A stretch of DNA of 64,000 bases from Psammoneis japonica (Eukaryota). The notes under the pieces were generated by a model. It had not been told where the DNA came from and ran no database searches. It worked only from the letters and a program-made list of their open reading frames with translations. This document shows, piece after piece, positions 1-64,000 of this stretch. The stretch spans positions 682,001-746,000 of the forward strand of contig QPGO01000010.1 in assembly GCA_008632985.1 (NCBI GenBank), written 5' to 3'. Made by a program: the position numbers and the translations under genes. Within the stretch, counting starts at the first letter, position 1. Every line of letters starts with the position of its first letter.

Positions 1-3000
1 CTGACCCCAGTTCGGCACCCACTGACATCCCATCGGCTAGTCCATCGGCTCAACCCAGTGATATTCCTTCGACACAATCGTCTACGGCGCCTTCAACAAG
101 CCCGTCAGCTGTCCCCAGTTCGGCACCCAGTGACATGCCGTCGACCATTCCTTCAGCCCAACCAAGTGATGTGCCTTCTGCGCAACCATCTGCGGTGCCA
201 TCGACAAGCCCGTCAGAAGTCCCCAGTTCGGTACCCAGTGACATCCCGTCGGCAAGTCCATCTACAAAAACAAGTGATACGCCTTCTGCGCAACCGTCTA
301 CGGTGCCTTCAGCAAGCCCGTCCGACGTTCCCAGTTCGACACCTAGTTATGTGCCGTCGGCCAGTCCATCTACCCAACCAAGTGATACGCCTTCTGTGCG
401 ACCATCTACGGTGCCGTCAACAAGCCCGTCAGCTGTCCCCAGTTCGGTCCCCAGTGACATCCCGTCGGCTATTCCATCGGCTCAACCCAGTGATGAACCT
501 TCTGTGCAACCGTCTGTGGCGCCTTCAACAGCCCCATCAGCCGTCCCAAGTTCGGCACCCACTGGCATCCCATCAGCTAGTCCGTCAGCTGAACCAAGTC
601 GCGTACCATCCTTCACACCGTCAATGGTGCCTTCAACAAGCCCATCAGCTCCCCCAAGTTCAGCACCCAGTGAGGCTCCTTCGACTGGTCCATCTGCACA
701 ATCATCTGTGGCGCCTTCAACAGGCCCATCAGCTGTCCCGAGTTCGGCCCCCACGAGTGTCCCATCAACTAGTCCGTCAGTTGAACCAAGCAGCGTGCCA
801 TCCTTGACACCGTCAATGGTGCCTTCCACAAGCCCATCAGCGCCCCCAAGTTCGGCACCCAGTGAGGCTCCTTCAACCCGTCCATCCGCGCAACCGTCTG
901 TGACGCCTTCAACAGTCCCATCAGCTGCCTCAACTTCGGCACCCACTGGCATCCCATCAACTAGTCCGTCAGCTGAACCAAGTAGCGTGCCATCCTTGAC
1001 ACCGTCAATGGTGCCTTCCACAAGGCCATCAGCTCCCCCGAGTTCGGCACCCAGTGAGGTTCCTTCGACTAGTCCATCCGCACAACTGTCTGAAGCGCCG
1101 TCGGCAGGCCCATCAGCTGTCCCGAGTTCGGCACCCACTAGCATCCCATCAACTAGTCTGTCAGCGGAGCCGAGTAGCTTGTCATCCTCGACACCTTCAA
1201 TGATGCCTTCTTCAAGCCCACCAGCTCCCCCAAGTTCGGCACCCAGTGAGGCTCCTTCGACCAGTCCATCCGCACAACGGTCTGTGGCGCCTTCAACAGG
1301 TCCATCAGCTGTCCCAAGTTCAGCACCCACTGGCATCTCATCAACTAGTCCGTCAGCGGAGCCGAGTAGCGTGCCATCCTCGACACCTTCAATGGTGCCT
1401 TCTTCAAGCGCATCAGCTCCCCCAAGTTCGGCACCCAGCGAGTCTCCTTCGACAAGTCCATCCGCACAACCATCTACGGCGCCTTCTACAGATCCATCAG
1501 CTGTCCCAAGTTCGGCACCCACTAGTATCCCATCAACTAGTCCGTCAAATGAACCCAGTAGCGTGCCCTCCTCGACACTCTCAATGGTGCCTTCAATAAG
1601 CCCATCAGCTGCCCCAAGTTCGGCACCCAGTGAGGCGCCGTCGAATAGTCCATCAGCGGGACCGAGAAGCCAGCTGTCCTCGACACCTTCAACGGCACCT
1701 TCGAGGAGCCCATCAATTGTCCGAAGTTCGCCACCCAGTGAGGGACCATCGACTAGTCCATCCACTCAACCACGTGATTGGCCTTCTCTGCAACCGTCTT
1801 CAGTGCCTTCAACAAGCCCATCTACGGTCCTAAGTTTGGCACCCAGCACAATCCCGTCGGCTAGTCCGTCCGCTGGACCGAGTAGCATGCCATCCTCGGC
1901 ACCTTCAATGGTGTCTTCGACAAGCCCATCCGCTCCCCCAAGTTCGGCACCCAGCCATGCGATGTCAGCGATGCCATCTGATATGCCCAGCACAGTGCCA
2001 AGCAACGAGCCAACAGGCCAGTCAAGCGCTGTTCCGAGTGGAACTCCCAGTAACACACCTAGCGCGTCACCGTCTGTGTCCAGTGCCGTACCGTCTAAAT
2101 CCCCTTCAGCGGTTCCAAGCACAACACCGTCTGAAGAAGGCAGTTCAGTGCCATCCGGCACACCGTCCAATGTATCGTCTGAGGTACCATCATCAGTTCC
2201 TTCTTTGATTCCGAGCAATTCACCGTCTACATCGGCGCCACCATCTGGCTTACCGAGCGCTGTACCATCATTGGCGCCAAGCAATGAACTGTCTATGACC
2301 CCGTTCTTTGCTCCCTCATCAACTCCTAGCAATGCACCATCGTCGAAACCTTCGGCTGTACCATCAGACGCCCCTTCAGCGGTTCCAAGCGTAACGCCAA
2401 CCGGAGTAGACAGTGCAGCGGCATCAACGGCTCCTAGCGATGCACCATCCTCGAAACCGTCGGCTGTGTCTAGAGCGGTACTATCGGACACCCCTTCAGC
2501 GGTTCCAAGCGTAACGCCAACTGGAGGAGACAGTGCAGCGTCATCAAGGTCTCCCAGTAGTGCACAATCGTTGAAACCGTCCGCTTTGCCTAGTGTGGTG
2601 CCATCAGATGCCCCTTCAGCGGTTCCAAGTGTAACGCCAACTGGAGGAGACAGCGCAGCGCCATCAACGGCTCCTAGCGATGCACCATCGTCAAAATCAT
2701 CGGCTGTACCATCAGACGCCCCTTCAGCGGCTCCAAGCGTAGCGCCAACCGAAGTAGACAGCGCAGCACCATCAACGGCTTCTAGCAATGCAGCATCGTC
2801 GAAACCTTCGGCTGTACCATCAGACGCCCCTTCAGTGGTTCCAAGCGTAACGCCAACCGGAGTAGACAGCGCAGCGCCATCAAGGTCTCCTAGCAATGCA
2901 CCATCGTCGAAACCGTTGACTGTGTCTAGTGCGGTACCATCAGACGCCCCTTCAGCGGTTCCTAGCGTGACGCCAACTGGAGGAGACAGTGCAGCGCCAT

Positions 3001-6000
3001 CAAGGTCTCCCAGCAGTGCACCAATGTCGAAACCGTCGGCTGTGCCTAGTGTGGTACCATCAGATGCTCCTTCAGCGGTTCCAAATGTAACGCCAACTGG
3101 AGGGGACAGTGCGGCGCCATCAACGGCTCCTAGCGACGCACCATCGGCGGGGCCTAATGCGGCACCATCAGACGCCCCTTCAGCGGTTCCAAGCGTAACA
3201 ACAGCTGGAGGAGACAGTGCAGCGCCATCAACGGCTCCTAGCGATGCACCATCGGCGGTGCCTAGTGCAGCACCATCAGACGCCCCTTCGGCGGCTCCAA
3301 GCGTAACGCCAACTGGAGGAGACAGTGCAGCGCCATCAACGGCTCCTAGCGACGCACCATCGGCGAGGCCTAATACGGCACCATCAGACGCCCCTTCAGC
3401 GACTCCAAGCGGAACGCCAACTGGAGGAGACAGTGCAGCGCCATCAAGGTCTCCTAGTAACGCACCATCGTCGAAACCGTCGGCTTTGCCTAGTACGGTA
3501 CCATCAGACGCCCCTTCAGCGGTTCCTAGCGTAATGCCAACTGGAGGAGACAGTGCAGCGCCATCAAAGTCTCCCAGCAGTGCACCATCGTCGAAACCGT
3601 CGGCTTTGCCTAGTGCGGTACTATCAGATGCCCCATCAGCGGTTCCAAGCTATAAACCGTCTGAAGAAGACAGTTCAGTGCCATCGGGGACACCGTCCAA
3701 TGTACCGTCCGCAGTAACAACATCCGCTCCTTCTTTGGCACCAAGCAATTCACCGTCTGCATCGGTGCCACCATCTAGCTTACTGAGCGCAGTGCCGTCC
3801 TTGGCTCCTTCATCGAGCAATGAACCGTCTGTGGCCCCGCTCTTTGCTCCCTCATCAGCTCCTAGCAATGCACCATCGTCGCAACCATCGGCTGTTCCAT
3901 CAGACGGCCCTTCAGCGGTTCCAAGCGCAACGCCAACCGGTGTAGACAGTGCAGCGCCATCAACGGCTCCTAGCAATGCACCATCGTCGAAACCGTCGGC
4001 TGTGTCTAGTGCGGTACCATCGGACGCCCCTTCAGTGGTTCCAAGCGTAACGCCAACTGGAGGAGACAGTGTAGCGCCATCAAGGTCCCCCAGCAGTGCA
4101 CCATCGTCGAAACCATCTGCTTTGCCTAGTACGGTACCATCAGACGCCCCTTCAGCGGTTCCTAGCGTAACGCCAACTGGAGGAAACAGTGCAGCGCCAT
4201 CAAGGTCTCCCAGCAGTGCACCATCGTCGAAACCGTCGGCTTTGCCTAGTGCGGTACTATCAGATGCCCCATCAGCGGTTCCAAGCTATAAACCGTCTGA
4301 AGAAGACAGTTCAGTGCCATCGGGTACACCGTCCAATGTGCCGTCCGCAGTACCATCATTAGCTCCTTCTTTGGCACCAAGCATTTCACCGTCTACATCG
4401 GCACCACCATCTAGCTTACCAAGCACAGTACCATCACTGGCCCCTTCGTCGAGCAACGAACCGTCCATGGCACCGTTCTTCGCGCCTTCATCGGCTCCTA
4501 GCAATGCACCATCGTCGAAACCGTCGGCTGTGCCTAGTGCAGCACCATCAGACGCCCCTTCAGCCGTTCCAAGCATGACACCAACTGGAGGAGACAGTGC
4601 AGCGCCAAGCATCGAGCCGACAGGAAAGTCAAGTGCTATTCCGAGTGGATCTCCTAGTAACACACCTAGCGTGACGCCGTCGTCCTCGCCGTCGGGTGTG
4701 TTTGCCGTACCTTCTAAAATCCCAAGCAGTGTACCATCAGTTTCGCCGTCGGCAACTCCAAGTCGTCTACCAAGTGCAGTACCTTCAGAAAAGCCTTCCT
4801 TTGCTCCATCTACGTCGCCCTCCGTTCCCACTTTCGAGCCCCCACCGCCCGACCCAACAACGTTCATTGAACTGGTTCCTTCCTCAGAAAACCCTACGCC
4901 AGCTGTGGTAGAGGAAGGCAAGCCCATGGTGATGAGATACATTGTGTCCAACACGGGAGATCGTAGACTAGTAAATGTTCGAGTACGAGAGACTTCCAAT
5001 GCTCCCGTCTTTTATGAGAGCGGCGATTCGAATAATAATAACCGACTCGATGTAAATGAGACGTGGACCTACCGTGTCGAAAAGGTGGCTAAACCCGGCA
5101 ATAACACCGTCAATTTGAGAGCCAGAGGCAGGGCAAGAAGGACAAACTAGAGAGCAACGATATCCGAGGATTTCTTTGGTGTCGCGTCGGCTGTTAACAT
5201 CGACGTTACAGCAAACAATGGTAATGGCTTGACAATCGCACCAGGGGAGACAGTTGTGTTTGATTACACTGTCACGAACGGAGGCAACGTTCCCCTCTCC
5301 AATGTTCAAGTGTATGATAGTACGCTCAATAAATTTCTGACGCTGGAACAAGGAGACACAAACAACGACGGAAAGCTTGACCTTGACGAAGTTTGGCGAT
5401 ACGCAGAAAGCGGCACCGCAGGTACTGGTAGGTATGAAACCACCGCTACCGTTACAGCAGAGTACACGGAAAACGGCTTGGATCTTGATGCTGACGATTC
5501 GGACATGACATCGTATATCAATAAGGCCGTAGGTTGCAGTGTAAGATTCTGGAAGAAGAACACTGACCAGTGGGACCCGTACAATCCAAACGAGTTGTTC
5601 AGGAACGTGGTTGGCATCAAGGCCTATGGAAGGAAATCACTGCAAAAGGTGTTGACACAAGGAGGCACTACCAGGCGTGGTCTCGGTAAGCAGACAGTGG
5701 CTGCTCTTTTGAATGCGGAGAGAATTGGCGCTGATTACCCATTAGAGAAGAATGAGATTATTGGTGCCTTTGTTGACGCGTTTAACAGCCGAAACGAGCA
5801 AAACTATGCTTCACTGAGAGACGCCTTCAAGGCTTTCAACAACAATGGAGAATGCCCGTTGGATCCCGATCCGCCGCCGCCACGTCCTACTCCTCGGCCC
5901 GGTCCCCGTCCGACGTCCCGACCTCGTCCGAGCAAGGGCGATTTGAACTGGAGGAGACGACAGCAAGAGTCCTTGCCGAGCGACAGAGTACGTGAACCCG

Positions 6001-6140
6001 GTCGCCCTTGGAGAAGCAAAGGTAGAGGAGGCAAAGGTGCAACAAGCGATGCCTTGGCGGATGATGCGGCACCTGCTGCATCCGGTGGGCAACGTAAGCT
6101 TCGACGACCTTCACGAAGATTCCGCGACAAAAGGGGATAA
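1..6140 (+). CDS. Very large Pro/Ser/Ala/Thr-rich (PSxxPS) mucin-like extracellular or cell-surface protein, 5'-truncated by the window. C-terminal part: two DUF11/DUF7507-like Ig-type repeats, a 'GC..FWK...AALLNA...GECPL' domain and a basic Pro/Arg tail. One in-frame TAG at 5148-5150.
   Basis: The frame is open from the window start (DPSSAPTDIPSASPS...) through ORF 135-5150. ORF 5229-6140 is in the same frame, with only the TAG at 5148 between them. Repeat periods of 192 nt and 636 nt. Motifs YIVSNTGDRRLVNV...GDSNNNNRLDVNETWTY and YTVTNGGNVPLSNV...GDTNNDGKLDLDEVWRY. Confidence 0.85.
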
Positions 6141-8864
6141 TGTTGAATGGAATGCGTCGGTTGAAAACTGCGCGATGTACAGGGGATGAGAAACGTCCCG
6201 AAGCTGTTGTGTCTCATGACAAACCTTCTGGAATATTCCATACAAGTTCCAGGCAACGAGCTTCACAAACTCGTTGAATATATTATTTGTATTGTGTGGC
6301 CCTGCTCGTCACTGCATTGACCTTGGACGTTTGAATACAGCGACCCTTCTGAAAAATAACTGTAGTGTTTGGGTCGCGGCTGTTGCTTGTACGCTACAAC
6401 ATGTTATTACATTTCGTGTTTGAACTTTTCCTAGAATTTGAAAATGCAGTTTCATCTCGCGTGTAAGATTCAATTGTAGAACGGGCTCTTGCTGATATCA
6501 TAAGAAGGATGGCCAAGCTTGTCTTGAGCTGATCGATGCATGTCGCTGCAGCATGTTGCAGATCTTTCGCATCCTGTCCCGTACATAGCGTACTCGTAGG
6601 GCCCTACTGTGTAGCCCGCAGTGCGGTACGACGAACAAGACAGGATGACGTTGCTGGTCATTGCTGGTCTGGAAATGACCACTGCAGTGTTGGCCAGATT
6701 GCCTGTTGCTGGATCACTCTCCACTTGAGAGCGCAGATTCTCCGGTTGAAAATTCAAGGCCACACTGCAAACATGTTGTGCCACACCATTTTGAAAGCCA
6801 AACAACCCCAGAGCACTTGTGTCACACTTGTGCTCTAAAGAAACTTCTGGCATTGCTCTCTGTGACTGGACCTTTGTTGCAGGGATTTGAGCTGCAGCTG
6901 AGCTGAGAACACGCCCTTTTTAACCCACACCATTGATTTTGCACTGTGGTTGACTGCATCTCTTCTGACAATGCTGACACATTTCAGCTGCATGTGAACA
7001 CAAAAGCACAAAAAATGAAGTGAATTGCCTCATGCAGGCTTGGCTGACCATGTGGTGTCCACTGGTGTGGCCCTGCACAAATGGAGTTGACTTTTCCAAA
7101 GCACAATTGCCACCATGTGCCGCAGTTGCCAAGTGGTGCTCATGGTTGTTTTCTGCTTTGGGCTCACCTCCCCTTCCATTCATTTTGTGTCAACTCTGAC
7201 ACAGTCAATGGCACCATCAGCCATTGTGTCACAGATGAGTGCTCCACTTGTGGCAATCGGAGAGATCTCCTGAAGATGGTTGCCTGACAGGAATGTGGGG
7301 AGGCCACGACACAAAGTTGTCAAGAGAGATCTCCTCAGGAGGTGAGTTGCTTGATGATGGGAGCATGGGAAGGGCTGTGGCACAAAGTTGTCAAGAGAGA
7401 TCTCCTGAGGAGGTGGCAGTTGCTTGCTGCTGCAACCAAAATGACTTCCTCTTTCAATTTATTTGCATGCACCCAAAGTGTCCATGCTCCAAATTGATTC
7501 TTCAATTTCACCATAAAACAAACACCTGGCCTCTCAGTCAACAACCCACCAGAGCTGCCACCCTTCTTGTCACAACACAACACATCAGAAGACCCCACTC
7601 ATTCTTCTCTCTTTCATCAATGCAACTTGCCTGATTCCTTCATCTTCCCAGCCAATCCTGCATGGTCCACAACCTTTTTAAACAATTCATGCACCTCTGC
7701 TTTTCCTTTGCAATGACGCAACCATGATGGGTGGCACAGGTTGCTTGGCATCCACTGCCACCTCATGACTGGTCTTTTGTCTCCTGTTTGCAATGGCATG
7801 ACTGGTCTTTTGTTTCCCTTTTGCAACAGAAACATTTCTCTCTCTTCACAAGTCCAACCCATTTGCCTTTCAAAAGACCTGCCTTCTGTGTGCTTCTTGG
7901 CACTTTGCCACCTTGGCACAAACATTGTCTTTCTGTCACTCCCCGCCAGACACACTGTCTTGTCCACCTCATGAAACATCCCTCTTTTCTTTGATTTCCC
8001 ATCCTTGCCACAACAACCCATCCTTCACATTGTGACATTGTGCTTTTCTTTCAACAACTTTTCCTCATGCACAAACAACAAGCAGTGCACTTGTTTTCAT
8101 TGTTTTTGCTCTGCACACCTGCGGCATGCTGTGGCTCTGATGTGGTCCACTGCCAGAGCACACACCAGTTCCATGTCCACCAACTGCCAACACACACACA
8201 CACACAACACTTGCCTCACACACATGCTTGGCATGCCCACATTGCTGCGCAGTTCTGCAACAACAGCTCCAACCATGGACATCCACAAACGCAGCTGCAG
8301 CAGTGCAAAACACTGGTGCAACACTGCACTGCACCACACACTGATGGCAGGGTGCTCAACATTTGACACATTTCACACTGTCCCTCTTGCACCATCCACA
8401 CTGTCAACATGCCCCAATGACTCCCACACTCCAAACTGGTTCTTGTGTTCCCTTCACATGGCTCAAACAAGACCTGGCCGCATGGCCCAGGACAACTTTT
8501 TTCTTCCCACAGTCTCCAATGTCCTGCATTTGACATGCTCTCCTTTGTGCTTGTAAAAACATGCCACCCACCTTCCATTTCTGTTGCTCTCTGACAACAC
8601 ACAACTGTGATGGCTGCAATTCAAGGCAATTTGGCATGCACACATCAGCCAACACCTCATTTCCAGGGACTTCCCCTCTGTGCACACAACTCATGATGCA
8701 AATCCATCAACATGCCACACACCCACATCACCACTGCCCACAATGGCATCCAGGACTTCCCTGTGACATCCGGCTTCACATCGCAGCAGACTTCATCATG
8801 CAGAACCACACTGCACATCACCACACAAAGCATCATCTCTCTGCCCTGCTCCACCACATGCAAC

Positions 8865-9143
8865 ACTTCCATCTTTTTCCATTTTCACAATTTTCTGATG
8901 TGGCACTCTCAACTGCTGTGCTGCAAAGCCTCCCAAACCAAAACCCCCTGAACCAAAACCATGGCCAGATGCATCACCAACCAACACATGGGGAATGCCA
9001 AAATGAACTTCCATCTTTTTCCATTTTCACAATTTTCTGATGTGGCACTCTCAACTGCTGTGCTGCAAAACCTCCCAAACCAAAACCTCCTGAACCAAAA
9101 CCATGGCCAAATGCATCACCAACCAACACATGGGGAATGCCAA
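8865..9143 (+). repeat. Tandem duplication of a ~142-bp unit
   Basis: acttccatctttttccattttcacaattttctgatgtggcactctc...ggggaatgccaa occurs at 8865 and 9007 with only a few substitutions. Confidence 0.95.
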
Positions 9144-10930
9144 GATGACCAGTCCATCGGAGAAAGACATGCCCGGTGACAACCCCAAAATGTTGCCCAA
9201 TCCACCCAGCAGTCCTCCCAAGACTGTGACCAACCCCTGCGCAAAGGTTGCAACTCCCAACAAAAAACAGTGGATCCATCAAAACAAACCCACCCATCTC
9301 CCACCAAACCAGCTTGTTCCTTTGAGAAACCAAAAGGACAGATCAGACAAGAGATGACCACACCTTTGTGCAAGCAGACCACATTGAACCATCTCAGCAT
9401 TCTGGCAATTGTCTCTTTGTTGGCAAGACCTGCAAATGCAAATGCTTTCTCAAACCCACCAGATGCAATGACACAAACCTGCCTGCCTTCGCCACCCCAA
9501 CTTTCCCTTCTTTAAACAGCTGTTCAGCATGCTCCTTTCAAACAAAATCCAGTGGTTGTCAGCTTCAATCTGTTTGGCAGATGTCTCAATGCAAGATGCA
9601 ATGCAACCACTCATTTCCAAATCACCAACAAAAAGAAGAAGAACACTGGCCAAAAACACACAAGTGTCTCTGTTTCCTTGCAAGTGCTTTGCAGGCAGGC
9701 CACTCTGTGGCAACTCAATGTTTGTCATTGGCAACACGTTTCCTTCTAGCAATGAGCAAAAACCATCCTCTGGCTTCTGATCTTTCAAGTCATTTTCAAA
9801 CCATGTCTTGAAATTGCACTCAGCCCAGTCCAGGTTGAGGATGACTTGGTGGTTGCCCTGGATGGTGCAATGGACCTTCCTCTTAATCTCATTGGCACCT
9901 TTTTGATCTGTGTTCTGGACTCTGTGGGGTTTGTGTTTGGCACATCTGACAGTTCTTGACACCTTTCTACATGGGATGGGCACTCCATCATTTGGCTCAT
10001 TTGGTGAGCCATTCTTCAAACAACATGCAGCCTGAGTCTGTTTTGGCAAAGCATCCAAACAAGTGGGGCTCAGGTCTGGATGAGTTGCCAAGTCTGCTTT
10101 CCTGCCCGTGCACGAGCTTGGCTCAAATTCCAGATGAATTTTTTCACCTTCAACATTGCTTGAGCATCATCGTGCATTTGCTCTGTCATCTCCCTTTCTT
10201 GGTTGTTGTTGGTGCTCAGCTTTGAGGTGCAAAGACCACAAAGATCACCATCATCATTGCTTGCTCCAGCAATGGCTTTCAACATTTCTTTTGGCATTTG
10301 CAACACATGCATTCCACCTTTGCCTTCTTCTCTCCCTTTTTGTCTGCAAGTTGTGAGTTTTGTTCCTTGGTGTCTGTCTCACACAGAGCCCCCAACTCAT
10401 CTGCACGCACCTTTGCTTCCATCATGAGACAATGACAACACGCATCCTTTTGCAAAGCAAATGCCATTGCAGTTTGGTGGCCACCTCCTTGCACCAATCA
10501 GCAATGTGAGCCAGCAGCAACTTGACCAATTCCTTCTTTTTGGCATCATCTGAGGCTTGCTCTTGCAAGCATGACCTGTTCTTTGTGACAGCTTCCAACA
10601 AGTCGGAGTGCCACTTTGGAGAAAAAGACTTGCACAAAACATTGCATCTTGTTCAAGAAAAATTCTTGCTGCCATCATCAGTCAAGAGAACATGCAATGC
10701 ATTGTTGCACCAACAAACAACATCATGCAACATTTCTGACAGCAATGTCTCTCCGAAATGGCATGCACCAAACTTCCAAACTTTTGTGCAACCATGACTG
10801 CAGGAACAACACATGTGTGCTGTGCAATCTGTGTCTGTGGGAAGTTTTGGAATGCTGGGATCCTTCTCCATGTCATTGTCCAAATCATGATGATCCTTCC
10901 TGCTGCAATGCTCTCATTGTGCAAACACAA

Positions 10931-10937
10931 TTGTTGC

Positions 10938-10974
<37 letters not shown>

Positions 10975-10990
10975 GCCGCCGTTGTTGTTG
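10931..10990 (+). repeat. (GTT)n microsatellite
   Basis: Run of ttg/gtt triplets. Confidence 0.95.
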
Positions 10991-12189
10991 GACTTCTTCA
11001 ACTCACTGTTGTTGTGCTTCTTGTGCAGACATGTCTTAATTTGCTGTTGATTCTCAGGGTGAAATTCTTCAACAAACCAATCAGCAACAATGTTGTGGAA
11101 CCTGTTTTGTTGTTTGGTGCTTTTGAGCCCATCTTGACCATTCCTGTGATGAACAAGGTGAAAGAAGGGGTTGGTCTTCTGGGTTGCAGATCTTCTGTGG
11201 TCAACTTGCTGTGCTGTGCAAAAAAAAAACAATTTAAAGTGCCATGGCACCTTTGCCCAGCAATGCTGGCACCAGCTGACCCACACCTCTGGCGTGCCCT
11301 GCAAGACATGCGGCAGAATTTCATGCAATCAGACTGAACTGGCATCTCCCAGAGGAGATGCCCGATGGAAACAGAGCACATTGATGCTTGTCAGTGCTGC
11401 AACAGAGGAGGCAATTTTGCCAAACAGAGTAAAGCACTGATTGGCTGATGGAGACAAAGAAGGTCATTGAGGACCAACGGGTGTGTGGGTGCAAGCAGTT
11501 TGGAGCATTGACATGGCATTTGTTGGTGGTTGTTGCTGTCATGCGTGGAATTTGTGCTGGAGTCCGTGCGGAACATTTTTTGAGTCTGCAGAAAATTGTG
11601 ATGAAGATCAACAAGCATGAGAACCACAAGGAGTCCATGCAAGTCACTTTCCACTCAGTGACATTGCTTGCCATGCTGAAACAAGGGTGTGCCATTGGTT
11701 GAAATGGGCAGAATGGTCTCGGGAGACCCAGCATGGTGTGTTGTCTGAGAAGGGCAACATCAGTGTGAGAAGGTGCACGGAAACACACGCAGGGGCTGCC
11801 AGTGTGCATTTGCCAAAAAAGTGCTCCACTGTGCAAGAGCTTGTGGGCATGTTTGGGGATCCATTGCACTTTGGAGACTTGTCTCATGCCAGACACCCTG
11901 CTTCTTTGAACAACATTTGTTCATTGAATGAACGGGCCTCTTGACTTGAGAAGACACCTTTGGCTGGCCAGAAAAATCAGTTGCTCAAGAGGTGCCATCA
12001 CCAATGGAGTGCCAAACCATTCCTTGGCTTTTCTTGGTGTCTGCTGCAGCCCATTGTGGTTGCACCAATCACACACTTGTGCTTGCACAACAAATGCACT
12101 CTGGAGAGGGGGGCAATGTCAGCCACTGCAAAATTGAAATGGATGAACAGAGGCAGCCTTCAAGGCAGCTCCAAATGACAAACACAGCA

Positions 12190-15170
12190 CATGGACAGTG
12201 TTCCAGACCTGCAAAGAACATTCTTGCCTCAACAAGAGTGTTCTTGCATCAATGGCCAGTCAAAAATGTTCTTGCCCAGACAACAGTGTGCCAGACCAGC
12301 CAAGAACATTCCTTCCTGGACAAGAGTGTTCTTTCCCAGACAAGAGTGTTCCAGACCTGTCAAGAACATTTTTGCCCAGATGAAGAGTGTTTTTGCTCCC
12401 AGACACACACAGCCAGAATGTTCTCACCCAGACATTCATGGCCAGTCACAAATGTTCTTGCCCAGACACAAGTGCTCTTCCCAGACAAGAATGTTCCCAG
12501 CCAGCCAAGCATGTTCTTGCCAAGACATCAACAGTCCACAGGCAGTCACAAATGCTCCAGCAGTCAAGAACATTCTTGTCTGAAGTTCTTGCCCCCAGAC
12601 AAGAACATTCTAGACCAGTCAAGAATGTTTTTGCTCACACAAGATTGCACCAGAGCAGTCACAAATGTTCTTGCATGCACAAGAATGTCCTTGCCCACCT
12701 CAGACAGAAATGTCCCAGACCAGGCAAGAACATTCTTGCCCAGACAAGAGTGTTCCAGACCAGCCAAAAACATTGAGACCCATGCCCTGTTTGGGTTGTG
12801 GTCCCCACCAGGCAAGCTTTGTTGGTCCTGGGAGTCAGAGGGTTCATGTGTGTGGTGCACAAAATCAGGATGAACAGATTGATGATCAAGTGGTTGCGTT
12901 CATTCCAATGGCCATGTGTGTGGCATTCGGCAAATTTAATTTCATGTGCCAAAGTCAACAGTCATTTCTTGACAATGTTGGATGTTGTTGATGATGCTGT
13001 GATGATCATTGTCATGTGTTGCAAGCTCAAAACGTTGCTGGCAAATGGCTGGAAGAACTTCTTTGGAAACTGCCCATCAGGTGGCAATGCAGGTGGCATG
13101 TTGGACTCATTCTTGCAAGACATTCTGCGTGAGTCTTCTGTGGAGTCAAGCCAAGCAACACATGTGGAAGGAAACACAGCATCAATGGGTGCATGCCAAG
13201 CAACAGGGAACCCTGTTTTGCTCCATGACTGCACCGTCATTGGAGGTGCAAGACTGCAGTCAGAAACATTCCATGCCACACTGATCTGAATGGGTCCACA
13301 TGCTTGCGCCCAGCACAAGTGGACCTGGATGACTTGTTCAAGGCAATGGAAATGGATGCACCAACATGGAATGGAGTTAAAAGCCTGGACTCTGGCCTGT
13401 GAAGTGGACAGGATCTCTCCACCAACTTGTGAAGAGTCAGCAGTCAAACCTGCGTTCCACCCAGTTGCTCAACTCCTGGCATTTGGGCTCCCAGGGAGTC
13501 AACAATTCATGGGTGAAAAAAGACTTTTTCACCACCCAACCTCTGTCAATCATGACTCTTTCAGACACCAATGATTGCAAGCAAGCTCACAATGACAACA
13601 AGGGCTGCTCCAATGCAGCAAAAGAACTCTGCTGGCCAGCCATGTTTCTTTGGGCCATTGCCCACAACAAGATGGCAGCCTCACCCAGAGTGCAGCACCC
13701 AACACAGCATTCCTGCAATGCACCATGAAAAATCCCCAGGCTGAGCCATTGGGTGCTTTGTTGTCAGACCATTCACACTCAGGATTGGAGCCCAAAACCT
13801 GAGGTGAGCACTTGGTTTGATGGGCCATCACAGGACAGCACACTGGCAAAACAAAAATGTTCTGGACCAGAATGTCCTGGGCCAGTGAAGAACATTCATG
13901 GCCTGTCAAGAGTGTTCTTGCCCAGAGTCAAGAATGTTCCAGACCAGCCCAGAACAGTTCTGGACCAGTCAAAAACATTCATGGTGGGTCAAGAATGTTC
14001 TTTCCCAGACAAAAATGTTCTGGATGCCAGCCAAAACACTGTTCGCTGGCCATGAATGTTGTTGACCACTCAAGAACCAAGAGTGGCCAAAAATGTTGAT
14101 GGCTGTTCTTGGCCATCAGAAGAAAATCCTGTGCTCTAGAAGCTGGAACAACTGTCACAGACTTTGTTGCTGGCACAAGCTGAGTGCAAATGCTGTTTGG
14201 GGTGAACTGCAAACATGCCTTCAGCCACACTGCTGCTTGTGTGTTTTAAGAAAGGTCATCCCCTTGTTCACCCCACAATTTCTGTTGAATTTGAAAGAGG
14301 ATGTCCACAAGTGCACTTGTTTTGAATGCAAAAATTGCTCGTGTTTGCACCAGATTGTCAGGCATCAAGATCAAAGCATGACATTGAAATTGACAGTCAA
14401 TCTTTCTCAAAAATGCAGTGTGCCAGTGATGCACTCTCATCTCCTGATGCCAATCACACAACACATGGCAAGCACAATGCCAATGAGAGGCACATGCCTC
14501 CATTGCAAACTTGTGGCTTGCAGTTTTCACCATGGTGAGGCATGGTGAAACTCAGGGAAAAACTCCTGCATGACTTTGCTCAAAGTGCTCACATGTTTCT
14601 TTCAACAACATTTCTTGGTTGTGCACACATGTGGTGTTGTGACAATTTACAGCCACAAAAGCCAATGGAAGTGGTGAGATTTTTCATGCATGAACATGCG
14701 TGCTGACAAAGGAGAGGGGAAAAGCACACTCTGCAGTGCACTCCTGGTGCACTCCATGGTGTGCTTGTCCATGGTGCAATTTTTCACTTTTCCCATTTCA
14801 GATCAAAAGAGTGTTCTTGCCCAGACAAGAATGTCCTCACCCAGACAAGAGCACCCCTCACTGGCCAAGAATGTCCCTGACCAAACAAAATGTTGTGGGC
14901 CAGCCAAAAACATTCTCAGCTCATCAAGAACATTCTTGCCTGGACAACAATGTTCCAGACCAGTCAAAAACATTCTTGCCCAGACAAGAGTGTCCCCAAC
15001 CAGTCAAGTGCACTCTTGTCCAGACAAGCACATTCTCACCCCAACAGTGTTTTTGCCAAAACAAGAGCATTCCAGACTGGCAGTCATGTGCATTTTGGCT
15101 GGCCAAGAATGTTCTCACCCAAACAGGAATGTTCTTCACCAGTCAAGAACATTCATGGCTGGTCAAGCCA
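12190..15170. repeat. Three blocks (about 12190-12775, 13850-14100, 14805-15170) of a degenerate ~20/40-bp satellite, ccagacaagagtgttccagaccagtcaagaacattcttg
   Basis: Many recurrences of caagaacattcttg, caagaatgttcttg and ccagaccagtc. Confidence 0.9.
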
Positions 15171-15184
15171 AAAACATGTGCTCC

Positions 15185-15700
15185 CTGGGTTTTGTGCAAA
15201 GACTGTGCCCAGCAACTTTCTGTGCCAAACAGCTCTTTTTGTGAAACCAGCACCATGCCCCACATCTTTCAGGTGAAACCTGTGCCCCACAGCTTTTTGC
15301 ATGGTGCAGCTTCTGAGTGAAACCTCTGCCCCACAGTTTTTTGCACCCCATGGCTTTTTTTGTGAAACCTGCACAGAAAAGCTGGGGGGAGGGGGGGACA
15401 GGTTTCACACAAAAGCTTTAGGATCCAGAAAGCTGTGGGGCATGCAAAAAGCTGGGGGATGCAGGTCTTGCACAAAAGATGTGGGGTGTGGAATGCCACA
15501 GGGAGCACAGAAAGCTGTGGGGTGCAGGTCTCACCCAAAAGATGCAGGGTGCAAAAAGGTGGGGGCACAGAAAGCTGTGGGGTGTGAGTTTTGCACAAAA
15601 GCCATGGGTGCAGAAAGCTGCAGGGCCCAGGATTTGCAAAAAAGCTGTGGTGCACAGAGAAAGCTGCAGGGGGCACATGTCTCTGGAAAATGTTGTTGCC
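15185..15700. repeat. Foldback-like array of short units in inverted orientation around a G-run
   Basis: Left units gtgaaacctgtgccccacagctttttg, right units cagaaagctgtggggtgcaggtctcac, centre gctggggggagggggggacagg (about 15381-15402). Confidence 0.75.
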
Positions 15701-18700
15701 AGAAGCCTGTGCTTTCAACAAATTCCTCTTGTGTGCAATGAGGAAATTGAACAACCTCATCTTGCAGCCAAACACAGCAGCAGCTGCACCATTTGTTGGT
15801 CAAAAATGCACCCAAGAATGAGTTGAGGTTTGAGGCTTCCTTTGCTCAATCTGGTCACCACACTGTTGGCCTGTGGGCACCCTCTCATCTCAAGAGACAT
15901 TGAGAGCAGACCAAGCACACTTCCTGAGAGAATGAGCTGTCACCTGAAACACCCCATTCACAACTCTTGAAAGCTGCCAAATCAAATGTGGCACTGATTG
16001 ATGCTGAGCACACCTGCATCTTTGTGAAGACCCTCAGCAAAGGCACCTCAGAAAAAAAAACTAAAATGTGGTTTTGAGTGCTGTTGCACCTTGACAGCAA
16101 GGCCAGCATCAGGGTTGACCCACACTTCTGGCACACTGATCCATGGCAGAAGACTTTTCAACATCAGCCACCCACCCAAAGCCCCTGTGTGTGTTTCTGT
16201 GTGTGCTCTTGTGCTGACATTGCCCTTCTCAGATGGCATTTTTGCTGGGTCTCTCAAGACCATTCTGGCCATTTCCACCAATGGTGCACTCTTGTTTCAT
16301 CATGTCAAGCAACATTTTTCAGCAGAAAACAACTGGCATTGACTCCTTGCAGTTCACATGTTTGTTGTTCTTTTTCAAAACTTTCTGCACTCCAGTGCAA
16401 ATTCTGCATGCTTCAGCAATCACCACTGATGAATGCTTTGTCAAATCTCTGAGCTGCTTGTGCCCACACCCATCTGTCCTCAATGTCCTTCTTTGTTCTT
16501 GTTGGTCGACCAAAATCCTTCACTCCATTTTTTGGTGAAAGTGCTGCCTCTCTGTTGCAGCACCAATGATCATGGCTGAGTGCAAGTCCTTCTTCAGCGC
16601 CAATTGAAAATTTTCCATTTGCTGCATGCATTGGAATTTCTGCACAAGATCCGGTGTGGTTTCTGCTTGTGAAAAACATTTTTCTGACAACTTGTCACAT
16701 CATCAAGTGCTCCATTTTTCATCTCCCAGTCCTGGACAACCCATCCCTTCCTCACTGGCAAATCAAGATCCCTGCTCTGCACAGCAATCTCTCTGCCACT
16801 GTTGCATTGCTTGGAGGTTTGAAAGTGGCCCTCATTTTGATGTGTCAGCCAATGGCTTGGCATGCTCACAAACCAAGTTCTGGGGGTGATTGTTCTTTGC
16901 CATTGTGGCATGGCAGCCATGTTTCCAGTCCATCTACAAGCAACAAACTCCACAAAGTGTCGCCTCATTGTCCCCAGTTGCCTCGGGCATGTGTCACTGC
17001 AAGGTGGTGCCACCAACCTTGGCTGATCCCACAGAGGCTTCTGCTGCACGACTGGCCCAGTGTTCTGGAAGTGTGGGTCAGCCAATGTCAGCTTGCTGGT
17101 CAGTGGTGTGGCTGGCTGCACTTAAAAAACTGGAAATGTGGTTTTCAACCAGAGTTTTGGGGTCATGATGAAAGTGCAGCTAAAGCAGATCTGGATGAGT
17201 GTCACCTTTTGCAAGACATGCAAAGGGAAACACAGCACCTGCAAGTCCAAAGGCGGTCTTTCACACAAGGCACAGAACAGTTGTTTGAGTTGCAGTTGAG
17301 CGTGTGCAACATTCTAGCAGGGTTTTTGAAGAAAAATGGGTCCCCCACAAAACATCAACTTTGGACCACCAAGACCCAAAAGACTTGCCAGACTTCGCCA
17401 AATGTTTGAATGGAGTGGCATCAACAAGTCACCACCACTTGTTGAAGGCATTTCAAGAGAACTCCAAAATTTCTCACTGAAAAAATCTGAAAGAGCCCAA
17501 TCAAAGATTGAGCTTTTGCAAGCCCCAGCAAAGCAAATGGCATGAAAGGAAAGAGCCAACAAACAAGAAGAAAAAAAGAGATGAAAGGAGATGCTGGGGT
17601 TGCAGTTAAAAAACAAACAAACATGATTGCATTGTCAAACAAAAGGGGAGAAAATCACCAAGGGAAGTCAGCAAGAAACATTTTGTGTGATCCAACTGCA
17701 AACCGGTGCCAGGTGGCCACAGAGAAGAGTGTCTCTAACAATGGAGTGAACATCTCAAAGAGTTGTTGAAAAGGGCAAGATCAAAGCCTTCTTCTTGTTC
17801 CAGATCCAAAAACAGCAAACAACCAAAAAATCAGCAAAGCAGGTCCTTAGAAGCTGTGCCAAACTGTCAGAATTGACCTGCTCCATCAGCTCAAGACTGG
17901 CTCTTCTGCCTGATCAAAGCAAGCTTTTTTGGCTCATTGTCTGAAAAAGGGAGTGTTGGGCCTGAAAAACTTCAAGGGTTGAACAGCACAAGTGCAAGCA
18001 CAAATTGCTGTCTTGTTGAAAGAAGAAAAGGAGGTTTGTTTCTTTCTCCTCAGCAGCTGGTCTCACTGTCAGATGAGCCAAGAGCATGCCATGATGAGCA
18101 AGCAAAGCAGCACACAGGATTTCATTGAGTGCATGCTGGCAAGTGGAGGCTTGTTGCTGCCCTCAAAAACAGTGCCAGCACCAGTTGCACCAAATGACCA
18201 GCTCCAAAGGCTGTCATTCTGTCTGATTTTGCCAAGAAGCACCCAGTGTTGTGAAGCCAGAAATTGCAAAGCAAGTTGCTTGACTGAGGGACGCTGTTGT
18301 GGTGACACATGATCACAGCAGGCACTTTGACAAATCTTGTGCTGTCAAAGAGCTTCCTTTGTGGGGCTCATTTTTTTGACTGCACAATTGCCATGGCTGT
18401 GCATGACAGGGGCTGCACTGCAGCAAAAAAACTGAAGGTGCAGAGACTGACTCATGGCTTTTTGAAATCTCCCAGTCAAAGAACTCAACTTTGTTCACAA
18501 CTGATTTTTTTGTTGCATGCCACATGGCAGGCTCATGACTTGAGATGACCCCCAGCATGCACAATGCTCCAACACCACAAATGGTTTTTAAAAGGGGGTG
18601 CTCAAGAAGTGGCATGATTGTTGGCCCCACCACCTGTCATGCATCATGTGCCAATGAAACTTCCTTCTTGTGCATGTTTTGTGACTTGGTTGGCTTTGTC

Positions 18701-21700
18701 TCCCCCACTTTGTTGGACCATGGACTTTGAGGTTGCTGCAAGCAGTGGCAACTTTTTTTTGGGAACCCAACTCAACAACAGAGCACAGTTCTTAGCAAGT
18801 GGCAAATGTGGGAGATTGGGATGAAAAATTTGTGCTCCATTGTTTCACACAGAGTTTTGCCCAGTGTCAGCAACACTTCAAGCAACATGCTCCTCACCCT
18901 CATCTGGAAAAATGAGAGTGTGAGCTGCAGACTGGGGAGGCATCTTTGGAAGTGAGAGCATCAAAAAAGTCTGTGTGCAAGTGCATTTGGGGGCATTCCC
19001 AGCACAATTTGCATGCTAGAAAACACATGCGTGACCCATCTGGCATTCATCAAAACCCTGAATGCACAGGTTGACAGACTGTTTCAGTGCAAATTCCATG
19101 TGAGTTTCTTTGACAGTCTCACTTCCAAAGACATCACCTGAGATGCTGACATGCCAACACTGGCATCTTGCTTTCAGGCCAAAGCTAAGAAAAAAAGAAG
19201 TGAAAAAACATGAAACAGCTTGAAAAGTTCAATTCAACCCAGGCTTTTGCCCTGAACTCTTTTGCAACTCAGTTGAAAAAAAAACCAGCTCTTTCTTTGA
19301 AGTGTCAAAAAGAGAAAAGAGTGATGTGAGCCAAATGTGCTGCCATGCATTTTGCACATTCATTTTGGCTTTTGCAGGTTGCTGCAAGAGCAAACCAAAG
19401 CTTGCTTTGCACACCACCACATTGTTGTCAAGTTGCTGTGGTGGTCTGTGATTGCTTTTGACAGCTTTCCTCAACTTTGCAGCCATGGAAGCCATGCCAG
19501 CCAACAACACAAAGCAGATGTGGCATGTGTCTTGAAGGAGCTGGTGAGAAAGTGTGCCACAGCTCTTCTGCAACAGACCTTTTGCATGTTTTCAAATGAC
19601 TTTGCTGGTCTTGATGCACCACAGAAAGTTGGTGCATGAGGTCACCAAAGTGGACCTGTGTGACACAGAAATGATCACACCAACTGATTTGGATGCAACA
19701 CATTCAAAGTCACTGTTTTTGCATTGATTGCTTCTAGAGTGGAGAATGTAAAAGGCCCAAATCCACCAGCAGCCACTTGAATTGCCCCACCACAAGCCTG
19801 TTGTGTTTGCACTGGACAAAAAAGAAGCAGCACCCACAGACTGAGAAAAACATGGTGGTCCAAAGGTGTCATTTTCACTGTCATGAGGTGGAAACTTGAT
19901 GCCATCATGGACCACCATCTTCACTCTCTGTGCTGGTTTGTTGTTTGAGGCCTCTCTTTTCTCACAGCATCATTGGCACTGAAGGCACCCAGACATTTAG
20001 TTTTCCATTTTTGAGTGAGACAGGTTGCCAAAACTGCAAAATGAAAAAAAAGAGTTGAGGCTGGCTCCACCTCATTTTCTTTTTCACTTGCTCAGCTCTA
20101 AAAGAGGGTTGGCCTCAAAGCAAGCTGTTGCCAAATTTCTGATTCCATGGTGCACTGAATGCACGTGCAATGACACCGGCTGCTCCTGCGGGCCACAGTG
20201 GGGCCCTCTGCTCTAGCTAGCCAGAGCAAGTGGCAACAGAGAGAGCAGAGAGAGGCAGCTTTGAGGCCCAATGCCGTGCTTCATGTGTGACAACAAAACC
20301 CCCATTTTTGCCAAAATGCATTGCCAACTGACTGATTTCATGCCAACATGAAGTTTCTGAGAACTTGTGGGGTCACAAAAGTGGAGAGGAGTTGCATTGG
20401 ACAAGGGAGCCACACTGAAATTCGTCCCTTGTGCTTTCCTGTGCAATGAAGGTGCTCCGCAAAAAGTCAGTTCCATCTTCCAATGCCCAACGCCAGAAAC
20501 AATGCACACAACCTGTCACATTCTTGCAAGACATCAGTTTGAAGAGCATGAGACCAACAATGCTCACATCTTGTGCATTTTGTGGCTTTAGCAGGCATCA
20601 AAGTCTGGCCAATTCTGCCAAAAATGTCAGCTCCGTGATGCCACCTGTAAAAATTGACCCCCAGTTTTTGACCAAATGCCCACATTGATCAACAAACAGC
20701 ACACAGATGCAAAGTTCAGCACATTTGTGGGGGCCCACTAGAATGGGGGTAAACGTCAGTTGCCAACCAATCACTGAATTTTGACTCTCGCACTGGCCCG
20801 TGTGACAAAGGTGGAAAAGTCAGTTCTGTTTTGAAATGCCAGATGCCATGAACAACAAACACCTGTTGCATTCTTGCAAGACATTCAGTTAAAGAGTGTA
20901 AGACCAACAATGCTCACATCTTGTGCATTTTGTGGCTCTGGCTGGGGTCAAAATCTGGCTGAAACTTCCAAAAAAATCGAGTCGAGCGGGTCACACGGGA
21001 TTCAAGACACGTGACTCACAGTGCAATGAGGTGAAATTGACCCATTCTTGACACCAAGATTGGATGATGACATCATCACAAACCAATTTTATGGCAATGT
21101 TCTACTTTCCATGGCCCTGGTTTGTCTTTGACCTTGTGACAACTGTGCCTGACCTCTTTCATGCTGCAAATGGGCAAAGCAATCCATGAACACCACGTGG
21201 GCGCTCATTTGCAAGCCACGCTGCCTTTTCCATTTTCAGATTTGACGCTTGTGTCTTTGCAATCAACCCAGAGCACATGCAAGCTAGGGAGGAGTTCTGT
21301 TCACTGTCGCTGATCACTCTGCAGAATGACAGCATCAGAACATTTTGTCAACGTTGTTTGACGCTTTTTTCTTGAGCCGTGCACCAACTTCGTTCTTCAT
21401 CATTTTCGCTCTTGTCTGCCCGACTCTCTCCCATTCAAGAACACTTGGCTGAGTGCATTGCAGTTGCTTTGTCAAAGTCTTCAAAAATGTTTGTCTGGTC
21501 AGTGCCATTGATCAAATGGGTTTGATGATGTGATGATGACATTGGATTCGTCATGTGCTCATGCTGGGAAAGACAGTGAGAGTTGGCTGCGGTGGCAAGA
21601 AAGTTGAGTGAGACAACAAGTGGCAAGCCTCAGATGAACTGACAACACTGTTTTGATTTTAAGCATGCTTTCCTTTTTACAAACTTGGGCTTTGACACAG

Positions 21701-22242
21701 CAGGTGCTGAAAATCTGGCAAATGGTGAGTTGATGCATCATCTCTGCACACAACATGGAGTCACAAAAACAGGCGCAGCAGCACGTCAGCAGCAGCACAA
21801 AACTCAACTCACCACCATTCGCTAACAACCCCCTTTAAAACCCCAAACAAAAGGCAGCACAACAAGCCTGCTGTTGCAGTGGGACTCAAAATGATGATTG
21901 TTCAGACACCTCATCTGCTGCTGCATCAATGTCATCGTCTGCTCCGGCGGTTTTTTGAGAAGCTCTCTCCATCTCCACGTCAGCGTTTTGGCAAGAGTCA
22001 GGTTTCCAGGGTGACAGAAGTGTGTGGTCAGGAGCAAAACGGCACTTGTAATCAGAATGTTCCTGTCCGGCAAACGCCTTTTATGTCAATCAAATCATTG
22101 AATCTGAGATCTGGTGATCACAACCCTGCACTTTTGATGCCAACGGTCTGGCCGACACACCCCGCTTGTATCATACAAGAATCACGCATCATCATCGTTG
22201 TTCATTCCATGTTGTCTGCAGTCTGCACAGAGCTAAGACCTC

Positions 22243-23291
22243 ATGACAAGTGTCGAAACTTCCAAGGACGCCCTATCGGAGAGACTGGCTTCTCTTCTTG
22301 GGCTCGATAAGGAATGTGCTATTGATGTTCTTGAACACCTGCTTTCAATCGAATCGGAGACGGTGAGTTTTCCGGAAGGTGTGCCCGCTGCCCGCATGAC
22401 TGAAGATATGTTCAATGTTATTGTCTGTGCTGACATTCAAGTGCCTGCTAACTTCCTTCTTTTTTCGCTTTCTTCAAGGATCTAATTGATTATTTGGTTC
22501 AGCTTTTGGGAAAAAAGGACAAGGCCGTGGAAAAGTTTGCAAAAGATGTTTCAAGTTTTCATCGAGGAGAAACAATCGTGTTGCAGAAAACGCAACAGGA
22601 ATCAGAGACCGAAACTAGGAAAGAAAATGCGACTTCTGCATCTAAAGCACCGAAACACGAGGCTTCAGAGCCAGCTGTTAAACCGCCAGTGAACACAAAG
22701 TTTAGTGCAGTCCAAGAAAGACGACCGAAAAGCAGAACGCCACCACCGGCAACGAGACATCAAAAAGCATCAAAAAAGAGCACTGAAAATGTCAAAGACG
22801 AGGCGAAAGCACCAGATACAAACATACAAAAGAAAGAAACCTCGATAGAGAAGCAGCCAAAAGCGACAATCTCGCAAAAACCTGCCGCCAGTAAACCCAA
22901 GACGAAATCTCCACCAAAGCGAGGGAAAGCGACCAAAGTTTGTGGCTGCTTTGGAACAAAACACAGGTGCTTAACAAACTGTTTGTATTGTGGTCGAATA
23001 TCCTGTGAAGTAGAGGGATACGACTTTTGTCCTTTTTGTGGATATCTCGTGGAAAGTCTCGCTCAAGAGAACAACGATGCAGCGTGGATGCACAAGGAAC
23101 GTCTTTTGACGTTTGATCGGGATTTTGCGCGTCGAACTGAAATCGTTGATGACCAAGGCAGCGATTTTCACTCCAAAGCAACATCGTCGTGGTTGTCTCG
23201 TGACGAGCAGGAGGAGGCACAAGCAAACGATGAGCAGCAGCAACAAGATTTACTTCAGCGGAAGAAGCAGCAACTCAACGTTTCGTTTTGA
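22243..23291 (+). CDS. C2HC5-type zinc-finger protein of the ASC-1/TRIP4/RQT4 family; 2 exons (22243-22362, 22479-23291)
   Basis: CGCFGTKHRCLTNCLYCGRISCEVEGYDFCPFCG followed by HKERLLTFDRDFARRTEIVDDQ. The GT-AG intron at 22363-22478 has a gctaac branch site and keeps the frame. Confidence 0.85.
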
Positions 23292-23679
23292 GACACTGTA
23301 CACAGAACTAAGCACGCGAGATGAGTCAGACCGCCGTTAACCCCTATATCAGTCTTTGTAAAGACTCAAAGTAAGTGCAATTCTTGTGCTAAAAGCGCTC
23401 TTGGTAAGCTAAACTAAAATAGACCGTATAGTAGGTACGAATGAAATGAATGAAGCGAACGAGCGAATGAATGAAGCAAGTACCGTAGGTAGGGGAGAGC
23501 ACGCAAGACTACGTCGCATCGATCGCCACAGCGCACAACACGAAAACACGAAACGAGAGGAGGACGAACGACGATGATGGATGATGCTCGCTCGCTCAAT
23601 GCTGGGTTGATGGACGAAAACGACACAAGACGCAAGAATCAATCGGCGTTATTGCAACAGCGGCTAGAGCATTACCGCT

Positions 23680-24614
23680 ATGAAGCTTCGAAGCTTTGCA
23701 ACCCTATTCTGGGGCTTACTTGTGCTGCCTGATAATGCTAGATCTCAGCAACAGCAAGATCCTACCACCATGAATGGTGGATCAGTGCTCGCAATGGCAG
23801 GCGATGGATGCGTTGCACTCGCCATGGACAAGCGCTTTGGTAGTGGGCCACAGGTGAGAGAAAACCGGCTATAGCTGTGTTTGGGTATATTCATGTCACT
23901 GTTTTTCCCCTCTGACACGTGCTACTCGTTATTTTTGAATAGATGGTGAACATTGCTCCACGTCATGTTTTTACTCCGCACCCCAATCTAGTTGTTGCCT
24001 TTACAGGGCTGGAAGGTGACGTACAGTCTCTATCTCAGGAATTATCTGTTCAGGTCAAAGCGAAGTTGGGAAGAGCATTGGGTTTTATGGGTAGTCGAAG
24101 ACAGCGGCACGCAAACATTTCTCCGTCAGCGATGGCTACGTTAACCAGCCACGTCCTGTACAGTCGGAAACAGTCTCCTTATTTTGTGGAGCCCCTCGTT
24201 GTGGGATTAGAACAGTACGTCATTCATGACAATAGTAAGAAAACTGAGGAAGAGAACGAGCTAGTGAACAAAGATTCCGATACAGATACGAGTGATATCC
24301 AAGCTGGTTTCTCGATAGCAGAGAAATCCAGCAGGAAAATCGGCTATCGGCCCTTTTTGTGCTGTCACGATTTGTTGGGAGCACAGTCACGATCTGATGC
24401 TTTTGTATGTGCTGGCGCTGCGTCAAAGTCACTCTATGGAACAGCCGAAGCACTCTGGAAACCAAACCTGTCCAGTCAAGAGTTGGTCCAGGTTTGTGGC
24501 AAAGCATTCCTAAGCGCACTGGAACGTGATTGTCTGAGCGGGTATGGAGCTATTGTCTACATAATCACCAAGGATGGGATCGTTGAGTATGATCTGGCTT
24601 GCCGTAATGATTGA
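23680..24614 (+). CDS. PSMB3: 20S proteasome subunit beta type-3 homolog with an N-terminal signal-peptide-like extension; 2 exons (23680-23853, 23943-24614)
   Basis: MNGGSVLAMAGDGCVALAMDKRFG, TGLEGDVQ, PYFVEPLVVGL, LYGTAEALWKPNL, ERDCLSGYGAIVYII. Phase-0 GT-AG intron at 23854-23942. Confidence 0.9.
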
Positions 24615-24897
24615 TGATTGAACAGCTGCCAAATGAAGGAAAACTGCGTATGAGATAGACTGGGTATTCATTCAACGACATCAGAAAGTGCGTGACACGA
24701 GCAGGTGGCTTTTGACTGAAAAAGTATGAGAGTAGCAAGTATCGAACTGGAAGAGTCTGGTTCTTCTTACTACGAGCGCTTGAACTGAACAGATAGTGAT
24801 GAAATTCGAAATCCTTCTATAACAAATAGGTCGTCCCAGATTCACTATTATTTCTTTTAACACTTACGCGGACCTCGATTCCTGATATTGGGTCTGT

Positions 24898-25316
24898 TTA
24901 CTTGTGCTTCGCAACGAGTTGCTCAAGCTTCGCCTTGTCCGCACCCCTCATCTCGTCGATTTTTTCTCCGCCCTTGAAAAATTGAAACGTGGGCATTGCT
25001 GAAATCCCGCACTTCGCCGCTAGTTCGTCAGCCTCGTCAACATCAATCTTGGCGAATTCAACGTCTGGGTTCTTTTCCGCCAATTCAATGAAATGAGGAG
25101 CTATGAACACGCAAGGGCCACACCTAGAATAAGAGAGGATTCACCGTACTGTAAGCGTCGAAAAAATGGAACAAAAATCAACCACATCACCGCACACGGA
25201 CAAAACGACGAACATGGAACATACCAAGTCGCCCAAAAGTCAATCACGACGAGCTTTTCCTTTGAAAGCTCCATGAGCGCATCGAATTCTTCATTTGTCT
25301 GAACTGCTTTCACCAT
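24898..25316 (-). CDS. trx: Thioredoxin (cytosolic type); 2 exons (25316-25225, 25123-24898)
   Basis: Removing the GT-AG intron 25224-25124 restores VVIDFWATWCGPC. Also has KIDVDE and AMPTFQFFK. Confidence 0.95.
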
Positions 25317-26129
25317 TGTTGTCTATTTGCTTTGCTGCTGCTGTTTTATGCGCTGCGGAGTTTTTGTGACATGGCGACACGAACGATGCGAACGTCGATG
25401 ATTGGCCTGGGCAGGTTACGAACGGTGTGATGATTCCACATTCTGAATTCTGCTAGATTCTTTCGTCTGTCCTCGTCAGTTATGTGACTCCTCCAACAGC
25501 TTCCAGCAATGCTTGGATCAGCAAACCTTGCAGCTTAATCCTCACCAATCATAACTGCAAAACTGCAGTCTCTCTAGAGCTAGAGGCTGAACCTTTTCTT
25601 GTGCGTCCAAGGATCTCGATCTGTTTCAAAATCCATTTCTTCTCTCATCTTTTGTCGCCCTGGTGCCTGGTGCAGCAGTTGGCAAAAAGCACGGCAGCTT
25701 GGCAGAGGAGGACACCAGCAGCCAGAGAGGTGTCCAAGGTCCTGACTTTTGCACTCAACAGTGTGGGATCTCAATCTGCACCAGCACCAATCTGTTGTCT
25801 TGACTGCAGAGCATGAAAATCATGTTGCAGATCCAGCCCACAGGAGTGCTCTGTGGAGACAGTCAGCGCATTTAGCCCCCCCCCCCCCCTCCAGCACCCA
25901 AGTTCTTGCTCAGAAACACTCTGGCAAATGTTTGCACTCTCTCAACTCTCAATCTCAGCTGTGCATTGGCTCCACTTTTCTCAACTTTTGTTGTCAAATG
26001 CACCCCATGAAAATGTGCGGCTGGCTTTCAAATTTGTTGAGATTCTTTTCGACCAGAGCACCTCACCAAACAGCTGGCATGTGCCTCTCGTCCACACTCA
26101 GGGATGACAGCTGGTGGGCCCTTGTCTTC

Positions 26130-26570
26130 CTTTGTGCTCACAAGCCACCCTCTTGGCATGCATGCACTGCAAGGATCCCTTTTCAGGTTGCCAGCTGCAC
26201 CACACGCCAGGCCAGCATGACTGCCACACTGCATGAGATGCTCTCCAGCCAAGTGGGGTTGACACTTGGCTCCTGAGCTTGAACAGCAGCAAGAAATTGC
26301 TCCAAATGAGAGCTGGTCATGCCCACAAGGTTTGCAATTTTGTCAATCACTTGATGGGTTGCAGCAAGGTGTGAGCAGCATTTGCCCTCACACTGCCGTG
26401 CACTGGCAGGTGATTGACAGGCAAGATTTTCAGGAACAGAGTCTTCAGGATTTTCAGCCTTCTCATCCAGTGACATGGGTTGCTTGCACCCCATTTGATG
26501 CCCCATCTCAACAAAGTGATCACACTCTTCATCAGCAAGGAAGCTGCAAAGGCTTGCAACCTGAGAAGGC
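26130..26570 (-). pseudogene. Decayed prolyl 4-hydroxylase-like (2OG-Fe dioxygenase) gene fragment, interrupted by the Gypsy insertion; continues at about 31751-31830
   Basis: SFLADEECDHFVEMGHQMGC...QCEGKCC...HQVIDKIANLVGMTSSHLEQ resembles the P4H motif NFLSDEECD...GY.RS...WC...CY...I.NL.G....E.LQ. Across the LTR the sequence reads CKVTVHSWP. Confidence 0.55.
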
Positions 26571-26574
26571 CCAC

Positions 26575-26950
26575 TGCACTGTGCTCGAAGAACGAGTGTA
26601 AACGAAAGTATAACGAAGTTCAAAAGGTGAAAATTATGAGAATCATTTCTGCGCAATCATTTTGGGTTTCTCCGAACGGGTTCTCAATGGCCTAAACCTT
26701 TTGCGCTGCTCCTGCAGACAAAAGGCCTTTCGGAGAATGTGATCGTGACGACAGATTGTCCGGGTGCGATTGACATTGACATGAGATGTCAACATCATCG
26801 TACGATCGCATTTGCGATTCTCGACATCCAATCACTTCTGTGTGACTGATCTGTACTTCATGCGAACCCACGATTGACGTGCGATTGAAACACACTTTTG
26901 TTGATGTACAGACACACATGCATGACACGCACATGACAACGCATGTTGCA
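26575..26950 (-). repeat. 3' LTR (376 bp)
   Basis: Direct repeat of 31368-31746. Confidence 0.95.
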
Positions 26951-26962
26951 TTCGCCTCCCTA
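26951..26962 (-). other. Polypurine tract of the Gypsy element
   Basis: Minus strand reads tagggaggcgaa immediately before the 3' LTR. Confidence 0.8.
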
Positions 26963-26974
26963 ATTGCACATTAG

Positions 26975-29900
26975 AGTCAGTCGTTAAACGGCGTTGTTCG
27001 ACGAATGTTGACAGTGTCAACAACGTCACCGCGTTTGATCTGTGCTGTGCCATTGGCATGTGCCGTTGTCATTGCGCACGGTCCAACATGGGGCTGTTCT
27101 AATTTTTGCGAGTCTTTCTCGAGCAGTGTCTTTTCTCCTGCTCTGCACGTGCAAGGAGTGCGTCGAGCACTCTCTCGAGCGTTGTTTTTATTTGTGATTT
27201 CTTGTTTTGCTGCTGGATTGGTTTCCAGTCCGCGACATGTTGGACGTTAAATGTCATGTCTCTGTTGAAGACTGGTTGTCCTGGTGCAGCTTGCGCAGTG
27301 GCATGACATGCAGAACGCGCCGCAAATGCTGCTGCTGACAGCATTCCAGCGAAAGGATCCTCAGCATCTAGAGGTGCATGTTGCAAATCAAATGTACGGA
27401 GCATGTTCCCCAGTGCTTGATGTGCGCGTTCAATGACTGCGTTTGCTTGTGGATTTCGTGCAGTTGTGGGCTTGACTTTAATGCCATGATCATCTTGCAC
27501 CATTTCTCTAAATTGGTGTCCGATGAACTCACTTCCACGGTCACATGTAATTAACGATGGCCAAGGACATCTACTTGGCCATGTTCGTTCTAGTGGTCCA
27601 GCTACAGTTGTGGACTCCTTATTTGGGATTTCCACAACTTCAAACCATCCGGTTGCTGGATCGATCATAGTTAAACATTTCAGGACTAGGGGTTTTTTCT
27701 TTCCCTTACGACGTATTTTGTATGGCCCAATAAGGTCCACACATAGTCGTTCCCATGGTACGGATTCTGCGCACTTAGGAGGTAAATGTCCATATTTCTT
27801 GTGTTTCTTTTTGAATTTTTGGCACGTCTCACATCTCGACACGTATTTTCGTATGTCTTCACGTAAGGTGGACCACCATAGGTGTTGTGAGATTGTTTCT
27901 TCTGTTCGATTTATGCCAGGGTGAAGAAGGTACGTATGATACCAATCTATCACTGCCTTTTGTAACGTCCTCGGGACGACAATTTTATCCTTATGACATA
28001 TGAGCAACCGGTCTCGCTCGCCTCCACGAAAAGTCTTCGTATGAAACGTCTTATTTGACAATTGGGAGAGAATGTCTTTATCCCGTTTTTGTTCATAATC
28101 AAGAACTTTGTAATTTAACGGAAAGACATTGTCGTAGGATTTTGGTAGGACCTTTTCAGCTAACTCTTCTGTGCTGAGGGTTTCCATAGGTTCTATTTTT
28201 TTCATAGTAAGTCGGCTAATCGCGTCTGCGACAATATTTGCCTTGCCCTCAAGGTATATTATTTTGGGACTGTATTCCTCTATTATTAGACGCCAACGCA
28301 TGACTCTGTCCGTTGTGAAATTTTTGTGTGTGAGATTTTTGTGATCCGTATATATATTTATCTGTTGGCCAAACAGTATATTTCGGAACTCTTTTAACGT
28401 CTCCACTATGGACAATAGCTCTTTTTCCGTTGTAGTATAACGCGTCTGCGCTCCATTCAGCTTGCGGCTGTAGAAGGCAATTGGTCGGTTTTTCTGAGTA
28501 ATAACCGCCCCCAATTGAGAATTACTAGCATCGGTATATATCTCAAAGGGTATATTAAAATTCGGGTATGATAATAGTATATCTTTAGAGATGATGCGCT
28601 TCATATTTTCGAAGGCTTTTTGTTCTGTTTCGGTCCATTGCCACTTTACTTGGGTAGAAGTGAGTTTGGCTAAAGGAGCTAAAACATGAGATCGTCGAGG
28701 CCACATGTCTCGATAGTAGTTGATCACACCGATAAAGCGTCGCAATTCCTTGCGAGTTTTAGGAGTTGCGATCGCGTGAATCGCTTCCACTTTTTTTGGA
28801 ATCGGACTGATGCCCTTGCGGGTGATATGAAAGCCTAGATAGTCTACTTCGGGTTTAGCGAAAAAGGACTTCTCGGCGTTGACTTTCAATCCGGCTTGTT
28901 CTAGGCGTAAGAACACCGTTTCAAGCTTCTTGAGGTGGTCTTGAAAATCACTTTTTGCAAGACACAATGTGTCGTCAATGTAAGTTCTGACGAACTCCAG
29001 ACCTGCCATGAGCTCACTCATGTGCTCTTGGAAAATATCTGGAGCTCCACAGATCCCCATCGGGAGTCTACAGTACTCACATTTGCCCCAAGGCATGACG
29101 ATCGTGCACAAGCGACGTGCATGCGGCGTCAATTCGACATGACAGCACCCCATGTTTAAATCTAGGGACGTTGCATGCATGAAGCCTTCAAGCTTCTGTA
29201 GCATATCCTGAATATTGGGCAGAGGAAACGGAGTGCGAATTAACCTCTTATTTAGCTCACGAAAGTCGGATAAGAACCGAACTCTACCATTTTTCTTGGG
29301 TTGAACAAAGGTTGGAGCCGCCCATTCAGAACAATTTATTTTTCTTAAGACTTTCAACTTGCATGGTCTTTCAACCTCTTTACGAGCAGTCGCCTCCAAG
29401 GCTTGTGGTACGGGAAATGGTTTGGCATGATACGGACTCACGCCCGATTTCAACTTTAAATCCACCGGTTTCCCGGTCCATTTGCCCAGAGAACCATCGA
29501 AAAGGTTTTCAAATCTTTTTAAGAGGAAGTTCAGCTGCTTCTGCTCTTCAGGGGTTAGATGAGTAGCTGCTGCGGTCACATTATTGAGGTTTGCAGCGTG
29601 ATGGTCTGAGTCAAGGATCCGATTGACCCTGTCATTAAGACTGATCACTGCATGAGATTCCTCAATGTGATCGGCAATCAACTTAAAAACATCGGCATCG
29701 AAGAGTGCATCAACATTCTTCATAGGAGTAGTTGCATCTTCCCACTTAATTTCTTCATTCGAGAAGTCCAATGTTGTCCCAAGACTTGACATTAAGTCGC
29801 GTCCCATGATCACATCATAACGACTCGAAGAAGAAGGGGAGTTGTCAACATGTGCCGTTGTTTCAATCATCTTGTGTTTGTCAAATTCGGGTGAGGAGAA

Positions 29901-30176
29901 TTGGATCTTACATCGACTGTCAGTCGTGAAGAGCCCTCCTTTGGTTTCCCAGAGTTTGGTGGCGGATGCTTTTGTTCTGAGTTTCCGCGTGAATTTGCGC
30001 AAAATTATGGTTGACGATGTTCCGCCATCGAGGAGAACGCGTAGAGGCTCATTTTTCGCCTTGCCCAATGAAGCACTCATGCAGGCGACGACCACTGGAC
30101 TAGCATGAATTACTTTGGCCCTTTTTCTGGGCTTCCTAATGTCCAGTAGAGCGCAAGACTCCTCTTGCGGTGCAAG
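26975..30176 (-). CDS. pol: Gypsy pol (protease, RT, RNase H, integrase); frameshift near 27210 in the integrase C-terminus; partly hypermutated
   Basis: LLDGG protease; SDFRELN and YIDD (RT); YTDAS and YTDHKNL (RNase H); HPG..CETC, VDLIGP, DRGSEF, NAVIERAH (IN). The tail KLEQPHVGPC...NGT...VNIRRTTPF lies in a shifted frame. Confidence 0.93.
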
Positions 30177-31331
30177 TCATTCCTCAGAATCACTGCGCGT
30201 CATTTTTTCAAACTGACAATTTTCCTCGTCAAGGGCATCAGAATCACAATCTTTGCTCTTGTGTTTTTTGTCATTGTTCGAAGAACTCGCTTTGAGCATT
30301 TTTTGAACTGCTTGGATCGCCATAGCATTCAACTCTTCTTTGCGAGCGGCGTTGTCATTATCGCGACGAGACCACGTGCGATTGCCATTTGAACGGCGCC
30401 GTTTTGGGTCGGGTTCATAGTTCCCACGGCGTTCTTTCGCAAGTCTTTTGATCGACCAGCACTTGTCCGTGTTGTGAGTGGATTTCTCGCACAAAATGCA
30501 CCACTTCTCGGACTGAGATTTTTCGGTGCCATGTTGGTGACCATTTTTGGAACCACGTTGGGAACCACTCTTGGCTTTTGATGCAGTGCCGCCACTGCCA
30601 TCAGCCTTGGCATGAATGCCATCAAATGTGTCTTCTGCGACCTCCAGGCGCTCCAAGAACTCAACCAACTCGTCACAGGTATGCTTCAAAATTTCGAAAC
30701 CCTGGACGGTCGACTGACGCTGCCACTTTCGAGGTGCAAGGTTGAAGAGGATGTCCTTGAGCTCGTCGTCCTCGATCTTCTGTTCCTTCCCAAAGGGAGG
30801 ATAGAACTTGAGGTCTTCGTTGACTTCCTGGACCCAAGCAGCAATTTCGCGTACTTTCATGGACTCCGGCTTCTTGAGATCACGACGCAAATAACGTTTC
30901 TGCACCGAAAGTGCGTTCTTGGGAAACACATGCCTCGTGAGATGTTGCAGGCATTTCTCGAAGCTTCCTTCCGCAGATTCGTCTTCAAGGTTCGCTGCCG
31001 CATTCTCGAAAGCACGTAGGGCGTCTCCTTGGAGTAACACACGCATGAGACGAAACTCATCAGATTGCTTCCTGACACTCTGGCCCACTGGAAGTTGATC
31101 GTAGCTCTTGAGAAATTCGATGAACTTGGGGACACCTTGTTTCTTGCAGTGCTCAACATTGATGGTGTAGGTACGGCTATCCTTCTTCTCGGGATGAAAA
31201 CGTTGCTCCATCTTGAGGCACTGACTCGGTTTGAGGCTCTTCGGCTCGGAGTTCGATTCCAGCGGTTGAGGGACGATTTTCTCCTGCCTTGACGAAGTTT
31301 TGGCGTTGGTTGCATGAGGTGAAAGCTTCAT
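30177..31331 (-). CDS. gag: Gypsy gag with a CCHC zinc knuckle
   Basis: QKRYLRRDLKKP and ELVEFLERLE; CILCEKSTHNTDKC matches CX2CX4HX4C. ATG at 31331. Confidence 0.9.
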   Translation of the reverse strand: MKLSPHATNAKTSSRQEKIVPQPLESNSEPKSLKPSQCLKMEQRFHPEKKDSRTYTINVEHCKKQGVPKFIEFLKSYDQLPVGQSVRKQSDEFRLMRVLLQGDALRAFENAAANLEDESAEGSFEKCLQHLTRHVFPKNALSVQKRYLRRDLKKPESMKVREIAAWVQEVNEDLKFYPPFGKEQKIEDDELKDILFNLAPRKWQRQSTVQGFEILKHTCDELVEFLERLEVAEDTFDGIHAKADGSGGTASKAKSGSQRGSKNGHQHGTEKSQSEKWCILCEKSTHNTDKCWSIKRLAKERRGNYEPDPKRRRSNGNRTWSRRDNDNAARKEELNAMAIQAVQKMLKASSSNNDKKHKSKDCDSDALDEENCQFEKMTRSDSEE

Positions 31332-31367
31332 CTTGAACTTATTACCTTCTGTGGTGTGTATACACAA

Positions 31368-31746
31368 TGCACCATGCTCGAAGAACGAGTGTAAACGAAA
31401 GTATAACGAAGTTCAAAAGGTGAAAATTATGAGAATTATTTCTGCGCAATCATTTTGGGTTTCTCCGAACGGGTTCTCAATGGCCTAAACCTTTTGCACT
31501 GCTCCTACAGACAAAAGGCCTTTCGGAGAATATGATCGTGACGACAGATTGTCCGGATACGATTGACATTGACACACAAGATGTCAACATCATCGTACGA
31601 TCGCATTTGCGATTCTCGACATCCAATCACTTCTGTGTGACTGATCTGTGCTTCGTACGAACCCACGATTGACGTACGATTGAAATGTACTTTTATTTAA
31701 CATATAGATGTGCACATGTAATACGTACATGACAACGCACATTGCA
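31368..31746 (-). repeat. 5' LTR (379 bp)
   Basis: Direct repeat of 26575-26950. Confidence 0.95.
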
Positions 31747-33673
31747 CCACACCAATGAGATCAGCAGCATGGTCACCATCAGAGTCATTGTGTGGACCAG
31801 GCCATGAATGAACTGTCACTTTGCAGCCATTGTTCCTGTCTCACTGGTCCTTCAGTGCACACATGTTCGAGGCCTCCTCCGGCATTGGGCATCTGATTGG
31901 GCTTGGGGTTTTGGGGGGAGAATTTTTCAACAAAAGGGGGAGTCCCCCAGATGAAAAAAGTGGGGGCCCAGATGTTGGAAAGCACCAAGAATGGACAATC
32001 AAATGAACCTAAAAAGCTCCAACTGCAAGTGCCTGGACTGACCTGTCATTGCATGCAATGAATGGAGACAGTCTTGTCTTGTCCAAAACAGAGTTGTGGG
32101 AATGCCAGCAAAAGTCCCAAGATGGTGCCCCACCCTCATCTTTGACCAGTCTTGGTCACTTGAGCTTCATCACCTGCCAATGGGGATGATTGCACATGGG
32201 CGTGGGAGGAGGAGCTGCAGCAGGTGGAAGTGGTGGGTTGTCACCGGACGACTCATCTGCAACAGGCTCATTTTCATCTTCCGCCATCACATCTTTTTTG
32301 TTTTGTCTCAGTGTGCTGCGCGATGCATTGCCACAAGTGCCATGCTCACCACTTGCTGTCAGATGGTGCACCATGCACTGTGTGCAATGTGCTCACAACC
32401 CATGTCTCCAGACAAAATGTGCTGCCCCCCCCCCCCCCNCCGCTCCCCCCCAAAACCCCAAGCCTGCATCCAATGCACAGACCCCACATCTCCTCACATG
32501 CTCAGCTGGCTGGCTCACATGTCAGCAATGTGACAAGTTCATCAAGTTTGTTGTCTTCACCACATTTGAGCAACAGCTCTAAGCTGCCCAGCTTTGGCAA
32601 AGCTCATCTTGATTGCTGGTGCAAGGTTTGCCCACAAGAGCACATTTTCCCAACCCCACAAGAGACTTCCCCTCTGCCCCACGAGTCAGCTGCCCCTCCA
32701 TCATCCATCATTGCAGTGGTGCCATCAATTGTGGCTTCATCATCACCAAGAGATTGGGGCCAACCAGCGCCAAACATGACTTCCTCAAAGTCTGTGGGGG
32801 CACGCACCAAATGTGCAAGCCGCCCCTTGCACACAACTTTGTGCCTTGGGGGGCACAAAGTTGAGCGGAGGCTGTGTTTTTGCTGTCAGCCAATGTCACC
32901 CTCAAACAATGTGCTGCTGCACTGTCTCCAGTGTGTGTCTTTGCAGTCTCTCTTTGTGCTTTGCAGCTGTTGTTGATCTGTTTGCAGCATTGCACGTCAT
33001 CAGATGGTCAGCACGCGGCACACTTGAGATGGCCACAATCATGGCGGCACCCTTCTCAGCCAGCCATTCATGCTGTCACTGGCTTTCATGGAGATCACCC
33101 CAAAAACAATTCCTCAGAAACAAGATCTGTCACTTCTTGCAGAGGCTTGTCTTGGTCAACTTCCTTGCACTCGGCGGTGCAACCATGTGTGCACACAAGA
33201 CTCTTGGTGCATCGCTGGCTGCCCTTTTCTCCTCTTCATTTCCTTCTCAGGAACACTGAAGTCTCAGCCATGCACCGGCATGTCAACAGTTGGAAGAAGA
33301 GCATTGCAGCAGCGAGGTGATTTGCTGTGAAAGCTGCGGCGTCATTGCGTCAAAAGATGCGAAGCCGAGAAAATGGGCACTTCGAACTTTTGTTGAAATC
33401 GCATCGTCGCTCGGATGGAGGGATTCCTTCAGTCCGTACCGTATGTACGTCACATGGATTCCGGCCGCGATGCCGCCGCGATGCCGAGGCGCGCTGCTCA
33501 CGCAATTTTTGATCGATCCGCAATGAGTTTTGCGGCGCGCTCCACCTCCATTCAATTCGTGTGTTGTGGTTATTCTCGACAACATCTTACGACACAGAGG
33601 CGATACGCAAGGCAGCCTTGCGGCAAAGATTAGATTTGAGGCAGTAAATTCAGACTGGAGAAGAATCTATTCC

Positions 33674-34464
33674 ATGTCCAAGCTCGAGTTACAGCGTGCC
33701 GCGTTGGAACAGTCGGGAATTTCCTACGAAGAGTCGCTCGAGGCCGGCAAGCTCGAGCCAAGTCTTTACGAACGCATTGGTAAAGAGGAAGGGTTTCGGA
33801 AACTCTCACAGCTTTTCTATGATTTAGTGTTTGAGGACGAGCAACAGTGGTTTCTTGGTATTTTCTCTAGCAGCACAAAGTCGGAAGCCGTCGACAATCA
33901 AGTAAGTCGGTTGTAAAGTTGAAGCGATGATGGGTTCGTTCCCGCGGATGTTTGTGCTGATATTGCTCTTTTTCTCTGTTTTACGAAGTATCGATTTCTA
34001 GTCCAAACATTTGGCGGTCCCGATTTGTATAGGTGAGTCAAAAACTTGGTTTCGTAAAATCTTCTGTGCTGCTTGACTACGAGGTTAGGCTAAACACTTA
34101 GTTCATTCTATCTCTTTTTCTGCAACATTTATTATGACAGAGAGAAAAAGGGAAAATACACTCGACTTGCAGGAAGACATGCTAACTACAACATTGGTAC
34201 GAATGCTGCGCATCATTGGGTAAAACTTATGAAGACTGCCATGGAAAGCCACGAGGAATTGCAGAAGGACAACACAGCGGTTGACGCCCTCACAAAGTAT
34301 TTTACCTACACAGCACATTACATTGTAGCCGCTAGTGAATACATGAGACCAGACCAGGTATGTAGTGCTCGTGCCCACGTGCTGTGCTTCCACTCGAATT
34401 TACTCCTAACCGTATGTTGCAGCTCAGTGGCGGCACTCAAATAGATCCTGGAAGAATATGGTGA
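33674..34464 (+). CDS. Truncated (2-on-2) haemoglobin, GLB3/trHbO-like; 4 exons (33674-33901, 33989-34032, 34141-34357, 34423-34464)
   Basis: Spliced product SLYERIG.EEGFRKLSQLFYDLVF...WFLGIF...EAVDNQYRFLVQTFGGPDLYREKKG..RLAGRH...AAHHWVKLMKTAM. Three GT-AG introns preserve the frame. Confidence 0.9.
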
Positions 34465-34957
34465 TCACAACAATGTTGTTAGCATTGTTTGCGAAGTAGC
34501 ACTAGTTTCCACTATGCCAGAAGAGTCTAACTAGTTGCTAATAACGTCACGAATGTTTTTGCAACACCAACACGACTTCCTGGTTTCTCGGTGGACGACA
34601 CAGATTCCTTCATACTTTGGCTCGTGAAATTGACAGTCCTGTTCTAAAGGATATATCACAGTATTAGGACCAACTCTATTATAGGTAGGTACCGTATGCA
34701 TTTTTTATTTTACGGTCAGACCTCGCCGAGGACCACAACACGCAGAATAACCGAAGTTCGTGACTGTTCGATTCTGTTCCCGCAGATGAACATCGCCGAT
34801 CGCCGAGCGAGCTCCAACCAGCGGACGGCGACATGATGCCGACGCTGCCGACACATCATTTTGCTATTGTACGGTTGGAAACTGAACTTGGTCGAAGTCG
34901 GCTCTTTAGCATACTTCTCTTACTTCTCCTTCCAGGTATTGTCTCTGGAGGGTCTCA

Positions 34958-35794
34958 ATGCTTGCTACAGTCTTTCTGAAATCACCCCGTACTTTGCTGT
35001 TTCTGCTCTTAACTGCGGCTGCAATGGTCAATGTGTCGAATTCACTCTCGGCGAACGCTGACAAAGCTACCGCTGATCGCTTGGCGACTTGGGATCAGAG
35101 ATGGAGCAACGATAGAACTGGTTGGCATATAGAAGATGTCCACAAGCATCTTCAACAACACGGTGGCAGCATCATTCCCAATATCGACCGTGAAGAAAAG
35201 GAAACTTCTGAAGGAGTGAGAGTGTTTGTACCGCTCTGTGGAAAGACGGTTGACATGGCTTTCTTGGCTCAGAACAGTGGCGTCAGCGAAGTTGTTGGCA
35301 TTGATGGTATTCAAAAAGCACTCGACGAGTTCATTGCACTCAACCCTTCGCTCAACATCAAAGAATCTCAAGAATGTAATGATGACGGGTTCAGTCGCTT
35401 CACCGGAGACAAAATCACGCTACTCCGAGGAGACTTCTTCCTCATGGACAAGGCATCGGTTGAAAAGTTTGACGCCATTTGGGATCGGGCTTCTATTGTT
35501 GCGATTGAACCCGATTTGCGGGAGGACTATGTGCGAATCTTGGGCCATCTACTCAAACCCGGCGGCACTCTGCTAGTTTCAACTTTAGATAAGAGGGAGT
35601 TACCTCCCGAGGCCAGGGCCGGTGGACCTCCGTATTCTGTGCCCGAGTCGGAAATTCGTAGGCTTTACGAAGCACTGGAATGGGTTGAGTCCGTCACCCC
35701 TGTTTCCGATAATGAAGCTGATGAGAAGCTGGGAATTGGACCCAGCGTTCGCGAGGTTGCCTTTGTGATCAAAACAAAGAAGAGCGTTCCGTGA
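34958..35794 (+). CDS. TPMT: Thiopurine S-methyltransferase (TPMT)-family SAM methyltransferase with a hydrophobic N-terminal extension
   Basis: WDQRW...GWH, RVFVPLCGKTVDMAFLA, VVGID, GDFF, FDAIWDRASIVAI, GPPYSV. Confidence 0.93.
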   Translation: MLATVFLKSPRTLLFLLLTAAAMVNVSNSLSANADKATADRLATWDQRWSNDRTGWHIEDVHKHLQQHGGSIIPNIDREEKETSEGVRVFVPLCGKTVDMAFLAQNSGVSEVVGIDGIQKALDEFIALNPSLNIKESQECNDDGFSRFTGDKITLLRGDFFLMDKASVEKFDAIWDRASIVAIEPDLREDYVRILGHLLKPGGTLLVSTLDKRELPPEARAGGPPYSVPESEIRRLYEALEWVESVTPVSDNEADEKLGIGPSVREVAFVIKTKKSVP

Positions 35795-38700
35795 AATGTT
35801 AAGACAGTTCTTAGGCAATTTAAGATTAAAGAGATTTTTATCACCGCTGTTCCCATCAACTATTCGTCGCAAATAATGATGGTCGGGCCAAAGACGAGAG
35901 TGAGAAAGTCGCACCAAAATGCAAGGTCACACGCGACCCGGTTCCGACGACAAAACTCGACTCATGATGGTCCGAATGAATTGGAATGGAGAAGGGCTTG
36001 AAGAGCTGGTGGAAGAAGACGAAGACAGTGAACGGCCAGTCGTAAGTTAAATCAGGACAACAAGTGTGAACTTGTATGGGCGGGAATGGCTTCGAAACAG
36101 ATGTTCTCGACTTACACCTTTCAATCCTGTGAAACTGCCGGTATGGCATGACGCATGCTACAGGTAGAAACCAAGAGTCGTCGTCAACGTTCAAAGTTAG
36201 GGAATGACGAACAAGATGAAGATGATGAAATCGTCATGATGGAGGAATGAAAGGCATTATGAGATGATGGCTGCCATGCGCTGACGCTATTCATCATCAG
36301 CACAGCAAAATCAAAGTCTCGTCGGTACCTAGTAGCGAATAGGATCCTTTCCTTCTCTGAGTAGGCCACACTGTAGCGACAAAGTATAATTGGACTAGAG
36401 AGAGGTTTTCGGTTTTCTAGTTCCCTTTCCCGACGTATTGTATGTAAGGTTAGGCCCTGCTACGTCGGGTGGTGGCGGCACGAAAAGTAGGGGCCCTATG
36501 CAACGACATCGCAAGCGCTACGACCGTCATCGCAGTCCATTGACGTACGTACGGAATGTCTTACACGCAAACAAGGATTACTATCTGGTGCTGTTAGTCT
36601 TTCTACTTCTATGTTGTAAAGGTTCAAAGTGTGTTTCAAATAGTTGAAACACGCCAACATCAAAAGTTGATGTAGAAATCGGTTGCGTAGGGTGACGTTG
36701 CCTCAAGAGCTCCATCAAAAGATGGCGCTCAAGCTTTTGCGTATCTTCAGAGAGAAAAATGTCACTCAAAAAAATGTAGAAGGGGGGACGTACTACGGAG
36801 ACAACAAGAAAACTTGCGAGTCAACCGCGTTCTAAATCAACACTCCCTGCGAGTGAAGACTTACCGCATCATGTCTTTGATACGACAGAACCCCAAACCT
36901 GTGTTCCGTCAACAGCATGATCTGCTCGGCGAGCTTTTGCTGCTTCACAGACGAATGCTGCTGCCTGTTTCAACAGCCGTGACCTGACGGGTCAAGTGAA
37001 CAGGCAACTTCCTGCGCTCAAAGACACGAGAGTGACATGGACTCAAGGCCGGAGAGACGCATTCGATTTGCCCCGACCTCTGGACTTAACTGGCAACACC
37101 TGCGCCGCCTAGAGACAACACTTCGTGCAAGCAAAACATGTTGTGGAACACCAAACAAGAGAAAGCAATTAGAGCCAGAGGAAGGGCGAGCCATCCTTGG
37201 GTATCGCTGCATTCCGGCTTGGCGAACAACAAACACATCGTGCCGCAAACGACGAGTTGTGATCGAAAGAGTGAGAGATTTTGTTTGTGTCGTGACCGTT
37301 GCTAAATATCTCATTCACTGTCACTTTTGTGAACCTTAGTAGAGATAATACTATCACTTCGTATGTAGAAATGTATTTTGAACTTGGTGCTGACAAAATT
37401 ATTACTAATTCCTACGTGGACCTTACGGTTGCCGTACAAAACGACAAAAAAACTGCTGCCGCCGATGACGGACGTCGTCGCCGTTGTCGAGGTCCGTCCG
37501 ACCGTCCGAGCACCATCAGAATGACGATAACTAACAGCGGCATGCGCACACGGCATGACGATGACATTGGATGTATTGTCGTAAAGCTCTGGATTGCATC
37601 ATCACAGCAGTCGATAGGATGCATTGGCGTGTTGTTTGTATCCATTATCAATTGACATTCCCTCCGAAGAAAACATGAAAAACGCAATCTTTTCCGTGGT
37701 GCGTTGAGTGTTGTTGAGCTTCTCAGAAAAAAGCACTTGATTGCAGCAAAGTGTGCTTTGCTCTGGTTCATCCTTCTGATCCTGTGCTGCTTTTACCTGT
37801 TTTTTAGTCGGCTTGCAATGTGGTTTGTGCTGACATCTGGAGAAGGCAAATGCTCCAGCTTGTTGGGTCTCTGGCACTTTGTTGTTCAGTTGTCATTGTT
37901 GGTTCACGCCTTGTGACTCACATTGTCAACAGTGCAACACTGCACTTCACATGGATGCAACTCACACGACCATGATTTGTGGAGTGTTGGGGTTCCCATC
38001 TGCGACATGATTGTTGGATGCACTAATTTCGTGATCGTTTGTCTGAACGCTTGTTGCTCTTGCATTCACTGGTTCTTGTCGCTGGTGTGAGTGACAAGTT
38101 TGCATCACATTTTTTAGTGTCAAACAAGCTCAAGGAGGATGGAAAGCTCAAGTCATTCCAGGACATGTGGAGATACAAAGATGCCATCATGTGGGGTGCC
38201 AAGATGGTGTCTGCTTGCTTGGAACTCTTCTTTGTGCTCATCAATTGAACCGTCTTTAGCAGAATCATGGCAATGCTTTGTTTTCGGGGCGGGCGTCGCA
38301 CGGCGAAAGAGTTGGCCACACCATGGCCTCACACTCTGCTGGTGCCAGAAGTGGAATGGTGACCAAACCAACTCAACCTGGTTTGTGTCCAATTGTTGGA
38401 TGCACTTCCTTTTGCACTGTTCCTGATCACAAGTGCAAAAACAAGCAATGCAACAAGTGCGTCCGCTGCTTGTGTGCGCAACATTGCAGCTTGACAAGTG
38501 CAGAGAGTGAGCTGAGCATGTGTTGTTCAATTGCGTGCAAAGGCAGTGACCAGTTGTTTTACATTTAATTGGTGCAGTGTCATTGTTGCATTTTGCTTTT
38601 ACAACGGGGTCACAAGAAGCACTGCCAGTGGTCGATTTGGTCTCCTTTTGGCGCCGACTGCCAATGTTGATTTGTCACTGGCAAAGGGGGGGAACATGGT

Positions 38701-38894
38701 GCTGCCAGCGCCTCTTCTGACTTAGAGAAAATTTTGGAAGCGCCGCGCACTTCGTCGCACCCCTGTGCAAGGGCTTCCATGGGATGCAGGTGGTTGTGGT
38801 GTGTGATGACATCATCACATGCGTTGAGTTGCATGTGTTCATGTTCTCACTGACAAACATGTGTCATCAAGCAATGACTCCCATCCCACAGAAC

Positions 38895-40488
38895 CCCCAA
38901 TTCTCTGGCCACCAAACACTGAGAGTGGCACTCGACCATTTTTCCTCTCTCACGCAACACACAAAAAGCACGCGTCAACAGAAGTCCACCATGATGATGT
39001 CGAGCAATTCATCATCAACACCTTGCCATGATGCGGCGCCTGTCGATGTGGTCCACAACGACTCTGGTGCATCAGCTGATGTGGCTTTTGCCACTGTTGA
39101 GTGTGCATCATTGGTGGCACTGCACAGTGACAACTTGTGCCTTCTTTCAACTGCTGCAGCGCCTGACACAGATGCTTCTGTCCACCACCCATCGTCCCCA
39201 ACACCAACTGACGATGCCACAAATGCCATCGATGTCTCCAAGATGCCTGTTGTGGCGGATGCTGCTGTTGCTCTGGTTGTCGTGACCCAACCACAGACGC
39301 ATTGCAACCCGGAAGATGTCAATTTTTCAACGCCAAAATTGGTCTGCGCCGGTCATTGAGTCTCCTGAATGACTCTCTTCCAAGTGGTTGCGTGAGGTTG
39401 CACACGGTGGTTCTGAGGGCATGGGGCTCAAGCGAAGAAGTGCGCAACTTTGCACAACACAAAAAAACAAAAGACAAAGTGTGAGGTCAAGGCAGCACTT
39501 GGCAACTCCACCATGCTCTCTTTTCTCCGTGACCCATTGTTGACGCATCCATTTCTTTGGGCTGGGGAATGAGAGGAAAGGCAGAGACAATGGCCAAAGC
39601 TGCCATTGTTTCATGGTGCAGAAGGACAAGAGGACAACAAACACCTGGCAGCCGCATTTGACAGGTCAGATGAAATGCCAAACTGGCACAATGTTCAATT
39701 CTGAAGCATTCTGCAAGTCACTTTGTTGCTTGGATTGCAATGACCAATCATTGGAAACAATCAACTGAGGGGAAGCAAACAAAAATGCTGTCCCACGAAC
39801 CGGCAATGAGATGTGCCACATTCTGTCAAAAAAACGTTCCGCGCGATTGTGATGTTTTGATGTTTCGTCCAAATGAAAGGAGGTGACCGGACCATGTTCT
39901 TGTTGTTGTGCAGCTCGTGTCATAATTTTGTGGCACTGATCAGAACCCAAGGATAAAAGAGGGACAACAGTGAGGATCATGCCACGGCGGCAGATGCCAA
40001 TGACGTCACGGACAAGGGATTTGCCTCCTCCCGTGTGGGTCGGACTGGCAACAATGGCTGGGCTTGTTGATTTTGTGTTGAAGCAAGTGGTTGGGAGCCA
40101 ACCTCAACCTGCCAACCACAAGGTTGCTTGCCAAAGACATCAACAGAGATGTCTGTGAAGGCCTGGGAGGAGGGTGCGGGTGGCGTTCTAGAGTTTGGGT
40201 TGACAGAAGCGTCTGTGTCAGGTGCTGCAGCAGTTGAAAAAAGGCACAAGTTGTCACTGTGTAATGCCATCAATGATGCACACTTGACAGCGGTAAAAAT
40301 CACATTGCCTGATGCAGCAGAGTCATTGTGGACAGCATCAATGGGCGCCGCATCATGGGAAGGCATTGACGATGCATCGCTCGACATCGTCATGGTGGGC
40401 TGTTGTTGACGCGTGATTTTTGTGTTGCGCGAGAGGTGAAAAATGGTCAACTCCCACCCTCAGTGTTTCGTGGCCAGAGAATTGGGGG
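38895..40488. mobile_element. Putative non-autonomous element with ~290-bp inverted arms (38895-39183 and 40199-40488)
   Basis: cccccaattctctggccac...gcctgacacagatgcttctgtc is matched in reverse complement by gacagaagcgtctgtgtcagg...gtggccagagaattggggg. No TSD identified. Confidence 0.7.
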
Positions 40489-40809
40489 AGAGCATGGATC
40501 AGGATTTTCCCTGATGCTGTGAGCATTTGTGTGCAAATGCCAAATTTCGTTAAACAATGCTGTGTGAAATTTTGGATGACATCTAAATTGCATCACCATG
40601 CCATCACATCTACACTCTTCCCTTGCACAGGGGTGACTTCATCACAGCAACGTGGGAGGCTTCATGCTTTGTGTCAATCAATGAAGCAATGGGTCTTGCA
40701 ATCGAGTGAGTCAATCTTACAGTGCTGCCACCGGTGACATCTTCGTTGTCAAGGTCCGAGCTCTGCAGAATTCTCCATGATGACATCGTCATGTGTGCCG
40801 GCCAGTCAT

Positions 40810-42457
40810 GTTGCAATGCTGGAAACAGGACCGTGAATTGTCGTGGGCATTGACAGCATTGGCTTCTTGTCACAATGACCATGTGGGGACCATCCATTTG
40901 TTTGTTCTCGGGGAATGCTTGCCCCTCCAACCACAAGAACGATGTCTGCAAGATCGTGGTGGGTGGCAGACATTGAAACATTCATGTCCACATCACATGG
41001 GTCTGAATCAGGGGCTGCCAGAACCACTGTGCAATTTCCAATTTTTTCCTCTGAAATCTTTTGCTCCTTTTCAGCCCTGCAGTTGTGTCTTTTGCAATGT
41101 CTTTTCAATGGTTTTGAACACAGCATTTTGAATTGTCACAAGTGAATCCATGGTGGCTGCAGTGCCGGATGCACTTGCTGTCAAATGTCTTGCCAAGAGG
41201 ACTGACACATCCACATTTTGTGATTTGCTGCCCTGAAATGGTCCATCAATTTCCAACAGGGTTTGGCAGACATGCTTGCATGAGAGATCCTTGAGGGACC
41301 TGCTGAGACATTGCCTGAGTCACAGCCTTGATTTCAGCATGTGCGGCCAACACCTCAGGGGTGTCTGCACTGGTGGCTTCTCTTCTTTGTGCTTGTTTTT
41401 CTTGTTGGCCACACACCTCAAGACTCCCTTGAGGCCTGTCAAAAATTGAAATGTCATGTCCTTCACAGTGTCGCCTGTGAAGGTGTTCTTAGCATGTGGA
41501 TGCCCTGCATGGGCTGAAACAACCATTCAAAGTGAAACCCATGCACTGATGAGAAACAAGCCCTGTTTGAACAGAGTGCTCAAAAGACAAGCCAGCACCC
41601 ATGCAACCAGTGTGCTGAACAGCCAACTTGTCACCCAAAACAATGGAAGCTCTCCATCTGACAACAACAACTCTCAACAACTCTTGACTTCTCCCTTTTT
41701 GGCTGACTCAAACAACTGTCTCACCTCTGACTGCAGCACTTGATGCCAGCTCAACAATGTTTTTGATGATGCTCATGTTTGACACTTCCAAAGAAAGATG
41801 AGAGGCTGGGGTCACTCTGTTTGATTGAGATGCTTGTCAACAATGGATGGCATTGCAGCTTGCTGTTGCAACACTGCATTGGACAAAGGTGGAAAAAGGT
41901 TTCCACACAAGTTGCAGCTCAGAACTTGAGTGGCACGACAGTTTGGACTGTTGTCATGCTCCTTCATTTCTTCCAACAAGCAAAGTGAAACCAACAAGTT
42001 GGCTTGAACCTTGTCAGGGTTGACAGGTTTCAACCAATCAGTCTCTGAGTCTGACCACAAAAAGCCCATGATGCAAATGGTTTCATTGCCTGAAGATTCG
42101 ATGCACCCACCAGTTTGGGCTGTTGCAGCCCATGATTTCTTTTGGAGAACCCACCAGCGCACTGCTGTCACAAGGTCTTGTGCTGCCTTTGGCTGCACTG
42201 AGCAAAAAGAATGACAATCAAGAAACGTGTGCAAGCTGCAGCACTTGAGTCTCTCATTCTGCACAGCTTTGGCTCAAGAACCCTGTTGCCTCTGCCAATG
42301 GGTTCAATGACGTCTGTTTTGGATGACAGCAACTCTTCTGCTTGATGTGTCCAACTTGTGTTTGTGAGCTTTCAAACCTTTCCAGCTGTGAAAGATCAAT
42401 TTCCAACCATGTTCTTTTTCTTGTTTTCACCCATCATGGGCAAGTTTTTCTGCATGA
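40810..42457. repeat. ~1.65-kb decayed interspersed repeat, copy 1 (copy 2 at about 57890-59528)
   Basis: Collinear similarity throughout; for example caggaccgtgaattgtcgtgggcattgacagcattggcttctt and gggttgacaggtttcaaccaatcagtctctgagtctgaccacaaaaagcccatg occur in both. Confidence 0.92.
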
Positions 42458-44006
42458 GATTTTGAGTGCAAGAAACAAGCTGCTCTGGAACATCCAGGAG
42501 TGCATCCTTTCAATCATTGATGTCATCCCATGACTCAGTCATGTGCTCTTCATCAACATTTGAAGCTGACGGATCTTCTGTCAAAGGAGAGGGGAGAGGG
42601 CTGATGGATCTTCTGTCATGGGAGAGGGGAGAGGGAGCAAAGGTGACTGGCTGAGAGGTGCCACCATGATCTTGATCATCAACTCTGCACCACACCTGGC
42701 TCAGCTTCTTGACCTGGTCACTTCATCCTCTTGTGTTGTGGCAGCCAAGAAGCATGACGGTCCCTCAGATGCAGTCAGAGGAGTGACAAAAAAGGTGTGC
42801 AGATTCTCTGCAGGATGACATCATGCATCTTTTTGGAAAATTGTCAATTTCCACATGGCAGGATGATCTCAAGTGAATCATTCACCTGGGCACCACATCA
42901 TGTTGTGCAACGCCATCTTCTGTTCCAGTTCTGTCATCATTCACATGGTGTGTCAACAATCCAGAAGTGGGTTGAAGCACAAACCACCAAGGGTGCCAGA
43001 GGGGCTCTTCTTGAGCACATCCCACATTGCATTTCCAGAGGACACCTTGAAACAGTGGCACCAATGAAGATGACCTTGTGGGCAAGGTTCCTTGCATTTG
43101 GTCCATTCTCAACACAGCTCTCTGGCTGACATGCAATGGTTTGCGAAAAAAAGTGACCGGCATGTTTCACTGCACAGCTCAAGTGCATGAAAAGACATCA
43201 AGAACAGCATGCCCAGTGTTCATGCAATGGAGCAACTGAAGGATTGCTGCCTGCTGCAGACTCCAAGCCAGCAAGGAGAGGACGTCCTTCGTGGGCCAGA
43301 CTGAGAGTCACTGCATGAAAGCAGGAGCAGTGACGCAGCACACAGGTTGGAGGATGGACAACAGATGAGACAAGTGGAACGAGGCCAGCCCAAGGGATCC
43401 CTCATTGTCTGGCAGGATGGGAGACACCATGGAACTGTCGAGGCATCTCCAAGGAGATGCCAACAATGAAAACAGATGGACTGGAGAGACGCTTCCACTG
43501 TGCCATGTCATCGGGTGGAGTGCAGACAGCCGAGGTGGTGGCAGGGCGGGCGGGCAGGCGGGATCAGAATCCGCGGGATTCCACACGGCCGGCCGGACGG
43601 AAAAAGCGCGGAAGGTTGCGCTGCAATGGGCACGCACGTGCGGTGCCACAGCAGACAGGTGCGGCATGCATGTGGGCTGGAAGATGGAAGATCATCGCTC
43701 GGACGTCGGGAGCATCAACCTCGCGATTACCAAATCGCTCGCTGACCAACTAACCCGCTACTCCACCAAACTACAATCGCAAACATCAAACCCCAACTCG
43801 AAATCCATCCCTTTTCCTACCTAGGGGTACATGACTCAGCACAGTTCCGCCCCATTGCCCCGCGTCTGTCCCTCCCACCGCGCCACTAGGTGACGTTGCA
43901 CGTGAACTTCTCACGCGCGCGTACTACTAGCTAGTAGTAGGTAGTTTCCCTAACCACTAAGTAAATACAGCAGTAACAACACACGATGAACACAGGTTGA
44001 ACAAGG

Positions 44007-45308
44007 ATGTTACGGCAGGTTGTCTTCTCCGCGTCTAAACGTGTTACCTGTGCACGATGGAGTCCTATGGCAAAAATGTCAAGTCGCTCCCTGGCGACTG
44101 TTCAGCATTATGAGAAGGAACATGCTCATGAATCTTTGGCTGCCAGAGCTTTGTTTTCTGCAGCTGTCGGTGTCGGATCGTGCTTTGCCGTTCAAGTTGT
44201 TGCATGTGACAATGCAGAGCCAGTTGAGACGGACTCGGATGTTGTCTCTCAGGAGAACAATCCGTTGTGGCCAGCGGGCGTTTCATCAGAAATGGTCAAT
44301 GGCTATGTGGATGAAATACTTGACAATCCAGACATCAACATCCAAACAATTCCCGATAGCATCGAACGCCTCATTTACATATCAACTGTTCGACTCACAT
44401 TGAATGCTTTGTATAGCTCGTTATCTACATTTCATGGAGAAGAAGTGTTGGGTCATCAGTTGAAGTTGGTGAAAACGGGCACTGGCAAGAAACTGAACCT
44501 CCATCACAGCACCCGAAAAATCAACGCGAAACAACTGGACGATTTGGCATCCAAGCTGTTGGGAAACAAGGCAGTCAATCAACGTTGGTTACCGGATCGT
44601 ATTGAAAGACAATTGTACACAAACTGCTTGAAGCTTGTCTTTTCTCTATTGGATACAATCGCGGACTCGCTTAGCATTTGCGTCTGTGGCCATGTTTTGT
44701 CTCTTAGCTTTGAACCACTCTTGCACGATGCAATCGATCAACAACTTGCCGCAGTAGATGACGACAAACCAACCAGACATTTGGAGCTAAACGAAGCTAT
44801 TCTGGAGGAGCTGGTTACCGAAACCATTCGAGAATCGCAAGATACCTTTGATGGTACATCCTTGGCTTCGTACTTGCCATTCTATGAATCATTCCTGCGA
44901 AATCTGCACAAGACTCTCTGTAAGTTGGTTTGTTATGTAGTGCGAGAGCATTTCACTTGACGCTACTGCTTATGCTACAATAATTCTGTACACTCCTTTC
45001 TTCTTCTAGTTAGTCTCATTCTCGGTATTATAAGTGACATGCTTTCCAAGACGGAGCTCGCCGTGCTGGAGGAACGAATTCAAATGTACCTTGTACCGAT
45101 GGAGATCGAAACTTGGAGAGCAAACAGAAACACTGCAGAAAATGCCGTAACCAAGCAACAGCAAGAAGAGCTGATTGCTCAGCTCAAAAAGGAGCTTGAA
45201 GAAGCCCACAACGCCGAGGCTAAGGCACGAAAGATAGCTGGTATGGGTTTGATGGTTGGTGCTGTTGCATTGACAGTGGCGGCATTCCTCCAGGTCGTAG
45301 AAAACTGA
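44007..45308 (+). CDS. Uncharacterised protein with a mitochondrial-like presequence, internal repeats, a coiled coil and a C-terminal TM anchor; 2 exons (44007-44919, 45010-45308)
   Basis: Normal TpA/CpG content. The GT-AG intron 44920-45009 joins the two ORFs in frame. Repeats ILDNPDINIQTIPDSIERLIY and LLGNKAVNQRWLPDRIERQLY. Confidence 0.8.
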
Positions 45309-45559
45309 GTATTATTCTTAAAAGAACCTTGTATCTACTCAGGGTTCATAGCTACCGTAGATGATATCCATCGAACGCAAAACTGCTGAACTCTGCGATA
45401 CTATGCCTCGCCTTTACTTGCGATTCAAACATGGCATTGTGGCTTGGTTCCCTAAATCCAATACACCCATTTCAAGCTGTTCAAAGTTGCCCAAGTCCCC
45501 ATCTGCGGGGAAGTTACCAGGAGACATTTCGTTTAGCATGTCATTTAAAGCTGCATTGG

Positions 45560-47015
45560 AAGCTGCGCTCCTTTTAAGGCTGATCCCACCTTTTTTGCTC
45601 AACACTTTCTCAATGGATCGCATCTTGATTTTCTACACTGACGATCTCATCCAGTTTGGATCAAATGAACACATTGAGAAGAAGTTCGAACAACTCATCA
45701 AGTCCAAGCATCATGTCACTTTTGCCAACGATGCACCATGGTTCCTGCAGATGCAAATTCATCAATGCGAGGATGGGTCCTTCTCTCTCAACCTGCATTG
45801 GCACTGACAGAACCTCTTTGCTTGCTTTCTCACTCCGGAATCTCCATGGGGCACTCCCAAGTTTCAGGACACCCTGCACCCTGGCACCCATCAATTGTGT
45901 GTGCTCCAAGACAAATTGTCCCCCCAGTCCAAGGCGGATGCAAAGGCCATTGCCACACTTAAGCCGACATTCTTTGGGCTGCTTGCAAGCTTGCCAAGGC
46001 TGTGCTGCACCTGGTGAAAAAGATTTTGACACTCTGGTTCACCCATTTGGCTGTCTATAAAAGCATCAAGACCTTGCCATCATGTTCTTCTTGGATCCCT
46101 CCAAGAGCCCAGTGTTTGCAATTTGCAAAGCTCGCAATGTCAGTCATTCTGATTGTGTTGTTTTCACAGTTGCAAGCTGGCAGGACTGCCCCGGTGCTGC
46201 AAGATCAACAGTCAGTTGTGTGGCTTTCTTCAATGGGGCAATTGTCAATGCCAACTCAACTGTCTCAACCCCTGTTGCAATGTCTTCTGCAGAATCCAAG
46301 TGGATGGGCATGGATGCTGGAGCAATGGCTGTTGCTCACATGTGCATGCTTGCCTGCAACTTCACTTGCCTTGGCACCAAGAAACACTCAACGAAATCCC
46401 AACGACTTGCCACCACTCCCACCCTTCTTCTGTTGGACAACAAGGCCACTCTTCAGATGGGCATCAATGACCAGCAGACCAAGCACACATGCCATGTCAA
46501 GCAACGTTTCCAACATGTCTGAGAAAGTCGCAGCAGGTGCGGTCATCACATCCCAGTTTGTGTCTCGGCAGAGACAGTCAACTCTTGCAGATGTTCTCAC
46601 TAAAACCTGAGTGGCCAAAAAGATCTGGATCATGTTTGATCATGCCCTTTGGTGTCTCTCTGCTCACATGACTTGTTCTTCCTGATTTCTCTTCACACAC
46701 ACATCAGATTCAAGGGGGGTGACAGGAATCGACCACAAACACGGTCAACATTAAAATCTCATGGCTGAACATCATGACAAATCAGCTGACAGTGACTGAA
46801 CTGTCTCTCACACGGGAATGATTTTTGCAAAGTTTGCTCCATGCTTTTTGACAGATCTCAATCACTTTTTGCTTCAGAGACCAGCTCTGAACATCTCACA
46901 ATGTCTGGAACATGCCATTTGTCCTGGTGTGGACCCCTTTTGGCTTGCTCCAACTGGCTTTGCCATTTGTCACCGGACTTGATCACCCTTTGTTTCTTTT
47001 GGTGAGACCTGCTCA
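45560..47015 (+). mobile_element. Decayed Ty1/Copia remnant: end of RT, RNase H, PPT (46712-46719) and a probable 3' LTR starting at 46720 (end uncertain)
   Basis: LIFYTDDL...WFLQMQI; FTVASWQDC..RST; VAMSSAESK; LDNKA; TKHTCHVKQRF; LADVLTK; then aagggggg-TG. Confidence 0.8.
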
Positions 47016-47929
47016 AGACTGGTTTGCTGTTAATTGGGCTTTGGCCATGGCATGATGGATTCTCCCATGTCCATGTCCATCATGACAAGCACAAGGAGGG
47101 TGCCACCCAACAGCAAACCAGGACCAGCGAGCAAATGGAGGCAGCCAAGAAAGGGAAGGGGCCCTGCTGCCATGGTGAGCATCAAAGCTGCCTGCATAAA
47201 AAAAAATAAACTTTGCCTTGATTGCCAACTTCTCCACCACCAGCAGACAGAAACTTGTTCACAAACCTTTCAACAACAACGATTGTTTGTTTTGAATTCA
47301 TCGTTCCCAAGTTGTTCACATTTTGAGCTGTCCTCAAGTGAGTTATCCAACACCACTGCTTTTTTCTTGTCTTTCGAGACCAAACACATAAAGGAGTGTA
47401 AGCCATCAAGCTTGATTGAATCTCTGGTGATGGACATGTTTCGAGTTGTGTGGCACAAAGGCAGTTGCAGCGGCAGCCAGGATTGCCACGGCCAGGAGGA
47501 GATTTTCTCTAAACATCCTCAATGTCTCTTTGGAGAGGCTGAATTTTATGGCATAAGGAGACTAGACTCGGGAAATTGATTAACATGGTGTCGAAGTAGA
47601 TCGAACAATGAGAATGGCTTTTCGCACCAATGCGTGGACGGAGAAAGCGGCAAAATGTGACCGTCGCGGCCAATCGAAATCGCTCTCGTACGCTCTCGCA
47701 TTGAATGTACGTTCACATATTTTCATAATATGGGTTCAACGATTTGAAAAATGCAAGCAGAAGCTAAGGTCCAACGCAAGTCTGGAGTTAGTTGCTATGC
47801 TGCCATCTTCACGAAACCATCAGAATCTTTCAACTTCTCGCTTTTGTGTTCGTCAATCGATTCAAAATATGTAATCTTTCACTAAAATAAGTTCACATGA
47901 AGGAGCACTTCCTTAGCGTTCGAATCGTC

Positions 47930-49999
47930 TCAGCGCGAAAGCAGTCCTGTCATCATGTCGTCGCTGCCTCTGCGGGAACCGGCAGCGCTCGCCGTAGTAG
48001 CTCTCCACATTCTCTTTATGTAGTAAACCACGTATGCTCGGTATTTTGTCAGCGCATGTCCAAGGGTGACCAATCCACAGCCAATCACAAGACCGGCTGG
48101 GATCATCCAGAGAGGGTTATGCTTGTGACTGTGCTGTCTGCCAATCATCATGTCGTCATCATCGTGCCTCCCACCAAACTCAATGATTGAGCCAAGAAGG
48201 CCATAGCAAGCCAAAGCCGTCCCACCAATCCATCCTGATAACTGAAGGACAGGGTGATTCAACAAGACACCAACGATGCTGCTCAAAACTACAAAGCTCC
48301 ACCAAGGGATCACTAGTCGATGTTTGTGCATGTTCGAGTCGTAGCCGCGATCCTCTTGCTCCCAGGCATACGCTGAGAAGTAGCAAATGATGGCATAGTA
48401 GACCCAAACCAACGTTTCACGGCAGATCTGTGGTGGCACTTTGAAAATCCCCAGAAGAGAGATGGAGGCTAGAAGTGCCGTCACGAACCCAAGCGCAATG
48501 GCGAAGTCGTCGTTGGCGAGACTCCCGAGAATATCAAAGACCATGACGATTGCCAGCGCCAAGCCTGAAGGGCTCTCTTTTTTCGTCAACAGCCAGTAGG
48601 AAGCCGGAAAGACCACAATTGATGCCAGGCCCCTCCCTATCGCATCGATCCATGTGTTGCACGCACTACCCGAACCATCTCCGCTAATCACTGTACCCAA
48701 GTTCTCTTCGCTCGTAACATTTGCAAGCGATTGGAGTTTCATGGTATCTGGATAAAGCTTGTAGATCTCCATCTGCGCAAATATCTTATCAAAAGTGCTG
48801 TGGTCGCGATTGTATGTGGTATACTCAAAGTAGAGTGCACCGTCGTGAGCCTTCATTTTGGCCTCTCGATCTCTGTCCAATAACCCTTTGTTAGTTTTCG
48901 GCCTCGGAGGCTGTGAGATGTTTCGAAAGCCAAAAGTGACATCTTCCCCTGAAGCGACACATAAAAGATGTCGCGGTGGGCGATCTCTCCCGAACCGTCT
49001 ACTAGTACTACGCTGCATGTCGCTTCTTTCCGTGTAGGCGCAACAAAAAGATTGCGATTGAGCCTCGCCGTCTCCCTTCACGCTAGTAAAGAACCGAGGA
49101 TCCAAGACATTTCGGTGTTTCTGTATGGCACCATCTTTTGCAGTTGAGATCAACGTCGGCCTGTAATCCGGACCGTTGTAGATAGCGTATTCATCGGCAT
49201 CTTCACTTGTCTCGTTCGTCGTTTTCTCGAATCCCTGGAAGAAAACTCTCCCATCATTGAGCCGAATGAATGATGAGGACATCCTGTCAATCTCACTATT
49301 CCAACGCCTGGCCCATTCTTGCAATTCACTGGGAAGGTGATCGATTTTCACACTGGTTTTGGAACCACGCTGCTCGGTCGGACCAGCGATGGCACAGTCA
49401 CGCTTCATCTTTGTAGAAGCCGAATATACTCTTAAACCAAGACAGCTCAGAAATCCTGCACCGCACAAAGCAGCGGCAATGTACAGTATGCTTACAAAGA
49501 AGGACACACGAGGCCGAAGCCGCTTCTGAAATAAACAGTCCATCTTTCGAGAAGCTTGTGCGTGCAGGTGATTTGTGTGGTGACCAGCAACCCTGCTCGT
49601 ATATTCTTCGTCCGTCTCGAGTGCCACCATTTCTTTTTCCATGAAGAGCGCAGCTTTTAAAAGGATTGCACAATCGATTAAAAGTATGAACGCACTCATC
49701 GCAGTATTTGTTTGAAACATGGAAATCCTCTCGGCCGTGAGTTTCTTGGCACTGATACCAGAATAGGCCCTGTACTCTTCACGGTCAAAGACCAGCAAAG
49801 TGGAGAAGGCAACCACATTGACGAGAAGGAAGATAACTGGCCACATGCCAAACTTGCACCAGAGCCTCCAAGTCGTTACGTACGAGGAAAGCGGGGGAAG
49901 TTCGATCTCCTCATCAGACTCATTTTCTTCGGTAATTTCCAAGTTCTCGACGTTCGCAGAGCCGGACAAATTTTCTTCATCGTCACTGTGATTCATCAT
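47930..49999 (-). CDS. Uncharacterised multi-pass membrane protein (about 3 N-terminal TMs, a large loop, about 7 C-terminal TMs)
   Basis: Long ORF with normal Tyr, TpA and CpG content and multiple hydrophobic segments. Probable start MMNHSDDEE at 49999. Confidence 0.8.
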   Translation of the reverse strand: MMNHSDDEENLSGSANVENLEITEENESDEEIELPPLSSYVTTWRLWCKFGMWPVIFLLVNVVAFSTLLVFDREEYRAYSGISAKKLTAERISMFQTNTAMSAFILLIDCAILLKAALFMEKEMVALETDEEYTSRVAGHHTNHLHAQASRKMDCLFQKRLRPRVSFFVSILYIAAALCGAGFLSCLGLRVYSASTKMKRDCAIAGPTEQRGSKTSVKIDHLPSELQEWARRWNSEIDRMSSSFIRLNDGRVFFQGFEKTTNETSEDADEYAIYNGPDYRPTLISTAKDGAIQKHRNVLDPRFFTSVKGDGEAQSQSFCCAYTERSDMQRSTSRRFGRDRPPRHLLCVASGEDVTFGFRNISQPPRPKTNKGLLDRDREAKMKAHDGALYFEYTTYNRDHSTFDKIFAQMEIYKLYPDTMKLQSLANVTSEENLGTVISGDGSGSACNTWIDAIGRGLASIVVFPASYWLLTKKESPSGLALAIVMVFDILGSLANDDFAIALGFVTALLASISLLGIFKVPPQICRETLVWVYYAIICYFSAYAWEQEDRGYDSNMHKHRLVIPWWSFVVLSSIVGVLLNHPVLQLSGWIGGTALACYGLLGSIIEFGGRHDDDDMMIGRQHSHKHNPLWMIPAGLVIGCGLVTLGHALTKYRAYVVYYIKRMWRATTASAAGSRRGSDDMMTGLLSR

Positions 50000-50249
50000 A
50001 GTACACTGTACTCTGCGGTTACTGACGGTTCGTGAGGAGCACTGAATACAATTTTCTGTCAATGGCAGCGACTTGTCATTTGTTTTCTCTCTTTTTTGTG
50101 TGTTTGCGTTTGCTAATCGCAAGGTTCACGTTGAGAACACGCGTCACGACTCACGACTCGAAGTTCGCGCTTCGCTATCCTCAGCCGACCTGGGACCCGG
50201 AGCAGGTGTGGACCTTTTTTAGAACAGATCCGGTGCGAGTTGGAGAGCA

Positions 50250-53200
50250 CAGCATGGTGACATGAAACATGCACTGGTTGATGCCTGATGCCGGCCAAGC
50301 TGTTTTTCCTGACGTTGCGTTTGACAGCTGCTCTCTGGAAAAAGGGAGAGATTTTCATTCCCACTGACAATTGGGTGCACTTGTGGCTGGAAACTCGGAG
50401 TGTCTTTCTTGTTCTTGCTTTTCTGTTGACTGCAGTTGCGTCCTTTCGACAGAGCTTGGGGCAAACACTGGCAAAGATCCAACTGCAGCTTGCTCTGGAA
50501 GGTGGTGCATCTGGTGTAGACTTGTCAGCAACATGGCCCAAACCCGAAGGAAAGAGAACAAGGTTTCCTGCGAGCATGTGGTGGGTTGTGAAATGGTTTT
50601 TTGAATGAAACGGGTGCATCCTGTTCCAACTTGCTTCTAGATTCAGCAGCAGTCAGGCAACCAAACAACGTTGTGGAATCAAATGAGGATGAGGACAAAA
50701 CAGCAGAGACTGTGGAGCAAAGCTGAGAAGCAACATTGGATGGAGGAGCTTTTCATTCTGCATGAATTCCAGCTCCATCAATCATGTGGGTCTTAGATTC
50801 GACAGCAGAAGACTCAACACCACAACAGCATAAAATGGAGGAATCATTGTGGGTGGAAGTGGGCTGGTGGATGAAATGAAAACATTGGACACTGCATCTG
50901 CAGGAAGATGCAGTGGATCCAACAACAAACGAAATGGGCAACTCGCCAAACAGCGATTCTTTCACATTGCCCCATCCTTTGTTTTTGGCCCACAACAAAA
51001 GATGCAATGTTCAGCATTTCAGAACTTGCCCACAGGCTTTCACCATTTCATTCCATGCTTCTTGTCACAAAGAAGCCAGAGTGATCATGATGCAACTGTG
51101 AGCATTGCCATGTGTCTAGCTGGTTGCAGCAGCCACGAGATTCTCATTGCAGACATTTGGCGCCCCAGATGTGTGCATTCTAAATTTCAGCTGTCTCAAG
51201 CATTGAACTTGCAGTGTTGTTTTTGACAGTGGGAATGTCTCAAGCAGCAGTGTCAATGGTGGATGTCTTGAGCAGGACACCAGCATCTTTGTCATTGACA
51301 GCAGGTGTCTCAAGCACTTTGCTCTTTGCTGCTGTGGCAATGTTGCAGTCATGCAATCTCACAGATTGGTGCATTCTGCTGGCTTTCTTGAAACTGAAGT
51401 GAGGCACACTCAACGGACACAAAAAGTGTGAACTTCTCCTCCAAAACACAAACACTGCCCTCTGTTTCTTGATGGTCCAAACAGGCTTGTCCTCAGAAAA
51501 TGGAGACTTTTTGGTGAAAAAGTGAGTCGCACTTGGCCTTTGAATTTTCAACACAAAACACAAACTTCAGCTCTTGACATGTGGGTGTGGAGAGTGCCAA
51601 GAAAACCAGAAACATGGAATCAGTCATCTCCAATTCCGCGCATTTGGAAACTGCAATTGCACTTGTCCAAAGGTCTCGTGATGACACCCAAGAAGCAGCC
51701 ACACAGTCTCCCTTTTTCAAAGAATAGAAACAAAGAATCTCAAAGCTGTGGTGGGCATGCTCCTTTTTGGTGATACAGTGTCCATTCTCATTGCACTCCA
51801 ATGGGCAAATGTCAATGCCTCTGGGGTTTTGTGTGGCTGATTTGTGTTTTTGCAACTGGTGCGCAAGGTGGAACCGGCTGGGTCACCCTGACAGGGATTG
51901 CTCGCTGCCCCACCCAAAGCCGTCATTGCCACCAAGGGCTTGGAAGCAGGTGCAGGAACTTTGGAAGCTGTGGATGGTGTGATGGATTTCCAACCCAGAG
52001 GAGCAGGCAGTGGGCCATGAGGGTCCAGCTCTGCCAGAATTGATGAAACAATCTCTCGCGCATTTGGTGCAAAACACCTTTCCTCCCACAAAAGTTCTGT
52101 CTTGATCTTCTTGGCCGTGCACACATTCATGGCTTTCTTTTTGAGTTCTTCCTCTTGTTGCTGTTCAGAAAGGTCCCGTTTCCTTTCCTGGACAGCCGCT
52201 GCTGCTTCTGGGTTGTCCTTCTTTTGACTTGCAGCAACCTGCTGGGCTCTTTGCCTCTTGGTGCGTTGCGCTGATGCCGCTCCTTTAAGAAATCCTTTTG
52301 CAGAGCTCATCTTGGCAACATGGATTGTCCTGTCCATGACACTTGTGCAATGACTCAATGGCAACTTGAACATTTCTGGTGGATGCAGCTGCTGCAGCAT
52401 GGCAGCAAACTTCACTGCAACAGGTGACAAAGAAATGGCAGAGGAAGACCATTGGTGGAGCGGCAGTTGTGGGGTGGAAGTGACACTTCCACTGGCAGGC
52501 TCTTGAGCATTTCCAGATCCACTTTTCTGGAAAATCTTGGTTGGGGACTTTTCAGCAGTTGGAGAAGAATTTTGTTGTGGAGACCATTGTGGTTGAGGCA
52601 TGATTTGTTGACAATGGGTCTGATTCGTTGAAGAACAATCCTTTGAACTGCCAATTGAACTGCCTGTTGCTGATGCTGTTGAAGCTGCATGATCTGCTGT
52701 TGCTGCTGTTGAAGTTGCATCTGCAACATGCATTGCTGCTGGGATGTTGCTCCAGGAGCTGCTGGCACTTGAGACTTCCATTGCATGGAAATGATGCCAA
52801 GTTTCTCCCAGAGAAACCACAACTTAAAGATGGCAGTTGCATCATCATTGGATCTCCCGGTGCATTCATTGGTGCAGGGTTGGATTTGTGGGCAAGTTCA
52901 GCATGTTTGGTGGCATGGACATTCCCTGATGCTGCATTCCTGAACCAGCAGAAGAGCGTCCCTTCTTCACATTTTTTAAGAAAATAACAACAATTGCTTT
53001 CACCAACAATCTTTGTGCTCTTGTGCTTTGCACCATTGCTTGAAACACAAACTCCACACAGCAAACACCAAAACATTCTTCTCTCATTGCAGCCAGGCTT
53101 TTGTGCTGTTCTTGGGCATTCATCTGCCACCCCACAATCCTCGTTTGTTTTGCACAAGAAAACAAATGTGAGAGTGATCCACCACCCATGTGGAAATGAC

Positions 53201-56200
53201 CCTCTCCACTGCCCCCCCCCCCACATGCCAGCTGGGAGAATCAGAAGCCTGGCACAAGCAGGATTGAAGATCAAGAGTCATGACTGCCAGAGAGACAGAC
53301 AGCAAAAGAGAAACAACACATCCATTTCCACGACCGACACCACACAATTGTCCACTTGCAAAGCCAACCAAACATTGAACCTCAAACAATTGACAGACCA
53401 GGAGGTTGCTCAGAGCATGAGCAGGACAGCAAACCAAGAGGTCGGCCAGGATGACACCAGAGTGCACTCCTGTTGGGAGGTCTTCCAGACCTTGCCCAGT
53501 CCAAGACGGAATCAGGTGGGTGACAGGAATGGCGCCAATTCTGCAGCAGCAAGTCACCAGGGAGCAGCCAAGGTGGCAACTGACAATGGCTCCAAGCAGT
53601 GCAAACCCCCACAGTGGGAGCTTGCAACATGGGCAGGGTTGGGGCACAATGCACGAATGGAACCTGAGATGCTTGACCTCCCAGAAGAGTCAATGGATCC
53701 ACTCATTTCATTCCCAGCATGCAGAGAAGCCATCTGCACATGGCACTCAGACAAAAGCTTGCGCCATGCTGTGTGGCTTGTTGAGCATCAAGGGATTGCA
53801 TTTTGACTGAAGCAGTTGTCTTGCTCACAATGATGTGTGCAATGGCTGCTCGGTCAACAGCAACGCCGGCACTCTTGTGCACAATTGGCTTGTCAAGCTT
53901 TCCCAAAGCAATCCTAAAAGCAGCCAATGGGTCAGTCTTGTTGTTCACAGAAAAGGTGCAAGGGGCAACTGGCAAAGTTGTTGCCAACAGAGTGGCAGCA
54001 TGGACAGGGGTGTCAACTCGGTGTGAGAGATGCTGGGCCCAGGTGCATCCGCAGCAGGACAAGGTGGCAGCAGCCTTCTTGGGAGCAGCAGAGGCATTGA
54101 AGGCTGGAACATGGGTGGGTTCCAGGGACAAAGTGGCCTGTGTTTGTGACAAATTTGCTTGCCCCAGAACAATGCTGTTGTCAAACGGGCACCATTTGCG
54201 GGGGGCATCTTGCTGGGGGAGAGCAGCCACAGCAGCAGTGGTGTGGTCTCAAGCTGCAGGGATTTAAGGGAAGCCAGAGAGTGGAGGCAATGGCAGGAGA
54301 GGCCATTGCATTGCCTTCAGCGGCAATGGCATCTGCTGCTGGCAGTGGAGGTGTGGCAGGAGGAATCGCAGCACATCCGGCAGCCAACACAGTGGATGCC
54401 AAAGTGGTGGCAGGAGTGCCGGGGGAGGCACCTGCAGTGGCAGCAGTGGGTGGTGGTGACTTGTCATCCTGAGCCAATGTTGGAGGCCAGACAGAGTGGC
54501 CTGCAGGGATGGCATTTGAGTTTTTTTCTATGATGACACCATCTTAGAGTGGGCGCCGTTCGTGGGGGTCATTGTGTGGTGTTTTGTTGCACTCAAAGAA
54601 ATCAAACTGTGCACATGGCAGTTGATGTTGGATCTTTGATGGCACTGCTTGTTGCGTGTAACCGTTTGAGCAAAAAAAGTTGAGCGGCCCACGCGGGCAC
54701 AGATTTTTTTCACTTTTGTGTGTTTCAGAAGGCAAAATCTGCCTCCAGATGGTCATTTGCCATCTCTTGCACTTTTTTAGATGGTTTGAAGCCAACAAAC
54801 CATGCAATGTCATTGGTGCTTGATCTGAAGAACTCTGCAAGCACTTCAAACAAACAAACACATCCACTTGAAGCTTTTCAATCCACTCAAAACATGCTGG
54901 AAAAGGACGAATCAACACGGCGCATCACGCATCATGGTCAAACATTGCACCACTTGCCTTCACCCCAATCATCTCCATTCGACACATGCAACATGGAGAA
55001 GGCATGTAAAAATCTGTTTGGTTGTTGTGATGAACCAATGACTTGCATTCCTGATTGTTGCACAATTGGTGTGCCAAGCCAAACACATCATTTTCAACAG
55101 TCCCATCCAACATTTGCAGGCAAACAGTGCGGCAAAGACTGCGTCAACTGCAACCTGCAATGCATGCTTGATGATTGCACAGAAACCAAAACGTGGATGC
55201 ATTGTGCATCCTGTTTGGACCACATCATGTTGGTGTGGACATTGGATGGAACTTGAGCTCAACTGCGATGACGTCGGGTGAGTCGTCAAGTGGTGGCACA
55301 TCCAGAACAAAATGAACGCGGTGGCTGACATTGGAGCCATGGCAGCAGTGGCTCAATTGTTGCTTGTTTTTGCATTGACAGAACAAACCTGAAGCTGCCG
55401 ATGAACATGCCGAGCAGGTGACAACGACATCTTGGAGGAATGGTTGTGGGAATGTTTTCCAGTGTGCCTTGTGATGCTCCCACCTTGGGCACCTGAGATG
55501 AAGCCAGTTGAGCTGCTGTGGAATTGTCTGGTGGAGCATCTTTTGCCAGCCCCATTTAGATGACTGCCTGTTTTTTTTTGGGTTCGGGTGGCCTGCCACA
55601 CAGCTGCCATCATGCAGTCATTCATGCCAGACGTGGAGACAGCCTGCCATCACTGTGGCTGCCAAGCAGTCTGGAGGTGACTCTGACATTGCAGCATCTG
55701 TGTTTGTTGACACATTGCAGTCTTTGGCCGTTTTTAAAATGCACTCAAGTGTGGTTGCCGGTGGGTGCAGGACAGCAGGATGAAAAGCCCACTTTGGATT
55801 CTCCCAGCTTGTTTCTCCCATTGTTGAATTGTGGCAGCACACCATGTTGCTGGTGCCATTACGGCATGTGCTCCAGCCCGGAGGACTCTCTCTTCCTGCA
55901 ATGGTGGCAGAGGTAGAGGGAATGGAGCTGGGGGTGGCCTGCTGTGGGTTTGTTCCCAATTTTCACCCGCAGTGCTGTTGCAACAGCACAGTCTGTTGCT
56001 GGCATTGTTGTGCATGGCTCTCCAGCCTGCTGCAGAGGAAAGACTGGCTGTGCTGGAGGCAGAGGCAGTGGCGGCTGAGACGGCATTGCACCACCACTGC
56101 AGCAATCCATGGAATCTCATCAGTCAGATCATTGTTGGCTCGGTTCATCCTCCAGTTCATCCTTTCTTGATGTTGTGTTGTTGCGTTTGTCAAGGTCATG

Positions 56201-56800
56201 GCCATCAGATCCAGTGGAATGAGACGTGTCACAACAAAAGACGGCAAATGATTGTCGTGGAGGCAGATTTTGCCTTGAAATGCAAAGTTAAAAAAAATCC
56301 GTGCTCGCATGGCCTGCTCTCAACTTTTTTGCTCAAATGGTTGCACAGATGACACCGCATGCATCAGACCTTGCCAAGAACCACCAACATGCTGGATGAC
56401 CAAAGTTCATGACTGTTCAAATCTGTTTGCAGATGAACATTGCTGATCACCAAGCTCCAACCAGCCTGCTGACCTTGTGCCTCTTGCCAATGTGACACGA
56501 CACTGAACACATTTGGCAGAACAGTGTGGGTGTGTGCGAAGAAACATGCAGAACTTGTGTGGAGTTTTGTGCGTTCAACAGTGATCAACGTTGCTGCAGA
56601 CAACTCCCACTCAGGGTTTCGAAACCCTGGCCTTCTGCCCAATGGCTGCGCAATGAACCACTCCACTGTGAATTCACAACGCAGCATGCATGCAGACAAA
56701 AGGTCACTTTTGTCATGACCTTTGTGACATTTAAAGGCTGCAACACGTCGCCGTGATGCACTGACTCTCACAAGTGGCTGGATGTTGCACTTGTGCCAAC
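50250..56800. repeat. Decayed repeat tract depleted of TpA and CpG
   Basis: Same TG/CA-dominated composition as the other tracts; only degenerate ORFs. Confidence 0.8.
54655..56347. mobile_element. TIR element (~110-bp imperfect TIRs) carrying two decayed WW-domain coding segments
   Basis: gtgtaaccgtttgagcaaaaaaagttgag...ggcaaaatctgcctcca at the left is the reverse complement of tggaggcagattttgcc...ctcaacttttttgctcaaatggttgcac at the right. Minus-strand PPGWSTCRNGTSNMVCCHNSTMGETSWENP and AGWRAMHNNASNRLCCCNSTAGENWE. Confidence 0.75.
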
Positions 56801-56805
56801 ACTGC

Positions 56806-57842
56806 CGCCCAACACATCATTCTGCTCTGCTGTGTGGTTGGCCTCTGAACTTGGTTGAAGTCAGCTCTTTGGCATGCTTTGCTCACTGCTCCTTCCAGGT
56901 GTTGTCTCTGGAGGGTCTCAATGCTTGCCACAGTCTTTCTGAAATCACCTCACACTTTGCTGTTTCTGCTCACAGCTGCAGCTGCAAAGGTCAATGTGTT
57001 GAGTTCACTCTCTGCCAACACCAACAAGGCTGCCATTGATTGCTTGGTGACTTGGGATCAGAGATGGAGCAATGACAGAACTGGCTGGCATGTTGAAGAT
57101 GTCCGCAAGCATCTTCAACAACATGGTGGCAGCATCATTCCCAATGTTGACCATGAAGAAAAGGAAACTTCTGGAGGAGTGAGAGTGTTTGTGCCGCTTG
57201 GTGGAAAGATGGTTGACATGGCTTTCTCAACTCAGAACAGCAGCATCAACAAAGTTGTTGGCATTGATGGCACATTCAAAAAGCACTCGACATGTTCATT
57301 GCACTCAACTCTCTGCTCAACATCAAAGAATCTCAAGAATGCAATGATGATGGATTCAGTCTCTTCACTGGAGACAAGATCACACCGCTCCATGGAGACT
57401 TTTTCCTCATGGACAAGGCATCGGTTGAAAAGTTTGATGCCATTTGGGATCGGGCTTCTGTTGTTGCAATTGAACCCGATTTGCAGGAGGACCATGTGCA
57501 AATCTTGGGCCATCCACTCAAACCTGGCGGCACTCTGCCAGTCTCAACTTCAGACAAGAGGGAGTTGCCTCCCAAGGCCAGGGCCGGTGGACCTCCGCAT
57601 TCTGTGTCTGAGTCAGAAATTTGCAGGCTTTGTGAAGCATTGGAAAGAGTTGAGTCCCCATCACCCCTGTTTCTGACAATGAAGCTGACGAGAAGCTGGG
57701 AATCAGACCCAGCGCTCGCAAGGTTGCCTTTGTGATCAAAACAAAGAACAGTGTTCCGTGAAATGCCAAGACAGTTCTTGGACAATTTGAGATTAAAGAG
57801 ATTTTTTATCACCGCTGTTCCCATCAACTGCATGTCGCAAAA
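56806..57842 (+). pseudogene. Hypermutated, frameshifted DNA-level copy of the TPMT gene and its flanks (parent about 34850-35872)
   Basis: Aligns end to end with the parent, including upstream and 3' sequence. Frameshift near 57271. Substitutions concentrate at TpA and CpG. Confidence 0.97.
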
Positions 57843-57889
57843 CTCAGAAAAGTTGAGCAGCTTTTGCACTTGATCTGAGAATGCATGGC

Positions 57890-59528
57890 GTGGTGCAATG
57901 TCAGAAGCAGGACCGTGAATTGTCGTGGGCATTGACAGCATTGGCTTCTTGGTGCAATGGCCATGTGGGGACTGTCCATTTGTTTGTTCTCGGGAAATGC
58001 TTGCCCCTCCAACAACAAGAACAACGTCTGCAAGATTGTGGTGGGTGGCAGACATTGAAACATTCATGCCCACATCACATGGGTCTGAATCAGGGGCTGC
58101 AAGAACCACTGAGCAATTTCCAATTCTTTCCTCTCAAATCTTTTGCTCCTTTGCAGCTGCTGTTGAGTCTTTTGCAATGTCTTCAATGGTTTTCTGTGTT
58201 GCATTTTGAGTTGTCACAAGCAAATCTTTGGTGGCCGCAGGGTCAGATGCACCTGCCGTTCATTGAGTGTCTTGCCAAGAGGACTGACACATCCACATTT
58301 TGTGATTTGCTGTGCTGAAATGGTCCATCAATTTCCAACAGAGGTTGGCAGACATGCTTGCATGACAGACCTCAAGGGACCTGAGACATTGCCTGAGCCA
58401 TGGCCTTGATTTCAGCAGGTGCAACCAACACCTCTGGGGCATCTGCATTGGCAGCTTCTCTCCTTTGTGCTTTTTGTTGTTGTTGGCTGCACACCTCGAG
58501 ACTCCCTTGAGGTCTGTTGAAAATGGAAATGTTGCATCCTTTGCAGCATCAACTGCGAAGGCGTTCTTAGTGTGCTGATGCCCTGTGTGGGCCAAAACAA
58601 CCATTCAAAGCGAAACCCATGCACTGACAAGAAACAGGCCCTGTTTTAATGGAGTGCTCAAAAGACAAGCCAGCATCCATGCAACCAGTGTGCTCAACAG
58701 CCAACTTGTCACCCAAAACAATGGCAGCTCTCCATCTGACAACAACAACTCTCAACAACTCTTGAATTCCCCCTTTTTCGCTGACTCAAACAACTGTTGA
58801 ACCTCTGGCTGCGGCATTTGACAATGGCTTGACAACAATTTTGATGACACCCATGGTTGACAGTTCCCCAGAAAGATGAGAGGCTGGGGTCCACTCAGTT
58901 TTGTTGAGGTGCTTCTTGTCAACAATGGATGGCATTGTGGCATGCTGTTGCAATGCTGCATTCTTGGACAAAGGTGTAGAAAGGTTTCTGCACAAGTCGC
59001 AGCTCAGAACTTGAGTGGCACAATGGTTTGAACTGTTGTTGTGCTCCTTGATTTCTTTCAACAAGCAAAGTGAAACCAACAGGGAGGGGGGGTTGACAGG
59101 TTTCAACCAATCAGTCTCTGAGTCTGACCACAAAAAGCCCATGATGCAAATGGTTTTGCTGCCTGAAGATTCAATGTGCCTGCCAGTTTTGGCTGTCACA
59201 GCCCATGATTTGTTTTGGAGAACCCACCAGCACACTGCTGTCACAAGGTCTTGTGCCACCTTTGGCTGCACTGGGCAAAAAGAATGACAATCAAGAAATG
59301 TGTGCAAGTTGCAGCACACTTGAGTCTCTCATTCTGCACAGTGTTGGCTTGAAAATCCTGTTGCCTCTGCCAATGGGCTCGATGTCTGTTTTGGATGATG
59401 ACTGCTCTTCCACTTGATGCAACCAACTTGTGTTCATGAGCTTTCAAACCTTTCTGGCTCTGAAAGATCAATTTCCAACCACATTCTTTTTCTTGTTTTC
59501 ACCCATCATTGGCAAGTTTTTTTGCATG
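57890..59528. repeat. ~1.65-kb decayed interspersed repeat, copy 2
   Basis: Collinear with 40810-42457. Confidence 0.92.
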
Positions 59529-59534
59529 AATGTC

Positions 59535-59699
59535 GTTGAACCTGATTTGTGGGAGGACTGTGTGCAAACCCTGGGCCATCTGCTCAAACCTGGCGGCACT
59601 CTGCCAGTTTCAACTTTGGACAAAGGGAGTTGCCTCCTGAGGCCAGGGCAGGTGGACCTCCATGTTCTGTGCCTGAGTTGGAAATTTGCAGGCTTTGTG
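59535..59699 (+). pseudogene. Third, partial TPMT copy (parent about 35505-35670), followed by a re-duplication of 58684-58753
   Basis: ttgaacctgatttgtgggaggactgtgtgc...gagttggaaatttgcaggctttgtg aligns to the parent. Confidence 0.93.
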
Positions 59700-59770
59700 C
59701 AACCAGTGTGCTCAACAGCCAACTTGTCACCCAAAACAATGGCAGCTCTCCATTTGACAACAACAACTCT

Positions 59771-62700
59771 CACTTTTCTACACAAGCACACATCAGTCGT
59801 TTCCACGTGGAATTCTACGAGCTTTTTGTGCCAAGCAGCCGTCACCATGACAACCCCTCCTCCACCGCAGGCTAGCCCCACCGGTGTTCCTCCCCCGGAT
59901 CCTCCCCCCATTGTGGATCACACCCCATTGACTCCAACAAGAACTGGGTCCAAAAAGTCCAACGCGATTGGCCCCAACGAAATCACGATCCGTTTTGAGT
60001 TAACGTCGGCAGAGGATGATGCCTCTACGGTGCCAGCTGTGGGTCACACCACTGTCCTCCATGCCCTGCAACAAAAAGCATCTCAAGATCCTTTGACCCA
60101 CAAAATCTCCATTGTGTCGAATCGAGGAATTGATGTTCCCGATGTCAACGTCGTCGAATGGAATTCTGGACTAACTCATTCGCAACACTTCGTGGTTCAC
60201 TGCGTCGGAGGCACCCGCCGCCGCCCTCCTGCTTGCATCATCGCCCACCGCATCCGCACTGCTTTGACTCTTGCCGAAGTCAGGAATGTTCCCTTTGTTC
60301 ACAAAGTTCTCAAAGATGACGGCATTTACATGCGACGTCATGAATGGGACGAAACCACCGTCGATTTATCTCGTGTTGCCCTTGTTCTCGATTTCGCGCC
60401 AAAGCATTGCCCTGCGGACATTGTTCAGAAACGACTTGTGTCAATTCTACCACCCCGCAGTCGCTCCAAGGTTCCCTTCCGGTTGATTGTTCAATCGGCA
60501 ACATCCCCACTCGACAAGGATGTCAAAGCAACTTTCTGCACAATCGAGACTCCTCGAGACCGAGCCAAAGATGTGATTGCTGCTTTAATGGAAGTGCTGA
60601 AGGATCATCCTTTAGCGGTTGTCTTTACTCGCTGGCGGTGCACCCAACCAGAACAATTCGACAAAGCAGTTCGGAAGCAATGTAAAACCGCAGCGATGCT
60701 CCACGTGATTCCATTGTTGCACTACACTGATGGAATGCATTTTTGCATGTCTGACAAAATTACAACGATCCCCGGAGCAGTGGACGTCGTTCCAGCAAAG
60801 AAGAAAACCTTGATTCCCCGTTGCAACATTCTCGTGGACAAACTGTACTTTCACAAAGCCAAAGAACAAATCACTGAAAACTCATCGGAATGGACAAACG
60901 ATCTTCCGGATGATGAGCTGCCATTTGTTCACCAACCACGTCCTGTGATTCCGGGTCTCAACGACGACATCTCCGATGCAGCTCAGTCCATTGCCTCGGC
61001 GACCATCCAAAGCTGGAAGTCGTCAGACATTTCTGACATCTCGCCTTCTGACTCCCATGCTGCCAAACCTGCTCCACAGCCACCCCCCCCACCGGTTCCA
61101 CGAAACGTCGGGATTCACGGAGGTTTTCAGACCTTTGCCCAAGTGCTGGAAAGTTCCACAAGCGCGGCAGTGCCAAGAGCAACCCCAACTTCAGAGTTGA
61201 CATCTCGGACTGACGACATCGCAGAACTCAAACAAATGGTCTTACAGCACCATCAGGAACAGGATCGTCGGTTAGAGCAGCTAGAACAGCAACATCAGGC
61301 ATCTCTTGAGCAACTTGCATCAAAGTTTCAATCTCTGATTCAAGAAACAATTTCAACCATGTCTCAAGGTGCAGCATCTCCTCAGAGGAAGAAACCTGCA
61401 CTTTCCGCTCCGGCAGGGTCTTCATCTCATCATCCTCCCAACGACACCACTGTGGACGACGCCGAACAAGATGACTCGGTTTTTTCCTGGGGCAGGACCA
61501 GTCGTCTCACCTGCCTGGCTCCCATGACGCACACGCCAGTCGCACTTCTCAGTCTTTCTTCGAGAAAGCACGGCATCACACCCGGGGGTGATGCCCCTTC
61601 GGCAGCACTTAATCCCGCTGCTCAGCAGTGGTCCCAGATGTTGTCAGGCAGAAGTTTTGCACCTCTCTCCAGCACCATTGATCACACTGCTTTGCAACAG
61701 AATGACCCGATTGGAGATCAGTTAGGCCCTAAATCTCCTGAACATGCACGATTGCACGCGTTCAACGCAAACGGATGCGCTCATGACCTCCAAGGCGGCG
61801 ACTTCAATGCATGTTCTCAAGTCGCTGTGGAAGCACAGGCAGATGTCGTTGGAATGTCCGAAACTTGCTTGGACACTGCGCAGTTCAAAGTCCGACAGAG
61901 TTGCTCCAATGCAGTTCGCCAGTCTCTTCATCATGGCCGTTTGACGTTGTCATCCTCCAAGACCACCTTTTCTGCTCCTTACAAACCAGGGGGTGCCGCC
62001 TCATTTTCATGCAATTCCCTGTCTTCACGTTGCCGTACCCAACATGAGGATCCCCCTGGAAGATGGTCCATTCAAATTTTCGATGGACGCCACGGACGGC
62101 AAGTGATGTTTGTGTCTTGTTGTCGAGTTTGCTCCAACTCTTCGGTTGCAGGAAAAACAACAGCTTGTGCTCAACAGGTGGCACTGCTGCGACAACAAGG
62201 GCGAGCGAACCCAGACCCAAGACGATCCTTTTGCACTGACCTGACTCGGATCTTAGAGAGGTTTCTCGATGACACCGACCGAGAGGTCACTCTGTTCGGA
62301 GACTTCAGTGCAGACTTCCGAACTGATGACGACACCCTTGCTTCCATGGCGCAACGGTTCAACATGTCTGATGCAATGTGTTGCCATCAAGAAGACCTTG
62401 AATTTTCCACTTGCATGAGAGGATCTCGTCGGTTAGACTTCGTTTTGGCAACCCCAGGGGCTTTGGCAGCCTCTAGAAAGTGTGGGTGCGAATCTTTCGG
62501 ATGTCGCATGTCTTCGGATCACCGAGCATGTTTTGTCGATTTTGACACAGTGGCATTGTTTGGCAACCCTGCCGTCGACCTGCCACGTGCCAAACACCGT
62601 GACCCAAGCAAATTCTCCCAAACACATCACTGCATGCCTGGAGACAATGGCTTCACTGTCGCACAGCCAAAACGTTACGGTGCGAACCGAAGCCTTGATC

Positions 62701-64000
62701 CAGTCCTCGACTCCAGACCACAGACTCGCAGAGAGACTTGATCGGGACATCCCACAGTTTTCCATGTCGTCTGCAAAGCATTGCCGATGACATGAAGAAC
62801 CAGCATGGTCTGTTAAACTGGCTGGTCTCCGTCGACAGATTTTCGCATTGTCCAGGATGATGTTGATGTTTCGTGCCAAGGTCGACATGGTGCCTTCGAT
62901 TCTACGTGCTAAGTTTGACCTCAAAGATTCCTCCATTCTCCCAATTGCCCTGCAGGAATGTGCGATTGCTCTACGAAAAGCTCAGTCAGAGTGCCGTCAG
63001 GCAGCACGCGAAAGTCAGCAACATCGAGACGAAGAACGAGATGCCTGCATTGCTGAACTCGAACTGGATGGTGCCAAACAATCGAAGGCCACTGCACGAA
63101 TTTTACGGAATCAATGTTGTGCGGAAGAAACTGAGAGGGCATTCAGGAAGATCAATGCATGCAAGAGAGCGGAAGGAGCCAGCATCCGAACCATTCAGAT
63201 TCCTGAAGATCCCAGAGATGATCCCAAAACATGCGAGAATTGGATGACGATCGATGCTCCAGACGATGTGGAATCAGCTCTCCAACACAGAAACCAACGG
63301 CACTTCGGCCAGGCACAAGGCACTCCCCCCACAGTTCCACCTCTGTCAGTCGACTTGGGCCATGAAGGTGACACAGTGATGGCGGATCTAATCCTAGACG
63401 GAGAACACGAAACCAGTCACCTGAACCGTGCTGCTTCGTCATTGATGCAACACCTTCGACGAAGGACTCCATCAGCAGTTTCAAATTCTCTCACCCCAGA
63501 GGCACTTCGCTCAAAGACAAAACTGTGGTCAGAGTCAACGTCTGCCTCCTTGAAGTCAGGGCTGCATTTGGGACACTGGAAAGCCATGCATGCTCCACAC
63601 TCCCATTCCAATGATTGTGATGAAGACGGCATCCCTTCAGATCGGAAAGAGTTGTCAGACTCAGTTCAGCAGTCACTGGTGTCTGTGCGACTCAATCTGA
63701 TCAACTGCGCACTAAAGTGGGGATGCTCACACAAACGGTGGAAGGACATGGTCAATGTTGTGATCTTCAAAGAACCAGGCAACAACAAAATACACCGACT
63801 GCGAGTGATCCACATTTACGAGGCAGACTTTCAACTCATCACAAGCGTGAAGTGGCGTGAGTTAGCCCAGCACATGGAACATCATCGAATGCACAATCCC
63901 GGCATTTGCGGATGTCGCTCCTTCCTCTCTGCTCAAACTCCTGTGTTTCTCGAAAACATGATGCTGGAGACATCGCGCGCCTCACGGAAAACCTTGCTCA
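59771..64000 (+). mobile_element. Non-LTR retrotransposon (LINE), possibly of the diatom Ambal-like clade. ORF1 from ATG 59847; ORF2 with an APE endonuclease (about 61730-62560) and the start of RT running off the window. Frameshift near 62615 and TGA at 62788-62790.
   Basis: APE motifs FNANG, ADVVGMSET, GRWS, LFGDFS, RGSRRLDF, SDHR. Downstream RNQRHFGQAQGTP, WSESTS...SGLHLGH, RWKDMVNVVIFKEPGNNKIHRLRVIHIYEAD. Confidence 0.9.

Follow-up and report, generated by a model that had tools for sequence, protein, structure and literature searches.

Transitions at TpA dinucleotides separate the LTRs of a Ty3/gypsy insertion lying within eroded domains of Psammoneis japonica DNA

Structure of the inserted element

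The window analysed is a stretch of 64,000 nucleotides of Psammoneis japonica DNA (contig QPGO01000010.1, positions 682,001 to 746,000), and all coordinates given below refer to it. Positions 26575-31746 correspond to one Ty3/gypsy insertion, oriented on the minus strand and bounded by LTRs of 376 and 379 bp. Its features, including the duplicated target site, are the following.

26571..26574, no strand: target-site duplication CCAC, left copy, 4 bp
26575..26950, minus strand: left LTR, the 3' LTR of the element, 376 bp, with tgcac...ttgca ends and a TpA observed/expected ratio (o/e) of 0.28
26951..26965, minus strand: polypurine-tract-like run, as read from the sequence, purine-rich on the element strand and adjoining the 3' LTR upstream
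27099..30176, minus strand: pol reading frame, 1025 aa, with RT, RNase H, integrase zinc-binding and integrase core domains
30177..31412, minus strand: gag-like reading frame, 411 aa, in frame with pol
31368..31746, minus strand: right LTR, the 5' LTR of the element, 379 bp, TpA o/e 0.62
31747..31750, no strand: target-site duplication CCAC, right copy, 4 bp

The LTR limits were taken from a MAFFT alignment; a repeat search of the window returned the pairs 26572-26781/31365-31574 and 26779-26902/31574-31697. Within the pol frame, Pfam matches were found to RVT_1 (293-451), RT_RNaseH (540-635), Integrase_H2C2 (734-790) and rve (809-909). This order of reverse transcriptase, RNase H and integrase, together with the direct LTRs, their TG..CA termini and the CCAC on both flanks, is that of Ty3/gypsy (Metaviridae-type) elements. 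The gag-like frame gave no Pfam match; a single TGA (30177-30179) separates it from pol, both lying in one frame. Since the 4-bp CCAC duplication matches on both flanks, the element is regarded as one intact insertion.

Differences between the two LTRs

The MAFFT alignment of the two LTRs spans 379 columns, 3 of which are gap columns, and contains 35 substitutions, all of them transitions. The LTR pair and every string quoted for it in the preliminary description were found in the sequence. Pyrimidine-purine (YpR) steps occupy 208 of the 379 columns and hold 34 of the substitutions (binomial P 2e-8), with a single substitution outside them; when 35 transitions were placed at random, in 20,000 trials, YpR steps received 19.3 on average and 30 at most. 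The sites are distributed as TA in both LTRs (7), CG in both (23), TA opposite TG or CA (14), TG opposite CA (9) and CG opposite CA (2), so that TA-type sites account for 32 of the 35 substitutions. The reciprocal TG/CA differences that had been described are present at 26580-81 versus 31373-74 and at 26944-45 versus 31740-41, as are the one-sided cases, at 26644, 26714, 26739, 26881 and 26855, and the CpGs are, as had been noted, mostly shared intact.

The number of reciprocal sites depends on the alignment and ranges from 5 to 9, as BLAST aligns the variable LTR end in a different way (5 TG/CA, 13 one-sided TA, 4 transversions). Given 23 intact and 2 one-sided CpGs, only about 0.02 reciprocal sites would be expected to derive from CpG, and the 9 sites are therefore attributed to TA. 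Changes are concentrated in one part of the LTR, which is TA-dense:

26855..26945, no strand: fast-changing end of the left LTR, partner 31650-31741

There, over alignment columns 280-379, TA is shared at 1 site and one-sided at 10, TG faces CA at 7, CG is shared at 6 and one-sided at 1; CpG is thus intact at 6 of 7 sites.

Loss of TA is unequal between the LTRs. The right LTR retains it at 13 of the 14 one-sided sites, where the left LTR reads CA at 5 and TG at 8, a 13 to 1 imbalance (two-sided binomial P about 0.002) which is not predicted by a uniform process and counts against the explanation preferred below. Outside YpR steps the LTRs differ at 1 of 171 bases, versus 35 of 376 aligned bases overall. 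This bears out, for this element, the earlier expectation that LTR-based insertion dates would be inflated, here by about 16-fold. The LTR-pair counts give a rough divergence ratio of about 170-fold per base over non-YpR transitions.

Eroded domains and spared DNA

The element lies among stretches in which TA and CG are strongly depleted.

7200..20400, no strand: large eroded domain, TA 36 vs 922 expected, CG 61 vs 729 expected
25582..26570, no strand: left flank of the element, eroded already before the insertion
31751..33300, no strand: right flank of the element, eroded, TA 2 vs 88.6 expected, CG 22 vs 104 expected
50100..59400, no strand: eroded domain, TA 33 vs 603 expected, CG 155 vs 559 expected

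Eroded domains show a TpA o/e of 0.04-0.05. In 7200-20400 the ratio is 0.04 for TpA and 0.08 for CpG, CA and TG rise to 1.78 and 1.92, and the other 12 dinucleotides stay between 0.76 and 1.29. Over 25400-26570, on the left of the element, TA is counted 8 times vs 70.8 expected and CG 14 times vs 74.3. Domains have sharp borders, resolved to about 100-250 bp; at the end of the right flank, CG is dense from about 33313 and TA from about 33437.

Genes and the spacers close to them are spared. The gene-side spacer 23289-23942 keeps TA 37 vs 43 expected and CG 41 vs 37.5, spacer 33914-34909 TA 61 vs 76 and CG 52 vs 50, and spacer 35792-36982 TA 54 vs 85 and CG 68 vs 63. In host genes TA and CG often occur across codon 3/1 boundaries; synonymous positions are spared as well. 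Within the 64 kb covered, on which the domain-targeted reading rests, erosion is thus restricted to domains. A scan of 86 ORFs from the eroded stretches for recognisable domains gave 2 ORFs that match thiopurine methyltransferase (TPMT), both belonging to a TPMT pseudogene.

The two dinucleotides are lost in order. TpA loss precedes CpG loss, as the LTRs and the region 59418-63999 (TA o/e 0.14, CG o/e 0.77) have lost TA with CG largely kept, and the old domains have lost both.

Direction of change in duplicated sequences

The polarity of the changes was established on duplicates contained in the same window.

34837..35873, plus strand: intact TPMT-like gene (ORF 34910-35791, 294 aa), the unmutated reference for direction
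40809..42457, plus strand: duplicate of 57891-59529, both copies eroded
56794..57841, plus strand: decayed, frameshifted TPMT copy, compared with the intact gene
59536..59699, plus strand: third, partial TPMT copy, source of three-way sites

Domain 50100-59400 contains decayed TPMT copies and the decayed duplicate of 40809-42457. Compared with the gene, the decayed TPMT copy shows TA>CA at 16 sites, TA>TG at 14, CG>CA at 20 and CG>TG at 20. All together, 70 sites read TA or CG in the gene and CA or TG in the copy, and 2 sites are opposite; none of these 72 polarised changes goes from CA or TG to TA. The copy also carries 18 transversions, besides its frameshift. Among the three-way sites, 4 read TA/CA/TG and 3 read CG/CA/TG. 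The preliminary description had taken TA as the ancestral state; the 30 TA>CA/TG changes of the TPMT duplicates with none in reverse, the TA/CA/TG sites and the near absence of TA from old silent DNA all agree with it.

Sequence 40809-42457 and its duplicate differ at 42 TG-vs-CA sites and 19 one-sided CG sites, with 0 one-sided TA. As TG-vs-CA sites abound and one-sided TA is lacking, the two copies are considered to have decayed independently after duplication.

Strand symmetry and the element family

In a public sequencing run, the element family is represented by 5,025 contig pieces, which define 1,091 variant places with respect to the window. A>G is found at 248 places and T>C at 250, C>T at 211 and G>A at 220. 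A runs test revealed no strand clustering. That the changes strike both strands, as had been proposed, is supported by these figures and by the occurrence of CA and TG within the left LTR. The further proposal, that they arose in chromosomal DNA after integration and not by RNA or reverse-transcription editing, agrees with the presence of both directions in one LTR and with the same spectrum in duplicates which are not retroelements.

The 40 places listed out of the 1,091 include none of the 35 LTR differences. At 9 of these 40 the window reads TA and the depth-weighted family majority TG or CA; a simple majority rule would make TA the derived state there, but we interpret these places as differences between source-copy lineages.

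Interpretation and alternative explanations

The divergence of the LTRs is probably the local trace of a targeted process which converts TpA to TpG or CpA in silent chromosomal domains. After insertion of the element, its two LTRs diverged almost only by A:T>G:C transitions at TpA, the strand struck deciding between TpG and CpA. The process acts within delimited silent domains of the chromosomal DNA and spares genes and close spacers; a slower decay of CpG to TpG or CpA joins it, and in the oldest domain both self-complementary YpR dinucleotides are left at 4-8% of expectation. The spectrum, direction and strand symmetry of the changes, their restriction to domains and the lead of TpA loss over CpG loss are shown by the sequence, and the agent is inferred. 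The most likely agent, by analogy with the alga Bigelowiella natans discussed below, would be a DNA adenine deaminase that targets A following T within silenced chromatin, and the loss of CpG most likely reflects deamination of 5-methylcytosine.

The same targeted process could have a different chemistry, namely oxidation of thymine at TpA by a TET/JBP-type enzyme, with 5hmU or 5fU pairing with G. As TpA is self-complementary, T>C on one strand is A>G on the other, and the outcome would be identical, and indistinguishable by sequence alone, from that of deamination. Modified thymines do occur before A, as 5hmU in dinoflagellates and as base J in kinetoplastid telomeres. However, we know of no loss of TpA in organisms rich in either base, and the lesion seems weakly mutagenic; the fastest decay, in the TA-dense LTR end, also fits, if weakly, an enzyme which needs transiently unpaired DNA. 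Thymine oxidation is accordingly considered unlikely, though worth keeping in mind. A lower probability, that of an improbable reading, is given to a mutation bias that would affect TpA and CpG across the whole genome, where only selection would maintain TA and CG in genes, and where neither domain targeting nor a defence function would exist. The eroded stretches could indeed be plain neutral DNA, as the scan of their ORFs returned the TPMT pseudogene only. Against it, the gene-side spacers 33914-34909 and 35792-36982 are non-coding but not eroded, TA and CG persist at codon 3/1 boundaries, and the domain borders are sharp.

The remaining explanations differ on whether the changes are genuine, when they occurred and which way they run. 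If symmetric base modifications of TA and CG within silent chromatin were miscalled on each strand as TG or CA, they would imitate strand symmetry, domain restriction and the TG versus CA alternation, and the window by itself would leave room for such an assembly or base-calling artefact. The public run, although an indirect check on base-calling accuracy, makes it very unlikely: it contains 0.64 of the exact 31-letter words sampled from 26000-32300, and it yields contigs of up to 315 kb with depths of about 32-73, figures that imply accurate reads. Family contigs differ from the window at 929 transition and 146 transversion places and, in the variable end of the LTR, carry alternatives of the CA/TG type; the transversions and frameshift of the decayed TPMT copy also speak against an artefact. 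Changes at or before integration, either by ADAR on RNA or by an APOBEC-type enzyme on cDNA, or the recombination of two diverged copies, are more doubtful still. Editing of retroelements is well known (PMC4866542, in the part available), but it would reach both LTRs with a one-strand bias, which is at odds with the 5 CA and 8 TG within one LTR, with the even A>G and T>C counts of the family and with the identical spectrum of non-retroelement duplicates; the matching CCAC argues against a recombinant element. Hardly conceivable is a cascade of C>T changes only, RIP-like or by 5mC deamination, leading from CG through TG/CA to TA, with TA as end product and the right LTR as the more mutated one. 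Cytosine deamination alone would suffice for it, CG can yield TG versus CA sites, and the 9 family places with a TG or CA majority point its way. Such a cascade predicts, however, a build-up of TA, whereas old silent DNA has a TpA o/e of 0.04 and the polarised TPMT changes include no step towards TA; for the LTRs it would require 23 sites struck in both copies, 23 in neither and 2 in one, against about 24 expected. It is already contradicted within the window.

Comparison with known systems

The closest known system, with a nearly identical TpA signature, is the hypermutation of integrated viral DNA in B. natans, described in a 2026 bioRxiv preprint (10.64898/2026.01.13.699255), of which a part was available. 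According to that part, mutation-accumulation lines showed, in two viral inserts, 230 of 231 mutations as A>G or T>C, all of those at TpA; the local rate was about 1000x baseline, the activity was seen in some lines only, an ADAT2-like enzyme is no more than a proposed candidate, and TpA-poor coding sequences are enriched in reverse-transcriptase and DDE domains. As far as the available text goes, both cases share A:T>G:C transitions at TpA, with TpG or CpA as the product depending on the strand, and both affect foreign or repeated sequences within chromosomal DNA, in clusters poor in TpA and rich in CpA and TpG. TpA specificity, action on both strands and regional confinement are found here within 64 kb, the foreign origin of the large domains being putative.

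The differences concern lineage, extent and substrate. For two host genes in the window, every named homologue comes from a diatom (43-59% identity). Here TpA o/e falls to 0.04 over a stretch of 13 kb, versus a Rho of 0.45 given for the B. natans viral region in the available part of the preprint. The process is seen here on an LTR pair, gene duplicates and unannotatable domains, and there on viral inserts; rates were measured there in mutation-accumulation lines and are deduced here from divergence. CpG is eroded here too, and the available preprint text contains none of the words 'CpG', 'LTR' or 'diatom'.

Fungal RIP is alike in being transition-only, dinucleotide-specific and active on both strands, and in degrading chromosomal repeats and duplicated genes. 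It turns C into T, chiefly at CpA, however, thus making TpA, which here is destroyed: eroded domains have no TpA excess, and no CA/TG>TA change appears against the gene reference. RIP does not fit, and neither does editing of RNA or during reverse transcription. APOBEC and ADAR enzymes do produce deaminase-type transitions in LTR elements, and ADAR prefers U before the edited A; but they act on cDNA or RNA, with a one-strand bias and with changes passed to both LTRs. Here the differences lie between the LTRs, and the changes are post-integration, symmetric and found in non-retroelement sequence as well.

Decay of CpG through 5mC resembles the present case in its symmetry (CG>TG 20, CG>CA 20) and in its confinement to silent domains, and the CpG o/e of 0.08 in 7200-20400 is a depletion of the kind that methylation would be predicted to leave. 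In the diatom Phaeodactylum tricornutum 5mC alone is present, according to the part of PMC12695648 available. Such decay covers only the CpG half of the pattern: in the young LTRs 23 CpGs are intact and 2 changed, and TpA is heavily struck.

Consequences for repeat analysis and annotation

It is possible, although we put it forward tentatively, that a diatom-like stramenopile has a TpA-specific DNA editing defence like that of a rhizarian alga, on a far larger scale. A chromatin-targeted editor would convert TA to TG or CA wherever an insert, duplicate or spacer is silenced; together with the CpG methylation decay that follows, this would erase both palindromic YpR steps, and so every TAA or TAG stop and TATA-type motif. 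If so, DNA adenine editing would be an ancient and widespread arm of genome immunity in SAR eukaryotes, and would provide a fast molecular clock for the age of silencing. Should the pattern extend to the whole genome, TpA-directed hypermutation of silent DNA would be present in a second algal lineage, distant from the first and belonging to an ecologically dominant group, and an observation from a single-species preprint would turn into a candidate general defence.

The ordered loss of TpA and then CpG offers a two-speed clock of silencing duration. The sharp borders may serve as a sequence-only map of silent chromatin, with which a search for the enzyme and for the signal that targets it can be put directly to the test. 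Convergent TG/CA changes fragment repeat families. In 13.2 kb of eroded DNA, TAA and TAG triplets number only 20 and 12, and TGA 281; with these stops so scarce, long spurious ORFs arise in all frames, and can mislead gene callers.

Structure of the element and comparison of its LTRs

The direct repeats of the preliminary description were found to be real, and the element bounded by them is a single Ty3/gypsy insertion, composed as follows.

26575-31746, minus strand: Ty3/gypsy element
26575-26950: left LTR (the 3' LTR of the element)
31368-31746: right LTR (the 5' LTR of the element)
26571-26574 and 31747-31750: CCAC flanks of the target site
30177-30179, minus strand: single TGA codon dividing the gag-like from the pol frame

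The LTRs start with TG and end with CA, and a purine-rich tract adjoins the 3' LTR. The pol frame (1025 aa) contains RT, RNase H, an integrase zinc-binding domain and the integrase core, in this order; upstream of it, and sharing the same frame, lies a gag-like frame of 411 aa, for which no Pfam match was found. The TGA between them may be either a programmed read-through or a mutation, two cases that look alike here. The pol protein detected no relative among viral contigs; a search of metagenome contigs with an exact 21-mer of the LTR returned a single match (contig L001, GC 31%), regarded as chance since the contig is otherwise unlike the window. The element is lodged within a stretch already eroded, as only 8 TA are found in its left flank, against 70.8 expected, and 2 in the right one, against 88.6.

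Reverse transcription makes the two LTRs of an element alike at integration, and one insertion implies that this pair was alike at that time. The LTRs were aligned by using MAFFT (379 columns, 3 of them gap columns), and all the strings quoted in the preliminary description could be located in them. The 35 substitutions are all transitions, and 34 of them fall within YpR steps, which cover 208 of the 379 columns (binomial P 2e-8); when 35 transitions were placed at random in 20,000 trials, YpR steps received 19.3 of them on average, and 30 at most.

Table. YpR steps compared between the two LTRs (MAFFT alignment)
Shared TA: 7
Shared CG: 23
TA versus TG or CA: 14
TG versus CA: 9
CG versus CA: 2
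Substitutions outside YpR steps: 1

The variable end of the LTRs was aligned otherwise by BLAST, with 5 TG/CA sites, 13 one-sided TA sites and 4 transversions; the number of reciprocal sites thus ranges from 5 to 9, depending on the alignment. Within columns 280-379, where the LTRs change fastest, both copies keep 6 of 7 CpGs intact, while one TA-type site is shared, 10 are one-sided and 7 are reciprocal.

Direction of the changes

The LTR pair has no outgroup, and the direction of change was drawn from the rest of the window, through five lines of evidence. Within the domain at 7200-20400, TA occurs 36 times, against 922 expected, and CG 61 times, against 729; the observed/expected ratio is 1.78 for CA and 1.92 for TG, and ranges between 0.76 and 1.29 for the remaining 12 dinucleotides. 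Old DNA devoid of TA means that a process producing TA, such as RIP, cannot be the cause.

The window contains a TPMT-like gene that is intact (Pfam E 1.9e-43) and, at 56794-57841, a frameshifted copy of it. Going from the gene to the decayed copy, CG changed to CA at 20 sites and to TG at 20, and TA changed to CA at 16 and to TG at 14; only 2 changes have the opposite direction, and none leads from CA or TG to TA. The two sequences have 14 CG and 2 TA in common, and differ by another 25 transitions and 18 transversions. At sites also covered by a third, partial copy, the three sequences carry TA, CA and TG in 4 cases, and CG, CA and TG in 3; with TA or CG as the ancestral state, and with no other, a single step in each copy suffices for such combinations. 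A further pair of duplicates, 40809-42457 and 57891-59529, both eroded, shows 42 sites with TG versus CA, 19 one-sided CG sites and no TA left, indicating that the two copies decayed independently, in place, after duplication.

The site counts also indicate that the 9 reciprocal LTR sites derive from TA, and not from CG. In agreement with the preliminary description, most LTR CpGs are intact: 23 are kept in both LTRs and 2 are one-sided, corresponding to a loss of about 0.04 per copy, so that only about 0.02 reciprocal sites of CpG origin would be expected.

Restriction to domains

As judged from dinucleotide counts in one 64-kb window, the erosion is confined to domains. Two non-coding spacers adjacent to genes have TA and CG close to expectation (23289-23942: TA 37 versus 43.2 expected, CG 41 versus 37.5; 33914-34909: TA 61 versus 76.2, CG 52 versus 49.7), and both dinucleotides are plentiful at the codon 3/1 boundaries of host genes. 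Domain borders are sharp: a TA at 32580 is followed by none before 33437, and TA is dense thereafter; CG is dense from about 33313.

Two speeds of decay

The young LTRs underwent heavy TA-type loss with CpG almost untouched, whereas the oldest domains lost both dinucleotides. By rough arithmetic, the loss per LTR is about 1.0 per site at TpA and 0.04 at CpG, with other transitions at about 0.003 per base; the older TPMT copy retains 2 of 32 TA and 14 of 56 CG. The region 59418-63999 has 39 TA, against 273 expected (o/e 0.14), and 227 CG, against 295 (o/e 0.77), and might represent a gene or insert silenced not long ago, with erosion just under way. It contains two long open frames, 59418-62738 (1107 aa) and 62791-63999 (403 aa, reaching the window end), neither of which found a family in Pfam, the protein atlas or a PDB sequence search.

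A 142-bp tandem duplication with about 95% identity lies at 8865-9158, in fully eroded DNA. Between its copies, 2 transversions and 4 transitions are seen, all of the latter non-YpR, and YpR steps are unchanged; the pair serves as an internal control, where divergence looks ordinary once TA and CG are gone.

Variation in the element family

A fraction of 0.64 of the 31-letter words sampled from 26000-32300 was present in one public DNA run, and next to none in two other runs (X2 and X3). In the positive run, 5,025 contig pieces match the element at a likeness of at least 80%, hence the family is abundant. Variation among these copies is strongly transition-rich and shows no strand asymmetry, so that, at family level, the strong asymmetry named in the preliminary description as a refuting result is not seen: variant places include 248 A>G and 250 T>C, 211 C>T and 220 G>A, with 146 transversions of all kinds.

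Forty individual places out of 1,091 were inspected, none of which is a site of LTR difference. Among these 40, nine have TA in the window but TG or CA in the depth-weighted majority of the family, and the reverse is never found; 4 adjacent TG-versus-CA pairs and, apart from YpR steps, 15 transitions are also included. Because over 80% of the depth is in one state, the 9 places are read as inherited differences between source lineages rather than independent decay. They are ambiguous, do not settle the direction of change, and could be read against TA being ancestral.

Mechanism and alternative explanations

The counts, from one 64-kb window and one summary of family variation, show what is best described as a change of TpA to TpG or CpA, accompanied by a slower change of CpG to TpG or CpA, post-integration, strand-symmetric, restricted to domains and independent from site to site. 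Strand-coordinated clustering of changes was not found (runs-test P 0.44-0.72), nor did the nucleotide following the edited A on its 3' side show a convincing bias (C 20/46, T 14/33, G 8/26, A 8/33). At one-sided LTR sites, TA was lost 13 times in the left LTR and once in the right one (two-sided P about 0.002), the LTRs being of the same age; this imbalance may reflect a patchy or episodic action.

The probable agent is an enzyme that, in silent chromatin, reaches an A with T on its 5' side and turns it into a base read as G. It may need briefly unpaired DNA, which would fit the fastest decay being in the TA-dense LTR end. Oxidation of thymine at TpA, a possible alternative, would leave the same letters as adenine conversion. 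The sparing of spacers and synonymous sites speaks against an untargeted bias acting together with selection, and the TA depletion and the site counts contradict a cascade made of C>T changes only. Strand symmetry, the target duplication and the duplicates unrelated to retroelements bear out the earlier proposal that the changes hit both strands of chromosomal DNA after integration; the same observations oppose editing at the RNA or RT stage, which had been dismissed from the outset, and contradict editing before integration or a chimeric origin of the element. A base-calling artefact is unlikely, as the same kind of variation is carried by contigs of the public run that are long and deeply covered.

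Comparison with known systems

Within the literature, on diatoms or elsewhere, the one relevant report found on TpA loss is a preprint on Bigelowiella natans (10.64898/2026.01.13.699255). According to its main text, two integrated viral regions accumulated about 6e-7 mutations per site per generation in mutation-accumulation lines; 230 of 231 mutations were A>G or T>C, those all on TpA, and the genome holds clusters poor in TpA and rich in CpA and TpG. An ADAT2-like deaminase was proposed as the agent. The mutational signature is the same as in the window; the lineage differs, as does the scale (o/e 0.04 in the window, Rho 0.45 in B. natans), and the window substrates are an LTR pair, gene duplicates and long unannotatable domains, with CpG decay alongside. 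The words CpG, LTR, retrotransposon and diatom are absent from the main text.

Fungal RIP is alike in its mode of action, but its chemistry runs the opposite way, and the window does not fit its defining TpA excess. Methylation-driven decay accounts for the CpG half only. The diatom Phaeodactylum tricornutum is described as having 5mC only (PMC12695648), a weak argument against a 6mA route.

Other features of the window

For the TPMT-like frame and the proteasome beta-3 frame alike, the best-matching named homologues all come from diatoms (Cyclophora, Proboscia, Mayamaea, Nitzschia, Attheya, Seminavis, Synedra, Fragilaria and Cylindrotheca), with noted identities of 43-59%. A frame with a bacterial-type globin domain (33527-33913) adjoins the TPMT-like gene (34910-35791); in one Nitzschia database protein, TPMT and a bacterial-type globin domain are fused. 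The genome is therefore cautiously regarded as diatom-like; a dinoflagellate origin was set aside on the homologues, and B. natans is excluded, as close protein matches would then have been expected.

The 13.2 kb of the domain at 7200-20400 contain 20 TAA, 12 TAG and 281 TGA. Such scarcity of TAA and TAG results in dozens of ORFs of 100-370 aa across all six frames of eroded domains, a trap for gene prediction; a Pfam scan of 86 of them gave a family match for the TPMT pseudogene only. In a gene island, the ORF at 44001-44957 (317 aa) was considered as a CDD/CDA-like deaminase (Pfam E 0.13, with 12.4 bits where the cut-off is 27.1); the match is below threshold, no catalytic HxE or PCxxC is seen in the translation, and it was treated as chance.

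An inverted repeat (38894-39186 and 40198-40488), with arms of 238-293 nt, 84-85% identical and about 1 kb apart, lies in a TA-poor stretch; the differences between its arms include 10 sites with CG versus CA or TG and 4 with TG versus CA, and a DNA transposon, now decayed, is a possible origin. Degenerate repeats with a 20-nt spacing occupy 12256-15046, in the largest eroded domain, and a single N is present at 32439. The left end of the window cuts into a 1715-aa open frame (3-5147; 58% GC), which is made up of PT-type disordered repeats with periodicities of 108, 120 and 192 nt.

Follow-up and report, generated by a model that had tools for sequence, protein, structure and literature searches.

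Gene content and composition of the window

The stretch of diatom DNA analyzed here (the window, 64 kb in length, to which all results refer) contains an intact TPMT gene, two decayed derivatives of it, two retroelements, a pair of diverged repeats and several blocks with almost no TpA or CpG dinucleotides (Table 1). A search with the TPMT gene product returned 237 homologs, and the named ones are diatoms without exception. The blocks sum to ~33 kb, and 40 TpA-free runs of at least 300 bp add up to 26,609 bp. The TpA o/e of the blocks, 0.00–0.05, compares with 0.40–0.64 in six gene-bearing regions, and TG and CA within the blocks reach an o/e of 1.74–1.91.

Table 1. Positions and properties of the annotated features of the window.
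Feature	Position	Strand	Details
Block B1, TA/CG-free	6922–21700		TA o/e 0.05, CG 0.11, TG 1.91, CA 1.78
Older TA/CG-free block, left half	25874–26598		Split by the gypsy insertion
Young Ty3/gypsy element	26562–31746	-	Pfam RVT_1, RNase H, rve; intact pol 27099–30095
Older TA/CG-free block, right half	31751–33436		Same gypsy-split block
Source of the TPMT duplication	34716–35873	+	Gene plus ~240 bp 5' and ~80 bp 3'; alignments
Intact TPMT gene, unmutated parent	34958–35794	+	278 aa; Pfam TPMT E = 1.6e-43
Block B2, TA-free	37900–43727		TA o/e 0.05, CG o/e 0.40
Repeat R, second copy	40787–42457	+	Self-alignment
Block B3, TA/CG-free	50700–59800		TA o/e 0.05, CG o/e 0.24; contains the TPMT copies
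TPMT pseudogene copy 1	56364–57841	+	Alignments; TPMT Pfam hits partial only and split over two frames
Very high-copy short element, inserted 5' of TPMT copy 1	56562–56770		Depth 9000–25000; 24 contigs
Repeat R, paralog of 40787–42457	57869–59529	+	87.1% identity
TPMT fragment copy 2 (parent 35505–35666)	59536–59699	+	Three-way alignment
Multi-copy non-LTR (LINE-type) retrotransposon	59900–64000	+	Exceeds window end; weak EEP hit (E = 0.0012), below Pfam cut-off

The gypsy element is flanked by LTRs at 26572–26950 and 31365–31746, and a 396-aa ORF upstream of its pol (30177–31367) is read as gag by position only, without a Pfam family. Its CpG content is normal and its TpA partly lost. The only gypsy relative found in a metagenome scan (L001, at 46% identity) has a normal TpA o/e of 0.82–1.27. 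At the right end of the window, a word-indexed search with a 1103-aa ORF (59430–62741) found no homolog; an exhaustive search with the adjoining frame gave 1980 homologs and showed the element to be LINE-type. Five of these, 1485–2038 aa in length, were scanned for domains, yielding EEP in four and RVT_1 below the Pfam cut-off in two. The LINE is present at 3–6 times single-copy depth and has a TA o/e of 0.15 and a CG o/e of 0.82. Four of its five conserved tyrosines are now His or Cys, and its tyrosine content is 0.2% versus 3.0% in 55 homologs; as read from these sequences, its TpA-poor state is derived. The very high-copy short element contains a tRNA-like T-arm string, and ARAGORN and Rfam scans of it gave no match.

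TpA and CpG are lost from a duplicate of the TPMT gene

Copy 1 of TPMT consists of upstream homology at 56364–56465, an insertion of the high-copy element at ~56466–56790 and a main aligned body at 56789–57841, and frame-breaking indels identify it as a pseudogene. We aligned the latter segment to the parent (34831–35873); of 1054 columns, 916 are identical and 12 contain gaps (87.9% identity). The parental CDS contains 23 TpA and 48 CpG, the corresponding segment of the copy (56921–57761) 0 TpA and 14 CpG, exactly reproducing the TpA counts and the number of retained CpG reported in an earlier note on this DNA. Copy 1 as a whole is free of TpA except for two sites in its 3' flank. None of 20,000 mononucleotide shuffles of the copy had zero TpA, and its base composition predicts ~56.

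Over the whole alignment, 33 of 35 parental TpA were changed (14 to TG, 16 to CA, 3 to other dinucleotides), as were 43 of 57 parental CpG (20 to TG, 20 to CA, 3 to other). The dinucleotide context was decisive for the A:T changes: A>G affected 15/35 TpA adenines (43%) versus 6/223 other adenines (2.7%; Fisher p = 1.4e-10), and T>C affected 16/34 TpA thymines versus 12/239 other thymines (p = 1e-9). Adenines in AA, CA and GA contexts were changed at 1–5% (AA, 4/80). TG and CA outcomes were not clustered along the copy (runs tests p = 0.43, 0.68 and 0.73), giving no indication of processive single-strand bursts. These context counts bear out the earlier proposal of a separate, strand-symmetric A:T>G:C process at TpA beside CpG decay, and they agree with its contention that the direction is opposite to fungal RIP, with TpA lost and C>T at CpA found at 0/64 sites. 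That the hypermutation of TpA is a real phenomenon seems to us hardly in doubt. The parent gene, which lies 21 kb from the mutated copy, is untouched.

The TpA state is ancestral, and contigs of a DNA run reproduce the assembled bases

Reading these changes as TpA>TpG/CpA presupposes a polarity that we could establish: protein homologs, the third TPMT fragment and synteny on a Nitzschia scaffold show TA to be the ancestral state. The encoded amino acid differs at 49 codons; the majority of diatom homologs (n = 40) sides with the parent at 40 of these and with the copy at 6, and 3 are ties. Tyr191 is conserved in 40/40 homologs and is His in copy 1. In the three-way alignment with copy 2, at 7 of the 22 TA/CG sites of the parent, one copy has TG where the other has CA, a configuration that is parsimonious only if TA or CG was ancestral. 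On scaffold10 of Nitzschia sp. Nitz4, the genes for TPMT and proteasome beta-3 are separated by ~3 kb, as are their counterparts in the window.

We compared the assembled bases with contigs from a public DNA run (X1, depth ~65), which possibly derives from the same sample as the assembly and hence is not independent. These contigs gave the same TA-free sequence, with 0 differences at 56741–57432 (inside copy 1), 2 at 54070–55885 and 6 at 46790–52689. Three of the latter six are TA>TG/CA (Fisher p = 0.001), and the TpA process is possibly ongoing. A further run (X2) is RNA-like: one contig omits 44919–45010 at GT..AG, and coverage extends over 44.0–45.2 and 47.9–50.0 kb. On the TA-free block, just short, mismatched X2 pieces were listed, and contigs are incapable of proving absence. 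A spliced-leader motif search of the window gave 5 matches at 3 mismatches versus 3.87 expected, and thus no sign of a dinoflagellate origin.

The affected unit is a chromosomal domain

The edges of the blocks are sharp, within 100–200 bp, and are located where younger insertions end and close to ORF starts. Block B2 ends ~280 bp 5' of the ORF start at 44007, and on the side of B3 depletion begins at ~50200, beside the start of the ORF 47930–50122. The TA-free domain around the TPMT copies (~50.2–59.8 kb) is far larger than the 1-kb duplicate, part of it (50.7–52.7 kb) has single-copy depth, and the parent is untouched; what is affected is thus a domain of the chromosome and not a pair of repeats, and the original description of the hypermutation as repeat-confined is not supported in that wording.

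The targets that were hit include the gypsy element, the LINE and a duplicate of a host gene. Among 120 stop-to-stop ORFs of at least 100 aa in the blocks, no mobile-element Pfam domain was found, the only matches being the two TPMT pieces and two hits at chance level. tblastn with the gypsy pol and its upstream ORF matched only the gypsy element itself, and a purine/pyrimidine-collapsed self-comparison of the window, which could reveal hidden old repeats, added none to the BLAST repeats. Block DNA is non-genic, and decayed mobile elements and duplicated fragments make up at least part of it. Most block DNA is without recognisable origin.

Two pairs of duplicates show that the mutations acted in place, after duplication or insertion. 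Both copies of repeat R are TA-free, and 42 TG-versus-CA dinucleotide swaps account for 84 of the 149 transitions between them. The 26 difference events in the gypsy LTR pair comprise 13 TA<->TG/CA, 5 TG<->CA, 2 CpG-related and 6 other events.

Surviving TpA fit a per-strand context rule, and TpA loss is decoupled from CpG decay

The numbers of surviving TpA in 10 NTAN classes fit a four-parameter model in which each 5'-TAN strand context has its own loss rate (residual deviance 5.35 on 6 df, p = 0.50; chi-square of a uniform rate, 114.6). The model loss rates span an 8-fold range (TAT 2.47, TAC 2.08, TAG 1.11, TAA 0.33); they compare surviving sites with gene-rich 'normal' DNA, and TpA regeneration or coding constraints could distort them. 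The polarised events show only a trend in the same direction, with the TAY strand hit at 12/17 asymmetric sites (p = 0.14) and the full 3' rank order followed at 13/20 (p = 0.26). The dependence of CpG on flanking bases was weak (per-strand survival 0.35–0.59), and the per-strand model fit CpG poorly (deviance 18.1 on 6 df).

Three observations show that the TpA process is decoupled from CpG decay, and TpA loss seems to run ahead of it: 14/21 TpA sites differ between the gypsy LTRs versus 2/25 CpG sites, the LINE has retained its CpG far better than its TpA (0.82 versus 0.15), and a 1199-bp run (38724–39922) has zero TA yet a CG o/e of 0.57.

Comparison with known systems

The earlier note knew of no described system with this signature, a statement superseded by a 2026 preprint on the chlorarachniophyte Bigelowiella natans (Mettrop et al., bioRxiv 10.64898/2026.01.13.699255). 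In the accessible parts of the preprint, to which all statements on B. natans made here refer, mutation-accumulation lines are described in which silent integrated viral DNA undergoes A>G/T>C hypermutation at TpA only. Two silent viral inserts gained 231 de novo mutations in episodic fashion; 230 of these were A>G or T>C, every one of the 230 on TpA, and the larger insert is single-copy. The long-term trace is depletion of TpA with enrichment of CpA and TpG, in clusters enriched for reverse-transcriptase/transposase domains, and the authors proposed ADAT2 as the enzyme (10.64898/2026.01.13.699255).

The diatom signature agrees with these parts of the preprint in its A>G/T>C changes on TpA to TpG and CpA (30 of the 33 lost TpA), its confinement to discrete regions with the rest normal, its coupling of TpA depletion to CpA and TpG enrichment, and the fact that the target can be single-copy, silence being a feature of the B. 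natans targets. The hosts are a stramenopile here and a rhizarian there. Depletion reaches an o/e of ~0.05 over ~33 of 64 kb in the diatom versus a Rho of 0.45 for the B. natans NCLDV insert, and the DNA hit includes an ordinary host-gene duplicate, whereas viral inserts were hit in B. natans. CpG decay accompanies TpA loss here and goes unmentioned in the main text of the preprint, and the 3'-neighbour rule is found here, terms for a wider sequence context (trinucleotide, flanking, downstream) being absent from that main text. Conversely, de novo events were seen directly in B. natans, whereas our signature is read from a comparison of sequences (10.64898/2026.01.13.699255).

Fungal RIP resembles the present process in its dense, dinucleotide-specific transitions of non-genic or mobile DNA, its compositionally aberrant blocks and its plausible disabling of mobile elements. 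However, RIP makes TpA from CpA, whereas the process described here destroys TpA, removes TAA and TAG and cannot create stop codons; moreover, it spares the parent copy and affects single-copy DNA. Diatom transposable elements are CpG-methylated (PMC9998398, accessible part), and decay of methylated CpG matches the fate of 40 of the 43 lost CpG, which became TG or CA evenly between strands (20/20). Yet it explains the CpG half alone, and its weak flanking dependence differs from the 8-fold range at TpA. The deaminase-type, clustered transitions recall the ADAR/APOBEC hypermutation of viruses and retroelements, where defence is an established feature, but those enzymes act on RNA or single-stranded cDNA with a strand bias and a looser context, whereas chromosomal DNA is affected here, on both strands and strictly at TpA.

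Within diatoms, our search of open-access papers and bioRxiv found no earlier report of a TpA-erasing hypermutation. A mutation-accumulation paper on the model diatom P. tricornutum describes a GC>AT bias, and the term TpA is absent from its main text, which argues that the TpA process is not universal in diatoms.

Candidate mechanism and alternative explanations

Our best overall explanation, held with moderate confidence, is that two separate transition processes act in place in certain domains of diatom nuclear DNA, and that the TpA process is the one matching B. natans. A fast, TpA-specific process would convert TA to TG or CA, after which the site would no longer be a target. The second process would be ordinary decay of CpG to TG/CA, apparently lagging and most likely caused by 5-methylcytosine deamination. 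The TPMT pseudogene would have landed in such a domain and recorded the process base by base. At TpA, adenine in 5'-T-A would be enzymatically deaminated to hypoxanthine on each strand independently, and hypoxanthine would be read as G, giving A>G; the deaminase would prefer the 3' neighbour in the order T > C > G > A. We give this chemistry, adenine deamination by a candidate enzyme, somewhat better than even chances. We further infer that silent chromatin directs the process and that its role is genome defence.

The TadA/ADAT2 family would be a candidate source for such an enzyme. TadA and ADAT2, which deaminate adenosine in tRNA, invariably meet their target in the context U33-A34, and as with these enzymes and their adenine base editor derivatives, the adenine deaminated here would follow U or T. 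A DNA-acting relative of TadA/ADAT2 would thus owe its TpA specificity to the U33-A34 context. We know of no algal demonstration of a natural, chromatin-targeted DNA activity in this family.

An enzymatic modification of the thymine in TpA within silent chromatin (e.g., to 5-hydroxymethyl- or 5-formyl-uracil by TET/JBP-type enzymes) would mispair with G, cause T>C on either strand and predict the identical sequence pattern, as symmetric data cannot separate A>G from T>C on the opposite strand. This route finds some backing in the dinoflagellates, SAR algae in which 5hmU takes the place of much of the thymine, preferentially at TpA and TpC, but 5hmU:A is normally not mutagenic and we know of no thymine modification of this type in a diatom. 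The authors of the B. natans preprint, in its accessible parts, also favor adenine deamination, and we consider thymine modification unlikely. The repeats among the targets (the TPMT copies, the R pair, the LTRs and the multi-copy LINE) might instead suggest a RIP-like process triggered by duplication and homology recognition, perhaps via DNMT4, which diatoms encode, which is related to fungal RID and which has no known function (PMC9998398, accessible part). We judge this improbable, given that the parent TPMT retains its 23 TpA and conserved Tyr codons, that the TA-free domain extends kilobases past the 1-kb duplicate into DNA of single-copy depth (50.7–52.7 kb), that the purine/pyrimidine-collapsed self-comparison uncovered no hidden repeats in the window, that the larger B. 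natans target is single-copy (10.64898/2026.01.13.699255, accessible parts), and that A:T>G:C changes are not accounted for by a cytosine methyltransferase.

The coincidence of TpA and CpG loss in the oldest blocks would fit TpA loss as a side effect of error-prone repair at mismatches left by 5mC deamination, with Pol-eta-like WA>WG patches, which the earlier note had listed as a candidate. The data speak strongly against it and leave it very little probability: the motif is TA and not WA (TA 15/35, AA 4/80), TpA loss is far ahead of CpG loss in the young gypsy LTRs and the LINE, and TG/CA outcomes are unclustered along the copy (p = 0.43–0.73). Scarcely credible in our view is editing of transposon RNA or cDNA intermediates (by ADAR or another deaminase) followed by integration of the edited copies. 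Retroelements are indeed among the targets and ADAR favors a 5' U, but its 3' preference is G, opposite to the 3' T/C seen here. Moreover, the mutated TPMT copy includes non-coding DNA from upstream and lies within a continuous 9-kb TA-free domain, both strands are about equally affected (14 TG, 16 CA), the duplicates decayed independently in place and AA is spared. We assign the lowest credence, close to nil, to an artefact or reversed polarity, that is, miscalls of modified bases or a parent that gained TpA through RIP (CpA>TpA). Heavily modified DNA can cause systematic base-calling errors in some long-read assemblies; however, the contigs of the DNA run (depth ~65) reproduce the assembled bases, with 0 differences at 56741–57432, and a strand-specific miscall would leave mixed TG/CA reads at each site and not clean contigs. 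The copy also has indels and other substitutions, the parental ORF is intact and agrees with its homologs, and the three-way alignment polarises the changes.

Implications

A TpA-erasing process is rare and has been reported once before, in the unrelated alga B. natans; the diatom case is new and more extreme, the process having here run to saturation. Relative to the accessible parts of the preprint (10.64898/2026.01.13.699255), our analysis adds that the target need not be foreign DNA, that the process is independent of CpG decay and seemingly ahead of it, that it obeys a per-strand trinucleotide rule, and that ORFs are left open while the proteins are destroyed. Because ORFs stay open, gene prediction in diatom genomes is liable to be misled by long ORFs within such blocks that lack homologs.

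To our knowledge, all adenine base editors are laboratory-evolved, and a natural enzyme with a demonstrated ability to mutate chromosomal adenine is not known to us. That the strict TpA signature recurs in a second alga, phylogenetically distant from the first, greatly raises the likelihood of a dedicated enzyme and provides a comparative handle on the gene, namely deaminase-fold or thymine-modifying genes present in Psammoneis japonica and B. natans and absent from P. tricornutum. Tentatively, and as one possibility that we hold to be short of probable, diatoms and chlorarachniophytes may share a dedicated, chromatin-guided 5'-TA DNA adenine deaminase (acting best on TAT and TAC), a natural DNA adenine editor serving genome defence as a 'reverse RIP', either ancient in SAR or passed between lineages. 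If so, this editor would erase all tyrosine codons, TATA-like and AATAAA-like signals and the TA/TTAA target sites of transposons from silenced DNA, and would create no stop codons.

TpA-specific decay of the TPMT copy

Local alignment of the intact TPMT gene (parent, 34831–35873) with its nearly TA-free pseudogene (copy, 56789–57841) gave 1054 columns at 87.9% identity, including 12 frame-disrupting gap columns. The counts in the earlier note (23 TpA in the parent CDS and none in the copy, where 14 CpG are left) proved exact. Over the full alignment, 33 of 35 parental TpA were lost from the copy (14 to TG, 16 to CA, 3 to something else), as were 43 of 57 CpG (20 to TG, 20 to CA). A>G changes were found at 15/35 TpA; for adenines preceded by A, C and G the figures were 4/80, 1/64 and 1/79, respectively. 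T>C changes affected 16/34 T followed by A versus 12/239 other T. In substance, the interpretation in the earlier note holds: a separate process, specific to TpA and symmetric between strands, runs counter to RIP. Only one TpA became CG by a double hit, which fits a process that ends once TA is gone, and the random alternation of TG and CA products along the copy makes many independent hits likelier than a few single-strand bursts.

The copy forms only a minor part of a wider pattern. The window as a whole has observed/expected (o/e) ratios of 0.25 for TA and 0.55 for CG; six blocks totaling 32.8 kb have TA o/e 0.00–0.05, CG o/e 0.11–0.40 and TG/CA o/e 1.74–1.91, compared with TA o/e 0.40–0.64 and CG o/e 0.80–1.05 in six gene-bearing regions. 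TA-free stretches of 300 bp or more number 40 and sum to 26.6 kb. Block edges are sharp to 100–200 bp; one block stops ~280 bp before the start of the ORF at 44007 and another starts beside the beginning of the 730-aa ORF. A single N in the assembly (32439) lies within a TA-free block. Block B2 (37900–43727) holds a 293-bp inverted repeat (38894–39186 and 40198–40488, 85% identity, arms ~1 kb apart), which may mark a foldback element or, as terminal inverted repeats, the ends of a decayed DNA transposon.

Features of the window
Feature	Position	Strand	Remarks
ORF, 1671 aa	135–5150	+	strong Pfam PT-repeat hit
Proteasome beta-3 exon	~24.2–24.6 kb		named best hits in diatoms
Ty3/gypsy element, intact	26562–31746		nested in older TA/CG-free block
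Repeat R (paralogous TA-free pair)	40787–42457; 57869–59529		42 TG-vs-CA dinucleotide swaps
ORF	44007–44960	+	covered by RNA-like contigs
Intron, 90 bp, GT..AG	44919–45010		gene starting at 44007; contig of second run
ORF, 730 aa	47930–50122	-	covered by RNA-like contigs
Very high-copy short element	56562–56770		summed contig depth 9000–25000, 24 contigs; tRNA-like T-arm string
Third TPMT fragment	59536–59699		aligned three-way with parent and copy
LINE-type element, multi-copy	59.9–64 kb		TA o/e 0.15, CG o/e 0.82

Polarity, assembled bases and trigger

The named best hits of the TPMT protein (34958–35794) and of the proteasome exon were exclusively diatoms (Cyclophora, Mayamaea, Nitzschia, Cylindrotheca, Attheya, Eucampia and Fragilaria); no entry in the protein collections was identical at 100%. 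Since TPMT and proteasome beta-3 lie ~3 kb apart on one scaffold of Nitzschia sp. Nitz4, TPMT at 35 kb is the ancestral locus. At 49 codons with an amino-acid difference, the majority of 40 diatom homologs is matched by the parent 40 times and by the copy 6 times, with 3 ties; the three parental tyrosines are His, His and Cys in the copy. As a polarity test independent of an outgroup, we used the three-way TPMT alignment, in which 22 parental TA/CG sites gave the same product in both copies (10), TG in one and CA in the other (7), loss from one copy only (3), retention in both (1) or another outcome (1). Where one copy has TG and the other CA, only TA or CG is a parsimonious starting state, making TA/CG ancestral at those sites. 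The TA-free copy is thus not the ancestral form, as both the homologs and the three-way alignment indicate. The duplicated segment is split by the high-copy short element and carries ~240 bp of upstream DNA, marking it as a DNA-level duplicate situated within a 9-kb block.

Contigs from a public DNA run (depth ~65; a single sample that may be the source of the assembly) agree with the blocks, differing from the window at 0 positions over 56741–57432, 2 over 54070–55885 and 6 over 46790–52689. Strand-specific miscalling of a modified base predicts mixed TG and CA reads per site, and the contigs are clean. Repeat-triggered mutation is disfavored, and, contrary to the earlier note, the hypermutation is not repeat-confined: the parent is untouched, block B3 (50700–59800) extends past the TPMT duplicate on either side and is at single-copy depth over 50.7–52.7 kb, and purine/pyrimidine-collapsed self-comparison revealed no hidden paralogs within the window. 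Diatoms encode the RID-related DNMT4, which PMC9998398 describes as having no known function; a cytosine methyltransferase does not account for A:T>G:C.

Three of the six differences over 46790–52689 are TA>TG/CA, two of them among just 10 residual TpA in 50200–52689 (Fisher p=0.001), and, of the 37 variant events listed across the contigs, 29 are switches between TA or CG and TG or CA. Alleles, paralogs or culture drift may explain these variants; it is possible that the TpA process is active at present.

Independent decay and age layering

TG-versus-CA swaps make up 84 of the 149 transitions between the copies of repeat R, which therefore decayed independently following duplication. In the gypsy element, TpA and CpG return exactly at both ends. 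The LTR pair of one element should be identical at insertion; here, 26 difference events comprise 13 TA<->TG/CA, 5 TG<->CA, 2 CpG-related and 6 other, with 14/21 TpA versus 2/25 CpG sites differing. The LTRs are unequally mutated (8 TpA remaining in 26572–26950 versus 20 in 31365–31746). They lie just 5 kb apart and both adjoin TA-free DNA, yet hits are patchy inside the one element.

Five homologs of the LINE-type element were scanned (1485–2038 aa); four gave an endonuclease (EEP) hit and two a reverse-transcriptase hit below Pfam's cut-off. In the window element, His or Cys has replaced four of five conserved tyrosines, and Tyr amounts to 0.2% of residues compared with 3.0% in 55 homologs. 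A frame change at 62741–62791, between the endonuclease part and the part matching homologs upstream of the reverse transcriptase, implies at least one frameshift or stop in this copy. Over 59430–59900, the long ORF of the LINE region runs in frame across the third TPMT fragment only because TA-free sequence lacks stop codons; the true start of the LINE ORF is probably downstream of 59.8 kb.

In apparent order, the gypsy element comes first, the LINE next and the old blocks last. TpA loss would then outpace CpG loss by roughly an order of magnitude, without needing it, although this ratio is an inference, its baselines are uncertain and methylation may simply come later.

Sequence context and coding consequences

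We compared 98 surviving TpA in blocks with 904 in normal regions. Relative survival was 0.48 for TTAA, 0.24 for CTAA/TTAG, 0.11 for both CTAG and GTAA/TTAC, 0.067 for ATAA/TTAT, 0.041 for CTAC/GTAG, 0.024 for ATAG/CTAT and 0.014 for ATAC/GTAT, with 0/85 GTAC and 0/50 ATAT surviving. A uniform loss rate was rejected (chi-square 114.6), whereas per-strand rates of 0.33 (5'-TAA), 1.11 (TAG), 2.08 (TAC) and 2.47 (TAT), multiplied over two strands, fit the ten classes (residual deviance 5.35 on 6 df, p=0.50), as would be expected of an enzyme reading a single strand at a time. Because the comparison set is gene-rich, we regard this 3'-neighbor rule as suggestive; polarized events only trend with it (13/20 and 12/17). 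Flank effects on CpG loss are weak and the per-strand model fits poorly, which again points to two separate processes.

By the genetic code, TA>TG/CA never makes a stop codon and converts TAA and TAG. Stops left in blocks are ~90% TGA, and stop density falls from 3.3–4.0% to 2.5–2.9% of codons, which explains the many long homolog-free ORFs and why the reading frames of gypsy and LINE remain open as the encoded proteins degrade.

Other elements of the window

The 1671-aa ORF is composed of nested tandem repeats (~63–86% identity) and probably encodes a repetitive secreted or cell-surface protein. The ORFs at 44007 and 47930, which have no Pfam family, are lineage-specific genes. Contig support for the intron indicates that the second run behaves like RNA, though not recorded as RNA. 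The high-copy element had no match with ARAGORN or Rfam; loose ends from an RNA-like run show a version in which TA and CG persist at positions that read TG in the window copy, and the element may be a SINE with an unmutated source copy.

Relation to known systems

The earlier note knew of no described system, but TpA-only hypermutation is described in a 2026 preprint on Bigelowiella natans (bioRxiv 10.64898/2026.01.13.699255). There, two silent viral inserts are reported to have gained 231 de novo single-nucleotide mutations. All but one (230) are A>G or T>C changes at TpA; the rate was ~6e-7 per site per generation, with events in some lines only. The preprint also reports genome-wide clusters poor in TpA and rich in CpA+TpG, and proposes an ADAT2-like adenine deaminase. 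The terms diatom, CpG and trinucleotide are absent from its main text. Our search of open-access papers and bioRxiv found no report of TpA hypermutation in diatoms, and a P. tricornutum mutation-accumulation paper describes a GC>AT bias, with the term TpA absent from its main text. The kind of process is known from a single recent preprint, and the diatom instance is new and far more complete. The original observation is confirmed and extended: host-derived DNA is among the targets, TpA loss seems to come before CpG decay, a per-strand 3'-neighbor rule is suggested, and ORFs are left open even as their tyrosine codons disappear.

Follow-up and report, generated by a model that had tools for sequence, protein, structure and literature searches.

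A LINE retrotransposon in the genome of the eukaryote Psammoneis japonica has lost most of its TpA dinucleotides and kept most of its CpG, and the DNA of this dead element has probably been attacked by a host mutator that converts the A:T pair of 5'-TA-3' to G:C, with a slower second process acting at CpG. The element lies at the end of a stretch of 64,000 nucleotides (contig QPGO01000010.1, positions 682,001 to 746,000, forward strand), here called the window, to which all positions below refer. The mutator would act on both strands of chromosomal DNA, with TpG or CpA as the product according to which strand is struck, and would be confined to sharply bounded domains in which transposons and old repeats lie, and even a stray duplicate of a host gene. 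It would read the flanks of its target, TA with a pyrimidine 3' of the A (equivalently, a purine 5' of the T) being mutated first, TAG later and TAA last, so that YTAR sites survive longest. These domains would also lose CpG, through a second process that depends much less on flanks and proceeds, per site, 7 to 30 times more slowly; most likely it is the deamination of methylated cytosine. Being a fairly young insertion, the LINE would have passed the first phase with the second barely begun, and would have been inactivated through Tyr-to-Cys, Tyr-to-His and similar changes while its frames stayed open, since TA-to-CA/TG changes erase TAA and TAG and never make a stop.

Judged by its sequence, the element is a LINE, as the original prediction had recognised, and more precisely a defective, multi-copy one of the AP-endonuclease/reverse-transcriptase type. 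Its 5' part occupies 59773..64000 (+) and continues past the window end, as delimited by composition, contig depth and a CpG step: at 59.5-60.0 kb, where the LINE starts, CpG O/E steps up to about 1.1 from values of 0.04-0.43, and the last 75 bases before it (to 59772) are part of an older repeat also present at 58680-58754 and 41602-41676. A long open frame (59847..62741, +, 964 codons plus TGA), the first 600 residues of which matched no family, carries at its C-terminal end a degraded AP-type endonuclease domain (61761..62522, +), identified by Pfam, relatives and column analysis. The Pfam Exo_endo_phos match of this domain (E 2.2e-4, 21.5 bits) is under the cut-off of 24.5, and a search with segment 61620-62738 gave 2104 relatives at E <= 0.001 (best 8.8e-55); where these are long, they combine Exo_endo_phos with RVT_1. 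Most of the conserved columns of the endonuclease are retained, and three conserved Tyr and the invariant Asn of the GDFN motif are replaced, the latter by Ser (AGT). A second frame (62791..63999, +, 403 codons, still open where the window ends), different from that of the endonuclease and directly preceded by a TGA at 62788, probably holds a linker followed by the beginning of the reverse transcriptase: by BLASTP it aligns with residues 533-791 of the relative P0001 (E 6e-11), whose RVT_1 domain spans 716-943, and the domain continues past the window. Over the LINE, the run X1 contigs reach a summed depth of 200-400 and contain many transition variants, compared to a depth of about 65 where the window is single-copy.

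Between 59771 and 64000 (4230 bases), TA occurs 39 times (dinucleotide O/E 0.16) and CG 225 times (O/E 0.82), in keeping with the claim that CpG is abundant (cgtcgtcg near 60150, cgccgccg near 60216), and the O/E of CA and TG is 1.37 and 1.41. With the undepleted bins of the window as standard (TA O/E 0.66, CG O/E 1.00), about 164 TA and 277 CG are expected in this region, so the LINE lacks about 76% of its TA versus about 19% of its CG, and survivals of 0.24 and 0.81 give a TA/CG rate ratio of about 7. Its proteins are indeed nearly free of Tyr, which accounts for 6 of 1368 residues (5 of 964 in ORF 59847-62738 and 1 of 403 in frame 62791-63999), all six encoded by TAC and none by TAT, at Cys contents of 2.9-3.0% and His contents of 4.0-5.0%. 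TAA and TAG together reach a density of 6.5 per kb in the LINE compared to 15-30 in undepleted DNA; by the logic of the genetic code, changes from TA to CA or TG cannot create a stop in any frame, and a long open frame is therefore weak evidence of function.

Comparison with related proteins and with other copies supports a mutational rather than a native origin of the TpA poverty of the LINE. The median Tyr content of its relatives is 2.9%, and when the endonuclease was scored against 79 aligned relatives, the seven columns with at least 30% Tyr read Cys in three cases, Phe in two, and His and Tyr in one each; the columns with 99%, 83%, 77% and 60% Tyr among the relatives are encoded in the LINE by TGT, TGC, TGC and CAC. 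Two motifs singled out beforehand for a Cys at a usual Tyr site fall in these columns, namely VSCCRVC, with its second C (TGT, 62121) in the 99% column, and STCMRGS, with its C (TGC, 62412) in the 83% column; the third, HRACF, does carry the Cys, but in a column with just 21% Tyr, and is a weak example of a lost Tyr. Among the 40 listed of 234 places where the other copies differ (run X1), these copies have TA and the LINE has TG or CA at 60409, 60538, 60745 and 61321, and the reverse state is found at 60027 and 60448; CG, too, has copy-specific states in this run. A family natively poor in TpA and Tyr, the case that would have spoken against the prediction, was not seen in these comparisons; judged by these 40 of 234 places, the TA loss may have arisen partly at this locus and partly in a progenitor copy.

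The direction of change can be read from a host gene. An intact TPMT gene (34910..35794, +, Pfam TPMT E 1.9e-43) is the unmutated partner of a degenerate copy of this gene and its flanks (56364..57841, +, Pfam TPMT E 2.4e-8), which is 87-88% identical to 34716-35873. The 35 TA of the intact partner correspond in the copy to CA (16), TG (15), TA (2) and other dinucleotides (2), CA or TG thus making up 31 of the 33 changed sites, and its 57 CG correspond to CA (20), TG (20), CG (14) and other dinucleotides (3); CA itself was kept at 62 of 63 sites and TG at 70 of 78. The differences are one-sided, at 31:0 for TA loss and 40:2 for CG loss. At the level of this alignment, the comparison demonstrates changes from TA and from CG to CA or TG, on both strands and in one copy only; part of the one-sidedness could stem from selection on the working copy.

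A Ty3/gypsy element (26572..31746, -), recognised by its Pfam reverse transcriptase, RNase H and integrase matches and by LTR comparison, is part-way through TpA loss with its CpG intact. Its LTRs (26572-26950 and 31365-31746) differ at 36 bases, of which 14 oppose TA to CA or TG, 18 form nine dinucleotides that are CA in one LTR and TG in the other, two concern CpG and two are of other kinds, so that 32 of the 36 are at sites of the TA-to-CA/TG type and merely two changes in about 380 aligned bases lie outside TA and CG. Losses per LTR amount to 22 of 30 and 10 of 30 TA, and to 1 of 25 CpG in each. Because LTRs are identical at integration and these now differ almost solely at TA sites, the change takes place in DNA after integration, and these small counts suggest, in qualitative terms, a TpA rate far above background. 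In the open pol frame (27099-30176), 10 of 30 conserved-Tyr columns are now Cys or His, one of them central (28328) and the other nine toward the two ends of pol, and TA O/E is 0.14-0.45 at the ends of the element and 0.8-0.9 in its centre.

Scored as 128 bins of 500 bases for TA and CG O/E, the window is a mosaic in which 81 bins are TA-low, 24 combine low TA with mid or normal CpG, and none of the 128 combines low CpG with normal or mid TA (Spearman 0.84 between the two ratios). TpA is lost before CpG, and the original prediction that its loss is faster than and separable from CpG decay is borne out by the 24 bins versus none, by the LTR counts and by unequal flank effects: TA survival ranges from 0 to 0.51 across flank classes, whereas CpG survival in the old blocks lies between 0.09 and 0.23 over ten NCGN classes, an effect of about 2.5-fold, and is lowest in the CGA/TCG classes (0.09-0.11) compared to 0.23 for CCGG. 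The TPMT copy shows a ratio of TA to CpG loss of about 2, the LINE one of about 7, and the LTRs one of more than 10. Domain edges are sharp (TA O/E 0.00 at 43001-43500 versus 0.92 at 43501-44000), and the boundaries of the pattern coincide with genes, LTRs and element ends. TpA loss is independent of copy number, since the stretch at 50.0-53.3 kb is also depleted (TA O/E 0.03-0.23) at single-copy depth (66-87). In the bin table, an older block directly upstream of the LINE (50300..59772) is low in both TpA (O/E 0-0.15) and CpG (0.04-0.5) and holds the TPMT copy, a copy (57891-59529) of the repeat at 40809-42457 and a third TPMT fragment (59536-59696). The largest doubly depleted block (6800..21900; TA O/E 0-0.16, CG O/E 0-0.47) contains no recognisable protein family, and none of the 34 tested frames of at least 150 amino acids in depleted blocks gave a Pfam match or could be assigned to a family. 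The X1 contigs differ from the window at 0-6 places per 0.4-5.9 kb, through depleted and undepleted blocks alike, and in the single-copy part at 46.5-52.9 kb, eight of the nine listed differences oppose TA or CG to CA or TG, all in depleted or transitional bins. Run X1 possibly stems from the same sample as the window's assembly, making this an agreement rather than independent support.

The TA sites that survive in the LINE follow a hierarchy of flanks. As had been noted from the letters, they are mostly YTAR (19 of 39) or YTAC (15), together 34 of 39, and ATA and TAT are nearly absent (ATAN 1, NTAT 1, GTAN 3). As a baseline for NTAN we used the 17 kb of undepleted bins of the window, which is host genic DNA and neither the ancestor of the mutated DNA nor a LINE consensus; against it, the ten NTAN classes in the survivors differ (chi-square P = 2e-5), contexts having been lost unequally, and a 5' pyrimidine is found at 35 of 39 survivors versus 326 of 725 baseline sites (P = 2e-8). 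By the base 3' of the A, the ratio of survivors to baseline is 0.006 for T, 0.047 for C, 0.070 for G and 0.098 for A, so that the predicted order TAT > TAC > TAR holds in the LINE; the older blocks no longer separate T from C, both being exhausted alike, and show a stronger depletion of G than of A, the sensitivity of TA being T >= C > G > A (P = 9e-6 in the LINE, P = 4e-26 in the old blocks). The strand hit also follows the flank, RTAR having become CA eight times and TG once, and YTAY having become TG 11 times and CA five times (Fisher P = 0.011), a bias that would fit a preference for TAY and not one at position -2. In aligned pairs, YTAR was kept at 3 of 13 sites and RTAY at 6 of 23, that is, with no better retention of YTAR, in a small sample near saturation. 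The abundance of YTAC survivors reflects a strand asymmetry of the LINE (YTAC 15 of 127 versus 1 of 84 for its reverse complement GTAR, P = 0.003), which a purely symmetric DNA process does not predict. In the oldest blocks, some apparent survivors may instead be TA sites newly formed where CA or TG underwent an ordinary C-to-T or G-to-A change. The flank hierarchy and the dinucleotide specificity lend support to the enzyme-like fingerprint that had been proposed. The agent would be an enzyme, perhaps an adenine deaminase related to ADAT2/TadA or one that modifies thymine, with silent chromatin as its presumable target.

A more specific picture, which we hold tentatively and rate a little short of even, is that of a flank-reading enzyme system that prefers TAY, is aimed at silent domains, strikes early and in tracts, is distinct from CpG decay and kills elements while making no stops. 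Such a system would attack 5'-T-A-Y on the struck strand with the +1 order T >= C > G > A. Its aim would be silent domains rather than repeats or foreign DNA as such, the host-gene copy and single-copy DNA being hit too. The LINE and the gypsy element would qualify as foreign DNA; the TPMT copy is hit equally hard, and the 34 depleted-block frames could be assigned to no family. New insertions would be struck in tracts before 1% of neutral change builds up, and TpA mutation would precede CpG decay and be mechanistically distinct from it. The suggested link between the TpA and the CpG process is drawn from this single window.

Several other readings would account for part of these data. In the alignments, 'A then pyrimidine' and 'T after purine' are one rule, and the base attacked might be thymine: 5-formyluracil mispairs with G, and a TET/JBP-type enzyme that marks the T in TpA of silenced DNA, as 5-hydroxymethyl- or 5-formyl-uracil, would turn T to C, with CpG decay as a separate process. 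A precedent is reported for dinoflagellates, where TET/JBP-made 5hmU replaces T preferably in TA and TC and silences transposons (PMC11572971); that preference includes TC, which is unmutated here. We regard thymine chemistry as unlikely. Rather less probable is a single dual-specificity deaminase acting efficiently on A at TpA and weakly on C at CpG, so that CpG loss would not be an effect of methylation. Both losses do occur in the same sharp domains, and amphioxus ADAT2 is reported to deaminate A as well as C in DNA, the latter preferably in TCG (PMC10354150), which recalls the low CpG survival in the CGA/TCG classes; however, the CpG flank effect is small, the TA/CpG loss ratio is inconstant, the adenine context reported for BjADAT2 is GAA and not TA (PMC10354150), and TpA bursts without CpG mutations are described for Bigelowiella natans (10.64898/2026.01.13.699255).

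ADAR-like A-to-G editing of LINE RNA, fixed through reverse transcription, could be suspected, the element being a retrotransposon with a strand asymmetry, and ADARs are quoted as favouring U before the edited A (10.64898/2026.01.13.699255). Both products are present, however (TGY three times and CAY once at the Tyr columns), RTA is nearly gone, and the same signature is found between the LTRs, across the TPMT copy and the sequence flanking it, and in non-coding DNA of single-copy depth, so that an RNA-editing origin is largely refuted for the window and keeps only a slim chance. ADARs, moreover, prefer a 3' G, unlike the 3' order found here. We consider it very unlikely that low TpA and Tyr are native to the LINE family, by codon habit, UpA avoidance in RNA or long adaptation to the mutator, with little having been lost. 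A family living under a mutator is expected to shed dispensable TA, and our comparison used database relatives (the nearest 37% identical) rather than an intact family copy; against this stand the four Tyr columns that now read TGT, TGC, TGC and CAC, the loss of the catalytic Asn, two domains that are out of frame, and TA retained in other copies at at least four places, with the reverse at the two mentioned. A sequencing or assembly artefact has a negligible probability in view of the sharp and biological boundaries and the agreement, though not independent, of the X1 contigs.

The basic TpA process is already in print, in one unreviewed 2026 preprint on two viral inserts of B. natans, whose main text describes TpA-to-TpG/CpA hypermutation of integrated giant-virus (NCLDV) and virophage DNA (Mettrop et al., bioRxiv 10.64898/2026.01.13.699255, 2026). 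It reports that 230 of 231 de novo mutations in the two inserts were A-to-G or T-to-C, all at TpA, that 210 of 211 in the NCLDV insert were at TpA, with no CpG component in the mutation-accumulation lines, and that among coding sequences depleted in TpA, the Pfam families Endonuclease-reverse transcriptase, Reverse transcriptase and DDE endonuclease are over-represented; an ADAT2-like candidate is named (10.64898/2026.01.13.699255). The window resembles that system, as far as its main text describes it, in that its transitions are restricted to TpA, give both products, are locally confined and arise far faster than the background. It differs in its targets, which are a LINE, a gypsy element, a host-gene copy and single-copy non-coding DNA instead of viral inserts, and in extent, with 81 of 128 bins TA-low here compared to 124 clusters in the 95-Mb genome of B. 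natans (10.64898/2026.01.13.699255). The window also offers a flank hierarchy, a TpA-then-CpG order and an LTR-based timing; the main text of the preprint does not mention CpG, context, flank, trinucleotide, neighbour or retrotransposon, and its figures or supplements may show a motif (10.64898/2026.01.13.699255).

Other known systems share single features. RIP of fungi is likewise a transition hypermutation with a dinucleotide preference that inactivates transposons in chromosomal DNA, but it is reported to change C to T mainly at CpA and to raise TpA (PMC2621366), whereas here TpA falls and CpA and TpG rise; RIP also mutates both duplicates, whereas here a single TPMT copy is affected, and single-copy DNA too. 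Fungal RIP was rejected on the fall of TpA and the one-sided TPMT change. The CpG decay of methylated repeats has in common the change of CpG to TpG or CpA in older blocks with weak flank dependence, and would account for the slower second phase only, not for TpA loss or the state of the LINE. In the natural tRNA substrate of ADAT2, U33 precedes A34, which would fit the TpA rule. Deaminases of the ADAT2/TadA kind share A-to-I and C-to-U activity on DNA within one enzyme family, as reported for BjADAT2, whose DNA contexts are GAA and TCG, unlike the TAY of the window (PMC10354150). Editing of retroelements by animal ADAR and APOBEC also produces deaminase-driven clustered transitions with a neighbour preference, but on one strand of RNA or pre-integration cDNA, whereas integrated DNA is hit here on both strands and in another context. 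ADAR-type editing fixed by retrotransposition was rejected, as both products occur and the LTRs diverged after integration.

RIP in fungi is the main known targeted hypermutation of selfish eukaryotic DNA and runs from GC to AT; the TpA process is its opposite. The window gives separate support for the TpA signature, by sequence comparison rather than mutation-accumulation lines, extends the process to retrotransposons and a host-gene copy, and places it ahead of CpG decay. The flank rule, TAY before TAG before TAA, is a requirement on any candidate enzyme. It also follows for such genomes that long open frames in TA-poor DNA are no evidence of genes: the Tyr-poor, Cys- and His-rich 'proteins' are the wreckage of known families and escape profile searches. 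The endonuclease falls below the Pfam cut-off, and 0 of 34 long depleted-block frames match. If the proposed mutator is real, most of the non-genic DNA of this genome would have been reshaped by it, and, acting outside B. natans, the AT-to-GC counterpart of RIP would not be the curiosity of one alga.

The LINE at 59771-64000, a defective AP-endonuclease/reverse-transcriptase element running off the end of the window, contains 39 TpA (observed/expected, O/E, 0.16) and 225 CpG (O/E 0.82), and its CpA (O/E 1.37) and TpG (O/E 1.41) are raised. On the O/E of undepleted 500-base bins (TA 0.66, CG 1.00), about 164 TA and 277 CG would be expected, so that the observed counts correspond to a shortfall of about three quarters of the TA and one fifth of the CG. 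Tyr accounts for 6 of 1368 translated residues, every one encoded by TAC, with Cys at about 3% and His at 4-5%. The surviving TA are found in YTAR (19), YTAC (15), GTAN (3), ATAN (1) and NTAT (1) contexts. The original prediction, which described an element retaining CpG with most TpA gone, nearly Tyr-free proteins and survivors mostly in YTAR or YTAC with ATA and TAT almost absent, is confirmed as an observation in every countable particular, and its inference on the loss of TpA is supported by the analyses below.

Taken whole, the two long LINE frames match no Pfam family at E <= 0.01, and the endonuclease region had a single match in a word-indexed protein search. Exhaustive HMMER searching with 61620-62738 retrieved 2104 relatives, the best at E 8.8e-55 and 37% identity; the long ones carry Exo_endo_phos followed by RVT_1, one also with zf-RVT. 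The cut-out endonuclease segment scores 21.5 bits against Pfam, under the 24.5 cut-off, and the frame 62791-63999 aligns with the linker and reverse transcriptase start of P0001, a relative with an RVT_1 domain (E 6e-11). Scanning metagenomes for proteins closely related to the endonuclease produced 124 pattern matches, none of them confirmed. In X1, a public run and the only one of three listed sequencing runs to contain the stretch (at 0.59 of its sampled words; no RNA run is listed as containing it), contig depth is 200-400 over the LINE compared to about 65 over single-copy parts. Together with the domains of the relatives, this pile-up of contigs identifies 59771-64000 as the 5' portion of an AP-endonuclease LINE present in multiple copies. 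The copy in the window is dead: its endonuclease and reverse-transcriptase parts are out of frame with each other, the invariant Asn of the GDFN motif is Ser, and conserved Tyr residues are lost. A single X1 contig, of depth 30 and with a short side of 23 bases, links 62575 to 62709, omitting 133 bases; by arithmetic, the omission of 62576-62708 would put the endonuclease in the frame of 62791-63999, in which a TGA at 62788 directly follows a CGA codon.

The family is very probably not natively poor in TpA or Tyr. For the best 150 of the 2104 relatives the median content is 2.9% for Tyr, 1.8% for Cys and 3.7% for His, compared to 0.5% Tyr and 5.1% Cys in the LINE query segment. Seven alignment columns reach 30% Tyr or more among 79 relatives; there the LINE carries TGT (99%), TGC (83%), TGC (77%) and CAC (60%), the remaining columns being TAC once and TTC twice. 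Comparison of X1 contigs with 20 kb of the window revealed 234 differing places, 216 of which are transitions; site-by-site copy states rest on 40 of these places, among which 23 differences lie inside the LINE. Other copies possess TA where the window copy has TG or CA in four of the 23, and the opposite holds in two; for CG these numbers are seven and one, and three are CA-versus-TG discordances. As copy-specific TA and CG states occur in both directions, the losses of TA and of CG must have happened separately in the different LINE copies.

The loss of TpA in the LINE depends on the flanking base. With both strands pooled and host genic DNA as baseline, the survivor/baseline ratio by base 3' of the A is 0.006 for T, 0.047 for C, 0.070 for G and 0.098 for A (chi-square P = 9e-6; T versus C, P = 8e-4), which bears out the proposed order TAT > TAC > TAR. 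Contexts are also unequal in 28.5 kb of doubly depleted bins (T 0.039, C 0.040, G 0.15, A 0.34; P = 4e-26). A second measure, in which survival per context is TA over the TA+CA+TG total of that context, gives 0-0.13 for all ATAN, GTAN and NTAT contexts of the LINE and 0.26-0.78 for CTAG, CTAC, CTAA, TTAC, TTAA and TTAG. The corresponding values for the old blocks, whose survivors may include newly made TA, are TTAA 0.51, TTAG 0.21, CTAA 0.16 and CTAG 0.10. CpG survival is much flatter, ranging from 0.09 to 0.23 among the ten NCGN classes. At TA sites of known ancestral state, the strand that is struck depends on the flank: RTAR became CA eight times and TG once, and YTAY became TG eleven times and CA five times (P = 0.011), as predicted by a T-A-pyrimidine preference on the attacked strand and opposite to a preference at position -2. 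The aligned pairs are near saturation and have too few unsaturated sites to speak for or against context retention. The LINE also displays a strand asymmetry, YTAC surviving at 15 of 127 and its reverse complement GTAR at 1 of 84 (P = 0.003), which was not found in the baseline or the old blocks.

Across the window, TA and CG are both low in 57 of the 128 bins and both normal in 34. Another 24 are TA-low with mid or normal CG, ten of them CG-normal, of which eight fall within the LINE; low CG never occurs in a bin whose TA is normal or mid. The correlation of TA O/E is positive with CG O/E (rho 0.84) and negative with CA+TG (rho -0.87). The direction of change can be read from the TPMT pair, an intact host gene (34910-35794) and a decayed copy (56364-57841). 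The 35 TA of the gene are represented in the copy by CA (16), TG (15), TA (2), TT (1) and CG (1), and its 57 CG by CA (20), TG (20), CG (14) and others (3), while 62 of 63 CA and 70 of 78 TG are unchanged. Loss in the copy compared to loss in the gene is 31:0 for TA and 40:2 for CpG. Both YpR palindromes have thus been pushed to CA/TG on both strands, in a single copy of the pair. The DNA immediately upstream of the LINE consists of nested low-copy duplications: a 1.6-kb repeat (40809-42457 and 57891-59529), TPMT fragment repeats including a third fragment (35505-35666, 57470-57634 and 59536-59696) and a short repeat (41602-41676, 58680-58754 and 59698-59772). The two 1.6-kb copies differ by 43 CA-versus-TG discordant dinucleotides, the footprint of the same TA or CG being lost independently in each copy.

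Timing is provided by a Ty3/gypsy element on the reverse strand (26572-31746), whose pol frame matches RT, RNase H and integrase and is still open over 1025 codons. In a protein search this pol was at best 60% identical to its matches, which were metagenome proteins. The LTRs of a retrotransposon are identical when it integrates; those of this element are now 90.5% identical, and their 36 differing bases comprise 14 of TA versus CA/TG, 18 in nine CA-versus-TG discordances, two at CpG and two elsewhere. TA loss amounts to 22 of 30 sites in the left LTR, with CpG loss at 1 of 25 (P = 8e-8), and to 10 of 30 in the right LTR, again with 1 of 25 CpG (P = 0.008). Because the LTRs were alike at integration, their divergence at TA sites indicates that the TpA changes arose in chromosomal DNA. 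TpA change in these LTRs was accordingly far faster than CpG decay and than other substitutions, in agreement with the prediction that TpA conversion outpaces CpG decay and is separable from it. In pol, Cys or His occupies 10 of 30 columns with at least 60% Tyr (60 relatives), five within 29603-29081, a further four within 27569-27128 and a lone His at 28328; between the end runs, at 29075-27629, Tyr is kept in 14 of 18 Tyr columns. This pattern agrees with the TA O/E profile of the element (0.14-0.45 at the ends, 0.8-0.9 in the middle); the mutation therefore arrives in tracts. LTR identity would badly overestimate the age of such an element in such a genome.

Several explanations for the depletion were considered. 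RIP would require duplication as a trigger and was rejected: 50.0-53.3 kb is depleted though at single-copy depth, the working TPMT gene is untouched, the boundary at 43.5 kb is sharp (TA O/E 0.00, then 0.92), and undepleted bins match recognisable genes, namely those of a PT-repeat protein, a zf-C2HC5 protein, a proteasome subunit and TPMT. We infer instead that a position or chromatin cue targets the mutator. A genome-wide mutation bias is ruled out, since TA O/E stays at 0.6-0.9 and CG at about 1.0 in genic bins and in the middle of the gypsy element. APOBEC-type C-to-T editing and general UpA avoidance were rejected as well.

In single-copy DNA at 46.5-52.9 kb, eight of the nine listed differences between the window and X1 are TA or CG versus CA/TG, in both directions, although X1 is possibly the assembly sample of the window, so that they may represent alleles or differences between strains. 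All nine are confined to depleted or transitional bins, with none in the undepleted gene block at 47.5-50.0 kb, which hints that both the TpA and the CpG process may still be running. Summed X1 depth at 56000-57340 reaches 9,000-25,000, compared to about 65 for single-copy DNA; the signal is sharpest around 56562-56770, where many loose contig ends occur, one resembling the end of a tRNA T-arm. This suggests an embedded, very high-copy short element, perhaps SINE-like; neither ARAGORN (tRNA) nor Rfam gave a match anywhere in the window, its mutated copy in this interval included.

Changing TA to TG or CA creates no stop codon in any frame, and removes TAA and TAG. These two stops have a density of 2.3-2.6 per kb in depleted blocks versus 15-30 in undepleted ones, and none of 34 frames of at least 150 aa in depleted blocks matched Pfam. 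Therefore, the 964-codon LINE frame and the open gypsy pol are no sign of activity. In depleted blocks (e.g. 6800-21900, 37600-43500 and 50300-59772) frames of 150-370 codons are numerous on either strand and often overlap; TAA plus TAG are there about tenfold rarer than in genic DNA, and gene finders would over-call. At the left end, 1-6140 contains a frame of 1715 codons that runs off the window and matches PT-repeat (E 1.4e-48). Its long internal tandem repeats have units of about 108-216 bases at 63-86% identity, and long antisense frames lie across it; its GC is 58% and its TA O/E normal save at 501-1500. The undepleted block 22452-24614 holds the host genes for the zf-C2HC5 protein and the proteasome subunit; in this frame, the Pfam match of the latter covers the C-terminal part of the profile only, which suggests introns.

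The core of this finding has, in kind, already been described for Bigelowiella natans (Mettrop et al., bioRxiv 10.64898/2026.01.13.699255). According to that preprint, an integrated giant virus and a virophage accounted for 231 of 302 nuclear mutations in mutation-accumulation lines, 230 of these 231 were A-to-G or T-to-C, all at TpA, and the insert TpA rate is about 6e-7 per site per generation. Its TpA-depleted coding sequences are enriched in Endonuclease-reverse transcriptase, RT and DDE families, and an ADAT2-like deaminase is proposed. The main text of the preprint mentions no CpG, context, flank, trinucleotide, neighbour or retrotransposon; its supplements or figures may show a motif. 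As far as we found, DNA-level TpA hypermutation is reported nowhere else in the literature. Dinucleotide frequencies of our genic bins (TA 0.043, CA+TG 0.143) are near those given for B. natans coding sequence (0.041, 0.137), a likeness that is not diagnostic. Amphioxus ADAT2 has been described to deaminate A (GAA) and C (TCG) in DNA (PMC10354150), and in dinoflagellates 5hmU replaces T, preferring TA and TC, and silences transposons (PMC11572971). The attacked base could be A or T, as the sequence alone fits either.

Together, our data support the LINE being one more target of the TpA-specific hypermutation of DNA so far described in one preprint only. To that description the window adds the order of flank preference, TpA loss ahead of CpG decay, timing after integration, and targets that are neither viral nor repeats. 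If the host is not the organism of the preprint, the process would be more widespread, and here far more pervasive, than reported.
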